64,000 bases of DNA, from NCBI GenBank assembly GCA_052426225.1, contig JBNJNM010000008.1, positions 1,488,001 through 1,552,000 of the forward strand, given 5' to 3'. A program made the translations under genes and the position numbers. The notes under the pieces were generated by a model that had not been told where the DNA came from, searched no databases, and was given only the letters and a program-made list of their open reading frames with translations. This DNA comes from Zancudomyces culisetae HAW-14-8 (Eukaryota > Fungi > Kickxellomycota). Shown in pieces: positions 1 through 64,000 of this stretch (position 1 is the first letter of the stretch; every line of letters starts with the position of its first letter).

Positions 1-220
1 CTTTCATCACTCTGATCTGGTCCCACACTGTCCATCACTTCTAGTTCCGTAATCATTATCCCTTTACTAGTTTGAAACCACTTATCACGTTGATTTGACT
101 GTCTGTTTCTCTTTTCTCTTCCCCCTTCCCTTTTCTTTATCTGCTCTTCTCACACCACTCTTCCCCCTTTCTTTTTCTGTATCTTCTCATTACTTACCGC
201 TCACCTCTCATCGCTCATCG

Positions 221-273
221 CTCACCTCTCACCTCTCACCTCTCACCTCTCACCTCTCACCTCTCACCTCTCA
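221..273. repeat. Heptamer microsatellite (CTCACCT)n in the left arm
   Basis: Visible tandem ctcacct units; the right-arm copy (about 15147..15220) has three more units. Confidence 0.9.
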
Positions 274-799
274 TGTTCCGCTTCTTCATCTTCTCACCCA
301 GGTTTCTGTCTGTTCCTATTAATTGCTATTATTTATAATATTTTATTCCTCTTCAATCACTCTTCTGAATTAGGAAATCGGCTTGCTTTTTTAAACGGTT
401 CTTTTGGCTATTATTTGCATCAATTCTGTACCATTTTTTAAAACACGTTTAATTTGATTATTTTTCACTTGTTTAACCTTTACTCTACACAACTATCCTT
501 AATGGTATAAATAGATAGTATAGCCAGCAGAAATTCTAATTCTAGCTTTAATTTTAGTTCTAATTCTAATTCTAATTCTAGTTTCAATTCCAAGTCCGGT
601 TCTACTTCTAACATTAATTATATCATCAACTCTAACATCAACTCTAAGTCTACTTTTAGTTTACTATTGATCTTGTATTTGTATTATACTCAACAGTTGA
701 TATATCGCAATCGATACAATCATTAACTACTAAAACCATCATTTTAGTATTCTTAGAAACACACTGCAAATATCATAAAAATATTTTATCTATATCAAA

Positions 800-932
800 T
801 ATACAACTATACAACTAAACTACACAACTAAAAACTACACAACTATACACAACTAAACTATACACAACTAAACTATACAACTAAACTATATACAACTAAA
901 CTATATACAACTAAACTATACAACTATATACT
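800..932. repeat. Degenerate minisatellite (CAACTAAACTATA-like) upstream of the arm ORF
   Basis: Tandem caactaaactata(ca) variants, rearranged relative to the copy at about 14505..14620. Confidence 0.8.
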
Positions 933-1026
933 ACAATACCGGTGTATCCCATAAACCCAATTACTCTAGCATCTAGGTAAATACTCAATCTGATCGATAA
1001 AAAACTTGAATATAGTTTGTACCAAT

Positions 1027-2085
1027 ATGAAAATAATCACAAAAGATAAAAGCGTATCACGGTTAAAAAGGATAGCTAAACGAGGCATTAAAGGTGTTCC
1101 AATACAATTTTTGGATGTTTGGAAAATTGGAAAAGGCGAGGAACCCGAGATATCTTTTCAACAGCATTTACCACATTCACCACACTCACCATACCCACCA
1201 TATCCACCATACTCGTCATACTCGTCATATTTATCACATGTGGCATATTCACAATATCCACCATCTTTGCAGCAGCCTTTAACCTTGTCACAGTCATCAT
1301 ACTCATCACAGTCATCGCATTCGTCACAGCCATCATATCAACCACACTCATCACAGTCATCGCACTCATCACCCCTAACCTCACCGATCACTCTAAACTC
1401 ACCACCCATATCAACCCTAGTCCCGGTCCCGGTTCCGGTCCCAGTCCCAGTTTCATCGACCCCAAACCTCTTTACCACTCCAAACCTCTTTACCACTAAA
1501 AACTCTATTCAACCAATCTACAGCCATGACACTATCAAGCGTCTATGGATGTCCAACAAGTCTTCCCGAATACGACGTTCTTACAAAGTGGTTGAGACAC
1601 AATACAATATGCTGAATAGAGTGAAAAACAAATCCAACATACCTGGAACTGGTACGTTCAAATTTATAGAGGGGAAGCGACGAATAATAGTACCAATAGG
1701 AAATGCAGATATGTGCTTAAATATAGGACAAACTGAAAAACAACTGCGCATGTCAAATACTAAAAATACTACAAATACTACAAATACTACAAATACTACA
1801 AATACTACAAATACTACAAATACTACAAGTACTACAAGCAACACCTGTGAAGGAGCAGCTGATGCTGGTGATGAGAACGATGGTAGTGAATACAATAGCA
1901 TACTGGGTAATACTGAGTATAGGGTTAGATGCAAACAGGCAGGAGGAGATGAAGTGTTACCGCTATATAGATCAGAGTGTATTCAACTTGAAGTGGGGAG
2001 TATTGGCAAACCAGAAAATGTGGCGAGCAGACACGTCAAAGACCAGGATCTGCAAAAATGTAGTATCAAATATCTCTTAATGTGA
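1027..2085 (+). CDS. Orphan protein, copy A (about 352 aa): basic N-terminus, S/P/H/Q-rich and TNT-repeat tracts, basic central core, C-terminal CSIKYLL; possible nuclear regulator
   Basis: Open frame with first ATG at 1027. Length differences versus copy B preserve the frame and most SNPs are synonymous (CAG/CAA, ATA/ATC, ACC/ACT, CTG/CTA, TAT/TAC, CTC/CTT, TTA/CTA). No family confidently recognised. Confidence 0.75.
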   Translation: MKIITKDKSVSRLKRIAKRGIKGVPIQFLDVWKIGKGEEPEISFQQHLPHSPHSPYPPYPPYSSYSSYLSHVAYSQYPPSLQQPLTLSQSSYSSQSSHSSQPSYQPHSSQSSHSSPLTSPITLNSPPISTLVPVPVPVPVPVSSTPNLFTTPNLFTTKNSIQPIYSHDTIKRLWMSNKSSRIRRSYKVVETQYNMLNRVKNKSNIPGTGTFKFIEGKRRIIVPIGNADMCLNIGQTEKQLRMSNTKNTTNTTNTTNTTNTTNTTNTTSTTSNTCEGAADAGDENDGSEYNSILGNTEYRVRCKQAGGDEVLPLYRSECIQLEVGSIGKPENVASRHVKDQDLQKCSIKYLLM

Positions 2086-3482
2086 GTGTTATATTATAGT
2101 TTAGAAACTTTTTAAGCGTGATCCAAATTTCGTTTTTTCGAAATAATTTGCAATTAGGTATATGTAAATCAAAACCAATAGTAAGGCTTCCAAGCTTAAA
2201 AATGTTGGTTAGGAGCCTGTGGTAGTTTTGTCTTACTATTGGTGCTTTTTAGTTTTTTTTCATCTATTCTTTTTGCTTTATTTTCGAGATTATAAGGTTG
2301 TACCATTTCAAACACAAACCCCAAAGAATCCATTCAAAGTTAATTAATTAAAAATTCGTGGTAAAAGGAAGCTACCAATTAAAAAGCGACTTGGTGTTAC
2401 ATAGTATTGCATTAATTTTCTATTTTTAAAGCGCGAAGTAAAGATAGCAGAATAAATTGCTTGTTAGCTGTAACAATAGCGCTGGGTGCTACATATTTGT
2501 AGAGAGTTATTTATATTTATTCCTTTGTGAATCTAATGAGGAAATGTTTATGTCAGATCCATTACAGCTAAATCACCAATTTGGTTAGTTTCACTTTCCC
2601 TTTTGCTCACTTCCTAAAGAAGGCAAATTTTAAACAACGTATATTATGATTCTATAATGCAAATTCCAGAACAGGTGTTGTTTGTAATAATATTTATAAA
2701 TACAGAAAAAAAGGAAATTAGTTGTAGTCTGAAAGGGATGATGGAGCGACTTGAAAAAGTTCCTATCGTGCATCCAATCAATTAGCGCGAGTGTAATTAT
2801 ACTTAAAATAAATGATGAATTTGAGAGTGTGGAATGGTATAAGCAGTTTAAAGTAAAAATTGGCTTTGCTACACAGTATTGCATTTCCAAATTTCTTCAG
2901 AATCACTAAGTTTCAAGTGCATATGTAGGCACCTGAAAAAATAAAGTGTGCTGGGTTCATGATTAAAATAATAATTTTTGAAATAAGGGGGAAAAAAGAA
3001 GCAAGCAAGGCATAGGGTTTATATAAATGGGTGTAGTTTAATTAGAAATATGATAAGGGATAAGAGTTTAAACTCAACTTAGATGTAGCTGAAAGCAAGG
3101 TCGAAATAAAACGTGCATAACCAAATTAATAAGGCAAAAAAGTAAAATAAAATAAAGTGAGCTTACACTACCTGCCTCCTAAGTGTAAGCAGTTTATCAA
3201 TTTTCAAAATTCTTAATCAAAATAAACAAAAAGAAAAGGAGCAAATAGTAAATCAAATAATTTTATCGCCAACACTTGGTTTTTTTGTTTCATTTTCGCA
3301 AATTCCACTTACACAATGCCGAGCTGCAAAAAGAAAGAAATGGAAAGGGATAGAAAAATTGTCAGATTTTTGTACAAGCAAACAAAAAATCAAGTTGCCA
3401 TAAATAAATGAATAAACGGCTCTTTAAGCAAATTAATAGATAGCGTTAATATTTATTAGCAAAAACAATCATACACAATAAA

Positions 3483-4498
3483 ATGATTCCACCAAAGTAT
3501 TCTGATGTCTTGAAGCCAGTCAATGACTTGATTGGAAAGGATTTCCCAACTGGATTTGAAAAGCTCGAAATCAAGACAAAGACTAGCAATGGAGTTGTAA
3601 GGAACATTTAGTTTATTTGTTTACATTTACACTATAAAAAAGGAAAGCGAACAAGTGAATAGGGATATTTCGAGGAGAGAGGAGATGGAGGTGTAGGAGT
3701 ACTTACAGCATTGATAGTACTGTTATCTAACAAGCTTTATGGAAAATATAGAAATTTACAGTAAGTGGTACCAGAAACCAAAGCAATGGAATCATCAACG
3801 GAGAAATCAGCGGCAAATACTTTGATGCCCCAAGAAATGTTACATATACTGAAACATTCAATACAGGAAGCATGTACTCACTGCAGATCGAATCAGAAAA
3901 CAACTTTGCCAAGGGCTTGAAGGTAGAAGTTAAGGGCTCAGCCTCAATTAACTCCACCAAGCATGGTTTGGAATCTTCAGCACAATACAAATGCGATGAT
4001 GTATTCGCAACACTGAACTCAGTGATGGTAGGCAAGGCTCCACACGTCAGCAGCAGCTTGGTGATGCACCGTGGTGGATTCTTGGTTGGTACAGAGATGA
4101 GAATGAATCCAGCAGCCAGACAACTCGAGACTGTAGATGCACTTGTTGGATATACAGCCCCTGACTTCCGTGCAGCTGTACAAACACGTGGAACCTTTTC
4201 ATTTTTGACTGCTGCCTTCCACCAAAATGTAACACCAGGCGTGTTGGAGGTGGCTGCCAGAAGCACCTACGATTTGAAGAACTCAGACAAGAACGTGACT
4301 GCCGAGGTCGCAGCCAAATACAACTTGGACAACACAACATTTGTTAAGGCCAGAATCAACAACAACGGACACATGGGATTGTCATACTCACAATCGTTGC
4401 GTCCAGGTGTTACAGCAGTTGTTGGAGCATTGGTTGATGTCAATGGATTGGGCGAAAACAACCACAAGCTTGGAGCCCATATCACTTTTGAATCATAA
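3483..4498 (+). CDS. POR1: Mitochondrial outer-membrane porin VDAC (286 aa); exons 3483-3596 and 3752-4498
   Basis: Exon 1 MIPPKYSDVLKPVNDLIGKDF...KTKTSNGV, gtaagg donor, ctaac branch, tag acceptor. The spliced protein has KARINNNG, LSYSQSLRPGV and the C-terminal HKLGAHITFES typical of VDAC. Confidence 0.95.
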
Positions 4499-4584
4499 AT
4501 TTTCATATCAGTTTATTTTTTGCTTATTTTTTGTTTTAAAAAAATACAGTTGAAATAAAATACTCTAGGCCATGAATAGCCGAA

Positions 4585-5941
4585 CTAAAAAAGAATACAA
4601 TTTGATGGCGACGACTGTTTTCGTTCGGGTTTTCTTGAAGGGTTGCCAGACCTAAATCCGCCGCTAGAAGAGTTGGCATTCCCGTTCTTCTTTCGCTGGC
4701 TGTTGTGTCGAGCGCCTTCAGAGCTGTCTGATGACTGTGGAACACCATAAAGCCCAGATTTACCAGCATTCATTCCTGGAGGTAGTTCTGGATGTGTTCT
4801 ACTTGGATTCTCTGCTTGTTTTTGAAGCGAGAGTGCATACTGGTAGTCTGAATTTATTTGATGCTGCTTATCAGAGCTATGTTTGTTAAACCACTTTTTT
4901 TGCTCTTCGAAATCGTTGCGGACATAATCATTATCGTTTGTCCGCTTGTTTTTGTCAACACTAGACACTGTGCCTCCCTCTTCGAGCATGGGAATAAAAT
5001 TTGAATCCAAAAACTCTGAATGCAATTGATTGACGTCGCTGAGTGTTTCCCACACTATTCGGCTGTCGCTAGCCAAGCTCACGTCAGTACATAGTAAGTA
5101 TAGCTCGTTGTCTCGGCGCTTGTATAGCGTTGAAAAGTGGTTGTTTCGGAAAAACAGGCTTAGATGGTTTTCTGGAATTGATTCCTGCATGATCTGTAGT
5201 CCATAATCCGTAATTTGCGTTGCATTGCTATTCAAAAACTCTCTTATCAACGTAGCACCTTGCATAATTTCCTGGTGTTCTTCCTCGTTCTGCTTGCCAC
5301 ACTCTCCTTGTACCGAGCTCGTAGTTCTGTCCCCAACAGATTCGCCATAAAATACATAGCTCACTGCACCTTCATACGATGTACCACACTTTTGTGTCAA
5401 TATGTTGAATATCTCGCTCTCAGAAATCGGATTTACTACCCATCCATGTACAAAATCCACCTCAAACGCCTTGAATATCAACTCCGCTTCACTATTGGCC
5501 TCTATCCCTCTTATTGAGTCAAAATGTATATTCACATCCAATCCTCTGCTTAGCTCCGGCAGCCGATGTATTATTTTGTCCATTCGTTCAGTGTCTTGCG
5601 TGATTTCCTTTTCATGTGAGTACAAGTAATCCATCAATAGCCCCACCAGCTCGGTTGTCCTTATTTCCTTAGAGGTGTCTTGCTGTTCATTTTTTAGCTC
5701 TATGTCTCCTCGCAAAACCAGTAGATTTATCATGGCTATCAGTGGACATGGTCCATTTTCTATTTTATTTAGCATTATTCCCTCCCTAATAACTATTTGA
5801 CTGTCCCTTCACTTTCGCTATGGAAATACCAAAACGTAAAACCTTACCATTTTGCGTCACTATCCACACTGGCTTTTCGATTTTGGTCTCCAAATCCCTC
5901 CATAGGATTGCCTTAAGTCTATGACTCGCACTCTCATCCAT
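4585..5941 (-). CDS. MINDY-1/2 family K48 deubiquitinase (DUF544), about 422 aa; exons 5941-5848 and 5759-4585
   Basis: Splicing an 88-nt GT-AG intron restores TQNENGPCPL (catalytic Cys). Also HGWV, FFRNNHFSTL (catalytic His), MIU-like SDYQYALSLQ and C-terminal CaaX CILF. Confidence 0.93.
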
Positions 5942-6566
5942 TCTTTCTGTTGCGGTTCGTCCTTGCTCTTTTTCCCCTCTTTTCTCCCTTTTTTCTGTTG
6001 CTTTTGTCTTTTCCGAATTTTACTTTAAATTTTTTAAGAATTTACAAAAATCAGATACAAGATATCCCAGCCCTCTTCAAATATTCCTTTCTATACTCAA
6101 TTGGCACTGTTATCGCTGTTCTGCTAACAACCCCGCTGCTTTTTATTTTTTTGGACTTTTAAAAAGTGGCTACAGTTTTTAGGTTTATGAAGTCATTATT
6201 ATTTTTTGTTGCAAATCCCAATTAATCTGAACCAATTCCATATTAAACTGAATTTGTCTTAGGTAAAAATAACTTTTATCATTGCATTCTAGGTTCAACA
6301 CCCATTTTGGGTTCTGGTTTTGGGAATATTTTCCCCCTCAAATCACGGAAATGGCAAAATATAAAAGTAGCATTTAAAGCAAGTGTGCTGAATTATTATG
6401 ATGCTTCTGCTAGCTTTCTGCTTCACCAACAGTACATATCTAACCAGTGATATGTTGAACTGATTTATTATCCGCATATTATAACCAAACATCTTTAATG
6501 AGCTAAGTGTATAAATTACGATTAATATTAAAGCTCTGCAAATATCCCTAGCTAATACGATAAAAC

Positions 6567-7481
6567 CTAAAATCCTTCAGGGTACATGAACAGTAGTTTT
6601 TGTACCTGTTCGGGATTACGTAGTGCTGGGGGCTGCATCAGTGAAGCCTTGAACATCCCTGAGGTTCCTGTGAATTGTTCAAGGGTCTGCTGATCAGAAT
6701 ACACCTTCTCTACCAAGGCAGGAAGTAAAGAAACCAGCAGCTTATTTGCATTTTCTGAATTCTTCTTCAAAATAGGAAGAACATCCGTGGTACTGACAGA
6801 TGCCTCCTCATCTCTCCAGCTGTCATAATCAGTGGCCATGCAAACCATCTGGTAAGCAATTTCCGCCTCTCGTGCAAGTTTGGCCTCGGGGACAGCCGTC
6901 ATGTTGATAATATCGCCTCCCCATAGCCGATACATTTTGGATTCAGCACGTGTTGAAAACAGAGGACCCTCAATGGCCACAACTGTGCCGCCTTTGATCA
7001 ATTTTATGTTTTCCAGCGCCGCTTCATGAGCCTTTACCAGTTGTGCTACTGGCTCATGGTAAGGATCACCAAATGTCGCGTGGCCTGTTAAACCATTTCC
7101 AAAGTATGTATCCTTACGAATTCCCTTTGTTCTATCAATAATTTGGTCTGGAATCACAAAATCCATAGGTCTAACCTCTTCCCTAAGCGATCCTACCGCC
7201 GAAAAAGCTATCACAACTCTAACTCCTACGTGCTTTAATGCAGCAATGTTTGCCTGGAAGTTTACTTCGGTTGGTAATCGTTCGTGATTCTCACCATGTC
7301 TTGCCAAAAAGGCTATCTTGTGCCCGCTTTCAGTTTCGCTTATAAACAATGGGCTGCTTGGCTTTCCCCATGGTGTATCAATATCTAGCTTAGTTATGGG
7401 TTTCAAGCCTTTCAGGTTGTAAAAACCTGTGCCACCGATTACACCGATTCTTATATCTTTGAATTCTGGATTGACCGACAT
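6567..7481 (-). CDS. MEU1: S-methyl-5'-thioadenosine phosphorylase (methionine salvage)
   Basis: IGVIGGTG, TPWGKPS, FLARHG, FSAVGSLRE, EGPLFSTRAES, INMT..PEAKLAREAE and TDYDSW motifs. Confidence 0.95.
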   Translation of the reverse strand: MSVNPEFKDIRIGVIGGTGFYNLKGLKPITKLDIDTPWGKPSSPLFISETESGHKIAFLARHGENHERLPTEVNFQANIAALKHVGVRVVIAFSAVGSLREEVRPMDFVIPDQIIDRTKGIRKDTYFGNGLTGHATFGDPYHEPVAQLVKAHEAALENIKLIKGGTVVAIEGPLFSTRAESKMYRLWGGDIINMTAVPEAKLAREAEIAYQMVCMATDYDSWRDEEASVSTTDVLPILKKNSENANKLLVSLLPALVEKVYSDQQTLEQFTGTSGMFKASLMQPPALRNPEQVQKLLFMYPEGF

Positions 7482-8228
7482 CCTTTATATTTCCGCTTTG
7501 TGAGTTAGGTACAAAAAAAAATTAAACGTGGTTGCTAGTGACTTAGTACCGTTTTTTAATAGAAAAATTTTTTTCTTAACAGTCTGATGCACAATTTAGT
7601 TGAATCAAAAGCTCAAAAAATGTGAAATGAAATGAACCGAGTCAGCGGATTTTAATGAATATTAACCGATCCTTCTTCGCTACAACTTGACAACTTGAAT
7701 ATTATGAAATATTGAACTGTGGGCATCTCCATTGTCAAAATGATGTGTACTTGAGAGTTATAAAAATACTTTTTTAATGGGTCATTAATTAAAGCCGCTA
7801 TTAATGTATTGTTTATTGATCCACCAGAATAAAATCATAAATGGTGTACATGAACAATAATACGGATGGTATTACAGTACTCTGGTTTGCATTTTGCTTG
7901 TTCTGTGTTTTTATACCGTTGATCTTTAGTTTATGAACACCCCAACCTATGCAAAAGAGACAATAACGGCTCTCAGAAGATGCCTTACCCCAGACTTTTT
8001 ATTTTTTACTTTTATTGAAAAAGAGTTTCATCATCTATGTGGCACTCAAATAACAACAAATACAAAGGATCAAACTTAAAAGATAAAGCTGGATTCAAGC
8101 ACTTAATTTAGCTTAACTTTACTTGTTCTTTAAAGTAATGGCATCATTAAAAGTACTGATGTAATATATAGGTGATGAAAACCCGAGAGATCGGGAAAAA
8201 GAAAATAGGTGTGAGTATTTTATTGTTA

Positions 8229-9110
8229 CTAACGCGGCATATCATAATTGGTGGATAGAAAGTGGGACTCATCAATTACAGTGAAGATATTTCCATCATC
8301 AATAAGAGAATTTGTGGCAGCTCTGATCTGGTTCGGAGATATCTCTGGTGCTAAATCTCTTTCAATATCCTTAATATCAACACCCTGGAGTTTATCTCGT
8401 ACACTTGCAATGTAATCATAGACTCGCTTAACCACAGAGTCTCCACTTCCTCCAACATGGCTGGATTTAGCGTCATGCCCCAACACACCATGGCCAGCCT
8501 TACCACCGCCCATTCCTTTAGTACTTTCTAGGTGTGTTTGTACAACGCTAAGCAAATGATATGTGATTTCGTTAAAATCATTTATTGGAAGTATAGAAAG
8601 AGCCAAAACGTGTCGTTTGTCGTTAAAAAGTTTAAATTCTCCGATAATTCGAACATATTGGTTTGGTTGTATACCTGCCGCTTCATCAGATTCATTATTT
8701 AGATGATTTGCCCATACTTTCACCTCTATAGAACCTGACCCATCTTCGACGGAGTATGTAGTCATTGTAGCTTGCGAATTGATGTTTCTAACAACGCCAA
8801 TCATATACAAGAATTTGATTTCGTTTCCATCAATAACAAAGGGCTTATCAGGATGCTCGGTATCAATTGCCAAAAGTTGTTTGATTGTGACTGGTCGAAC
8901 TGTTTGTTGAGCTATAGCGTCTTTTTTTGCACTTCCAGCTTCAGAGGTAAAGAATCCGCCAGCACTCGCTGCGCCACTACCACCTCCTGAATTCTGACCT
9001 TGATTGAAGTCATTTTTTAATCCCCCCATGCTGTTGGTGTTGTAGTTGTTGAAACCACCATAGGCATTGTAGTTTTGTTCCCCAAATGATTGTGGCCCTC
9101 TTGAATACAT
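8229..9110 (-). CDS. RFA2: Replication protein A 32-kDa subunit
   Basis: Gly/Asn-rich N-terminus with GGF, RPVTIKQL, OB-fold EDGSGSIEVKVW, DFNEITYHLL, and winged-helix tail DGNIFTVIDESHF. Confidence 0.93.
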   Translation of the reverse strand: MYSRGPQSFGEQNYNAYGGFNNYNTNSMGGLKNDFNQGQNSGGGSGAASAGGFFTSEAGSAKKDAIAQQTVRPVTIKQLLAIDTEHPDKPFVIDGNEIKFLYMIGVVRNINSQATMTTYSVEDGSGSIEVKVWANHLNNESDEAAGIQPNQYVRIIGEFKLFNDKRHVLALSILPINDFNEITYHLLSVVQTHLESTKGMGGGKAGHGVLGHDAKSSHVGGSGDSVVKRVYDYIASVRDKLQGVDIKDIERDLAPEISPNQIRAATNSLIDDGNIFTVIDESHFLSTNYDMPR

Positions 9111-10071
9111 TGTTCCTTAAACCGATGCAAAGATACGCACTGTTTTTTTTACCTGTTTGTGATGTTATATAGATTTTTCGAGGTTTGCTGACAGACAATT
9201 GTGTGTGAATATAGAAAATAGTTTATTCCGTGATAAAATGATACAATCAAGTCCCTTACTTCTAATAAATTATGATTGTCTTATTCTTGTGTATAACCAA
9301 GAAGTCAAGACCAAAACGGCTGTTATGTTTTGGATTTGCTTGAGCAAATTTCTAAAAATATTTTTGTTTGTCCAGAAATGTGGGCTTAATGAATTGTTTT
9401 TCTCGCAGGAGCTACCACAAGTCGAAAAAAACTATGAAAATACTGCCAACTTTGCGATACTTATTGAGTGATTACTGGGTGCTTTTGTTTATTCCAATTG
9501 GATTATGGGTTATTTATTCGCAGAAAAACATAACTTGTTCACCATTGGGCTACAAATATTTATGAAATATCCTCGCTTGAGCATTAATTTCCAAGTTTCC
9601 ACCCTTAACTCAAGTTGGTTTTCGATAAAGCTGTTATAATGACAAAAATTTAAGAGGTTTGATTCACAGCAGAAATAAATGAATAAATAACCAAATCATA
9701 ACAATTCGCTCTGGAAGGACAATTTTGTGTTTACAAGAGTAGATTTCAGCAAATACCATTGTCGTGGTTACAAAATCAAATATTTAATGAAACAAATTAC
9801 AAAGGAGAACCAAACGTTCAATAAATTGATTTGTGCGAAACATGAAAAGTCAACACAGAGCAAAATGATGTTAAAGTTTTTGGATGTGTTGAGCTAAAAC
9901 CAATGTTCAGTTTTTGATATCTTTATTTTTTTTTGGGATTTAGTTGGAGCATACAAATAGCATTTAAACTCGGAAAAGCGCGATTTCGTGAACAAAATAA
10001 AGATAAATATTAGAATTTTAGCGAAAACAAAGGGCGAAGCAAACAACCAGGAAGAACTAAAGAGCAAGGCA

Positions 10072-12978
10072 ATGAGCAAGGGATTTGAAAGAAAAGGCCA
10101 TATAGGAAGGGATGTGTTTTTACCAACCAATGCGGACATACCAGGACCAGGACAATACAATCCACAACTAGAAGGATCACAATCATACAAATATTATGGT
10201 TTTCTAAATCGTTCAGAGCGTTTTGGAACAAATAAACACGATCTGGAAGAAGAGGAAAGGTATGAAATGGAAAAACCGGAAACAAGAGGTAATAGATACT
10301 TTGAGTCATACAGAAAAAAGGTAAAGTATGCAGATCCTAAAGAAGAAATAGAGTCTCTTAAAAAGGATATATCTGAATTGGAATCAATACTTTTGAAGCA
10401 AGAAAGCGAAAACAAAAAATTGGAAATGAGAAAAAACAGTAGTGAGAGGGAATTGAAAGAGAAAAGTAAAGAGATTGAGTATCTGGAAAGAAAATTTATA
10501 GAAACGAATGAAAAGATGCAAATTGAATTAGAAAAAGAGACGGAGAGGCAAAATGAACTTATTTCAGAGATCCAAAGGAATTTTATGGAGAAAATGAATA
10601 AAATGGATGCAAGATACAAAAGAGACGTGGAGGTACACAAAAGCGAAATAGAATTGTATATCAGAAAGGAACAAAAAATGAAAAAGGACATCGAAGAGAT
10701 GACATTAAAACATTTGAAAGTGGTAGAGGAAAAGGATGCAATGCTAAAAGCAAAACTTTTAGAGAATAAGCAACTAGCGAACGATTATAATAATATAAAG
10801 CATGAAAATGACATGCATGTTGAACAGCGTAAAAAAATGGAGGCAAAAAGAGCAACAGCAGAAGAGCAATTAGAGAACAAAACAAAAGAGAACTTGGTGC
10901 TACAAAAAAAGGTGGCAGATCTTAAAAGAGAACTGACTAACAAACACGCCGAGCTAATGAGTGGAATTGAGAAAGAGAATGAAGCTTGGGAAAGAAAAGT
11001 GGAGACTATGAGGCTAGAATGTGAAAGAAAAGTTGCAGGCGAGCGTCGAAGAGCCGAAGAGGTGTATAAGGCTGAAAAAGCACGATTGATGAGGGAATTT
11101 GATCAAAAAGCAGAGGCTATAGAAACGAAAATCAAAACTGAAGCACAAATTGAGCTTAAGCGGGCCCTAGAAAGACAAGAGAATCAAACAAAACAACAGG
11201 AGATGCGATACAGAGAGAAACTAGAGTTCAAGACAAAAGAGAACACGCAACTTAATGACGAGCTGGAGAGGCTATCCAGCGAAATTAACCGATTAAACGA
11301 ATTAGCACTAGATCGCCAGGAGCGACTTTTGGCTAGCGAAGGAGAAAAAACACGAATCAAAGCCACATTCAAGACTGAGAAAGAAAAGTATGATGCTGAG
11401 CTAAGGAACAGACAAGATGAAATAAGCAGGCTTATGAAGCTTAAAGACGAGGCAGTAAGTACTAGTATGGATGTACAGGCAAGAACTAATAGGCAACTAG
11501 GCGAACTGAATGCCAATCTAGCCGCGCTGAAGTCGGAGAATACAGTGCTGAAAGCAAAATGTACAAAACTTGATTCAGAGGTCACAAGAGTGAAGTCCGA
11601 ATATAAACGTTCATCAAAAGATCTGGAGAAAACCAAAGCCAAGTTGGAGGAAAACTTCACAGCTGTGGGCCAATTGCAAAGGGAGCTCGAGAACTCAAGA
11701 GACAAAGTTCGTAGATTACAAGATGAACTTGAAGAAGCTAGTAAACTCAGTCTCCAAAAAACAAATAAATTGCAAGAGCTTGAAACTCAAAGTGGTAAAG
11801 GTGTTCAAGAAATGGTTGAAAAATATCAAGCGAAATTAAATAAATATGCTCATGAAATTCAGACTATACGAGACGAGAATAAGAACCTTGCGGCACAAGT
11901 TGATTCAGCAAAGGTAGAAACTATTGGGTATGAAGCGCAGATTAAGAACCTTAAATCCGCACTAGAAAGTACCATTTTAGATCAAACAAAGTCTGAAGGC
12001 GATTTTACCTCTCTTTTGAAGCGGAATACAGGACTGGAAGACGAGAAGGCGGAGATGCAGGTTACATTGATGGACAAAGAGGATGAGATTTCTAAGTATC
12101 GTATGGAACTTAATGATGCCCATTATTCGTTAGAAACGGCTATTTCTGAGCTTGAGCATTACAAAGACCAGCTAGAATCATCAACAATAGCCCCTGTATT
12201 TAAACAAGATATGGCCGAAATTGATATGCTCTTCAAATCGATAGCAGAGCAACTGAAATTGGACGAGTTTTTGACCTCTAATGATTCAGCCATTGACTAT
12301 CACGCTCTGCTTTTGCAAATTTTAACTAAAGTTTACGAGTTAGTAGAACTACCCTCTACACTGGTGGACTACAAAGCCCTCGTTGAGTCGTGTATTTCTG
12401 AAAACTCGGCTTTGAGATCACAAAACGACAAACACCTTAGAAAGCTGGTTGAAGCTGAGCATGATATGTCAGAACTTTTGGAGAAACACGCATGTTTGTT
12501 ATCATCAGCGACCATAGTTACTACAAATTTTGATCAGTTGCTAACTGTTTTTTACAATCTTTTGATATTTCTCAGAACAACTTCCCACAGCATATACTCT
12601 TCTCTGGAGAACCATCTTTTCACTGAGCCGAGAATTCCAAACTACAATCGTGATGATTTTTTAAATAAGTCTTCCGAGACACCCAGTTCCCATCTACATT
12701 TTGTACTTATGGCACTAGCCGAGTTTGAAGCCACCTCTGCTATCTCTGGTGATGCAATTGAACATCTACCCCCACTTCTAGACTCAGACTCTAACAAGTC
12801 AAGGTCTTCAGTTCAGCCTCGCTATACATTTAATTATTTAAAAAAGTTAAAGGAAGAAAATTACAAATTAAAGCTAGATAATAAGCGACTTCAAGGCTTG
12901 GTTACCTCGAAGGAGTCTAAAATACACTCGATCCAACGAGATTTGGACATTTTTAAAAGCGTTTGGGTCGATCGGTAA
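10072..12978 (+). CDS. Long coiled-coil protein, HMMR/RHAMM-like (about 968 aa from the first ATG)
   Basis: N-terminal PGPGQYNP and ERF motif, about 650 aa of heptad coiled coil, and C-terminal YLKKLKEENYKLK resembling the HMMR/KIF15 basic zipper. The CDS is secure; the family call is by motif recall. Confidence 0.7.
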   Translation: MSKGFERKGHIGRDVFLPTNADIPGPGQYNPQLEGSQSYKYYGFLNRSERFGTNKHDLEEEERYEMEKPETRGNRYFESYRKKVKYADPKEEIESLKKDISELESILLKQESENKKLEMRKNSSERELKEKSKEIEYLERKFIETNEKMQIELEKETERQNELISEIQRNFMEKMNKMDARYKRDVEVHKSEIELYIRKEQKMKKDIEEMTLKHLKVVEEKDAMLKAKLLENKQLANDYNNIKHENDMHVEQRKKMEAKRATAEEQLENKTKENLVLQKKVADLKRELTNKHAELMSGIEKENEAWERKVETMRLECERKVAGERRRAEEVYKAEKARLMREFDQKAEAIETKIKTEAQIELKRALERQENQTKQQEMRYREKLEFKTKENTQLNDELERLSSEINRLNELALDRQERLLASEGEKTRIKATFKTEKEKYDAELRNRQDEISRLMKLKDEAVSTSMDVQARTNRQLGELNANLAALKSENTVLKAKCTKLDSEVTRVKSEYKRSSKDLEKTKAKLEENFTAVGQLQRELENSRDKVRRLQDELEEASKLSLQKTNKLQELETQSGKGVQEMVEKYQAKLNKYAHEIQTIRDENKNLAAQVDSAKVETIGYEAQIKNLKSALESTILDQTKSEGDFTSLLKRNTGLEDEKAEMQVTLMDKEDEISKYRMELNDAHYSLETAISELEHYKDQLESSTIAPVFKQDMAEIDMLFKSIAEQLKLDEFLTSNDSAIDYHALLLQILTKVYELVELPSTLVDYKALVESCISENSALRSQNDKHLRKLVEAEHDMSELLEKHACLLSSATIVTTNFDQLLTVFYNLLIFLRTTSHSIYSSLENHLFTEPRIPNYNRDDFLNKSSETPSSHLHFVLMALAEFEATSAISGDAIEHLPPLLDSDSNKSRSSVQPRYTFNYLKKLKEENYKLKLDNKRLQGLVTSKESKIHSIQRDLDIFKSVWVDR

Positions 12979-13341
12979 ACTATTATTTCTAAGTGATGAT
13001 GTGGATATATGAAGATAGTGCCTTTTTTGTACTCATTTTATTCTATAGTTACTAACTATAATTTGATATTAATGTGTTTTAAAAACATGTAGTGTATATA
13101 TTTAATTGGTTTGTTCATGTCGTAGATGCAACCTTTCCCTAAACAATTTGTACTAAATCGATGTTTGTGTGTCATTAATATTTTTATTTATTTCGCTAGT
13201 TAGTTCATGTATCTCAGCTTTGTTCGAGATCGGAAAATAAACAAGTAACACAAGTCAGATAATATCGCCGCTAAAATATGAAATTGTAAGCGTAAAAAAG
13301 TGACCGAAAATAAACATACATACTTAAAACTAATCTAATGT

Positions 13342-14409
13342 TTACTCTAGAAGGTATTTGATACTACATTTTTGTAGATCCTGGTCTTTGACGTGTCTGT
13401 TCACCACATTTTCTGGTTTGCCAATACTCCCCACTCCAAGTTGAATACACTCTGATCTATATAGCGGTAACACTTCATCTCCTCCTGCCTGTTTGCATCT
13501 AACCCTATACTCAGTATTACCCAGTATGCTATTGTATTCACTACCATCGTTCTCATCACCAGCATCAGCTGCTCCTTCACAGGTGTTGCTTGTAGTACTT
13601 GTAGTATTTGTAGTATTTGTAGTATTTGTAGTATTTTTAGTATTTGACATGCGCAGTTGTTTTTCAGTTTGTCCTATATTTAAGCACATATCTGCATTTC
13701 CTATTGGTACTATTATTCGTCGCTTCCCCTCGATAAATTTGAACGTACCAGTTCCAGGTATGTTGGATTTGTTTTTCACTCTATTCAGCATATTGTATTG
13801 TGTCTCAACCACTTTGTAAGAACGTCGTATTCGGGAAGACTTGTTGGACATCCATAGACGCTTGATAGTGTCATGGCTGTAGATTGGTTGAATAGAGTTT
13901 TTAGTGGTAAAGAGGTTTGGAGTGGTAAAGAGGTTTGGAGTCGATGGGACTGGGACTGGGACCGGAACCGGGACCGGGACTAGGGTTGATATGGGTGGTG
14001 AGTTTAGAGTGATCGGTGAGGTTAGGGGTGATGATTGAGGTGAATGCAATGAAGATGATAAGAGTGATGAGTGCGATGACTGTGATGAGTGTGGTTGATA
14101 TGATGGCTGTGATGACTGCGATGACTTTGATGAATGTGATGACTGTGACAAGGTTAAAGGCTGCTGCAAAGATGGTGGATATTGTGAATATGCCACATGT
14201 GATAAATATGACGAGTATGGTGAGTATGGTGAGTATGGTGGATATGGTGGGTATGGTGAATGTGGTAAATGTTGTTGAAAAGATATCTCGGGTTCCTCGC
14301 CTTTTCCAATTTTCCAAACATCCAAAAATTGTATTGGAACACCTTTAATGCCTCGTTTAGCTATCCTTTTTAACCGTGATACGCTTTTATCTTTTGTGAT
14401 TATTTTCAT
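13342..14409 (-). CDS. Orphan protein, copy B (about 355 aa), paralogue of 1027..2085
   Basis: Near-identical inverted copy with intact frame; ends CSIKYLLE. Confidence 0.75.
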   Translation of the reverse strand: MKIITKDKSVSRLKRIAKRGIKGVPIQFLDVWKIGKGEEPEISFQQHLPHSPYPPYPPYSPYSPYSSYLSHVAYSQYPPSLQQPLTLSQSSHSSKSSQSSQPSYQPHSSQSSHSSLLSSSLHSPQSSPLTSPITLNSPPISTLVPVPVPVPVPVPSTPNLFTTPNLFTTKNSIQPIYSHDTIKRLWMSNKSSRIRRSYKVVETQYNMLNRVKNKSNIPGTGTFKFIEGKRRIIVPIGNADMCLNIGQTEKQLRMSNTKNTTNTTNTTNTTSTTSNTCEGAADAGDENDGSEYNSILGNTEYRVRCKQAGGDEVLPLYRSECIQLGVGSIGKPENVVNRHVKDQDLQKCSIKYLLE

Positions 14410-15441
14410 ATTGGTACAAACTATATTCAAGTTTTTTATCGATCGGATTGAGTATTTACCTAGATGCTAGAGTAATTGGGTTTATGGGATACACCGGTAT
14501 TGTAGTATATAGTTGTATAGTTTAGTTGTGTATAGTTTAGTTGTGTATAGTTTATTGTGTAGTTTATTGTGTAGTTTTTAGTTGTGTAGTTTACTGTGTA
14601 GTTTAGTTGTATAGTTGTATATTTGATATAGATAAAATATTTTTATGATATTTGTAGTGTGTTTCTAAGAATACTAAAATGATGGTTTTAGTAGTCAATG
14701 ATTGTATCGATTGCGATATATCAACTGTTGAGTATAATACAAATACAAGATCAATAGTAAACTAAAAGTAGACTTAGAGTTGATGTTAGAGTTGATGATA
14801 TAATTAATGTTAGAAGTAGAACCGGACTTGGAATTGAAACTAGAATTAGAATTAGAATTAGAACTAAAATTAAAGCTAGAATTAGAATTTCTGCTGGCTA
14901 TACTATCTATTTATACCATTAAGGATAGTTGTGTAGAGTAAAGGTTAAACAAGTGAAAAATAATCAAATTAAACGTGTTTTAAAAAATGGTACAGAATTG
15001 ATGCAAATAATAGCCAAAAGAACCGTTTAAAAAAGCAAGCCGATTTCCTAATTCAGAAGAGTGATTGAAGAGGAATAAAATATTATAAATAATAGCAATT
15101 AATAGGAACAGACAGAAACCTGGGTGAGAAGATGAAGAAGCGGAACATGAGAGGTGAGAGGTGAGAGGTGAGAGGTGAGAGGTGAGAGGTGAGAGGTGAG
15201 AGGTGAGAGGTGAGAGGTGAGCGATGAGCGATGAGAGGTGAGCGGTAAGTAATGAGAAGATACAGAAAAAGAAAGGGGGAAGAGTGGTGTGAGAAGAGCA
15301 GATAAAGAAAAGGGAAGGGGGAAGAGAAAAGAGAAACAGACAGTCAAATCAACGTGATAAGTGGTTTCAAACTAGTAAAGGGATAATGATTACGGAACTA
15401 GAAGTGATGGACAGTGTGGGACCAGATCAGAGTGATGAAAG
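13355..15441. repeat. Right arm of the long inverted repeat; outer end probably further right
   Basis: Reverse complement of 1..2072. The outer boundary cannot be fixed because the partner arm leaves the window. Confidence 0.97.
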
Positions 15442-18400
15442 CGGTAAAATGAAAAGTGCAAAGTGGAAAGTGGAAAGTGGAAGGTGTAAAATGTAAAATG
15501 TAAATACGACAGGTAAATGTAACACGCGATAAAAACGGAGAAATGATAATATTGCGATGGGGAAAGCGAAGAGTAAAATTATATGTAATGTAGCTGTATA
15601 ATGCTTGTGTAATGATATCGGGGTAGTTGCAAGGTGGAAACTCAATAATGAACGATGTATTAAGGAGTCCATTAATAGCTATTAGCATAGGAACACTATA
15701 TGTATCACACCCATTTTTGATATTAATTTCGCGATATATTGAAATTGGTCTGATTTCTGCACAATTTTTATGACATATGATTGAATGATATCATATCAAA
15801 CGTTTTTATCATCCTATCATCATGCTGCAATGTTTTGGTATATTTATTCAATTTTGTTTTATTTAAGTGTTAGTGCTGTGTATATCTTTACAAACTTGGA
15901 TATATTAACTGCTCTATTTGGTCATAGTCATGTTTTACACGAGCTTATAAGTAGCTAGTTAGTCTTTAATGATCACAAACTTCAGTATTTGGATAAAAAT
16001 CTTATTTTATTAAATTACTTGAAATGGTATTAGCAAGCTTTCCTGTTTTGGACGGTTTTAAAACTATCCTGAATCACAACTTTTAGTTTTCTGTGATTTC
16101 GATTTACCCAACCAGTAACAAGTATACTTCTTTTGCTTGTAGGAGCTATTGACATTTCCTAAATAAATTGTAGGTCCTTCCAGATGAATATCTGCTCTTT
16201 CTATACATTTGCCTGAGACGTTTTCACCCAAACTAAAATGCTTTTCAATATTCTAATCAACAAACTCGGTTATTATTTTACAATTTTTACCCGTTGATTT
16301 AATAGCAGTGCTCACTTGTTCTGGCAGCAAAGCAATTGTTTTTGAGTTTGATTATCATCAGCGTTTTCCAGGGAAATTTTCTTTAATAACACATTTCTGT
16401 GTTTAATGAAAGTGAAAATCTTTTATATAATTTTGTATCAAGATGGCAAATATCATCTATAAATTTTGGTTTCAAATTTCCCATTTAGGTCTAATTAAAC
16501 TTTTAGTAAAATCAAAACTAGGTTATCGACATTTCAGCTAACAGATTTCACCAGCAGAATCAGCAAGTTGTTTCTACGACGAAAGACACTTTTTGCTTTT
16601 GTGAAAATAACAAATGGCATGGGGCTGTAGTAGTATCACATAGATATGGTCAATTTACTAAAGATTCCAAAATTTACTTATCGAGTTGCTCTTTAACTCC
16701 CAAACCCATTAATTGTTTCCTCTTCCCAATGGTTTCTTGTCAGGTAAGCTCAGCACAAACTGTTATAATTCTAGAATTATCATTTCAAAGAACATTAACC
16801 TTGTTGATAAATGACTCACACTGCGGCCATATTACACTGTTTATAGATTCTTTTTAGTCAATATGGTCATTCTACGTTGTTCAGTATCTTCCTCTTACTT
16901 CAAAGAAAGCCTAAATCTGCATTTGCGGCATTCCTATTCTGCTTTGAGAGATTATTGATTATTTTATTATTGGGTGCTTACCAGCTTCACAGTATTTTAT
17001 CAAATTACGTGGTTCTGTAACATTGTACATATTTGTAATTTCATCTTCGAAATTAGTATACATACAACCAATTATGGCGAAAGTTCTACAAAAAGGCGGG
17101 CAAGTGAGTTTATGAGGGTTGTTGGTGATGTTAATGTGTACTAAAACATTTAACTTCTGTGACCACACACAACTATATGCCGCTTTCACATTCAAATGTG
17201 GCTAAATGTAATTTTTTTGGGGCCGAGTTTTTTTGAAGCGGGCCAAACTAAAAAATTTATTTGACGGTTACAACCAATTTGTGTTCGAAAAACCATATAG
17301 CACAATATTCAGCTAAACACTTATATTACACTAACAGGGAGAGAGGAAAGGAAGGAATGTGTATATTGAAATAGTGTAATTAGCATCTTTTTTACATTAA
17401 TGTACTATCTAAACCCTCCGAAATGACATAAGCTAAAAACCACTATCTGTCCCGTAGAGGCATAGATACTGTAATAACAAGGTCTATTAATACATTAAAA
17501 ATTTGTATGGACTGATTTTTAATTGCCATTTATGATTGCATGAGTGTTAGATTACTTACTTAGAAACATTGCGCTAAATTAAAAAAAGATAGGGGTAGTT
17601 TAACTAGATCTAGAAAGTTCCCACATGTAGTACACTATAATGAGTAAAAAACATTCTACAACTGGATGTTAGTTTTTAAGAATCGAAATAAAACACCATC
17701 GAACACACCGACTAAAAATAGAAGGATGAGACATGTTACGCAATTTCCGAATTGGCTCTTAGTTGTAAAATGAACATTGATCATGATATTTTCGACCCCA
17801 TTAGCTAGCTATAGAACCGCAACAACTGCTGGAGCAGGTGATGCATCAATGGGTTTATACGCTTTCATCTTTAGTGATTGTTATTAAAAGGCTTTTTTCC
17901 TTTTGTTTCAAAAAGAACAGGAGCTGAAAGGATTCAACAAAACATAGTAATTCACATGTAGTTCTGCAAAAGAGGCACATACTGGGAAAAAAGCATAATT
18001 GAACTAAAAACCTTCTGTGCTTATTTATTATGAAATTACAGCTAGGACGTTTTTTTATTTTTAAGCTTTTCATGAAAATGCGGATAAAAAAAATTCCGAT
18101 TTTCTTACTGTGTTTTGCTCTTCTTACTGTACAAGTGGTAATAAATGTTGTATTGATTGATTGTTTTGGTTGTGTAATATTTTTTTTGCCGGTCTTACCT
18201 TCATAACTTAGTCTATATAAATGTTGTTTATAGTGTGAATGTTGCTCAATTCTTTCTACTGGTACAATAAACAAAAGCAGTAGTGGCTGATTTACTATGG
18301 ATCTTAGTAACCATCGGTTATATCGAAGTATTTTACTGAATCAATTTAGAGAAGAGTTAGGTTGGATTGATAAAAAAGCTGAAAATAACACTTTAGGTAT

Positions 18401-19426
18401 CATACTAAACACTTGTACAGAAAGTATTGCATTTTAATATGACAACAGTAGCATTTACTGTACATTCTCACAATCATGTGATTTGTGTATCATCTAGTCT
18501 TTTTTTTCCTGCTTTTTTGGTCTTACATGCGCTTTCTCAGGATGTGTAAAAAGAACTAAAATGAGGTATGAGTCAAGATGATTCATTTCGTCTACCAAGG
18601 GAATTCGTGGCTCAATTTTTTATTCCAGTGTTATTGGAATGCATGGTGAGGTGTTATATCGATTGGGATATTCAATTATAATCGAAGAGGATATATTGCT
18701 CCAAATTCTTCCGCGTTACCCACAAAATCCAGAGTATTTAATTTTTTGTGAAAAGAGAGGCAAGTGCAGAAAAACCGAAAGGATATAGATATTTCTATCC
18801 CTTAAACATGTTGTTGAGCGAGTATATTTTAGTTTCCAATAACAAAGGTGTTATAGCTACGGCCTGTAGTTGAAATGTGCAAAATAAACTACAACACACT
18901 CTTTTCTATTTATTTAGAAACAAAGCAATCTATATTGAAGATGCAATAACTATTCAAAGGGTTATATGGGGCACATAAAAGGTAAGTACGGTAGATTCAT
19001 CCTACCCCCTCCTCCTTTTTCGATAGCTTACAATGAGCTTGGTGTATCAATTCTATACTTACACTGCTCAATAAAAAAGATAGTGTACTGATTCATTTAT
19101 ACGCTCCCTTCAAAAAAATGTTGGGTATAAGATACATGTAAGTATTATTGTCACGTGGTTGTGCTATGGGCGTCTTACGACTCCTTTGTTTTCATGGCGG
19201 TATCAGAGCTAACTGAAAACTTGTAGGGCGATTGTGTCAATTGGTATATCCGATTGGTGAGAAAAAAGGAATCAATAATATTTATTGTGAATCGATAGAA
19301 GAGAGAGTAGGAGTGACTGAAGAGGATGGACGGGTGATTGATGGGGAAATGGATTCTGCCGTGTTTTGTTGTAAGTTAGATCACGTTTTGCAATTGTTGT
19401 TTTTGGAAAAGAAGCACAATGGTAGC

Positions 19427-19461
19427 GGCTGTCGGCTGTCGGCTGTCGGCTGTCGGCTGTC
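19427..19461. repeat. Heptamer microsatellite (GGCTGTC)5
   Basis: ggctgtcggctgtcggctgtcggctgtcggctgtc read directly. Confidence 0.9.
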
Positions 19462-22070
19462 ATCTACCAATACCGAAGCTGGTGCTATAAACCGTTGTTG
19501 TCTTGTTTTAAATAGGGGAGTACGACCAAGACGAATCATAACATAAGGTTATCGGGCTGCGTTTTTTGGGAATTCCGTTTTTTGGTTGGAGCACAGTATT
19601 TTTGTTCTGATTATGATCAGCAAAGAAAAACACAATTTTGTTTTATCGGACATACACGAGGTCACAAGACCGTGCTATATAAATCACCAAACGAAATCCT
19701 TGAAGAAATAGGCACAATTGAAGGGAGGTGAGAGGGGTGGAGTGGAAGATGAGATATGGTTGGGATATTGGGTTCTCAATGTCCAGAAGTTTTTCACTTT
19801 TCTACTTTTTTTTCAGGAAGGGAGGGGGGAAACAGTGAGGTGGTAAAGCAGTGAGGTGGTAAAGCAGTAAATCACAGTAAAAAAAGAAAAAAAAGATATG
19901 GAATGAGCATACTCATTTTTGAGAAATCACACCAGATTTGGAATGGCTTATTTGAGGGGTTTACACAATTTTGTCCGTGATGTCGTGGCATGTTTGACTT
20001 GCCATTGAGCATTGTTATTGTTTATATTTTTTTATAATCCCAATTACTTTCTCATTATAAAAGTTTTGAACTCGTGACCAAACTGTATGGGGAAAAGCAA
20101 AGCTTGTGACCAAGCTGAACTGCGAACAAGAAGGCCCAAAAAACCAATTGTGGGGAATGTGTGTGCATCATTAAAAATCAAGTTGGTGAAAGAATGTGTG
20201 GTTTTCGAGTTTTACTGGTCAATTTGAAATGGCATTTGTAATTATTTTGCGGTTTTTCTTTGTTTTTCTGTTATTTTTATCGCAAAAAGCGTAGCAACAT
20301 TGGATATTACTAAATATTCGAACAAATTCTTAACGGCTTCTTTTCGCTCATTGACGTAGAATATTTAGAAAAAAACTTTTTTAGCTGCGCACAAATGAAG
20401 CATTACAAATGCATACTGGTTTTTTTTTGGCAGAAATTGAATGAAAGGTGACAGAAAAGCGCAAAGCAGGAATTATTGGATGAAAGATAGGTGGAGATGA
20501 CTCCAAATAGCAAATAGCTAGCATTTGACAAAACTCCAAACAATGCTATTGGATTTGGTATCAAACATGTTTCAGATAATTTCAATCCAGGCTTATGGGC
20601 GGTGGAACTAGAAAAACTAAAAAAAATTAAAAAGAATCAAATTGGCCAAAATACCCAAGTTTTCGCAAATCCATGCTCTTTACACTGCCTTGTATGAAGG
20701 GCTATACTGTGGTAGCAAATCACAATAGAATAATTTCGGGTTTTCGTGCAGTCAGGTTTTGTAGATTGCTGTGTGTAGCAAGAATAAAACTAGGAAAATA
20801 TTTTGCAGATATTCATTCGCTAGAAATATTGGTGACATTTTAAGATGCATTTGCTCGATTGGAAAAGCAAAAAAATTTTTTAAACCGAAACCAAATAAAA
20901 ACGCAGTAAGTGCTAATAGTGAGAAACTTGTGGGTTTATTGGATAAGATTTCGTCTAGATACGTTTTTTTATTTTAGTGATAAATTGAGACGTTTTATTA
21001 AGAGCAAAAAACTCAACAACTTTTCTTTATAGTGGTGCCATTGGGTAGGAAATATAGTGCAAAGTAGATTTTAAAGGGATGCATAATGGGTTTTGGGCAT
21101 TCCGTATATTTTCATTTTTTTGTTTCTATTGCAAAATAATAACGTTATATAAAAAAAATTTTTCTTGTAAGGTGATTCGTGAAGCTTAATTTTTGGGTAT
21201 ATTTATGGGCAAATCAAATAATAGAATTGATAACAAGTTGTGAATGCAAATGGGTTTTATTTTTTTCATGATTGACTTCAATAATTAGCATGAAAGATTG
21301 CAATAAAATTAACAAAAAGTTAGCATCTGTTGATTGAGAAGATAACCTGTGTTTTTAGTGACCCTTTAATTGTTGGGGGGGTAGAGGGATGAGGGGCAAT
21401 GGGAGAGAGGAGAAAGGAATTGATGTGGAAAGTTAAGGAAAATGGTGCGAAAAAACATGGGCTTTCTTTAATTACTAATTGATTTATTTGCATTTGAAAT
21501 GGTGGAAAACAGTTTTTTTTTGTCAGACAAGTCTGGTTCACAATGGTTTTTTGTCATTTTTTTAAAAAGATCTATTCTTAAGAAAAAAAAGGCACAGCAA
21601 AATTTCTTGGAAGGCTATGGTCAGCAGCCGCAAAAAAAAAAATCCGCTTTGTAATAAAGTGTTGGCAAAAAAAAAAATGACAAAATAGCTTACTAAAAAA
21701 AAAAGGAAATGGGGAGTAGGGAATAGGGAAAAAGGTGGTTTCAAAAAGAAGTCATTACAAATTAATTTTATACGCCAATATTTGTCCAAGCTGCGTAAAG
21801 AAATAAAAAAATCAAACATATAAGAGCTACGTGAATAAAATATAAGAAATAAGTAACCACTAAACACTACTTTGTAAAGGTACACCAAATCTCTGAGATA
21901 GTATTTAACTCTTTTTTTTTGTATTTTGTGGGTTACAATCAGATACAACAAACAGTGAACATACTTGCTCCAGAAAGCTGCGGAAACAGTATTGATTACG
22001 AATAAAAGACAAAAAAAAATAGTTCTTGAAAGAATTGCGCAAGATTAAAAGCATTTTAAGCGATTAAAAG

Positions 22071-22144
22071 GTAAGACTTTTTGTTTTTGGAGACATAATA
22101 AAGAAGATAGACACTAACACGTTTTTGTTTTCATATAAATATAG
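22071..22144 (+). other. Probable 5'-UTR intron of the cyclin gene (74 nt)
   Basis: AAAG|GTAAGA donor, ACTAAC branch at 22113-22118, pyrimidine tract and TAG acceptor, 320 nt upstream of the ATG. Confidence 0.6.
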
Positions 22145-22463
22145 GATTAAATAACCTAAGAGAAACAAATACTAGAAAAAAGATTTACTTGTACTAAAAG
22201 AAAAAATGTTTTAATTAATTTCCGACTTTGGAATAAGAAAGTTAAATACGAACTAGAATAAACAACAATAACTTGAACAAAAAAGGCAACCGAAATAAAC
22301 AACCAACCAGACCCAAACGAGGATAAGAACTGAAGGCGAAAGTAATCAGTAACAACCAAAGTTAAGATAAAACAAAACCGAAACAACAACGTCAAAGTGA
22401 AACTCAAATTGAAATCCAAAAGGAAAAGGAAGAAAAAGAAAAGGAAAAAAGGGGGGACATAAA

Positions 22464-23648
22464 ATGAAAAAAGAGCAAAATGACGAAGAAAATACATGGA
22501 AAAGTGAAAAAAAGGCATTAAATAATGTCCGAGGAAGAGAGGGACTAAAAAGACACCACAGTGAGAACGACGGAGACGTGGAGGCAGCAAAGCGGCTGCG
22601 GATAACAAACCTGCTAAATCCACAAGAGGAGAATGGGGGTAGCAGGAGGGGGGGAAGGAGGGAGGAGGGACAAGAAGAAGAAAAAAAACTAGAATATTTG
22701 TATGATGTAGGATGCGCGATAATTCAGAACATATGGCCAAACCACTCAATATCACAAAAAACACAGCTATGTACCCTGAAAAGGTTCATAGCAGAAACAC
22801 ACCGTCAATCGAGATTGAGCAGCACAATAGTGGAGATGGGATATATGTACCTGCTCCGAGCCAAAAATGCCATCAAGGAACGACAGAAAAGAGAGCTTAT
22901 ACAAAGCGAAATTTACAATTTGCAGGAACGGGAGCAAATAAACAACCCGGTGAGGCAACGGGCTACAGATATATACAGTAGCTCAAGCTCAACGCCAATA
23001 TACAGTCCAATTACGCCAGAACAGGGTGTTGGATATACGATCAAGGAGAACTCTGGGCTAGATCTTGGAATTCACACCTTGGTAACCGAAAACATAATAG
23101 CCGATTCCTTGCCAAACGACGTCAAAGGTTTTAAGCTTGAAAACATTTTGCTGCCGGCCCAGCCCTCTGTTTCCCGACAAAAGGCAGACGTCACTAAATG
23201 CGGCCGTAGAATGTTTGTAGCCGCTCTGATCTGTGCGTCTAAGTTTGTTATGGACAGAACGTATTCCAACAAGGCTTGGAGCAAAGTCACTGGTCTTGAC
23301 ACTGCCCAAATCAATCTAATGGAATTCGAATTTTTAAAACTGCTCAACTACAAGCTGTATGTAAGCGATACTTCATTCAATCATTGGAAAACCCTTCTCA
23401 ATTATTGCCGACAGAACAACAACCTTTTTAAATGTCACAAAATCTCCAGCCCCTCAAACTCCTTCACTCGCTCGTTTTCTACCCCGGATTATAAATTTGC
23501 TGCTCCAAGCTTGATTCCTGACGCCTCCAAAAAACCTTTAAATATAATCACCAATACCAATCTTACCGACATTACCACCACAAACACCAACTCTGCCAAT
23601 TATTCCATCATCGCCTTCGCCAGCAGCGATCGTAAAATTCACTGCTGA
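22464..23648 (+). CDS. Pho85-type (Pcl/Pho80 family) cyclin, Pcl5-like
   Basis: Cyclin box pieces FIAETHRQSRLS...YMYLLR and CGRRMFVAALICASKFVMDRTYSNKAWSKVTGL...NLMEFEFLKLLNYKLYV. Confidence 0.9.
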   Translation: MKKEQNDEENTWKSEKKALNNVRGREGLKRHHSENDGDVEAAKRLRITNLLNPQEENGGSRRGGRREEGQEEEKKLEYLYDVGCAIIQNIWPNHSISQKTQLCTLKRFIAETHRQSRLSSTIVEMGYMYLLRAKNAIKERQKRELIQSEIYNLQEREQINNPVRQRATDIYSSSSSTPIYSPITPEQGVGYTIKENSGLDLGIHTLVTENIIADSLPNDVKGFKLENILLPAQPSVSRQKADVTKCGRRMFVAALICASKFVMDRTYSNKAWSKVTGLDTAQINLMEFEFLKLLNYKLYVSDTSFNHWKTLLNYCRQNNNLFKCHKISSPSNSFTRSFSTPDYKFAAPSLIPDASKKPLNIITNTNLTDITTTNTNSANYSIIAFASSDRKIHC

Positions 23649-23730
23649 TTTTTTTAATATATACTATTTACCACTTTTATTTTCTTTTACTAAAATAAAT
23701 ACTATTAAACATTTCACCCTTTTTTTTTTG

Positions 23731-24753
23731 CTATTTTTTATATAGCCTACATATTAAACCCTCAAGCTGTAATAAAGTCTGAACTCCTTCGACTATCTTC
23801 AAATGCGTTAGTCCAATTTCCCGGATGTACTCCAGCTTTTCTCCATCTGTAAACACCACTCCCTTGCTATTGTTCGCCTCGATGTTTTTAATCACCCTGA
23901 AAAATGTCGTAATGATATCAAGTGCTGAATATCCACTGTTCCAAAGCCCCCTTACCAGTTCAATAGACTGTGTCAGGTTTTCTTTCTTTTTCAAGTTGAA
24001 AAATATATTCTGCACTACTGTAGGACTTGGAGTATCACACACTTTAAACACAAGCTCCGAAGTTATTAGGTCACCTGGCTCTGAGAGCATTGTGGCAGTT
24101 GCTTGCAAGTTGTTTATGGCCTGACGCATATCCCCGTCTGCTGTAAATATAATAGCATTCAATCCCTCAGGGCTGTACTTGACGTTTTCGGCTCTGCAGA
24201 TCTCAATGCATTTAGTAAGCACCAGCTCATCGCTTAGCTTATTAAACCTCAATATCGTGCATCTACTCTGTATAGGCTCAATAATCTTTGAGGAATTATT
24301 GCAAGCCAACGCAAAACGGGTACTATGTGAGTAGATTTCCATTATTCTCCGCAACGCTTGCTGAGCACCCACAGTCATACTATCTGCCTCGTCCAAAATA
24401 ATGATTTTCTTTAAACCACTATGACTATCTCCACCTCCCAATTGTTGCTGTGCAAATAGCTTGATTTTGTTTCTCACCACATCTATACCCCGATCGTCAC
24501 TAGCATTTAGTTCTAAAATCGAATTCTTCGATGCATTTCCTAGTATTTCCGTCGCTAGACACACTATCGAGGTCGTTTTACCTATTCCTGGCGATCCTGT
24601 TAGTATCAGATTGGGCATATTGCCACTGCGTGACATCTCGGATAGCCGTTGGAGCGTTTCCGGATTGCCCGCTATTTCGCTTATTCGTTTTGGCCTGTAC
24701 TTTTCTACCCATGGTAGGTTAATGGGTTGTTTTTTTGTGCCTTCAAAGTTCAT
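23731..24753 (-). CDS. RFC4: Replication factor C small subunit (yeast Rfc4 / human RFC2 type)
   Basis: PWVEKYRP, GSPGIGKTT, LELNASDDRGIDVVRNKIK, DEADSMTVGAQQALRR, SKIIEPIQSRC and GDMRQAINNLQ. Confidence 0.93.
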   Translation of the reverse strand: MNFEGTKKQPINLPWVEKYRPKRISEIAGNPETLQRLSEMSRSGNMPNLILTGSPGIGKTTSIVCLATEILGNASKNSILELNASDDRGIDVVRNKIKLFAQQQLGGGDSHSGLKKIIILDEADSMTVGAQQALRRIMEIYSHSTRFALACNNSSKIIEPIQSRCTILRFNKLSDELVLTKCIEICRAENVKYSPEGLNAIIFTADGDMRQAINNLQATATMLSEPGDLITSELVFKVCDTPSPTVVQNIFFNLKKKENLTQSIELVRGLWNSGYSALDIITTFFRVIKNIEANNSKGVVFTDGEKLEYIREIGLTHLKIVEGVQTLLQLEGLICRLYKK

Positions 24754-25261
24754 TTTCTATATTTTTTTTCCCCTTATATACTATATGTTAATATTAGAAG
24801 CCAAAGTTGTTGATTTCTCAAAACTTATTTGATCAGAAAAGTCTTGTCAGCAAGCTAGTGCTACCTTTGTTTTTTTTGTTTTTGTTTTCGCTTTTGCCTT
24901 TCATTTTTTGACCAACGTCTAGTCAAATTAACAAATCTCGGGTACATTTCGACCATTTTGTAAATACCAAGTACGAATAACATGCAGAAATAGAAAAGCT
25001 TTTATCCCATTTTGCTTTGCTTTACTTTGCAATGTTTATTTTATTTTCTTTGCCAGATATTTGTTGCTTCTTACTAACCTGTATCCCCCATATTAACGGA
25101 AAAAAGAAAATAGTAAAAAAACCCGATTTATCATCACAATTGATGCACAGTCAAAGCACAATATTTATCTTTTATTCAGAAACTCACACCTACCCCCCCC
25201 CCCCCTCCCCAAGAATCTAAAAACTAACACCAAAAACAGTAACTATCATCGCCAAGGTATA

Positions 25262-26560
25262 CTATTTGAAATTGGGAGTCCAGTTTCCTAAAGACTGGTT
25301 GGAATAGTAATCCATAGGATAAATGCTCTGCCATTCAATAGACTTGAGCACCACCGCTGCCTCATAGCTATTGAGCAGCGGCTTGCTAAACGCGTAACCC
25401 CAGTCAATCGATAGCCGTGGGCACGCCACCTGGACCCAGAAATCTACAACATCATCAAACTCTTTTAGTTTTTGTACCGTGATTTCACTAGTAAGCACCA
25501 CCACGTAATTTATTCCGCGTGCTTTGGCCTTGTTGATTAGTTCTTCCATGACTTTATTGCTTCCCTGTCGACCTAACGTGCCTAAAATCAGCCCTACAGT
25601 TTTTACATTTTGTTTGCACTGCTCAATTGCTTGCAGTCGCATTTTATGCATTTCCTCGTGATCATAGGCCTCAATAGTCATCTTTTTCTTGTACGGGTCA
25701 TATCCATAGACATGCTTGATTTCAGGATTATGAATAAGTATGGACTCCAGATGGAACCTACCGTCTCCCAAAAAGACTACGTGATCCACATCACCCTTTT
25801 TTAGTCTTGGAGAAGTGCATCCAAGAATTTCACCAGGTGAAAGTGGCTTCACCTGTGGTATGATGATTTCGTACTCATCTTTTAGCTTCTCCTTGGCCAG
25901 GTGTAGTGTAGAAATAAACTGAACAACCCCAACGAATCCCAACTTTACTTTGTCCTCCTTTGGGAAATTTACTCGAATGGTTTCGACAAAATGGTCCAAA
26001 TCTATTCCAATTTCTACAAATACATACAATGTCTTCACTTTTGTCTGGCTTATTGGTATAAGGCAACTGTGTCCATAGTGGATCATAAAATCACAACCCA
26101 TAGCGATCGCAGAATAATCATCAATACAACACGCCCCATATGTTACATTTCCCATTATTACTGTTTCAACCTCTGCATACTTTTCCAAAATATCACTGAT
26201 TACTACTGAGTACAATAGTAATCCCTCGGGAAACTGCAAGGCCACTCGCTTGCTATTGTTTTTGCGGAGCTGCCAAACACTCTTGTGAATTTCAAAGTTG
26301 TAATTCTTTGGCAAAATCGCAATTGCTTCATTTAATCCTTTATCTTCCATTATTTCTTGTGGTATTAAATTCATTACCCGTCTTGAAGAAGATCCAGATT
26401 TCTTTCCAGCATCCTCTATCGCAATTAATTCGTTTTGCCCAGAAGATCCGCCAGAATCTTTTTTTGTGCCTCCGTTACCTTGTACATTTTTCCTAGCTTT
26501 TCCGATAAATCGGCGTGGCTTCTTTTCCTGAACACTATCCTTTTGGGATTCCGGCTCCAT
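25262..26560 (-). CDS. DPH1: Diphthamide biosynthesis protein 1
   Basis: [64 protein letters not shown] and YPMDYY. Confidence 0.96.
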
Positions 26561-27170
26561 GATCGAAAATGAGTTTTGTTATTATTTAATGGACCCAAAT
26601 GCCTTTGCTCGTTTCGACTTTGTTTTGATCATTTATGCTTAAAAATTTTTTTTTAGGCGTTTTTTTTTTTGCTCATAAATTCAATAGCAAATAGCACTAA
26701 TATTAAGGCGAGTACGACTAGAACAATTGGTCAATTGAAATTAGAGAAATGTAAGAAGCAAGTCAAGGCAAAAGAAAAAGTAGTTGGCACAGATATTATT
26801 GCGCTGGAATTTAAAGCTCAAACACCACACCACATCACACCAAAAACAAAAACGAACCAATTTTAATGGTCATTTGCCAAAATATTTGGGAAATCTTCAA
26901 TGTTCCTGCCAGTTTGCTACACTTTACAATATTTTTGGGCTGAAAGCACTACCTCGAACTTTCAAAAAGGAAAAGAGGTGTTGACAAAAACAAGTTTAGA
27001 AGCATTGGTCAGTTTTTGCTTTTTCAGCACTCATTTTCAAAAGTAAACTTTTGTATCATTATTTGGCGAATATTATATCCTCAGCTACAAATCTCCAAAC
27101 TATAATTAACCCTAGCGAGACATTCCTGGGCTATAGCTTGACTCGAACTGGTGCGGTAAATACTAGAACA

Positions 27171-29352
27171 ATGTCTCTTTCCGAACTCATTTCGATAAAA
27201 TTGGGTCCAAAATGGAAAATCTCAGACGAAATACTACAACTTCTTGTAGATTCAGAATCCTTTACAAGTAATACTCATACACGCATAAACGATCCTTGAG
27301 AATTGCAAATAAATCACAACCTAATACTCACATGCCGAGCATGGATATCTGGTTAGCATTAACATCATTTATTGAATACGTATAGGTGGTACTAGAGAAA
27401 AAATATTGTCAAATGCATTATATTCGGCCTCAAGGGATGGGAAATACTTTGCTATAGCTTACAAGGCACGGTATTTGATATTAAACCGACCCATGAGTTA
27501 TACAAGTGTTGATGAAGTATTACAAATGAAGCTAGTTTCGATTAGTTTGGACAGTAACAGGTAATTGTCTACTACATGGAATTTCTGCTCGTTTTAGAAA
27601 AACAACAAAATTCATACTTGTAACTAGATCCAGATATATACTATATTCATCTCGAGTTTTCGTTGTATCATTAGGGACACTATTACTTCTATAGCGTGTA
27701 TGGATATGTTTAACAACTCTAGCTCCAGAAACAGGTAATATGCTCAGCTTATGCTCGCTGCAGCCAATCAGTACTTGTTGCATACGTTATTGATATTGCT
27801 ACAGCAAACTCAAATTCAAGTTAGCGATGCTTTTTACCAAATTACTATCAATAGGGATCTGGATCAGTTGATCGTAATCGTGGGTCACTCTAGTGGGAAG
27901 CTGGCTATATACTCAAAGGTATTTTACACACTAGTACTTACCAACACAGAAAATAAACATTAAAAATAAAATTGCTTTTATATACATATAGGAGGGACAA
28001 CTACTAATGAAACAGTATCTTCATACCAGTGAAATTACAAGAATTCAGGTCTATATCCCATATATTGACCCCCAAAAATTAGCAAACGGTATTTGCTATA
28101 GTGAGACGGAGGAGCATCACCGAGACGAAATATTTAAACAAGCAACATCCGAAATTATAATAAGTTTTAGCGATGGGCATTTGGCGTGTATAGATGCCCA
28201 GAGCTTGTGGCTATCACTACAATTATGTATGAAAAACATAGCTGTACATTCACCTCAGGGTAACAACTTTTTTTTAATTTTTTTTTTACTCTTCTATGTA
28301 TACCGCCTATATAGCGCAACCATGTCATCTAACTTTGTTTTTGGTCTGTTTACCAACATTTTTATTAATCAACTAGGCGATTCAGAGCTAGATTCGTTTT
28401 TTTCGTATAAAAAAGTGCACTTTGGATTGCCGTCGTTTCGAGATGCTGTCAGTTTAGGTACCCTATCAATAACCTACTTTTTATTTGCTATAATTTCCAG
28501 ATTTACACTCTACTTCCTCATAAATTTCAATATATGAGTTACTCTCCATTGGCTGAATGAATGTGATATTGAATATTAGGTCCACAGGAACCAACTGATA
28601 TGTTTTCATCACTAAAAACCCAAAAGGATGCAAAAAAAATAACAGCCAGGTTTCTGGTGGCGCCACCAAGGAGTATGCTACAAGTACACATGACAGAGGA
28701 GCAAATGCAAAAATCCTTTTCAGCGGTGCATTTAGCCAACCGAGTAGCTTCCCGCGTTGGAGGAGCTGTTTTCAACATAGCAAAAAGTTATTTCTTTTCC
28801 AAAAACGCGAGCCATTCTCCAAAGGCTGAAACCACAACGCAGACACGTTCGACCTCATTTATAACCCAATCCGAAACTCCTGTTACTAAAGTCCCACCTG
28901 TAATATCTCTCAGGGACAATGCTAGATACATTAATAAAATTATACCGTCACCGCCTCAGTACCACTTATCTGCCTTGGCTGATACTCTGGGGCGGATTTT
29001 GATCTTCGATACCGAGTATTATGAGATTGTTAGTATGTACAAAGGGTTTAGAGGCGGCCAATGCGAATGGTTAGAGGCATCTAACGTCTTATTTATTGCT
29101 ATGTACGCCAGTAGACTCGGTTTGTTGCAGATAAACTCTGTTGTTGACCCGCTTAATACGCTAGCCACATTTTCTGTGGGTAAAAACTGCAATCTCATTC
29201 ACTGTTTTTCGTACTCTCTTGGGGACTCGCTACTTATTGACAATGGTGCCACTATCCATCCTGTGGGGGTCTCTAGACCCGCTTCGTGTTATATCGTGGA
29301 TGCTAGTGGTTTTATTTCTCAAATTTCTATAACCAAAAATACCAATGTTTGA
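27171..29352 (+). CDS. RAB3GAP2: Rab3-GAP non-catalytic subunit N-terminal domain protein (505 aa); exons 27171-27267, 27386-27560, 27675-27734, 27855-27918, 27992-28259, 28377-28457, 28580-29352
   Basis: Six GT-AG introns give a 1518-nt open frame. Motifs SRDGKYFAIAY, IVGHSSG, LRDNAR...DTLGRILIFD...MYKGFRGGQCEW and YASRLGLLQI match RAB3GAP2_N. Confidence 0.82.
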
Positions 29353-30103
29353 TAGACACCTGTACATATAATTATTTGTTTAGTTTTCATACTTAAAAAT
29401 GTAAATAAAACAAGACAGAAGCATAGTAAGATTTGCCAAAGCTGTGGTGAGATCACAGCTAGGCATAAAAAGGCTGGGCATGAGCTAAAACGCAAACCTA
29501 TTCGCTAAGTTTTGCCAATCCAGGTTATGGGAAGAGAAACATTATTTAATCCTAGTATATGTACTAAACTTTAATTACGAGATATGGCAAGCAAACATGC
29601 ACTTTGTCAACCTTTGCAATATTGATGCTGTGATATTCTGAATGACCTGCCGGATTTTGTATATTTCAATAAATCTCAGTATTTTTGAAACTATATTCAA
29701 TTGCTTTATGTTTTACGCCCAAAGAAGCGAATAACATAGCTTAATATGATCATCAACAATTAAACATATTAATTGAGAAAAATACTGATTTTATAATGAT
29801 AGTTTATTTGAGATACAAAAAAGCCATTAACAGTAAAAGCTCTACGCTAACAACTTGAACATTCTCTCTAACCATGTTTTTACCAATTATTTACCACTTT
29901 CAGCTAGGACCTATGTATTATATATTGCCGGCTGGCTAGCTTCCGCCAAAGATGTTTATTTTTGAGAGAAAAAAATGTGAGTAAGCATGAGGGGTTGAAA
30001 CAAGTAATACATTTGTGCATATATGTTTTTTTTATTTTATTTTTATTTTTTTGAAAAAACCCGATACTATGGCGATATCAGACTGACGTGATCAATAAAA
30101 CCA

Positions 30104-31167
30104 TTACTCCACCTGTTGTTTCTGTTTCTGAATATTCCTCTCTCTAAACGCCTTCTTCATCAAAAAATAGTCTTTATGTAGCCCGCATTCACTTTTCTCC
30201 GAGCCTTTCCATCGACCACTGCGCTCATCCTCAAGGTCGCCAACAGGCTGTGTCGAATGATAGTCACCGATGCTTTTGTAACCATTATCCAGCAGCTTAT
30301 TATAGGGTACCTGGTATGCCTTCAAGTAGCTCTTTATCTTCACAAATGTCCATCCATCGGCACCATCACTACTACCAGCATTTGGCAATGTTAGCTCTGC
30401 GGGTTGGACAGATGTGGATACTTTCGTTGCCAATGGATTCAATTTCACGACATATCTAACCGAGTCAACATCTGTATTTGCATTCGCATTCGCATTCTGC
30501 TCATTCTCATTACCTATCCTTATGTTTTCCACCTCCTTGATTTCAATTATATTCAAGCTTTTTCGCTCGCCTCCTTGGCTTCTTCTGCGCCCAGTAATCA
30601 CGCAGTCCGGGTTCAGTTCGTTGTAAGCCCTGATTGCCGGCTCAACTTTGACCAAGTAGTCATAGCTATCTGGATCATTTACCCAAAGTTCCTTCCCGTA
30701 CAGCTGCTCAAATTCTTGTCTAGTATTGGCACCCTTAGGCCTATATTCATGTAGTTCTACAGCATATTTATTTTTTAAATCTCTAGAAACCTGCAGTGTC
30801 TCGTCAAAGTGATGCAAGGTGTCTATAAAGATTATCGGAACTTTAGCATTGAGTCCATATAGCATGTCGGTTATTACGTTTCCTATTTTATTCATCATGT
30901 TCTAGCGTTTTGTTTAGGTATAAAATTACAGATACTAATGATATGGATAATATAATATGAGGTGGATGTTATATAAAAGTTGTTACCTGAAGGGCCAAAG
31001 GCTGTTTCCTGGTATACTGTTTTAAATGTCTTTGTTGCCCATTTTAGTATCTCCTCTGCACTGCGCCGTTCTAAAGTTTGATTCAGTTCTTTTAGCCTGT
31101 CCTCAGTTATGATCACCTTACTACAATCGCTTGAGAGTATTTTTATGTTTTCATCGAGTTCAACCAT
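30104..31167 (-). CDS. MET16: PAPS reductase; exons 31167-30987 and 30882-30104
   Basis: A 104-nt intron joins TAFGPSG|NVITDML. Also FIDTLHHFDET, YDYLVKVEP, TGRRRSQGGER, GYKSIGDYHST, ERSGRW and ECGLH. No Fe-S Cys motif, so PAPS-type rather than APS-type. Confidence 0.95.
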
Positions 31168-31452
31168 TTCTGCTAGTACGTTTGTTTTAGTCTTTGTGTT
31201 TGTTTTAGTCTTTATTTTACTGTTTCTCTTGTTTTTTTCTTGTTATTAGCACTTCCTTTGCTCCCTTTTTTTTTTAGCTAGTTGGTTACAGATAGATATA
31301 TAATTTAATGGTTTTAATAAAGTAGATTATCGGTTCCACTTTACTATGAGTTTTGAATGGGTTCGATAGTAAAAAAAATGTCCACAAAGGTATGATGTCC
31401 CATATATAAAGCGAAAAAATGTGTAGGTCTGTTTTTGATGCGTTGAGTTTTG

Positions 31453-31475
31453 TTTTATATATTTATATCACGTGA
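31453..31475 (-). promoter_or_regulatory. TATA-like box plus adjacent palindromic E-box TCACGTGA (Cbf1-type) about 300 nt upstream of MET16
   Basis: ATCACGTGA at 31467-31475 matches RTCACRTG; TATATAAAA lies on the minus strand just downstream. Function inferred from yeast MET promoters. Confidence 0.5.
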
Positions 31476-33793
31476 AAAAATGCGATTAATCTGTTTACAC
31501 TATTTTTTATTAATTTTCTAGAGAGTTGGGGGTACCATGCACACATATTCATAAAAAACTTCTATTTTCCGATGAATACTGATATCGTTGCTTTTACAAA
31601 AGATGACTAATTCAATTCAGTTTAGCTTGGTACCTTTATTCTGTAGTCCCATATAATTGCGTGTATACTTGTGGAATGTGGGTTTAATCAAAGTTTGCAG
31701 AATTTGTTGGTTTACGATTTATGGTTGGCTATTTTTCACCTGAAAAAGTTCTGCTAGATTCGTATGTAGAGAATAATATTCGCATATAAAAATCCAATCC
31801 TGTTGACTAGCAAAGGCTATTTGCCACAGATTGCACAAAAATTGCACTTATTTCGTAAAAGCGCACACCTAATCATCGTCTGCAATCGAAACAACCCTCA
31901 AATCCAAGAGGAAAGTTGTACTTGCATTGTGACCTTTGTTTCGAAACAGTAAACGACTTGAAATCTTTTTTTTTAATACGTTCTTTCGCTTTGTATACAC
32001 ATCAGTGCGTCCACACATGTGCTATATATGTGTCCTTATAAACTACCACACATAAACTAATGATACAAAGTAACACTGCTTGGAGTACCTACCTGTTTAC
32101 CTATTCTGTTTTGTAACTGTATCAAGTTAAATCTACTATAAGCCGAGTGCTGAGTTTTACTTTTTTACTTTAATGCTTGTAGGGAGTTGTTATTAGTATT
32201 AAAGTCTACTGGTATGATTCGGCATTTCAAAGGCATTAATGGATAGTTTAATACAGGGTAAATATAAGAATTGTTCATAGTGGACAAATACCAATATTTC
32301 TGAAACCAAAACAAAAGGAGGAATCACTAATTTGCAATGGTTCAGAATGGGTGTGTTTTACAGCACAAATAAAGTTTTCGCTAATATTATGACAGAATAG
32401 CGCAATTAGGAGCAAAAGCTTGCTGATAGTTGATCTGATTTGTAAAACAAAAAGATATGGTATGGGTACATCTCTGTGGGGAGTTTTTTTTTCTCGATTA
32501 GACAGGCTGGTAGTTCAATTTGATAGATAGCGTTTGTATGTAATAACGAGAGCTGGAGAAAAATAACATCATTATCTCTTTGAAAATCAAAGGTGTATTG
32601 GGTAGGATCTCCTGCAGTTGTAATTAAAGTGGAAGTAGGGCATGGATAAGCATGGTAGCATTAAACTACAATTTATGATGACAATTTGTGAGTCTCGAGG
32701 TATCAAACCAGCTTATTCACACACCATGTTCTCTACAAACATCAAAGGAATTTTTAAAGCCAAATAATTGTGATTGCTGGGTTATTTTAAATTTGTTCTA
32801 GCTATTTGCGCAAAAGCCGTTGTTTCTATAGGTTACAAATGGTACAAGAATAACGCCAAATTTCGGAATAATTCTAATTAAATTGATTTTCTGAAAAAAT
32901 GAACAGAACCCCGCAAAAGTACAGGTTTCAACAATAATACAAGTAACAAGGATAACGTTCCCAGCACAACCAAATCCGTCAAAAAAAAAAAGAAACGAGG
33001 AAAATGTCAATGAAATACGCCAGAGCCAGCCCTTGTTACTCTATTTTTCATACTCAAAGTGCAAGTTTTTAGCTAATATTTCGGCCATGTTGGAATGGAC
33101 AGAGTTTTTTTTTTGTTAGCATCTCACACAGCTGTACCAGTCGTGTAGCAATCAATAGGACATGTACTGCTTACTAATGGCAACCGCTTTGATGTATCTT
33201 TCCAACTCGACCAAGTCATTGAAAAAGCAATGGCAAAAATGATGTAATATTATCTAGATATTGATAATTTCCCTTCCTATCCTACCACCTCACCGAAATG
33301 ACACAAAGCCAAACAATTTATTGTGTGTATAGGAGGATGGAGGGGAGGGGTGGGATATGTCGAGATAGTAGTGCCCAGTTGTTATTTTTCGATCCATTAA
33401 CATGCTTTTACCTTATTTCACAAGCATTCAAGACCCTCAGAATACTACTAGTTTTCAGCATCAAAACTAGTTACCAACTACCCAACTACCCAACTACCCA
33501 GCTAAACACCAACAACACGTTTTTATAGCCTTGAAACGGCCCAAAAAACGAGATATAGTGATAATTAGCTTGGGGAAACAATATTTCTCCCAGAATCAAC
33601 CAGGTTTGATAAACCAAATGATTCAGACATAAAAATTAGTCTGAAATTTGTTTCTTAAAAAGTGATTGTCTGCGAGCGTTATAAATAAGTACAAACGCGG
33701 CAATTATACGTTCTTTATCTTCCAAATATAATTGTATTAAAGCAAAAGCAATTAAAATAAAAAAATCAACTATACCAGCAAAAGACAGAGAAC

Positions 33794-36700
33794 ATGGCCA
33801 GTATAGAATACACAGCTTTTGAAGCAGCAGGGCTTGCCTCCTTGCAAACGAGCGACGTAATACTGATAGAAGATAACCATGTGCTGGAAAAAACGATCGC
33901 TACTCTTGAGGGTAGTGGTTTAAAAAGAGAAGGTGTTACAATATTCAAGGTACCACGGCAATCCGAGTTTCCACTAACTATAAAATACGTGGTTGAAGAG
34001 TTAGGAAAAAACGCAGTCAGTGTTATTGCAACACCAGAAGTTTTACTTCATCTTTTGCCGCTAGTGGATGATTATACTAAAAAGTTGGCGGCACAAGGAA
34101 AAGCAAGCTTTTCACTTTCGTTTAATATTGGTGTTGTAAGTACCGACAAGAACAGTGTTAGTGCATCAAATATCTTTGCATTTTCTGACCTTATAGTGGG
34201 AATTATTTCTTCAAATTCAACCCAAGAATGTTATGATATGGCCATCGTTAGTGGCTTGGTAGCAAAGACAACATTTATCCCAATGATCAACTACTTTGAT
34301 GCTGCGTATCTCGATTCTACCAAAACCACCGGTGGTAGTCAGCAGAATATAGTAGACGTGTTGACTCCCGAGCAACTGGAAACATACGAGGATGCAGTTA
34401 AGGTGGAATTAAAAAAGCTTGTCGATGAGCACCAAAAGACACAGCAGTCCTTATCCGACAGTGCGGAGCAACAAGAGGAACAGACAAATGAGAGCGTGGC
34501 AACTGATTCTGAATATCTGGTGGATGGTAATATTATAAAGCAGGTGATATACCCAGCAATTACAGACTTGGTACTAGAAGGGTATCCATCAAAAAACTAC
34601 AACGAGGTAGAGAGTGATATACCCAGCGATTCGGTATCAACACTTGTGATCTCGCCATATTTTTCCAAAGTTCAAAGGGAAAGTTATACAGAAAAGACAG
34701 GATTTTTGGGAATAAGAGTGTATCGACCATTTCCACAGGATAAGTTCGTTAAAGCTATCCCACAAAATGTAGACACACTTGTAATTCTGGAACAACTGGG
34801 AGAATCGGCCAAAGTATGGGGTCCAATGGTGTTTGATATTGTTCCTGCACTTCAAAAGAGTGCAAAGAGCAATGAAAAAACTAAGCCTGTACAAGCAAAG
34901 ATTGTTGATGGGTTAACAAGTTCCATTTCAGTTTTACAGATACTGGAGTCACCCAAGTACCTCGAAAAGGTTTTGGAGTATGCAAGCAGTAAAAATTCAT
35001 CAACAATCTTGCGAATTGATGATGTATTTCTTAACAACAAAATTGCAGAGCAAGTGGAAAGCGGTGAAGCTGCAAATGCCCAGCATAATAAGGATGAGGA
35101 GAAGTTGGGTTTGGAAGTTGCAGCAAGGCTGCCATATGAACAAATGCTAAATACAACCTTCTCAGAGAGACTCAATGTAATTAATGCAATTCATTCAAAG
35201 ACAGTATGGGGGCCATCAGAAAAACTGGAAACAAACCCCGAGTTCGGATTTGGAAAGTTTGTTAACACACATCAAAGACAAAACAATCTGAAAAAGTTGG
35301 TGCTAGATATTCTCGGAGATGCCAACATAAGTTTGGGTAGTGAGACAAGAGAGGCATTGACAGAGTGGATAAAAAAAAGCGATGAACCAAGCCTAAAATT
35401 CGATTCAAAATTAGCAGAGCGCATCGTTCAGTTGGTTGAGACATCTACAGACATACCCGAGCAAAAATTAAATCAGCTGGCAGAGCTAGCACCATATTTC
35501 TTTAAAAAATCAAATTGGTTGGTTGGTGCGGATGAGTGGGCAGCTGATATTGGCAACAGTGGTGTACACCATGTTATTTCCTCAGGATACAACGTGAACA
35601 TGTTGATTTTGGATACTGATTCGTACCAAAAACCCCAAGAGGCAACAGAAACGCATACACTGAAACTCAACAACAAAAAGGACATCGGCTTATATGCACT
35701 CAATTACGGAAGCGTATATGTGGCGTCGATATCGGCATTTGCATCATATTCACAGGCCATGACAGCACTTATCGAAGCAGATGCATATCCAGGACCAGCA
35801 ATAGTATTAGCACACTTGCCAAAATCTACAGAAAAGCTAATAAGTTCCAGTTACTCAGCAATTGAGACAATGAAGCTGGCTAAACAAGCTGTGGACGGTG
35901 GTAGATGGCCGCTGTATCGATGGCACCCAGCCGGGCAAGGTGAGGTAAAGGAGCAGTTTGTCCTAGATTCAGAAAAATTGCGAAATGAATTGCAGGAGTT
36001 TCTGGACCGTAGTAACAAGTTGGCTGTTATGTCAACAGTTGCACCAAAATACTACAGCGGAGTTGACAACTCATTGGAGGCAAGAAAGAAAAAGGAGGCA
36101 GAGGAAGCGGCTTCAAGGGATCTACAGAAATTGATGGCTGGACTGCGTACCGGTCCACCACTAACAATTTTGTATGCGTCAGACGCCCATAATGCGGAGG
36201 ACGCTGCAAAGCGTGTCAACAGAGGAGCCAAACTGCGTGGAATGAACCCAGAGATAATTTGTATGGAAGACTTTGAGGTGGATGAGCTCGAATACAAAGA
36301 GAATGTCGTGTTTATAGTGTCAACAGCAGGACAAGGAGAGTTTCCAACAAATGGACGCAAGTTTTGGAAAGCGTTGAGCACCGCTAGTATGAATTTAAGC
36401 AATCTCAAATACTCGGTGTTTGGACTTGGAGATTCACAGTACTGGCCCAGAAAAGAGGAGTATATATACTACAACAAACCAGGAAAAGATCTTGATCGAC
36501 GATTCGTTGAACTTGGTGCAAATCGCGTGTTGGAGATTGGGTTGGGTGACGACCAAGACTCGGAGGGATGGGAGGCAGGATTTAACAATTGGGAGCCACA
36601 GTTGTGGGGTGCATTTGGAGTGACAGCCAGCATCGGTGGAGCTGATGGAGCTGGTTTGCTAGATGATGAGCCACCAACGATCACTGACGAGCAGAACAAA

Positions 36701-38404
36701 ATACAGAGCAACTATTTGCGTGGAAATATTTTGACCGAGCTGGCCGATGATAGTAAAGGTAACGTCGATGACTTTACAGGTAAACTACTCAAGTTCCACG
36801 GAACATATGGCCAAGACGATAGAGATCTTCGCGAGCAGCGCAAAGCAGATGGGTTGAGTCCTGCATATTCATTCATGATTCGGGTGCGATTGCCAGGTGG
36901 AAGAGCCACATGCGACCAATGGAAAAGTATGGATGACCTGGCAAACACGTATGCCAACGGAACCATAAAAATAACTACTAGACAGACATTCCAGCTCCAC
37001 GGTGTGCTCAAAAAAAATCTCCGCACCACAATAGGCGAAATGAACCGTGCGCTAATGGATACAATTGCAGCTTGCGGTGATGTCAACCGAAACGTCGTGG
37101 CAACAGCCAACCCAATGCAACCACACTTGCACCAGGAGGTCTACGAGCTGGCCCGAGATATTTCAGAACATCTACTCCCCAAGACCACTGCGTATCATGA
37201 AATCTGGTGTGGTGGTGAAATGGTTGCAGGAAAGGCTGTCAGCCCTCTTTCTGTAGACTATGGACAGCAAGATGGTGAGCAAATAGTTGAGCCGCTGTAC
37301 GGAAAGGCGTATCTTCCACGTAAATTCAAGATAGCCATAGCTATCCCACCCGAGAATGATGTTGATGTATTCGCATATGATTTGGGGCTGATTGCCATCC
37401 TTGATGCCGAGACCCAAACCAAGATTGTTGGATACAATGTTGCTGTTGGTGGAGGAATGGGAATGACCCATAACAACAAGAAGACTTATCCACGATTGGC
37501 GTCTATCCTCGGATATTTGCCCAAAGACAAAATCATTGATACCTGTGAAAAGATCGTCATGGTACAGCGGGACCATGGTGACCGTGTAAACCGTAAACAC
37601 GCCAGAATGAAGTATACAATTGATGACCACGGTGTTGACTGGTTTAGAGAGCAGGTAGAACTTCGCATGAATGCAAAGTTTGAACCTGAGCGGCCATACT
37701 CTTTTACTCGCAATGGAGACAGATATGGTTGGGTAACAACACGAAGCGGTTTCAACAACTATACGCTGTTTATTCAGAATGGAAGAGTTGCAGATATTCC
37801 AGGATATCCCCTCAAAACCGCACTCCGACACTTGGCTGATGTACATAAAGGTTATCTCCAATTGACCTGTAACTCCCACCTGATTATTGCCGACGTTGCC
37901 GATGCTGACGTGCCAACCATCGAAAACCTTCTCAAATCATACAATGTCCACAACAAAAGCTTATCTGCACTACGACTACACTCCATGGCCTGTACTGCAC
38001 TGCCTACATGTGGCCTTGCCATGGCTGAGTCTGAACGCTACCTTCCATCGCTTGTTCAGCTACTAGAGCATCACATCGACGAAGCTGGGCTCCGTAATGA
38101 TGCTATCACCATCCGCATGACTGGTTGTCCTAATGGATGTGCCAGACCCTACAATGCTGAAATTGCACTTGTTGGCAAGGCGCCTGGTGTATACAATCTG
38201 TACCTTGGTGGTGCCCATGACGGCTCGCGTCTAAACAAACTGTTGAGCGCTTCTGTTGATGAGCAGCAGATTATTGAGCTTTTGGCTCCTATAATCAAGC
38301 AGTATGCACTTGAGCGGCTAAATGAGCATGAGAAATTTGGTGATTTTGTAATCCGTGCTGGTATTGTAAACGAGACACGCTTTGGAATGGATTTCCATGA
38401 TTAG
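33794..38404 (+). CDS. MET5: Assimilatory sulfite reductase beta (hemoprotein) subunit, 1536 aa
   Basis: PFOR-like region (WLVGADEWAADIGNSGVHHVISSG), flavodoxin (STAGQGEFP, FGLGDS), KFHGTYGQDDRD, TTRQTFQLHG, ACGDVNRNV, YLPRKFK, and siroheme/Fe-S motifs CTALPTC and GCPNGC. Confidence 0.97.
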   Translation: MASIEYTAFEAAGLASLQTSDVILIEDNHVLEKTIATLEGSGLKREGVTIFKVPRQSEFPLTIKYVVEELGKNAVSVIATPEVLLHLLPLVDDYTKKLAAQGKASFSLSFNIGVVSTDKNSVSASNIFAFSDLIVGIISSNSTQECYDMAIVSGLVAKTTFIPMINYFDAAYLDSTKTTGGSQQNIVDVLTPEQLETYEDAVKVELKKLVDEHQKTQQSLSDSAEQQEEQTNESVATDSEYLVDGNIIKQVIYPAITDLVLEGYPSKNYNEVESDIPSDSVSTLVISPYFSKVQRESYTEKTGFLGIRVYRPFPQDKFVKAIPQNVDTLVILEQLGESAKVWGPMVFDIVPALQKSAKSNEKTKPVQAKIVDGLTSSISVLQILESPKYLEKVLEYASSKNSSTILRIDDVFLNNKIAEQVESGEAANAQHNKDEEKLGLEVAARLPYEQMLNTTFSERLNVINAIHSKTVWGPSEKLETNPEFGFGKFVNTHQRQNNLKKLVLDILGDANISLGSETREALTEWIKKSDEPSLKFDSKLAERIVQLVETSTDIPEQKLNQLAELAPYFFKKSNWLVGADEWAADIGNSGVHHVISSGYNVNMLILDTDSYQKPQEATETHTLKLNNKKDIGLYALNYGSVYVASISAFASYSQAMTALIEADAYPGPAIVLAHLPKSTEKLISSSYSAIETMKLAKQAVDGGRWPLYRWHPAGQGEVKEQFVLDSEKLRNELQEFLDRSNKLAVMSTVAPKYYSGVDNSLEARKKKEAEEAASRDLQKLMAGLRTGPPLTILYASDAHNAEDAAKRVNRGAKLRGMNPEIICMEDFEVDELEYKENVVFIVSTAGQGEFPTNGRKFWKALSTASMNLSNLKYSVFGLGDSQYWPRKEEYIYYNKPGKDLDRRFVELGANRVLEIGLGDDQDSEGWEAGFNNWEPQLWGAFGVTASIGGADGAGLLDDEPPTITDEQNKIQSNYLRGNILTELADDSKGNVDDFTGKLLKFHGTYGQDDRDLREQRKADGLSPAYSFMIRVRLPGGRATCDQWKSMDDLANTYANGTIKITTRQTFQLHGVLKKNLRTTIGEMNRALMDTIAACGDVNRNVVATANPMQPHLHQEVYELARDISEHLLPKTTAYHEIWCGGEMVAGKAVSPLSVDYGQQDGEQIVEPLYGKAYLPRKFKIAIAIPPENDVDVFAYDLGLIAILDAETQTKIVGYNVAVGGGMGMTHNNKKTYPRLASILGYLPKDKIIDTCEKIVMVQRDHGDRVNRKHARMKYTIDDHGVDWFREQVELRMNAKFEPERPYSFTRNGDRYGWVTTRSGFNNYTLFIQNGRVADIPGYPLKTALRHLADVHKGYLQLTCNSHLIIADVADADVPTIENLLKSYNVHNKSLSALRLHSMACTALPTCGLAMAESERYLPSLVQLLEHHIDEAGLRNDAITIRMTGCPNGCARPYNAEIALVGKAPGVYNLYLGGAHDGSRLNKLLSASVDEQQIIELLAPIIKQYALERLNEHEKFGDFVIRAGIVNETRFGMDFHD

Positions 38405-38581
38405 GCATTCAATTTTTTGGTTTTTTGGTTTTTTGGTTTGTTTTTTACTTTTTACTTTTTCTTTTTTTAAAAAAAAATTCAATGTTATTACTTTGATATA
38501 TTAAATAATAATTTAATTACTAATTGAATATTGGCAAAACCTGTCTTGCATTGTTCAAAACAAAGCTAAAAAGTTGAGTAA

Positions 38582-41500
38582 TCATTGTTTGTAGTTCACA
38601 AGTTCCAGGTATTTTGGATGAAAGGACACAAATGGTGGAGGACTCTGGTTATAAACAGATGGGTCAAATTCTATTGGGATCACAACGTTCTTAGTACTGC
38701 TACTGTCAGTATTAGCAAATGTAGCTGGTGTTTGTGATGTGATCCAGGAAGACAATTTTGGTACAGCTGTAGAGGAATCAGTAACACGTAATTCAATAGC
38801 AATGAACTGTGCATCCGATTTGGTTTTACAATAGGCGCAATTTACCATGTTTGTAAAGTTTTCAAGTAGCCTCAGGTTGTAGTTGAGGAGTACCAAGGAA
38901 ATGTAAAAGTAAGAATCGATAAACGGATTGTTGTTAGCGTTTGCATAGAGAGATGTCGAAGTTTGGTGTGATTGAGGACTGAAAAAGGTAGCCAGTATAT
39001 GACAGATGTTTCTTATGTTTGTAGACAAAGAGTTAAAAATCACATCATACTCGTCCTCACTACAGAACAAGGCATTTAAGTTGCTTTCATTATTTCCAAC
39101 AAGTTGGTGGTGGGCAAAGTATTTTGACAGAGAATTATAAAGCACTTTTGCAACGCAAAAGATGTCTATATACGAGTTTGGATTGTCAGGATAGAACAAA
39201 ACAGACCACGATGCCGTTTGTTTAGCACTGGGTTGTGAAGCAGTGGTGGATGCAGGTAGTATCGAGGATAATGTGCTGTATAAGTTCATGTTGCTAAACT
39301 TGGTGAAAAACGTGTTAATTTCCAGATACTCTAATAGAACTTTCACAACATAGTTGCTATCAACCAATGCACACAAGGGCGTTGACGGTGTTGGTGAGAG
39401 AAGAAGAGAGGAGAGATACCAAGCATGTGTGATGTTTTGCTCATTCGAAATATCTTTGTCGGTTACTTTTCCAGCAGCTCCACCAGTACCTGAGACAGTT
39501 GGCGACGGGAGTAAAAATAGCTCGTTAGATGAAACAAATGTCTGTGCTAGTTGGCGGATCTGGTAATCATCATCAAACATAAATACAAAAAGGGATAGTA
39601 ACAGGTCGCTCACCAATGAGTTGTGAATGTAACCTTTGCTACCACTTCCCTCAGAATTTGAGTTTGCAGCACCATCACATAGGGTTTGGATCGACGCTAA
39701 CAATGAAATTGTCGCTCTCAGCGCATATAGTCGATGGTGCTTGGGGTTTGTTGGTGCCAAACTAAATTCAATTATTTTTACCATTTCAACCAAGTACTCG
39801 GGTGATATCACCACATTCAGCTCACATGTAGAGTAGTAGTGCAGCAATAGTGGTTTTATGGAATATGGGATAAAACGCGAAGGTGTGCTTGTTGAAACGT
39901 ATTCTTTATACCCTATCAATGGCAAATGAAGTGTCATGGATTTATTACCACCAGTAACACCAGGGTAGTTTAGATTAAAAAGAGTCAAAAGTTCCAGTAC
40001 CAGACGTAAAAGTTCTACATCGACGATTTTGTTGTCAGATGTGTAAAGACAGAATAGATTAACCAGTAATCCGGCCAAATCGGACTTTATTGGTGCTGCA
40101 TCCAACTTGCTTTTACCTGTATCAGTGCTGGTCTTAGAGTGGATGTTGGAGGCCTTATGGGAGTAAAGATCAAGGTAATAGTTCAAAACGCAATGGGCCA
40201 ATACCAACAGCTCATTGGAGAATTGCTGATCGCTTTTAATTCCAGCGCTGACAGTGTCATCGCGGTGACTATTTCCAGTATATTTCCCACTATTGAAACA
40301 GAAAATGCTTTGTAAAGCGCTGAATAGTATATTTTCCACAGCAAGAGCATCAGTATGTTTGTTGTCATCGTCATTGTCATTGTCATCAGTAGTGAGTAAA
40401 TGCGATTCTACGAGCTGTGCTGTGGATAACGCAAGATTTAGGAATATCAACAACAAGTTATCAATGTAGATAGTGCCATAATGGGTGACAAAGTAATCGA
40501 TGAATCCACAGTTCGATTCGTCAAATGAATCACCGCTAGTATCGGTATTTCTTTCGGTATAGCCAGAACTTGCTATTCTGGTACGACTGTTTGTCGAAAA
40601 TAAGGGCATTACAATATTTTGTGTTATCAAACTGACCAACTGTTTCAAATTAGTGATGTAATCTTTGTTTTGGCCCGCATTAGTATTGTTGGACTCAATG
40701 TTGTCAAGAATATTCGCCTTGCTTTTTTTAACTATCGACAAGAGAGTCTTAAAGTATAAAATTTGGTTGACTGTGCAGTACCTATGAACTTTTGTAGAAT
40801 TTTCGGTACAATTCGTAGCTTTTCTCTTGATAGAAGTATTGGTGTTGGTGTTGGTATTGGTGTTGGTACTGGTGTTGGTATTTTTAGGTTCAGGTAAGCC
40901 GAGGTAAAAGCTAAAAAATAGTTCATTCATCTTGGCTAATAGCAGAGCATTGAGCGAACTTTCATTAAAGGATCCCAGCAGCGAAACATAGTAATAAATA
41001 ACCAGGAGTATTCCATTACAGCTATTATTGTTTGTGTCGGGTTGATGTAATAGGGTCAGTAAATTGACAATATAAGCATCACAATTATCGCCATTTTCAT
41101 CACAATTGCCACTGTGTTGGTTACCAAGTCTATTATTATTCAACAAAAGCAGTATTGCAGATTTTGCAGCTGCCTTTCGGAGCATGTAGTGTTTGTTGTT
41201 GATAGCCATATTGACCAAAAGCTCAAACAGTACGTTGTAGTCTGTTGAAGGGTTAACTATATACCTGGATAACAAAACGGAATTGAACTGGCATGATTCA
41301 CTACTAGTCTTGGGTGCTGAAAGGTTGTTAACCAACAATTTGTACAACGAATTGGTATTAGACAATTTCATGGTGGGGTTGTTGATTTCGTTGCCAAACA
41401 GTCGTTTTAAGAGCGAAGAAAATAACATGTTTATTGCATTGTTTACTGACCAATCAGTACCTGCCTTTGTTGGCGACAAAAGCGATTCCAAAACCTTAAA

Positions 41501-44500
41501 ATAGAATGAACCGCCATTGCTGTCATTTTTATGATCCGTATTTCCATCTACACCATCATTAGTGGTTGATTGTACATTTGCATGAGGCAGCCCAGTTGAA
41601 CTAGTATTGTAGTTTATAAAGTAAAACGTCGATTTATCGTCAAACAGAATTCTTAGTAGGTTCAAAATTAGAACCTTTATCTCGGGCTCGTTGCTTTCGT
41701 TGTATTTAAGCAGTAAGGTGTATAGAACCCGCTCGGCATTGTTGTGTATCGAGTTCCTAGTACACGATATCAATGATAACAAGTAATACGGATAGCCTGC
41801 GGATCTTCTGGTAACTACAGTTGTGCTCATTGCGAGTAAATTTCCACTGTTGTCAGCATCAGCACGATTTCCTGAATCAGACTTGTCAAGATCAGCTATC
41901 AACTGGTGAATCCAGGTGTTTATTAATCTGTTTCCAGAAAACGACGACGACGAGGATGATAAAAGGGAGCATAATCTCTTGAAGTTTGGAGAAATGGATA
42001 GGAATGTTCCCTTGTGTTTGCATGTTAGTAACAGGAACCTGAATTTTTCCATAACTGTTTCCACAACCTCATATTGGTTGAGATTATTGATTATTGGATA
42101 ATACTTGACAACAATCTCTGTTATTAATTCGGAAGAATACTTAATTAGTTTCCAGCTATAATATGATGTGGAAACCATGAGTTTATCAGTCACACCATCA
42201 TCATCATCATCATCATCATCATCGCCACTGTCGTCACCGTCATCATTACCATTGCTCTTGTCATGAATAGATCTATTAGCGCGATTGCCATTGCTATGGT
42301 CTGGGTCTGATGTAGTATTTGTTTTCAATGTATTTTCAGGTGTTGGGTTAATTACTATGTGTTCAACTGAGTCAATATATAGCATTAGGATTTTAATAAT
42401 ATCACCAACAAATTGATGCAAATACTTTTCGTACATCTTTTCGCTGCTCAGATAATACAAACACTTATTTAAGGTGGTAATGTACCCAAGAACCTTAATC
42501 ATTCCATTACTTTTGATGATATCAACCAGTGTTGTAGCAGTTAATTGAGTGTATATGTTTGATAATCCGCCATATAACTGATTGATAAATTCACCAGCTT
42601 TGTCATTTACGTTGGTGTATTGCTGGTCATCGGAACTAGAATTCACACTATAGTGGCTAGGTAAAGTGATTTCGAAATATTTGCTTGATTTTATGATCAT
42701 CTTATAAAACATAAATCCTAGCATACTTCCAACATATTCGACGTCTTTAATCGAACTGTTCAGCTTTAATACCAACAAAGATAATATTTTTTTTATTAAC
42801 CATCCATCAATTATGTTGCTTTCGTCTGAGCTAGCGCTGTCCACTAGATTAATCAAACACTCTATTCCTAAATCAACCAATTCCAGATTGTTATTGTTTG
42901 TGAGCTGTATTAGCTGCCACATTACGAGTTTGAATAACTCTATTCTTTCTCCACCAATCCCACTAGAAGAAGTGTTGTTACCATCTGATAGAAATGGTGT
43001 TATCTGTTGGACTATAGTCATTCCTACATACATTTTGATTTGTGTAGCCCCTGGGTAAAAGCAGTTCTCAGTTACGAATTGTACAAGTTCACTGAAAAAC
43101 TGTTTGCTGTTACAAGGATTGTTGGTTGTGCTGGTTGTTGCAGATTCAACAAATTGCTTGAGGTTATGGGCTACTTTGAGTTTGATATCAGTTTCGAGTT
43201 CCTCATTTTTATTTATTATTTGTAGTAGAATCTCCTTTACAATCTGCATTTTCATATCACGTTTATCAGAAATGATATCCAAGTGATTGGTTTTAGCGAA
43301 ACCATCAACTTTTGCAATATCAATGCTATTTGTTATTACTAAGCCTAACAGTTGTTGTTTGATGCTGTCGTCCTGTCCATAAATGCCCCCGTTAACAAAC
43401 TTGCTAATATCTAACCATCCTTCCTTGGAAATGCCGTGCGGCTTGCCTTTGTTATCCATTACATTTTTAATCAACACAAACTCAAGATTTCCGCTATCAT
43501 TCACGTCAATTGCCATTATCGGGTGTTTTTGACAAAGCCTTGCCAGTATAACCATTATATTGACTACTGCCCTTATTTGCTTTTCAGTGTCACTCTCAGT
43601 GTCGCTAGAATATTCTACCTTATAGTAGCGATTTGAGTTGTAGCTATTTCCACGGTTCGATGTCGTGTTAATTAGTTCCCTGATTAGCTTGAAAGCAATA
43701 TCAATGTTTTCCTTGAATACACCTGGTAATAGGTATTGGCTAGTCATCATTATACCATCAAAACAAGGCGATGTAGAAGTAGTATCTTCTTCAACCCCTA
43801 TTTTCGAGTTTTGTTGTATTTGCCTATCCACTTGATCCGAACCGTTCAGCATTAACCGAACTATCAATCCAATAATTTTATCCAAATCTTTTGTTCCAGC
43901 CATCCCTTTTATTCGCTCAATCATGTATTGGGTGAGTTTTGGTACTAAATTTATATCTCTAAAAAAATCTTTTTCGATTTCTTCCAATTCCAAATCAATA
44001 TTCCAGTTCAAATCAAAAGAATCCTTCGGATTTGCAGCGTGTTGTTTTTTATCCTGCAAACCTTTTCTAACAATCAACGTTAGAATCGGATACTTCATCC
44101 TATTGCTTTTTCTTGCTATCTTCATCATCCTTTCTACAAATTTATTGTGTTCTTTATCCATCGATCCAAGGCTTCCGCCTCTTCCTCCCTCTATGATTAT
44201 GGTAATTATCTCCATGATTCTATGTATAATAATCTGTGGTGTTTTGTCGTCTGTCACGTTTCGTTCTATAAGCTCAAAAATGTGCTCCATCACATCTGCT
44301 TTTCCCTGTATAGGAGTTGCTCCGCGTTGATTTTTGCTGATCCACATCTTTATAACATCAAATCCCGTGCTTTTAATTCTATACCTTTGAGTATTCTCGT
44401 TATTCTCCAACTTTCCGCAGATCTCTATCACTTGCTCTATGCACCACCGGATCATCTCGCTAGTTATCTTCTCTACTTTCTCTACACTTTTGTTTAATAT

Positions 44501-45706
44501 ATCAAGGTCCTCAATTTTTGTTATAGCAGCTTTTGCTAAACATATTTTGCCCATATCATTTCCCATTCCTTCGACCATCTCCATCAACTTTTGGTTTCTT
44601 ATCCTTAATACTTCTATTATAGGCTCTTGCTGCTGCGACAGCTGGGAAGTTTTATTAATGGAAAGTACTGCCAGTGCATTCATAATTGCCAGCAATAGCA
44701 GACTAGCCACTTCAACTATTTCATATTCGTGTGTATCGCCTTTTTGCATGATTCTGATACAACTGTCTCGTGTACTCGACATTTTTCCTGAGAATATATC
44801 GTATTTTTCATTCGCTTTCTCCAACACACCATTTCTTTGTTCCTCTGTATACCTGTATTGCTGTTTTCGAACCAAATACACCAATATTTTCCCACATTCC
44901 AAAACGTCTTGCATCGAATCCATATTTTCCTCTTTTCCATCTCCTTTTATAAACTCCTCTACACTAGCTTTGTACTCTTTGGTAAAATAGTCCATAATGA
45001 TGTCGATGTGTTGATTCATACCACACAGCACTTTATCTTCGACTACTCCCTTACTTGCGTCTTTTTTCATACCACCACCGCCCTGCTCCGAAATCATCAT
45101 CATTATCCCCTTACTTTTGTCACCTGCTCTTTGCTTTGTATATTCCGCTTTACTGTGATCATTTCCCTCAACATTTATGACTTTTAGTATCTCAGCTTCA
45201 ATTATCTTTTCTACTGCCGTTAATTTGTTGACTTTTATTACTATATTCAGCAGTTCTCTTCGTATTACGGGATCTGAGGTTACAAAGTAAGTCTCGATCA
45301 TGACTTTTGCCAAAAACAGAATCACTTTACGCTCAAGTTCACTTTTCTTGATATCTTGATTCCCTTTGCGCAACTCACTACCATTCTCAAGCACTCGAAG
45401 CTGATTTATTGTGCTCAAGATATCGCCTATTTGGCGCACTTCATTATACTGCAATTCCCAATTTCCATCGGTATGCTGTCCGATCTTTATCAGCTCCACT
45501 GTTCCATCCAATAATCTTTTGTAAAAGCTTTTCTTTTTTAGCTTATCTTTATCTCCGGGCTTGGGTACATCCTCCTCATGGATCCCTGTTTCGAATCCTT
45601 CCAATTCCCCAAGCAATTCTTGTGCGATTAGTAGGTATTCATCCCACACCTTCACTGCCCGTCTTCTTTTTTTCTTTTGATTTTTTCCTTGATTTACCCT
45701 TCCCAT
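38582..45706 (-). CDS. TRM732: THADA/Trm732 family armadillo-repeat protein (DUF2428), about 2374 aa from the first ATG
   Basis: SWKLIKYSS, LLTCKHKGTF, TRRSAGYP, LNLLRILFDD and DWSVNNA motifs of DUF2428; single long ORF with Asn/Asp-rich insertions. Confidence 0.85.
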   Translation of the reverse strand: MGRVNQGKNQKKKRRRAVKVWDEYLLIAQELLGELEGFETGIHEEDVPKPGDKDKLKKKSFYKRLLDGTVELIKIGQHTDGNWELQYNEVRQIGDILSTINQLRVLENGSELRKGNQDIKKSELERKVILFLAKVMIETYFVTSDPVIRRELLNIVIKVNKLTAVEKIIEAEILKVINVEGNDHSKAEYTKQRAGDKSKGIMMMISEQGGGGMKKDASKGVVEDKVLCGMNQHIDIIMDYFTKEYKASVEEFIKGDGKEENMDSMQDVLECGKILVYLVRKQQYRYTEEQRNGVLEKANEKYDIFSGKMSSTRDSCIRIMQKGDTHEYEIVEVASLLLLAIMNALAVLSINKTSQLSQQQEPIIEVLRIRNQKLMEMVEGMGNDMGKICLAKAAITKIEDLDILNKSVEKVEKITSEMIRWCIEQVIEICGKLENNENTQRYRIKSTGFDVIKMWISKNQRGATPIQGKADVMEHIFELIERNVTDDKTPQIIIHRIMEIITIIIEGGRGGSLGSMDKEHNKFVERMMKIARKSNRMKYPILTLIVRKGLQDKKQHAANPKDSFDLNWNIDLELEEIEKDFFRDINLVPKLTQYMIERIKGMAGTKDLDKIIGLIVRLMLNGSDQVDRQIQQNSKIGVEEDTTSTSPCFDGIMMTSQYLLPGVFKENIDIAFKLIRELINTTSNRGNSYNSNRYYKVEYSSDTESDTEKQIRAVVNIMVILARLCQKHPIMAIDVNDSGNLEFVLIKNVMDNKGKPHGISKEGWLDISKFVNGGIYGQDDSIKQQLLGLVITNSIDIAKVDGFAKTNHLDIISDKRDMKMQIVKEILLQIINKNEELETDIKLKVAHNLKQFVESATTSTTNNPCNSKQFFSELVQFVTENCFYPGATQIKMYVGMTIVQQITPFLSDGNNTSSSGIGGERIELFKLVMWQLIQLTNNNNLELVDLGIECLINLVDSASSDESNIIDGWLIKKILSLLVLKLNSSIKDVEYVGSMLGFMFYKMIIKSSKYFEITLPSHYSVNSSSDDQQYTNVNDKAGEFINQLYGGLSNIYTQLTATTLVDIIKSNGMIKVLGYITTLNKCLYYLSSEKMYEKYLHQFVGDIIKILMLYIDSVEHIVINPTPENTLKTNTTSDPDHSNGNRANRSIHDKSNGNDDGDDSGDDDDDDDDDGVTDKLMVSTSYYSWKLIKYSSELITEIVVKYYPIINNLNQYEVVETVMEKFRFLLLTCKHKGTFLSISPNFKRLCSLLSSSSSSFSGNRLINTWIHQLIADLDKSDSGNRADADNSGNLLAMSTTVVTRRSAGYPYYLLSLISCTRNSIHNNAERVLYTLLLKYNESNEPEIKVLILNLLRILFDDKSTFYFINYNTSSTGLPHANVQSTTNDGVDGNTDHKNDSNGGSFYFKVLESLLSPTKAGTDWSVNNAINMLFSSLLKRLFGNEINNPTMKLSNTNSLYKLLVNNLSAPKTSSESCQFNSVLLSRYIVNPSTDYNVLFELLVNMAINNKHYMLRKAAAKSAILLLLNNNRLGNQHSGNCDENGDNCDAYIVNLLTLLHQPDTNNNSCNGILLVIYYYVSLLGSFNESSLNALLLAKMNELFFSFYLGLPEPKNTNTSTNTNTNTNTNTSIKRKATNCTENSTKVHRYCTVNQILYFKTLLSIVKKSKANILDNIESNNTNAGQNKDYITNLKQLVSLITQNIVMPLFSTNSRTRIASSGYTERNTDTSGDSFDESNCGFIDYFVTHYGTIYIDNLLLIFLNLALSTAQLVESHLLTTDDNDNDDDNKHTDALAVENILFSALQSIFCFNSGKYTGNSHRDDTVSAGIKSDQQFSNELLVLAHCVLNYYLDLYSHKASNIHSKTSTDTGKSKLDAAPIKSDLAGLLVNLFCLYTSDNKIVDVELLRLVLELLTLFNLNYPGVTGGNKSMTLHLPLIGYKEYVSTSTPSRFIPYSIKPLLLHYYSTCELNVVISPEYLVEMVKIIEFSLAPTNPKHHRLYALRATISLLASIQTLCDGAANSNSEGSGSKGYIHNSLVSDLLLSLFVFMFDDDYQIRQLAQTFVSSNELFLLPSPTVSGTGGAAGKVTDKDISNEQNITHAWYLSSLLLSPTPSTPLCALVDSNYVVKVLLEYLEINTFFTKFSNMNLYSTLSSILPASTTASQPSAKQTASWSVLFYPDNPNSYIDIFCVAKVLYNSLSKYFAHHQLVGNNESNLNALFCSEDEYDVIFNSLSTNIRNICHILATFFSPQSHQTSTSLYANANNNPFIDSYFYISLVLLNYNLRLLENFTNMVNCAYCKTKSDAQFIAIELRVTDSSTAVPKLSSWITSQTPATFANTDSSSTKNVVIPIEFDPSVYNQSPPPFVSFHPKYLELVNYKQ

Positions 45707-47965
45707 CGATTTGTGTGATGTTTTTGCTTTTGTATCGTAATTCACAGTTAGACTATTTTTGCAAAATTTAATTCTGATTTTGTTGAAGCGAGACTGTTGA
45801 GTACTGATTGCCAACCCCTATTACTGTCACGAAATAAAATATTTCTCTAGTGTCTAATAAAACCACCGCCAAAAAAATTTTTTTTTCGTAAACCAACACC
45901 AAAACCAAACAAGCCAATCTTTGATCTGGATCGGTAAAACAAATCTCATAATTCAACCAGCTTTGATCATTGCCGATTTTTGCATCTGAGACTAACTTTT
46001 CTTAACTCAAACACAAATACAGCTAAAAGTACAAGTACAAAGTTTGAGGTGTCTATCACATTCAAAAAGATTGGAAACAACTAGCACATTCTTTAGAATT
46101 CTTTGGGAGGTGAGCACAACAACTCCGAGTAGTCTTAGATGACTAGGGAACTTAATACCACTGCATGGATTTGGTGTTGTGGGGTCCTGATGTTAGTCAG
46201 GCTTTACTTTACAGATCATTAACAACTGCATAAATGATGTGGTAACTTGACTAGTCTAGTAGATTAAAGTATTAATAAAGCAGAAAACAGAAAGTACAAC
46301 GTAGAACGTAGAAAGAGCAACTAACTGAGACTTGCTTTTGAATCTTGAGATAAGAAAGACGAATAGCTGTGGATGGTCGAATTGTGTACTCTTTGTAAGT
46401 ATAAACTTGGACCTCCAGGACCTAGTGTACTTCTTGGGTTTGGATGTCGTAAATAGGTGAGTATCAATTTTCTGTTCATTGAACCTGCTATTATTTATTT
46501 TTGGTTGGGAATACTAAAAAATAACCAACTATTTGTGCATTGTGTGTATGATTGTTGAATAGATCTGGTACCCGTTTTTATTAAGCACCGCAATTAAAGT
46601 ATAAAGAAAACATTGATACAAAGGTTTTTTTACTCATTCCCGGATTTATTATCACAAATCATACAGTTTTTTAATTAAACAGTATATGCATTATATGTAT
46701 ACCAAAGAATCGACAACAAGGTTGGAATTGTGAACCCAAGCGTTCAAAAGTTACTAACAAAGTTGGGCTCTGGTATTGTTCTGAACAATGCAGCTTACAG
46801 TATACCAGAGCTGTACCAACAATTAATAGCAAACAATTGGAAGAAATTCTTTTTGTTTTCATTAAACCCAAGTTTGGCATTTTTCATTCACATACGTACA
46901 CTCATGTACAAAGAGAGCTACTACCATATCCAACAAAGGGTCTGCATTTTTTTTTACACTAAACTAGCAAGTGTTGTTAAATACATGCATCAACTTACTA
47001 GTTGGAATGATGTGTGATATTTTTCATTATGGTTAAACAAAAAACCCTATGCAAATGTACGGGGGAGCTGAGTATTATAGCCATGGTAGCTCAGCATCAT
47101 TTCCAGTTTTTATAGGCTAATAAAGCAGTATTTCGCCGAGTATGAGTCTTTTTAGAAAATGAAAAGGAACTGTTCTTATTGTTATTTCAATGGCTATTTG
47201 CATTTAAACTCAATTCGTTTAATCTTACCAATATCTGTTTTGTTGTTATCGCTATCACGGATATTGCTGCTATTATTCCGGAATGCATATGAAGTCAATG
47301 TTTGGAGGATGGAGATGTGGGAGGTTAGTATCAAAATATTTAAAACAAAAAATTTTCATGTGTGATTACACCCTCAAATATGAATTTTTTTTTATTTACC
47401 AATAAACGCAGTAAAATTATGATAGGGTCAATCATAGAGATTATGTAATAGAAAAAACGTGAAAATTCCAATGTGGGCTCTAGCTGCAGAAAAAAAAAAC
47501 CTATGGTTATAATTAGTGCGATAGCTAAGAGCGTTTGTGCTTTATTTTTGTATGTGCTTTTTTGGATTATTATTTTTTTTTGTAATGCCGAAAACTCTAT
47601 ATCAATAGATATGGTGCTATTTGCCAACTTTTCAGGAGCATTAATCATTTACCAATTGTGACGAAAAGTGCAAAATTGAAGCCCAAACTAACAAAAATCA
47701 CGTTTTTCGGGTTAGAATAGAACAGAAAAAATGCAGGGAGCTGAACGTTTCCACTCCTCAGTAAAGAAAAAGGGAGGGGAGTGAATTTGTATTTCAGACA
47801 AAATATTTGCAATATCCCTTATACTTCTAAAAACAAAAGCTCGAACCACCCTAATAATATTTCCTGTATAGTGATATTCGCTTTCAGTGTGGATAAACAT
47901 AAAATTCCAGCACAACACCGATCTCTTAAATATATATAGTCAAACACAAACAGCAAAATATAAGG

Positions 47966-49136
47966 ATGGACGACTCAATGGTAAAACCCGTGCTTGGTGC
48001 ACTGAACGTGTTTTTTGATAGCAAAAGTGTAAATACTACCATCAAAGTGCTCAACGCTACGGGTGCCAGGGACAAAGTCTACAGAGTTCTAATATACTAC
48101 TCCAGGTTTATGGTGTATAGGCTTAAAAAAGCCAACTCCTCACCCGACCTAATTGCGATCTTTGCAAGTATCCAGTCCAACCTCAGTCCCGTGAGAAAAG
48201 GTTAGTTTTGTTTATTGGATTTATTTTTGCTTCGACGAGAAGATAAAATCACGATATGGGGTTGTGAGTTTGCTCTTGCACTCTATCTCAGTGTTCACAA
48301 TTTAACATACAAGATAAATAGCGCTAAAAAAGCACATATTCTACACAAAAAACAATATCACTCTTTTTTCTGTTATTCCTTTTTCATAAAGATATTTTTC
48401 TCAACTACAGATATCTGCGGGTTAACTAAAATTTCAACTAAAATCATAACAAACACTAAACTTCTTTTTTTTCTTCCTTGTAGTTTTGAGATTGGGTAAC
48501 TTTATTTCAGCATTGAAACTGGCTCTTGCTGCACTAACACGCCCAGGAGATCAAGTTGCAAACATACTCACATTTTTATCTAGAATATCCAATGCTGTAT
48601 ACGTCATCGTAGACATGCTTGCATACGTAAGTAATATTGGTTTGTATCTATGTGAAAAATTTGTCCACTTATCTATGTATTCTTTTATTCTTGTTTTCTT
48701 GAATTCTTGAATTCTTGTATGCTCCCAATTAAAAACTCGCGTTAAATGATAATTGTAGTTCCATTCGATAAAAATAATCAAGCTCAAGGACCCCAAAAAG
48801 GCTCTTACAACTTCAAACAGGTTGTGGGGTTCCACTATTTTCTTCAGTATTCTGCACTCTTTGTATGTTATTCCTAAAATTAACAGGCGCATTAGAGCCT
48901 TATCCGACGAAGCCGTACATGTAAAGGGAGAAATAGTTGACGTCGAAGCAGAAAAGGAACTCATTTCATTGAAGGCACAAAAAGAATCCATTACAGATCA
49001 GCTTACAATCGATGCACTGGAGTTCCCTCTCCCACTGGCTAGTTTAGGGTATGTTAACCTCAGTGACGGCACTATTGGTGGAATCGGAACAGTTACTTCG
49101 ATGATGATGCTTAGAAAGATTATCAAAGGCTTTTAA
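47966..49136 (+). CDS. PEX11: Peroxisomal fission protein Pex11; exons 47966-48200, 48484-48626, 48759-49136
   Basis: Two GT-AG introns give GARDKVYRVLIYYSRF...SPVRKVLRLGNF...D..IP-like DALEFPLP...SDGTIGGIGTVTS. Confidence 0.88.
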
Positions 49137-49676
49137 TTTTCTTACATGTGGCCATGTGACAGAAATACGTGTGTGATTTTTATTTACTCGTTATAGTTGT
49201 ACTCGCTCTTCGACAATAAATTGAACACCATAAATCATAAATATATTATGCCCAGGTCCTAGCTTTTCCTTTTACAAAAACACTTTTTCTCAATAATGTG
49301 GCATCGCAATACCAATGCAGAAGCAATACATTGAAGCGGTCATGATTAAATCTAGCTATGGGCATCACCAATTGACAAAAAAGAATCGTGGGGTCAAGTA
49401 TATACCAATAAGTGGCCATAATCCTGTTAGCTTGTATGATCTGGCCCTACAGCTTGTTTTATTCTGCTTTTTTTTTTGTAAAGACAAACTAAAGTAAAAA
49501 TATTCAACGAGTAATCATTATAGAATCAAACCTGATTCGATCAGAATTGAGGGGTTTACTCAAAATAATAGTTATACAGCTAACTGCTCCAAAGTCAGAT
49601 ACAGCCTTAAAGATTGCCGTAGAGGGAATGGAAATATATTGGAACGGGAGCAACGTAAATACAAGAATGTGATCGG

Positions 49677-50554
49677 TTATCCAGTCATATCTCGCTTGCG
49701 TCCTCGAAGACGGACATCAGCCAGCCTTCTCAGAGTAGTTTTGGAGTGCTTGGAAAGCCTTGTGTATGAATCATAGAATTTTTCCAAAAATTGTTCGCAG
49801 TTGGGATAGGTACTGGCTAACGCCCTTTCAAAAACATATAGATCAACAGCTTTGTCTTCAGGCAGACTACTGACAAAGCCAAGCCCAAAATCTATCAGAT
49901 ATAATTCCATGTCTCTGGGCGTTTCATTATTTTTGTGAACCAGCAGCATATTAGAAGTTGTTAAATCGCCATGAACGACGCCTAGATCATGTAGCTTTGC
50001 CAGAGTTTCAGCAGCCTTTGCAGCAAGCTCGGATTCAATCTCTTTATTGGAAAGATTATCATCTAAGTAGCGCTTTGCGTTGAGATCAGAGATATACTCG
50101 TAATAGATTGTGTTGTTTACTTTGTCTACATGGTAAATCGCTGGGACATTGATGCTTGCCAACTTGCAGCGATGAATTAAGCGAAGCTCCTGAGTCATTT
50201 GATTATGTATTATTTTCTCATCTAATAGCTTGTGTCGATATTTCTTGCTGAATCTGACCTTTGATACTGCAGGATAGCCGTAAAAGTCCACCTTGTATAG
50301 TTTCTATGACATTTTTTTAATATTATAAAAGGAGCATTGTTAGTTTGGATGTTTCCAGTGGATAGTCTCACGAATAACAAAATTAAAGCAACGCATTTAG
50401 TGGCAAAAGCAGTGTATACGATCCTTTGAGAAAGAGATTTAGAAAAGAGGGATAAAAAAAATCAGAATGCTGCTTTTCTTAAGTAGATATGATTATTCAA
50501 CAATGGATTTACCGCTTCTGCGCCTTGGCTGATGAGTGTTTGTTCGGCTGTCAT
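49677..50554 (-). CDS. BUD32: KEOPS complex atypical kinase Bud32/PRPK; exons 50554-50513 and 50303-49677
   Basis: Exon 1 MTAEQTLISQGAEA; KVRFSKKYRH, HGDLTTSN, IDFGL, EDKAVDLYVFERA and VRLRGRKRDMTG. Confidence 0.95.
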
Positions 50555-50981
50555 TGTTTTAATTTATCGGATTTATACGGTCTATAAGATGATTTCCGAG
50601 CCAGTTTATTGTATTTTCACAAACGGCGTTGTGCTCTTTGGATGTTGCACACAATTAGAATCTCTGTAGTGAACAGGAAATGGGTAATATCCTGAGTATT
50701 ATTTTAGCTATTTATTGAGTGATCATCTCAAAAAAACACCAGTTTTTTTTAGAGTGCGTGACTGAATTGGAAAATAAAAATGCAAAAAAAATTTTCTTCA
50801 GCCATTTGCTTCGATTTACCTCTCACCTTTATCAACCATCGAGGAAAATCGAAATTGGTAAATAACCGATTTTATCTGGAGTATATACACAAAATATAAA
50901 AAAATAGGTGATACAACTTTAGTGCTAAACATTAGCAATCAATTGAAAAGGCAGGTATAACGAGAAAAAAGCACATAGATA

Positions 50982-51428
50982 ATGTCGAAAAAGGCAGGAG
51001 GAGCAGCTACTTCAATACTGAAATTATTGGTTCCAGCTCAAAAAGCTACTCCCTCACCCCCAATCGGTCCAGCACTGGGTCAAAAGGGTGTCAAGTCCAT
51101 CGACTTTTGCAAGCAATTTAACGATAGAACTAAAGAAATCCAGTCAGAGACACCAATCCCAACAATAATTACAATCAAGCCCGATAGAACCTTCACTTTT
51201 ATTACTAAATCACCACCAACCTCCTGGTTGTTAAAACGAGCGGCAGGAATTCAAAAGGGCGCGAGCAAACCGGGTTCTCAAATCGTCGGCACCGTTTCTC
51301 TAAAGCATATCTATGAAATAGCCAAGATCAAGCAAAAAGATCCCAGTTTAAGTCATGTGGAATTACAGAGCATTTGCAAGTCGATTATTGCTTCTGCAAA
51401 ATCAGCAGGCATCGAAGTGAAGCCATAA
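50982..51428 (+). CDS. MRPL19: Mitochondrial ribosomal protein uL11m
   Basis: ATPSPPIGPALGQKGVKSIDFCKQFN, PDRTFTF and VSLKHIYEIAKIK. Confidence 0.93.
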   Translation: MSKKAGGAATSILKLLVPAQKATPSPPIGPALGQKGVKSIDFCKQFNDRTKEIQSETPIPTIITIKPDRTFTFITKSPPTSWLLKRAAGIQKGASKPGSQIVGTVSLKHIYEIAKIKQKDPSLSHVELQSICKSIIASAKSAGIEVKP

Positions 51429-51988
51429 GATATGCTTACACAGTCGAAAAGAAAAACTTCAGATCTGGGTACACTCAGATTGACGGTTTTGCAAATTAGG
51501 ATAAACCTGTCAATAGATCTATGGGAGAGAGGGGGAATGAGATTTGGAGTTTGCTTTTAGTTATTTTGTGCATGTGTTTGTGGACGGGGGAATGTTGATA
51601 TTTGGAATTGTGAATAGTGATTATATGCATGCGATTATCAAAATATTTAATTTCTTTTCAGATTTAGTAGTTTAGTTATCATAGAATGTATTGATTGTTA
51701 CGGCTTAAATAAAATTATTTGAACCTTTAGCTACAATCAAAAACTAGCATTTTCAAGAGTAATTCACAAATAAACAAAAAAGAAAAGTCTACCGGTTTAA
51801 GGGGGCCTCTATAGTGGCATCTATAAACTATTTAAAATGAATAGAGCTGTGGCTAACAATACAGCTCACAGGCCCTCCCCCTCCTTCCCTCGAGAAAAAA
51901 AATATACTTTTTTTACTAAACTAGGGAAAAAGAGAGGCGGATTATAGTATGTTGGCTGGCACGTATCCATTGCTCTCAATGATAAACA

Positions 51989-53812
51989 CTAACCGCGTCT
52001 CAGGACCTCGAAGTGACCTGAATCGGGAGGTTTCAAGAAGACCCAGCCATCCTTCACCAAAATCTTTTCAATAATGGAGCCCAGAACATTTTTGTTGAGG
52101 GGTGAATGATAACCCTTGCCAGTCATGATAATGCAATTGGAGCTTTCTGCCTTTATCGACCGATAGTAGTAATACCAAATAAACAGTTCCAAACGCGTAA
52201 TAATTATAGCTTGGTTTCCAGTTACGCCGTGCAAATCGACAAAGTAGAACTCGCTATTTTGGTTACGCTTCGATTCAACCGACAGAAAAGCCGCTCTCAT
52301 TTTCCACATTTTCAAGTCTTTGGAATGCACGTTCCCCTGTGCCGAGTAGTGTGAGCTCGTAGCTACATGGTGCCCTGGTTTATTTCTAGCTTCGTAATAC
52401 ATTCTAGCCTTTCTAAAGCTTTCGTTGCGCTTTGCTTCAATGCTCTGAGCTACGTTAAGGCACTTGGCTTCATCTAGTTTTTTGCCCCTGGACATTGCAT
52501 ATTTTTTGGCTTCAATGGCCGTCAGATAATTTTCTTTGCCTTCAACCTCCTTACTGCTAATTATCTCGTGTAGATAATCAATAAACTGGTGTATGGTTAA
52601 GTCATTATTCTTGAGCTTTTGACTCTTTTTTAGGGTCGGAATCAACATGTCTAGGTAAAAGTGTCCTGGTTTCTTCGGATTTTTATGCTCAACTATATTT
52701 TCTGTGGATTCCTTTCTCTCATTAGAAAAACAGATGACATCGGTAAGTTTAATGTTTCGTGGTGTATCCTTCTTTTTCAGGCCCTTAATGAGTGTGCTTG
52801 ACGAAGCCATTCCTCCGTTATTTCTCAAAATATAATCTACTGAGGTCTCTAGAGTTCCAAAGTACTCTAGGATTTCAGCGAGAACTTTTTGCTCGATATT
52901 AGGAAAGATATCCACCAGCTCTGATAGAATAACATCCTTAGGGCCCACATTTGGCACAGCAGTATCAGTTCCGTATTGTCTTGGGCCTTCTTTTGGTTTC
53001 GAGGAATTAACCGGCTCGTTTTTCCATTTATGTGACCATGGTTCGTTCATTTCCTTGTTCAAGTCTTCGAGTCTTTTTACTTGAAAGCCAGTTTTATAAT
53101 CCATGGAAAAAATATCTACATCTTGGGCTTCTAGGTCTTCTATCGCTTTTTTCAGCACACAATTGTTTCTATGGTAGCAGTTTGCCAAAAAAGTAATATT
53201 CTTGTGTGGAAACTTTTTTCTGAGTATTTGAATGTCAGGGTTTTCACCAGGTCTAAACCAACTGTTGTTGTTCGTATTTACTGATTCCCAAAACCCAGGC
53301 TTTTCTACTTGTCTTTTGGATCCTTTTTTCTTGGATATTCTGTTACCTAGACCACTGATATTGCTTTTTTCCAACTCACTAAACATGGGTTTCGAAGCTT
53401 TGTTTTCAGTTGGTTGGTTCTTTTCCTGTTCGTTTCCCTTCCCGCTCCCCTGAACCTTCAATTCTGTACTTCCATAGGTATGGTTCTTTCTTTCTGGCAA
53501 CATTTGTAGGTGTACATCTTTAAATTCATTTGTGGCGTCAATCCCTCTTCTTTTAATGCCGCCTAATATTTTGTCAAAAAGCCCTACTAGATCTTCATTT
53601 TCGTAATTTTTGTCCTTATCAATGATTTCTTGTAGCAGATTCTCCGTTTCCATATCATTGATCTCTGGAAAACATGCTGCCACAAATTCGTGAATATACT
53701 CTTGTGATATTTTAATCCCGGATTCGACCTCGTTTGATACGTCTTGAGGAGGGTTGGCCTTGATTTTATTTGAAGGCTTTGCAGCTTTTTTGTTTTTTTT
53801 CTTTTCAACCAT
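51989..53812 (-). CDS. Smr-domain endonuclease with CUE-like and DUF1771-like regions (Cue2/N4BP2 family)
   Basis: C-terminal VDLHGVT...IMTGKGYHS; CUE-like LVDIFPNIE and LRKKFPH; helical RNESFRKARMYY region. Confidence 0.82.
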   Translation of the reverse strand: MVEKKKNKKAAKPSNKIKANPPQDVSNEVESGIKISQEYIHEFVAACFPEINDMETENLLQEIIDKDKNYENEDLVGLFDKILGGIKRRGIDATNEFKDVHLQMLPERKNHTYGSTELKVQGSGKGNEQEKNQPTENKASKPMFSELEKSNISGLGNRISKKKGSKRQVEKPGFWESVNTNNNSWFRPGENPDIQILRKKFPHKNITFLANCYHRNNCVLKKAIEDLEAQDVDIFSMDYKTGFQVKRLEDLNKEMNEPWSHKWKNEPVNSSKPKEGPRQYGTDTAVPNVGPKDVILSELVDIFPNIEQKVLAEILEYFGTLETSVDYILRNNGGMASSSTLIKGLKKKDTPRNIKLTDVICFSNERKESTENIVEHKNPKKPGHFYLDMLIPTLKKSQKLKNNDLTIHQFIDYLHEIISSKEVEGKENYLTAIEAKKYAMSRGKKLDEAKCLNVAQSIEAKRNESFRKARMYYEARNKPGHHVATSSHYSAQGNVHSKDLKMWKMRAAFLSVESKRNQNSEFYFVDLHGVTGNQAIIITRLELFIWYYYYRSIKAESSNCIIMTGKGYHSPLNKNVLGSIIEKILVKDGWVFLKPPDSGHFEVLRRG

Positions 53813-56443
53813 GATGCTCTAACCGCTTTATTAATGTGTTTGATTTTGGTTTCTGTTGATTTTTAATTTTTTTAATCTTTCTTCAAAGTTTTCGATTCGT
53901 GATAAGATCTCGTTTCCTCTCTAAAGTAGATAAAATCTGTCTATTGCATGTCTTTTGACTCTTAATCGTCACGCGTGTTATATTAAGAAATATGCATTTA
54001 TTACCATTTAATAAATTTCTCATTTTCATCAAGTCACGATTTCTGCAAATAACTTTTCAATCTCATCTTTTCCTGATTTGCGACTAAATCCCAAGCATCA
54101 CCTATTAGAAATAAGTCTATATGAAAGAAAAATGGAGCCAGCAAATGGGCTTAGACTTCCATCAAACCAATTTAATAGCGCGCAAAAAATTTTCCTTGTG
54201 GAAAAGTTAGCGATTGATGGAGTTGGTCAAAAAAACGCATAGACAAGGACTCATAAGACAAGTCCCATAGCGACGTGTATAATCACAGAATGAAACAGCG
54301 GAACCTCTTGTCATAGCTTTAGGGTTTGTCAATTAGATGCTACACTTTAAGCGCGATAGTGCGATTCATTGATATCTTTAAGCCGTTTTATGTGTTTTAT
54401 GGCGTTTTCCATTTACTCTGTATTAGTCGCAAGTTCTCAGAAATAGTTATAGACTAGTATTAGAGAACAGAGATAGTAGAAAAAAATACAACAATCAGAG
54501 CGCTATATCACAACAACTGGTTGTACTGTGACAGCTTTTGAATTACTTGTTTATATCATGATATGCAGAATCTACATCCATTTTGGTTTTGTAATAAAGC
54601 TAGGTTGATATACTATTTGAAACACACAGAAGACACAAGAGGGAGCGGGGTTAAGTATATATGTGAAAATATGCACAATGGCAGAGTGGTTCAGTACTAT
54701 TGCCACCATTGTATTTTGTTGAATACAAATAAAAAAAAATGAATTGTGAAATGATATAATTGCCTCTTTTTGATTTTATTTAACAGGCGAGTATGGCTTA
54801 ATCTTTTCGGTTCTTGAACGCCTAAATGCTGAATAATCAGAAATTTATTTCCCTTTGAATTTTGGAGTTGATTGATAATTGTAAGAATAAACGATTGGCA
54901 ATTCAATTACAAGCATTGATATATATGTATTCAGGTCGGTTCTTTTTTTTGGGATGATTAAAATGCATGTCCAAAAAGCGAATAGTGGATTGATTTTATA
55001 CCTTATAGTCGGGCTTGAAGTCAATGCGAAAATATATGGTATTGTGTGTTCCACAAGAATCACATTGGTTAGCTGCTCTCTTTGGAAAATGAAAGTAACA
55101 TGGATTATAAACGCAAAACAAATATCAAGAAAAAAAAACATATAAAGAAACCGGTTTGTTCGATAATGTGGTTTACTGCTCAACACACAGAAATCCACAA
55201 AGGCAAACCATATATTAGAACCAACCCTGTTTTTAAGAAGTAAGCAAAGGCAATATGCGAGGAAATACTGTAAATCAAGCTTCTAGTGGAGTCAAAGTAT
55301 ACTACTTTTGTGCACACGTAAACAACTATTTGGATTACGACGATAAAATGACCTTTTGCAAAGAGTGTTATATATTTTTCCTTGGAACATGCTAGTAAAA
55401 CGATGCTTAGAAACGGCAAATAATAGTGTATGATATGGAGCTCCCCACCCACCCCACCCATCCCTTTTCAATAGTTTCTGGGTTTTAATGCTTTCAGGAA
55501 AACCAAACTCTAGTATAAAGATCAAGAAACAAGTATGCATGAACCACAGATTATTTTTTTATTCATTCGTAGAAAGTATCATTAACATTCGGCTTTCAGC
55601 ATCTTTCATTAGCCGAATCCCCTTTATTTGATAAATAAAATAAACAAATATTGTATCTGGACTCACATTATAGAGATATTACAATAAGAAAAACCCCAAT
55701 ATATAGGCTGCTATTGTTAAATATGCAAAAATACCAGTGTTTTGCAATGTTTTAATATAGATAAATTCAAAAGAAAGTCAAGGTTGGCATATTTTAACAT
55801 CGAGTATACAACTCATATTTTGACAAGTACTCGGACGTACAAATATTTTAATATTCAGGCTTGGATGAAATCATTTAATGTACCAATTAGCCATGATGAA
55901 TATTTGATGGGAAATGATAAAAGGATATTTAAAAAGGAAAATTGGTTTATGAGCCACAATCCTTAGTATTCCAATATTGTAACCGGTTTCAGGTTTATAT
56001 CTTTTTTTACATCTTTATAGAAACAACGCTTGTTAAGGAGACTAGTGATGGTTTTACAGATAGGCTTACGAATGTTCTGCCAAGCTAAGCATGAGCCTGC
56101 TTTTTATTAATACCTTCTTCTGGATCTATGTTTTCCGAATTTAACATTCTTGAAAAATTAATCTGGCTAGTTTCGTTAATACATTCAATAGAGCTACTTA
56201 TAATATATTAATACTGGTTTCACTAGTTAATAACATTAGTTAATACAAAAAATATTTTATACAGAAACCAGCAATAGTTAAAAAGAAACACTCAAGGAGT
56301 GAAAAAAAGGGAAATGGGAACATATAAAAAGCAACATATTCTTTTTAAATTATTTCGTTTTTCTTTTCCAACAAAAAGCATCAAAGAAACAGAGTATTAC
56401 AAGTTAAATATAAAAAAAAGTGTAGAAAAATTAATAGTGGTAC

Positions 56444-56656
56444 ATGAAAGGCCTAGGAAAATACATAATCTGGATCCCGTTTGTAGGTGTTGCAATTGCT
56501 AGCTCGGGATCATGGAATACATGCTATAGTGGTCAAAAGATGTGTCTTGATTCTTTTTCGATTTTGACATGCGACAGTGGAGTATGGATCGCATCAGGAT
56601 GTGAAACTGGTCAGATGTGCAGAAAAAACAGAGTTGGAACTATAGGATGCTTTTAG
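56444..56656 (+). CDS. Small secreted six-cysteine peptide, CBM19 (chitin-binding)-like
   Basis: Hydrophobic signal-like N-terminus ending AIA, then C-x2-G-x3-C...CDSGVW...C-x2-G-x2-C...C. TATAAAA about 120 nt upstream and AATAAA downstream. Confidence 0.7.
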   Translation: MKGLGKYIIWIPFVGVAIASSGSWNTCYSGQKMCLDSFSILTCDSGVWIASGCETGQMCRKNRVGTIGCF

Positions 56657-57228
56657 GATGGCTGATTTTGCCTGTTCTTTAATCCTTAGAAGAAGAAATC
56701 CATGAGTAGTTACAGTTGGGGTTAATGGACACCATTTTGAAAATTGAATAGTTTCTTCAACTAAATAAAAGATCTTTGTATGTCATTTTACTAAAAGCTA
56801 AAAAAATGTTTGTATTCCCGATATGACATATTTTTTGTAAGAAATGTCACTCAAGTTGGAGAGCTAATTCTGATAATGAATATGTCACAAATAGATATAC
56901 TATTGAGATGGGCAAATTAACAAACTAATTTGGGGGGTTTTTTGGCTTTAATATTTAGCGTTATTATACATCTTGCTTTAAAGTCGTATTGTTGAATGTT
57001 TAGATAGTGTCAATTCCAACTAATTTGACAACAGAATTGGCATAGATAATCAAATGTTGTTCATGGGAATAATATCACTTGAAAAAGAGATTGCAAGATA
57101 CAAAATATATAGGGGTCTTGCTTGTGGTTCAAACATATATAAAGTATAAAGACGCTTTTCAAACAAGAAATCATAAAAAAAAGTTCCGAGACGCACAAAA
57201 AAGAGAAAGGGAAAAGGAATATTTTGAA

Positions 57229-57369
57229 ATGAACAAAAAAACCAACGGTGTGAAGAGAACCTACTATTGTATCCACATAGACGAACGGCTAGATGTAAAC
57301 GATAAGACCAAGTTCTGCCAAGTATGTCATCCATTTTACAATCGAGCAACACACCATAGCGTGGAATGA
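57229..57369 (+). CDS. Candidate 46-aa small ORF with CxH and CxxCH motifs
   Basis: MNKKTNGVKRTYYCIHIDERLDVNDKTKFCQVCHPFYNRATHHSVE. TATATAAA about 90 nt upstream, A-rich leader, AATAAA about 55 nt after the stop. No homologue recognised. Confidence 0.3.
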   Translation: MNKKTNGVKRTYYCIHIDERLDVNDKTKFCQVCHPFYNRATHHSVE

Positions 57370-58293
57370 CGAAGGGGTAGTTCTTTTTTTTTCGTTTGAT
57401 TTTGGGCATGTGTGCATTATACAAGAATAAATACGTATAAAATATACAGAAATCAGTACAGCGAGGAGTCTCACTCTATCACAAGCTATATATTAAAACT
57501 AGTATATATCATACTTTTATTTTTGATGTTATTACAATTTCAATAAAAATCATTTATCTAGAACATACACAAACAGTAATATTTTAAAGCTGATGTATTT
57601 ACACAAGAGAAATATGTGGTATATTATTTTAATATTTCTATTTCTCTAGTTTAGTTCAGGTTTAAAAACATTGAAACTTCACACATTCAATAAAAACTCA
57701 ATTAACGAGCATGAACGATCTGATAGAAGGAGGAAGGTAGTCCTGCCTTCATTTTGAAATTTTTAGAGTATACAAGGGGATCTAACAAAGACAAAAATGC
57801 AATCAAAGCAAGTGTATATTAATCCTCTCCGAGACAAAATAGCTAAATCCAATTAAAGGTTGCTTCATGCCATTGTGTTGCAGTGAGTGGAATATTTTTG
57901 GTTTACCACTAAAAAGAATCAGTTGGTGTATCAAGTAGCAGACACCGTTTATTGGCTGGAACAATTACAGTTGATTGCGTCTAAATAAGTAATTCATGGC
58001 AATTAATGGGAAACACAGGAATAATAGCTGTAAAAAAAACAAACAATAAAATAGAATCCATCGAGACCCATATACCATTGGCCAAAATGAGAAAATGTAA
58101 ATAAAAAAAATAATACTGTAAACAAAAAAGCGAGCAGTAATAAAAAAGAAACGAAAAAAAGGAAATAGTTTTTTTAACTAAGGAGCTTTATTTACAACCT
58201 TAACCTTTACAATTTAGCAAAACCAAGCTGATAGAGGTGAAATAAAAGAGAAAGAGACAAAGAATAAATGAACTAGCACCGCACAGAGTAGTA

Positions 58294-61200
58294 ATGTTAA
58301 TGAATACAGCTATTGGAAGTGGGGAAGGAACTCGGACGCCGTACGGAGAGACAATGAGATCAAACTCCGCAAGTAGTTCGGCGGGTATTGGGGCAATGAT
58401 GGGTAATCTCACGCACGAAAAAGAAGCAAATATCCAGGTGGTAGTAAGATGCAGGTAAGTAATAGTGGTTGTTTATTTCATGAAGCCGGGTCTAGTGAAT
58501 AATGTTAAAAGGAATTGACCACCAATTGTTGCAAGTGTAATAAGTGAAATTATTAAAACAAAAATAGGGGATTGATGGAAAAGGAAAGAAAAGAAAGGCA
58601 ACAAAGTATAGTAGAGGTTCCACTGATAGCGGGTAAAGAGGTGTTATTTAAAGGAAACAACAAGAGCTATCGTTTTGATAAAGTGTATGGGCCTGAAGCA
58701 GACCAAGAGCTTCTCTACAAAGAAATTGCACAGCCAATACTAAAAGAGGTGTTGCAGGGATACAATTGTACGATTTTGGCGTATGGACAGACAGGGACGG
58801 GAAAGACGTATACAATGGAAGGTGATATAACCAAAGAGACCAGTAAGAGATCTGGAGAGAATCTAGCTTCGAACACAATTGTGGAAAAATACAAGACAGA
58901 AGCTGAGCCCTTAAAAAGAGAAGCAGGAATCATACCAAGGATATTGCAAAAAATGTTTGGGATTTTAGACAATTCGACATCTGAATACAGCGTTAAGATA
59001 TCGTATTTGGAGTTGTATAACGAAGAACTGAGAGACTTGCTGACAAAGTATGATGGAGAGGATGGAAATGGAGGACCAGGGAATAATCTGAAACTTTATG
59101 ATGATGGAGCGGGAAAAGGTGGAGTGATAATTCAGGGTCTAGAGGAAATATTGGTGCGAAGCCCAAAGGATGCAGTGCGATTGTTGGAGATGGGATCACA
59201 ACGGCGAATAGTTGGAGCAACAAGATGTAACGAAAAATCATCACGATCGCATTCGATATTTACAATTACAGTTCATATCAAGGAAAGGATGGCTGACAAG
59301 GCAGAAGATGAGCTTTTGAAGATAGGAAAGTTAAATTTGGTGGATTTAGCAGGAAGTGAAAATATAGGACGAAGTGGAGCTGAATTGCGCAGGGCCAGGG
59401 AGGCAGGAATGATAAACCAGTCTCTGTTGACACTGGGGCGGGTGATAAACGCACTTGTGGAGAAGCAGCAGCATATCCCGTACAGAGAAAGCAAATTAAC
59501 CAGACTTCTTAAAGACTCGTTGGGAGGAAGGACAAAGACGTCGCTTATTGCAACGATAAACCCATTAAGACAAAGCATGGATGAGACGTTGTCGACTCTA
59601 GAATACGCTAACAGGGCAAAATGTATTAGAAATAGGCCAGAGGTAAACAAAAAAATAGCACGAACGGTACTCGTGTCGGAATTGCAAGCGCAAATCGAGA
59701 AGTTGCAGGCAGATATGACGTCGACCATTTTGAAAAATGGAGTGTATTTGGCACCTGAAAGGTATCAAGAGTTGGTGGAGCTAGAAAAATACAAAAATGG
59801 AGCAGTGGATGAATGGAAAAAGAAGGTGGACTTGCGAGAAGACGAGCTGAAAGAAGCACATAAGCAGCTGGAGGGTCTAAACGACAAGATGGACAGATAT
59901 GTAGAGCAGGAGCGTGAATACAAGCAAAGACTTGTGAAGCAACAAGAGGAAATACAAAGAACCAAAACAGAACTGCAGGGAACCAAAGTTAGGCTTGTGC
60001 AGCAGAAATACATATCGAAGGCGCGCGGACGAGGCGAAGAAAAGTTGGTAGAGGCAGCGGAGAGGCTTATGCAGATTGTGAGTAAGAGTAACAATAGCAT
60101 TACAGGGCTTCTTGAAGTGGTTGACAAGAGTACAGAGTTGGGAGCACAAAATCTTGAGGCATTGGAGGATTATTCTGTTAAAATTCAACAGCAACACAAA
60201 TCTCTTGTGAACAAACTGGGTAGTGGAGCAGCAGAATTTAGTAAAAGTCTAGGCGGAGTAGCATCGGGGTTGACGGTAGAAATGCAAAGAGTATTTGGGG
60301 ACGATTTTAAAGCAGACTTCGAAAGATTGGTTCAGGAATACCAGAGTCTTGTCGCTTCAGAAGCACAAAAATGTGCGTTGATAATGGAACGGGAAACGCA
60401 GAAAATCAGGTCGGATATGGACGAATTCAAAGCAAGGTATATTGATGCCAGAGAAAGTATAGGCTCAAACATACAAAAACTAAGCCAAGAATCATCAGAG
60501 GTTTTGGAAAAAATATATCGCAACATCCAGGAATCTCGAGACAAGGCGACCAAGCTTTTTGGAGAAATGAGTGATCACTCTGAGAGTTTTATGACACAAA
60601 CATACGAAGGTTTACAAGAGTGCAAAACAAATATGCAGAAATACAACGATGTTTATGAATCAACAACCAATGAAAACAACCGTGATATAGAGCTCCAAAT
60701 CGCAGAACTCCAGAAGGAGCGAGAAAACGCCAAAGAACAGTTGCTGCTGGATTATGAGAAGATTATGAATGAAATGAAACTCCGATTCGAACAAGCTCTT
60801 AAAACCCAAAATACAAAATGGGCAAAAGTAATAACTGACCTTCACACAATCAACGAAACCAACAAGCAAAAAAGCCTCGAAATTGACAGGCATAGACATC
60901 AGCTTGCCGAAAACCTTGATACACTTTGTCAGACCTCACATACTCTTGGTGAGCAGCTCAGCACCAATAATCAACAAGGTCTGTCTTCACTTGGTTCGGA
61001 TTTTGACTTTCTTTCCACATCAGTCTCGCAGTTGAACAGTACTCTGAAACACTCTACTAAAGCTGTTGGTTTGGCTGTGGAGAAGCAACTGGATGCAATT
61101 GAGCCACAGCCCATGGTTGGACAAATAAACGAACGACTGGAAAGTAAGGAAAAAGGCGTTTCTATTGCCACCTCGGCCATCGAATCTCATGTCAGCTCTG

Positions 61201-62084
61201 TATTTACCAAAGTGGAGTCCAGTTTAATGGAAAAAGAGCGTGATAAACTAAGCCAAACCACAAAAGTCTTTGCAGATAACTTGTCCAATACTGCTGGACA
61301 AATTACGACTGAGTTGGGTTCACTCGTTTCTGAGGTAAACAAAACTGTTCAACCTACTATATCCGACTGCATTTCGGGCTCAATGAACCGATCCAAGATA
61401 TTATTGGAACACAACCAACGAATCAAGCGACAAAAAATAGCTCACAATATTGGCTGGGAAGTATCAGTTCCCGAGAAAATCATTACAGAACGTATCACGT
61501 GTGTTGTGGATGACAACAACAGTGGTGTTAATTCTGGTGAAGCGGATGATAGCTGGCTTACTATTCCTGTGCTTGGATCGATTGAATCTGTTATGGTTGA
61601 TGGTTTAGACACCAAAGCCAAATTGAACACATCGTTCAGCCAGCCAAGTACTGTCCAGGCTGCTGACACTCCCCGCAAAAAACTCAGAGAGAATGGTGCT
61701 TTAGTAAATGCTCTAAAGAGGAAACTGGAGCTCCAAAATCAACAAGATGCTCGTAACAACAACAACGAAGCTGAAATTGGAGTTGGAGTTGAAAGTGAAA
61801 GTGAGAGTTTCAATGACAATCACAATGATACAGTGTTGGGTTCCGATGAAGATTTTAGAAACTCGGCAGTTTCAACTCCATCAGCACTACCAATTCCATT
61901 GTCTCTGAATACCAACAGTTCTGCTATAGCAAACAGCGATAGCATTAGCAACAATGTTACTAGCGATTCTACTAGTAGTTTTGGGTTTAAGAGAAAGAAT
62001 AGCAATCTTGTTCTTAACAATAGTATTGGAAATGCTGACAAAAACAGGTTTTCAAGAGGTTTTTTCCACAACACCAATAGATAG
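58294..62084 (+). CDS. Kinesin-5 (BimC/Cut7/Kip1/Cin8 family); exons 58294-58454 and 58568-62084
   Basis: A 113-nt intron restores NIQVVVRCR. Also GQTGTGKTYTMEG, SSRSHS, LVDLAGSENIGRSGA, HIPYRESKLTRLL, coiled-coil stalk and a TPRKK BimC-box-like site. Confidence 0.95.
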
Positions 62085-62674
62085 TGGAAGCAGCCATTTT
62101 TTGTTTTATATTTAATGACTGTAGTAGTGGATAGTGGACAGTGGATATTTAATGCTTTATTTTGTACATATTATTTTATTGTTATTATCTAGTTTGGTTA
62201 AAATTCCTCCATATACTTGCTGTTTACATATATAATGCCAATTTCAGAATCAAATAACCTTGAACTTGTTAGTTTAAAATAAATAATAAAGGCCAATGAA
62301 AAATGAATTACTGTTGTCGTTGTTTATTTTAATCAATCAGCAGCAATATTTATGAAAAAAATTAGGCGCAGTTTCGTTTAGTGAATGGTTAAAGGGTTGG
62401 AAAAATAGGGGGAGAAAAAAAAGGACCAAAAACATAACCATATTTGCGAACATTGAGTAGATTATATTTAGTGGGTAAGTAACTTTTAACCTTCAAACCT
62501 AGGAATAGGGTATACTTGTATCAATTGTCTACAATTAAACATATGTATAAGCATACATAGTAAATATAGTATATAGTAAACATTTTAGAGTGTGAATGAT
62601 AAAGTAGAAATTGGAACAAACACAATAACGGTAAATGTAGAGAATAAATTCAAAAAAAATCAAAAAAAAATCAA

Positions 62675-64000
62675 ATGGAAGCCACAGATTTTTCAATAAT
62701 TGAAGAGAACAAAGAAAACATTCCACTTTCGAGAGGAGGAAAGTCGTTCAAAATCCTGTCTGAAGTATTTACAGAAAAGAAAAGAACACAACACGAGAAT
62801 AGTGATAAACAGCAGCAGATTATCTCTGAAGAAATTGAAAATATTAAAAATACAAGTTTGAACGATCAAAAGGAGTATGATATAGCTACCAATATAACCT
62901 ATTCTAGCGACAATGGTTTAGAGAATAAACTTGCTGAATATGAGAAAAGGATTAGCGAGCTGGATCTAAAAGAAGAAGACGATCCCCTAGAATTGTACTA
63001 TGAGTATTGCAAACTACGTCTTGAAATAAATACCAAGGGCGAAGGTGATGAAGGGTTGATCCGAACGCTTGAGTCGAGCGTCAAAAAGTTTTTAGGATAC
63101 AAGCAGTACAGGGACGATATTCGGTACCTAAAACTGTGGCTGTGGTACATCAAATACATTCGCGAAAATAAGGAGACGGTTTACAAATACATGTTTAAAA
63201 AGGGGATTGGGCAGAACCTGGCTCTGTTTTATGAGGAGATGGCACGGTTTTACTGTACAGAGTTGGTCAAATATGACAAGGCAGATAAGATTTATTGTAT
63301 AGGGATTGAGAGAAAGGCACAGCCATTACAACGACTCAAAACAAAGTACCAGAATTTTATCAAGTATATTGGAAGCAAGAGCGAAGGTGGAATGCAAGTA
63401 GATAGTAATAATGACCAAAGAAACGGTTTTGGTGGGAGTGGGAGTGGGAGTGGCAGTGGTAGCGGAAATGTTAATTTAGAAAGAAAAGTACTTGGTGTCA
63501 AAGTTATGGGAAGTATGGGAGGAATAGCGAGATCTGTAGATTCCAATGTTTTGGGAAAGCGAGAATATTTTCCAATGGATGGAAGTGGTGGTGGTGGTGG
63601 TGGTGGTTCTAGTATCGGTACGAGTAATAGAGAGAGAAATGGAGGCAAACTTAGAGTATTAATGGAGGAATCTAATGAGGAAGGCTTTTTAGACGAAAAA
63701 GTAGAAGAAAGCAATGAAAACAGCGTTGAGAATGGTGGTGATTCATGGAAAGAAATTGGAACAGACAAGAGTCGACGAAAAGAAAATATAGCTATTGCAA
63801 CACAATGGAAAGGGATAAAATTAGAAACACAAAAGAGTAATAGCGATTTGGCAAGTTATAAACGAAAAAAGTTTAAAGTATTTCAACAGGATGAAGAAGA
63901 AGAAAACGAGAAAGAAAGTGGAAGAGGAAAGGAAAATGAGAGAGAAACGACAAAAATTAAATCTGGGGATAAAATGAGTGTCAAAGTAGAACTATTTTTT
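62675..64000 (+). CDS. Mad3/Bub1 spindle-checkpoint protein, 5' part (runs off the window; absent from the ORF track)
   Basis: MEATDFSIIEENKENIPLSRGGKS (KEN1), DDPLELY, YRDDIRYLKLW, GIGQNLALFYEE, GIERKAQP and a second KEN (RRKENI); I read no stop before 64000. Confidence 0.92.
   Translation, partial: MEATDFSIIEENKENIPLSRGGKSFKILSEVFTEKKRTQHENSDKQQQIISEEIENIKNTSLNDQKEYDIATNITYSSDNGLENKLAEYEKRISELDLKEEDDPLELYYEYCKLRLEINTKGEGDEGLIRTLESSVKKFLGYKQYRDDIRYLKLWLWYIKYIRENKETVYKYMFKKGIGQNLALFYEEMARFYCTELVKYDKADKIYCIGIERKAQPLQRLKTKYQNFIKYIGSKSEGGMQVDSNNDQRNGFGGSGSGSGSGSGNVNLERKVLGVKVMGSMGGIARSVDSNVLGKREYFPMDGSGGGGGGGSSIGTSNRERNGGKLRVLMEESNEEGFLDEKVEESNENSVENGGDSWKEIGTDKSRRKENIAIATQWKGIKLETQKSNSDLASYKRKKFKVFQQDEEEENEKESGRGKENERETTKIKSGDKMSVKVELFF

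Follow-up and report, generated by a model that had tools for sequence, protein, structure and literature searches.

In the palindromes of the primate X chromosome, recombination between the two arms within one chromatid inverts the spacer, and the orientation of the spacer differs in about half of the comparisons (PMC8327919). In yeasts, flip/flop switches (FF1/FF2) have been described in Ogataea polymorpha, Komagataella phaffii and Ascoidea rubescens; one copy of the repeat lies where transcription is repressed by a neighbouring centromere or telomere, and in A. rubescens the orientation of the segment differs among strains (PMC6692504). Here we describe a locus in the mosquito-gut fungus Zancudomyces culisetae that bears comparison with both. 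It starts at the left edge of a window of 64,000 nucleotides of strain HAW-14-8, in which positions are counted from the first letter and negative positions lie to the left. The original prediction had proposed that an inverted repeat brackets a five-gene block here, and that this block may exist in both orientations, as in the mating-type switches of yeasts.

The locus works like a palindrome with a spacer, yet it falls below the mammalian size definition (>8 kb, >99%). As in the primate X and Y palindromes (PMC8327919, PMC8600007), inverted arms surround a unique spacer, the arms here forming a single pair; sequence is converted from arm to arm, such that arms are more alike within than between lineages; and the arms carry intact paired genes under purifying selection. 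The primate spacers toggle when their arms recombine, a process that needs no dedicated recombinase, and at this locus such an inversion is a candidate. The differences are in scale and setting. The primate arms exceed 8 kb, can reach megabases and are more than 99% identical, whereas here they are 2.35 kb long with a core that is about 98.8% identical; the 11.3-kb spacer, with its five genes, greatly exceeds the arms in length; and the locus sits among housekeeping genes on a fungal chromosome.

The inverted repeat is real, and it is larger than the 1..2072 and 13355..15441 first reported. Reading leftwards, as had been suggested, we added the 10 kb upstream of the window to the sequence for BLAST and found the outer end of the left arm at window -273 (G000:C8:1487727), 273 bp outside the window. 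By BLAST and alignment of the edges, the left arm spans -273..2075 on the + strand (1..2075 within the window) and the right arm spans 13352..15727 on the - strand, each about 2.35 kb long. A single BLAST alignment pairs -273..2075 with 15727..13352 over 2418 columns, 93.0% identical with gaps counted, with 58 mismatches and 29 gap openings. The MAFFT alignment has 55 substitutions; its 7 indel events fall within tandem repeats, and by substitutions the arms are 97.6% identical overall and 98.8% identical in the core. They share identical runs of 504 bp and 244 bp, the stretch -24..725 has essentially zero substitutions, and homology fades within about 25 bp beyond 2075. The non-coding DNA upstream of the arm gene (1..1026 on the + strand, from the alignments) is part of the repeat as predicted, amounting to about 1.3 kb per arm once the 273 bp outside the window are included, where about 1 kb had been claimed; it is dense in tandem repeats of 6-43 nt. 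A whole-genome search of the 27-Mb genome finds two full copies of the arm, both at this locus, and otherwise a few low-complexity matches of 40-90 bp. The arm is not a dispersed multicopy element, one of the outcomes that would have told against the prediction, and we rejected a transposon or dispersed repeat since there are only two copies and a transposase is absent. In the 274 kb of genome that we sampled near the locus, kilobase-scale inverted pairs are common. Unlike this repeat, one of those pairs (C8:1328957/1347003) is a Tc1/mariner element of the DDE_3 type.

Between the arms lies the unique spacer, 11.3 kb long (2076..13351, by BLAST), which is the candidate invertible block. The four interior genes that had been named are borne out by Pfam: a VDAC or eukaryotic porin (3483..4498, + strand; Porin_3, E=8.7e-35), a MINDY deubiquitinase (4585..5661, - strand; MINDY_DUB, E=4.3e-67), a methylthioadenosine phosphorylase of the MEU1 type, MTAP (6567..7481, - strand; PNP_UDP_1, E=1.1e-40), and the 32-kDa subunit of RPA, RFA2 (8229..9110, - strand; RPA_C and an OB fold). 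The limits of the VDAC gene are taken from a gene call in COL-18-3, the only other public assembly of Z. culisetae, and the MINDY and MTAP genes were likewise placed by mapping COL-18-3 gene calls. The RFA2 protein is identical in the two strains by exact look-up. The fifth gene, an ORF also placed by mapping a COL-18-3 gene call (10072..12978, + strand), encodes a coiled-coil protein of 968-996 aa for which no Pfam family scores above the cut-off. Outside the unit, the right arm is adjoined by 6.7 kb in which no gene is recognisable (15728..22463, no strand assigned). This tract is single copy in the genome and of ordinary composition (GC 0.32-0.36), with no transposon or satellite content seen. 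The nearer end of the contig is about 660 kb away, and no RNA genes were found in or beside the unit.

Each arm carries one copy of a gene, and the two ORFs face inward (1027-2085 on the + strand and 14409-13342 on the - strand), as had been noted. The ORFs and an alignment of three copies of the protein delimit a left copy of 352 aa (1027..2085) and a right copy of 355 aa (13342..14409). The two proteins are 97% identical; relative to the left copy, the right copy has in-frame repeat-length changes of 27 and 36 nt and a different last residue, which is M or E depending on the copy. The stop codon of the left copy lies about 10 bp past the high-identity part of the arm. The protein is rich in S, P, T and N and contains in-frame tandem repeats. 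The dN/dS of the ORF is 0.25-0.30, and its indels are all multiples of three (9, 27 and 36 nt), so that the frame is kept. By these measures the ORF is under purifying selection and evolves like a gene. No Pfam family matches the protein even at E<=10. This holds for HMG_box too, and we rejected an HMG-like reading of the protein for that reason. A HMMER search of 1.84 billion representative sequences returns one match (E=3e-4), the atlas scores for relatives do not rise above 0.82 and so stay at the level of noise, and a metagenome scan finds no relatives. The COL-18-3 arm protein is missing from the clustered protein collection. A word search for relatives was swamped by low-complexity words, and the AlphaFold model (pLDDT 31) is too poor for a fold search. 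Judged by these searches, the arm gene appears to be a Zancudomyces-specific orphan.

The three available arms, left and right in HAW-14-8 and one in COL-18-3, record the history of the repeat when divergences are computed from clean alignment columns. At the outer edge (-270..-140, about 130 bp), the two HAW-14-8 arms differ by 13.7%, whereas the left arm and the COL-18-3 arm differ by 1.5%, so the duplication predates the split between the strains by a long way. In the core the pattern is reversed. The HAW-14-8 arms differ from each other by 1.2% and from the COL-18-3 arm by 3.6% and 3.4%, and since the core is more alike within a strain than between strains, it was homogenised after the strains split. 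The statement that the arms are nearly identical outside microsatellites therefore stands for the core and fails for the outermost 130 bp. The adjoining unique DNA differs by 0.5-0.6% between the strains, so that the core has diverged between strains well in excess of its surroundings (odds ratio 6.3, p=2e-20). At -125..-96 the COL-18-3 arm, which is attached to the left flank, has variants of the right-arm type, a 12-bp indel among them. These reveal an independent conversion tract, and thus a second arm in the history of that strain. Arms that are closer within than between lineages, with older divergence retained at the edges, are the pattern of concerted evolution. On this sequence evidence, the duplication is old and its core is being homogenised by ongoing gene conversion between the arms.

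The COL-18-3 assembly also bears on the orientation of the block. It was made with Ray from Illumina reads of 2x150 bp (insert size 500 bp, coverage 26x; PMC5026252). Its contig LSSK01000825.1 runs from the left flank (-8951..211) through the arm into the spacer from the right end of the latter (14624..3174), that is, in the order of the flipped isomer relative to HAW-14-8, and it contains no N. The contig ends at window 3174. On the other side, LSSK01000900.1, located through its cyclin orthologue P0001, begins at 19195, 3.5 kb short of the arm. Both contigs stop before the reciprocal junction, which was not found among the COL-18-3 contigs; searches for it by exact look-up, using MTAP, the cyclin and two ORFs of the right flank, gave no match. 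The COL-18-3 arm protein is on record once, on one contig only. The HAW-14-8 long-read assembly has one orientation and no alternative contig, and so gives no indication of high-frequency flipping in that strain. As for polarising the orientation by outgroup synteny, the genes next to the cyclin in Smittium simulii and Furculomyces boomerangus include none of those at this locus. We also looked, for calibration, at an inverted pair at C8:1356538/1360243 (524 bp, 96%) that is short enough for short reads to resolve; the sole COL-18-3 contig matching it is 82% identical over 1.1 kb and is not from the orthologous place. That the block occurs in both orientations thus draws support from the opposite junction in COL-18-3 and from arms that recombine, and is weakened by that junction being a single one in a short-read assembly. 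We consider a real inversion between HAW-14-8 and COL-18-3 to be somewhat favoured, resting as it does on that one junction.

We propose that the locus is probably an old local inverted duplication that has become a gene-converting palindrome with a spacer and inverts passively, the two isolates probably being opposite in orientation. Long ago, the Zancudomyces-specific gene and about 1.3 kb of its upstream region would have been duplicated locally in inverted orientation. The 2.35-kb arms pair and copy sequence into each other. This keeps the core and the two copies of the gene alike, whereas conversion tracts seldom extend to the edges, which have drifted apart. Resolved as a crossover, the same pairing would invert the 11.3-kb spacer. 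At least one such event has probably taken place after HAW-14-8 and COL-18-3 separated, leaving them in opposite orientations. We infer both that crossovers accompany the conversions between the arms and that the flipped COL-18-3 junction is real. The inversion would be passive, carried out by the general recombination machinery without a dedicated recombinase. Because each arm has the whole promoter and ORF, the effect on coding would be almost nil: the edge alignment agrees with the original prediction that a flip exchanges the 3' ends or UTRs of the two arm genes, and it limits the exchange to the last few codons (the final one coding for M or E) and the 3' UTRs.

The main point of doubt is whether the block has moved at all. 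If the inverted duplication were static, undergoing conversion only and with the same orientation in both isolates, then the junction in LSSK01000825.1 would be a short-read chimera formed within a near-identical arm. A misjoin is possible given the lone junction and 500-bp inserts set against an identical run of 504 bp (as measured in HAW-14-8, where there is a second such run of 244 bp), in a Ray assembly of 26x, provided that the arms of COL-18-3 resemble each other to a like degree; the contigs due to carry the reciprocal junction end before it, and a lone arm-gene copy on record is what one expects from a collapsed or fragmented second arm. However, assemblers usually break at unresolved repeats, and LSSK01000825.1 reads through 2.35 kb with no N; moreover, frequent conversion makes occasional crossovers likely. 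We regard a static duplication as a serious contender, if an unlikely one. An error in the HAW-14-8 long-read assembly instead, whether a false duplication or a misoriented block, is extremely improbable. The arms differ by fixed substitutions and indels in a graded pattern, the genome is consistent with a PacBio HiFi assembly, the reads of which are far longer than the arm (PMC12611240), and the independent COL-18-3 assembly has the same arm together with both adjoining unique sequences, which also disposes of the assembly artefact that the original prediction had named as a danger.

A different origin is suggested by insects. Drosophila inversions that arise through staggered breaks leave inverted duplications at their breakpoints, and under the staggered-break model the uninverted lineage should have just one copy, while the age of the arms should not exceed that of the inversion. 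The present locus resembles them in having a gene-bearing inverted duplication at both ends of a segment whose orientation is apparently lineage-dependent. Had staggered breaks and fill-in produced an inversion with duplication in the HAW-14-8 lineage only, COL-18-3 would have kept the ancestral single-copy order (left flank, arm, coiled-coil gene through to VDAC, right flank). The COL-18-3 contig matches that order, its one recorded copy of the arm gene agrees with it, and a single copy would explain how the assembly reads through the arm. Yet the arm edges are about 10 times more diverged than the two strains (13.7% compared with 1.5%), placing the duplication roughly tenfold before the split, and the right-arm-type variants near the outer end of the COL-18-3 arm need a right-type donor. 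We therefore rejected a recent inversion of this kind (edges 13.7% against 0.6-1.5% between strains), and consider its restriction to the HAW-14-8 lineage highly improbable; an inversion-with-duplication origin in the common ancestor of the isolates is possible. In the same low range of probability is a programmed flip-flop switch, in which regulated inversion would alter the expression of the arm gene or the block through position relative to a silencing region. The inverted repeats are about 2 kb, the size in Ogataea, Komagataella and Ascoidea (PMC6692504), and as in those yeasts they flank a segment that homologous recombination could invert, here a candidate. The 6.7-kb tract lies beside one arm only, and COL-18-3 shows the opposite junction. 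Unlike the yeast switches, the segment here has no MAT genes at its ends, nor any gene whose expression state would change; neither a centromere nor a telomere can be recognised next to an arm, in a species whose centromeres are not defined; and each repeat carries a complete gene with its promoter. In these respects the analogy with mating-type switching, as originally drawn, fails. By Pfam, no recombinase, integrase, transposase, HMG or homeodomain is encoded in the ORFs of the arms, spacer and flanks. The nearest HMG_box match genome-wide is on the contig at C8:585 kb, 900 kb away, and there is no homeodomain match on contig C8. No DNA-binding domain is detected in the arm protein. Both arm genes keep promoter and ORF either way, which leaves nothing obvious to switch; the 6.7-kb tract is, as described above, ordinary single-copy sequence, and the locus is far from either contig end. 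Since kilobase-scale inverted pairs are common nearby, the architecture is generic. The earlier expectation that neither a recombinase nor a MAT gene lies inside agrees with these results, as does its corollary that any inversion would be passive rather than programmed. The lack of a recombinase or integrase family in the arms, spacer and flanks also led us to reject a segment of the site-specific-recombinase kind, such as the Hin/Gin-type segments or the FLP system of the 2-micron plasmid.

The locus, as a gene-converting palindrome with a spacer, has no bearing on mating-type biology. Between the isolates, the divergence of the arms is six times that of the neighbouring DNA, which shows how independent conversion can speed the divergence of a young orphan gene between strains while the copies within a strain stay alike. 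A more far-reaching reading, which we hold to be improbable, is that the block toggles measurably within cultures and between isolates, and that it belongs to a genome-wide set of gene-bearing, palindrome-like cassettes in which gene conversion shelters young species-specific genes, much as in the palindromes of sex chromosomes; if so, recurrent inversion would regularly generate structural variation in a gut-symbiotic fungus of an early-diverging lineage. If the flip between the isolates is true, it warns against trusting short-read assemblies of Z. culisetae across such repeats. It would also provide a small and tractable case of repeat-mediated inversion with concerted evolution in an early-diverging fungus of the Zoopagomycota, a group whose genome dynamics are almost unstudied.

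The inverted repeat of the original prediction is present, with limits corrected by BLAST. A repeat search inside the window finds five collinear inverted blocks with 94-100% complementarity (1-2096 against 13331-15441). With 10 kb added to the left (negative positions), a single alignment of 2418 columns, 93.0% identical, pairs -273..2075 with 15727..13352. This gives each arm a length of about 2.35 kb and fixes its outer end; the one sought to the left of the window lies at -273. A search of the whole genome (27.1 Mb, 25 contigs; the published PacBio HiFi assembly of HAW-14-8 has 27.2 Mb in 26 contigs, PMC12611240) finds two full copies of the arm, both at this locus, and beyond them a few low-complexity matches of 40-90 bp. 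The possibility raised in the original prediction, that the arm is a dispersed multicopy element, is thereby excluded.

In each arm, approximately 1.3 kb of non-coding DNA, rich in tandem repeats, precedes a complete ORF, the arm gene (1027-2085 on the forward strand and 14409-13342 on the reverse), and both copies point inward as predicted. The high identity stops about 10 bp short of the stop codons; the two proteins are unlike in the last residue, and the 3' UTRs fall within the unique spacer. The spacer (2076-13351) contains VDAC, MINDY, MTAP/MEU1, RFA2 and a 968-aa coiled-coil gene, with gene limits transferred from the annotation of a second isolate, COL-18-3. Pfam matches confirm the first four of the five genes, as named from the sequence. 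The left flank has an importin-alpha gene and a gene for a Gly/Ser/Tyr-rich protein of 307-312 aa. On the right, a single-copy tract of 6.7 kb with ordinary composition, in which no gene is recognisable, separates the arm from a PHO85-type cyclin gene. Searches of 1-23000 for tRNA and Rfam RNA genes find none.

The arm gene is a species-specific orphan. Its protein matches no Pfam family at a cut-off as loose as E<=10, and has only noise-level scores in the protein atlas, one marginal match (E=3e-4, to a 2751-aa protein) in a full HMMER search of 1.84 billion representatives, and an unusable AlphaFold model (pLDDT 31). An HMG-like reading of the protein is not borne out. In comparisons of the COL-18-3 copy and both HAW-14-8 copies, dN/dS lies at 0.25-0.30 and all indels are of 9, 27 or 36 nt; the ORF behaves like a real gene. 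Its dS between isolates is 0.10-0.13.

We aligned the two HAW-14-8 arms with the COL-18-3 arm (GCA_001969505.1, contig LSSK01000825.1), and report divergence with tandem repeats and gap-adjacent columns taken out. At the outer edge (-270..-140), the left and right HAW-14-8 arms differ by 13.7%, while COL-18-3 differs from the left arm by 1.5% and from the right by 13.0%, an orthologue-like relation between strains. In the core (-139..2075), the two HAW-14-8 arms differ by 1.2%, and from COL-18-3 by 3.6% (left) and 3.4% (right), so that the closest relative of each HAW-14-8 arm is the other arm of the same strain. This edge and core pattern is what an old duplication typically shows when gene conversion repeatedly homogenises its core, and the homogenisation has continued after the split of the two isolates, which are about 1% different. 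Between isolates, the arms are approximately 6 times more diverged than the directly adjoining unique DNA, at 0.5-0.6% (14/2597 and 61/10001 sites; odds ratio 6.3, p=2e-20). Between the HAW-14-8 arms, -24..725 has one substitution in 511 clean sites vs 11 in 877 further in, suggestive of a recent conversion tract (P about 0.01). Although joined to the left flank, the arm of COL-18-3 has variants of the right-arm type, a 12-bp indel among them, at -125..-96; therefore COL-18-3 also had a right-type donor arm. A duplication born only in HAW-14-8 with a staggered-break inversion is rejected on the edge and core divergence together with these right-type variants. Substitution divergence between isolates is 0.61% in the spacer (2076-13351) vs 1.17% in the left flank and about 1.0-1.1% in the right flank, and the 373 bp from the coiled-coil gene to the right arm have zero substitutions.

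The original prediction held that the block may exist in both orientations, a reading with partial support. In LSSK01000825.1, the left flank (-8951..211, same strand) leads through an arm into the spacer, which is entered at its right end and runs from 14624 to 3174. This orientation is opposite to that in the HAW-14-8 long-read assembly, and a flip was perhaps captured between isolates. The risk of a misjoin, in which the assembler switched arms in COL-18-3 if its arms are similarly alike, is real: the assembly was made with Ray from 2x150-bp reads with 500-bp inserts at 26x coverage (PMC5026252), and between the HAW-14-8 arms two stretches, of 504 and 244 bp, are identical. Unresolved repeats, however, mostly break assemblies, and frequent gene conversion implies occasional crossovers. 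The reciprocal junction is absent from the two COL-18-3 contigs of the locus, since LSSK01000825.1 ends at 3174 and LSSK01000900.1, the contig of the right flank, starts only at 19195; just one arm-gene copy is on record for this isolate. On balance we lean modestly towards a true orientation difference between the isolates. The HAW-14-8 assembly has a single orientation and no alternative contig, which speaks against frequent flipping and leaves room for rare flips. No third arrangement of the locus appears in a metagenome scan. The PHO85-type cyclin neighbourhoods of Smittium simulii and Furculomyces boomerangus have no genes in common with the Zancudomyces locus, so local synteny among Harpellales genera is low here, and these outgroups gave no polarity for the block orientation.

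Passive invertibility of the block is plausible, and nothing points to a programmed switch. Domain searches of the arms, spacer and flanks find no HMG, homeodomain, recombinase or transposase domain, in agreement with the predicted lack of a recombinase or MAT gene inside the block; the proposed analogy with flip-flop mating-type switching in yeasts is not supported, there being no HMG or homeodomain gene at the locus. Genome-wide, the nearest of 18 HMG_box matches is 900 kb away on the same contig, and none of seven homeodomain matches is on this contig, whose nearer end is about 660 kb from the locus. Because promoter and ORF are inside each arm, the predicted swap of 3' ends is limited to the last codons and 3' UTRs of two near-identical genes. 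In two pairs of HMG-box matches (C6:2433736 with C12:429526, and C6:2785589 with C12:87900), the members score identically and have frames of almost the same length, and the pairs lie about 350 kb apart on each contig in opposite order; C6 and C12 may share a ~350-kb segment, either a large inverted duplication or an uncollapsed haplotig.

Self-comparison of 274 contiguous kb around the window yields four inverted pairs with a length of 500 bp or more, one of them formed by Tc1/mariner (DDE_3) copies, and no dispersed direct pairs of at least 300 bp. The inverted-pair architecture is generic in this genome, which favours the passive reading, and local inverted duplication looks favoured in it. 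The Tc1/mariner copies (C8:1328957-1331101 and C8:1347003-1349146; 2146 bp, 99.4% identical, 15.9 kb apart, ~140-159 kb left of the window) each have a 206-aa ORF matching the DDE_3 transposase. Retrotransposon-like ORFs occur between these copies and next to them, and the region is therefore a transposon-rich patch and no segmental duplication. Another pair (C8:1313144-1313837 and 1337685-1338367; 698 bp, 82%, 23.8-kb spacer) is interleaved with the transposon pair, and a further one (C8:1356538-1357061 and 1360243-1360766) has 524 bp at 96% and a 3.2-kb spacer. A 184-aa ORF with a hydrophobic signal-like N-terminus has three Z. culisetae relatives at 59-97% identity, and these form a small family whose proteins are putatively secreted; the closest COL-18-3 contig, LSSK01001734.1, matches the HAW-14-8 locus (C8:1354488-1355650) at only 82% across 1.1 kb, with complete divergence beyond it, and the region is structurally unlike between isolates.

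The closest match in mechanism is the mammalian sex-chromosome palindrome with a spacer, although by the size definition of that class the Zancudomyces locus is too small for membership. Mammalian palindrome arms are maintained by arm-to-arm conversion, and in about half of the comparisons between species, recombination between arms inverts the spacer (PMC8327919). In Z. culisetae, the orphan gene of the arms is a local hotspot of strain divergence, arising from independent gene conversion in each isolate or from mutagenic recombination.
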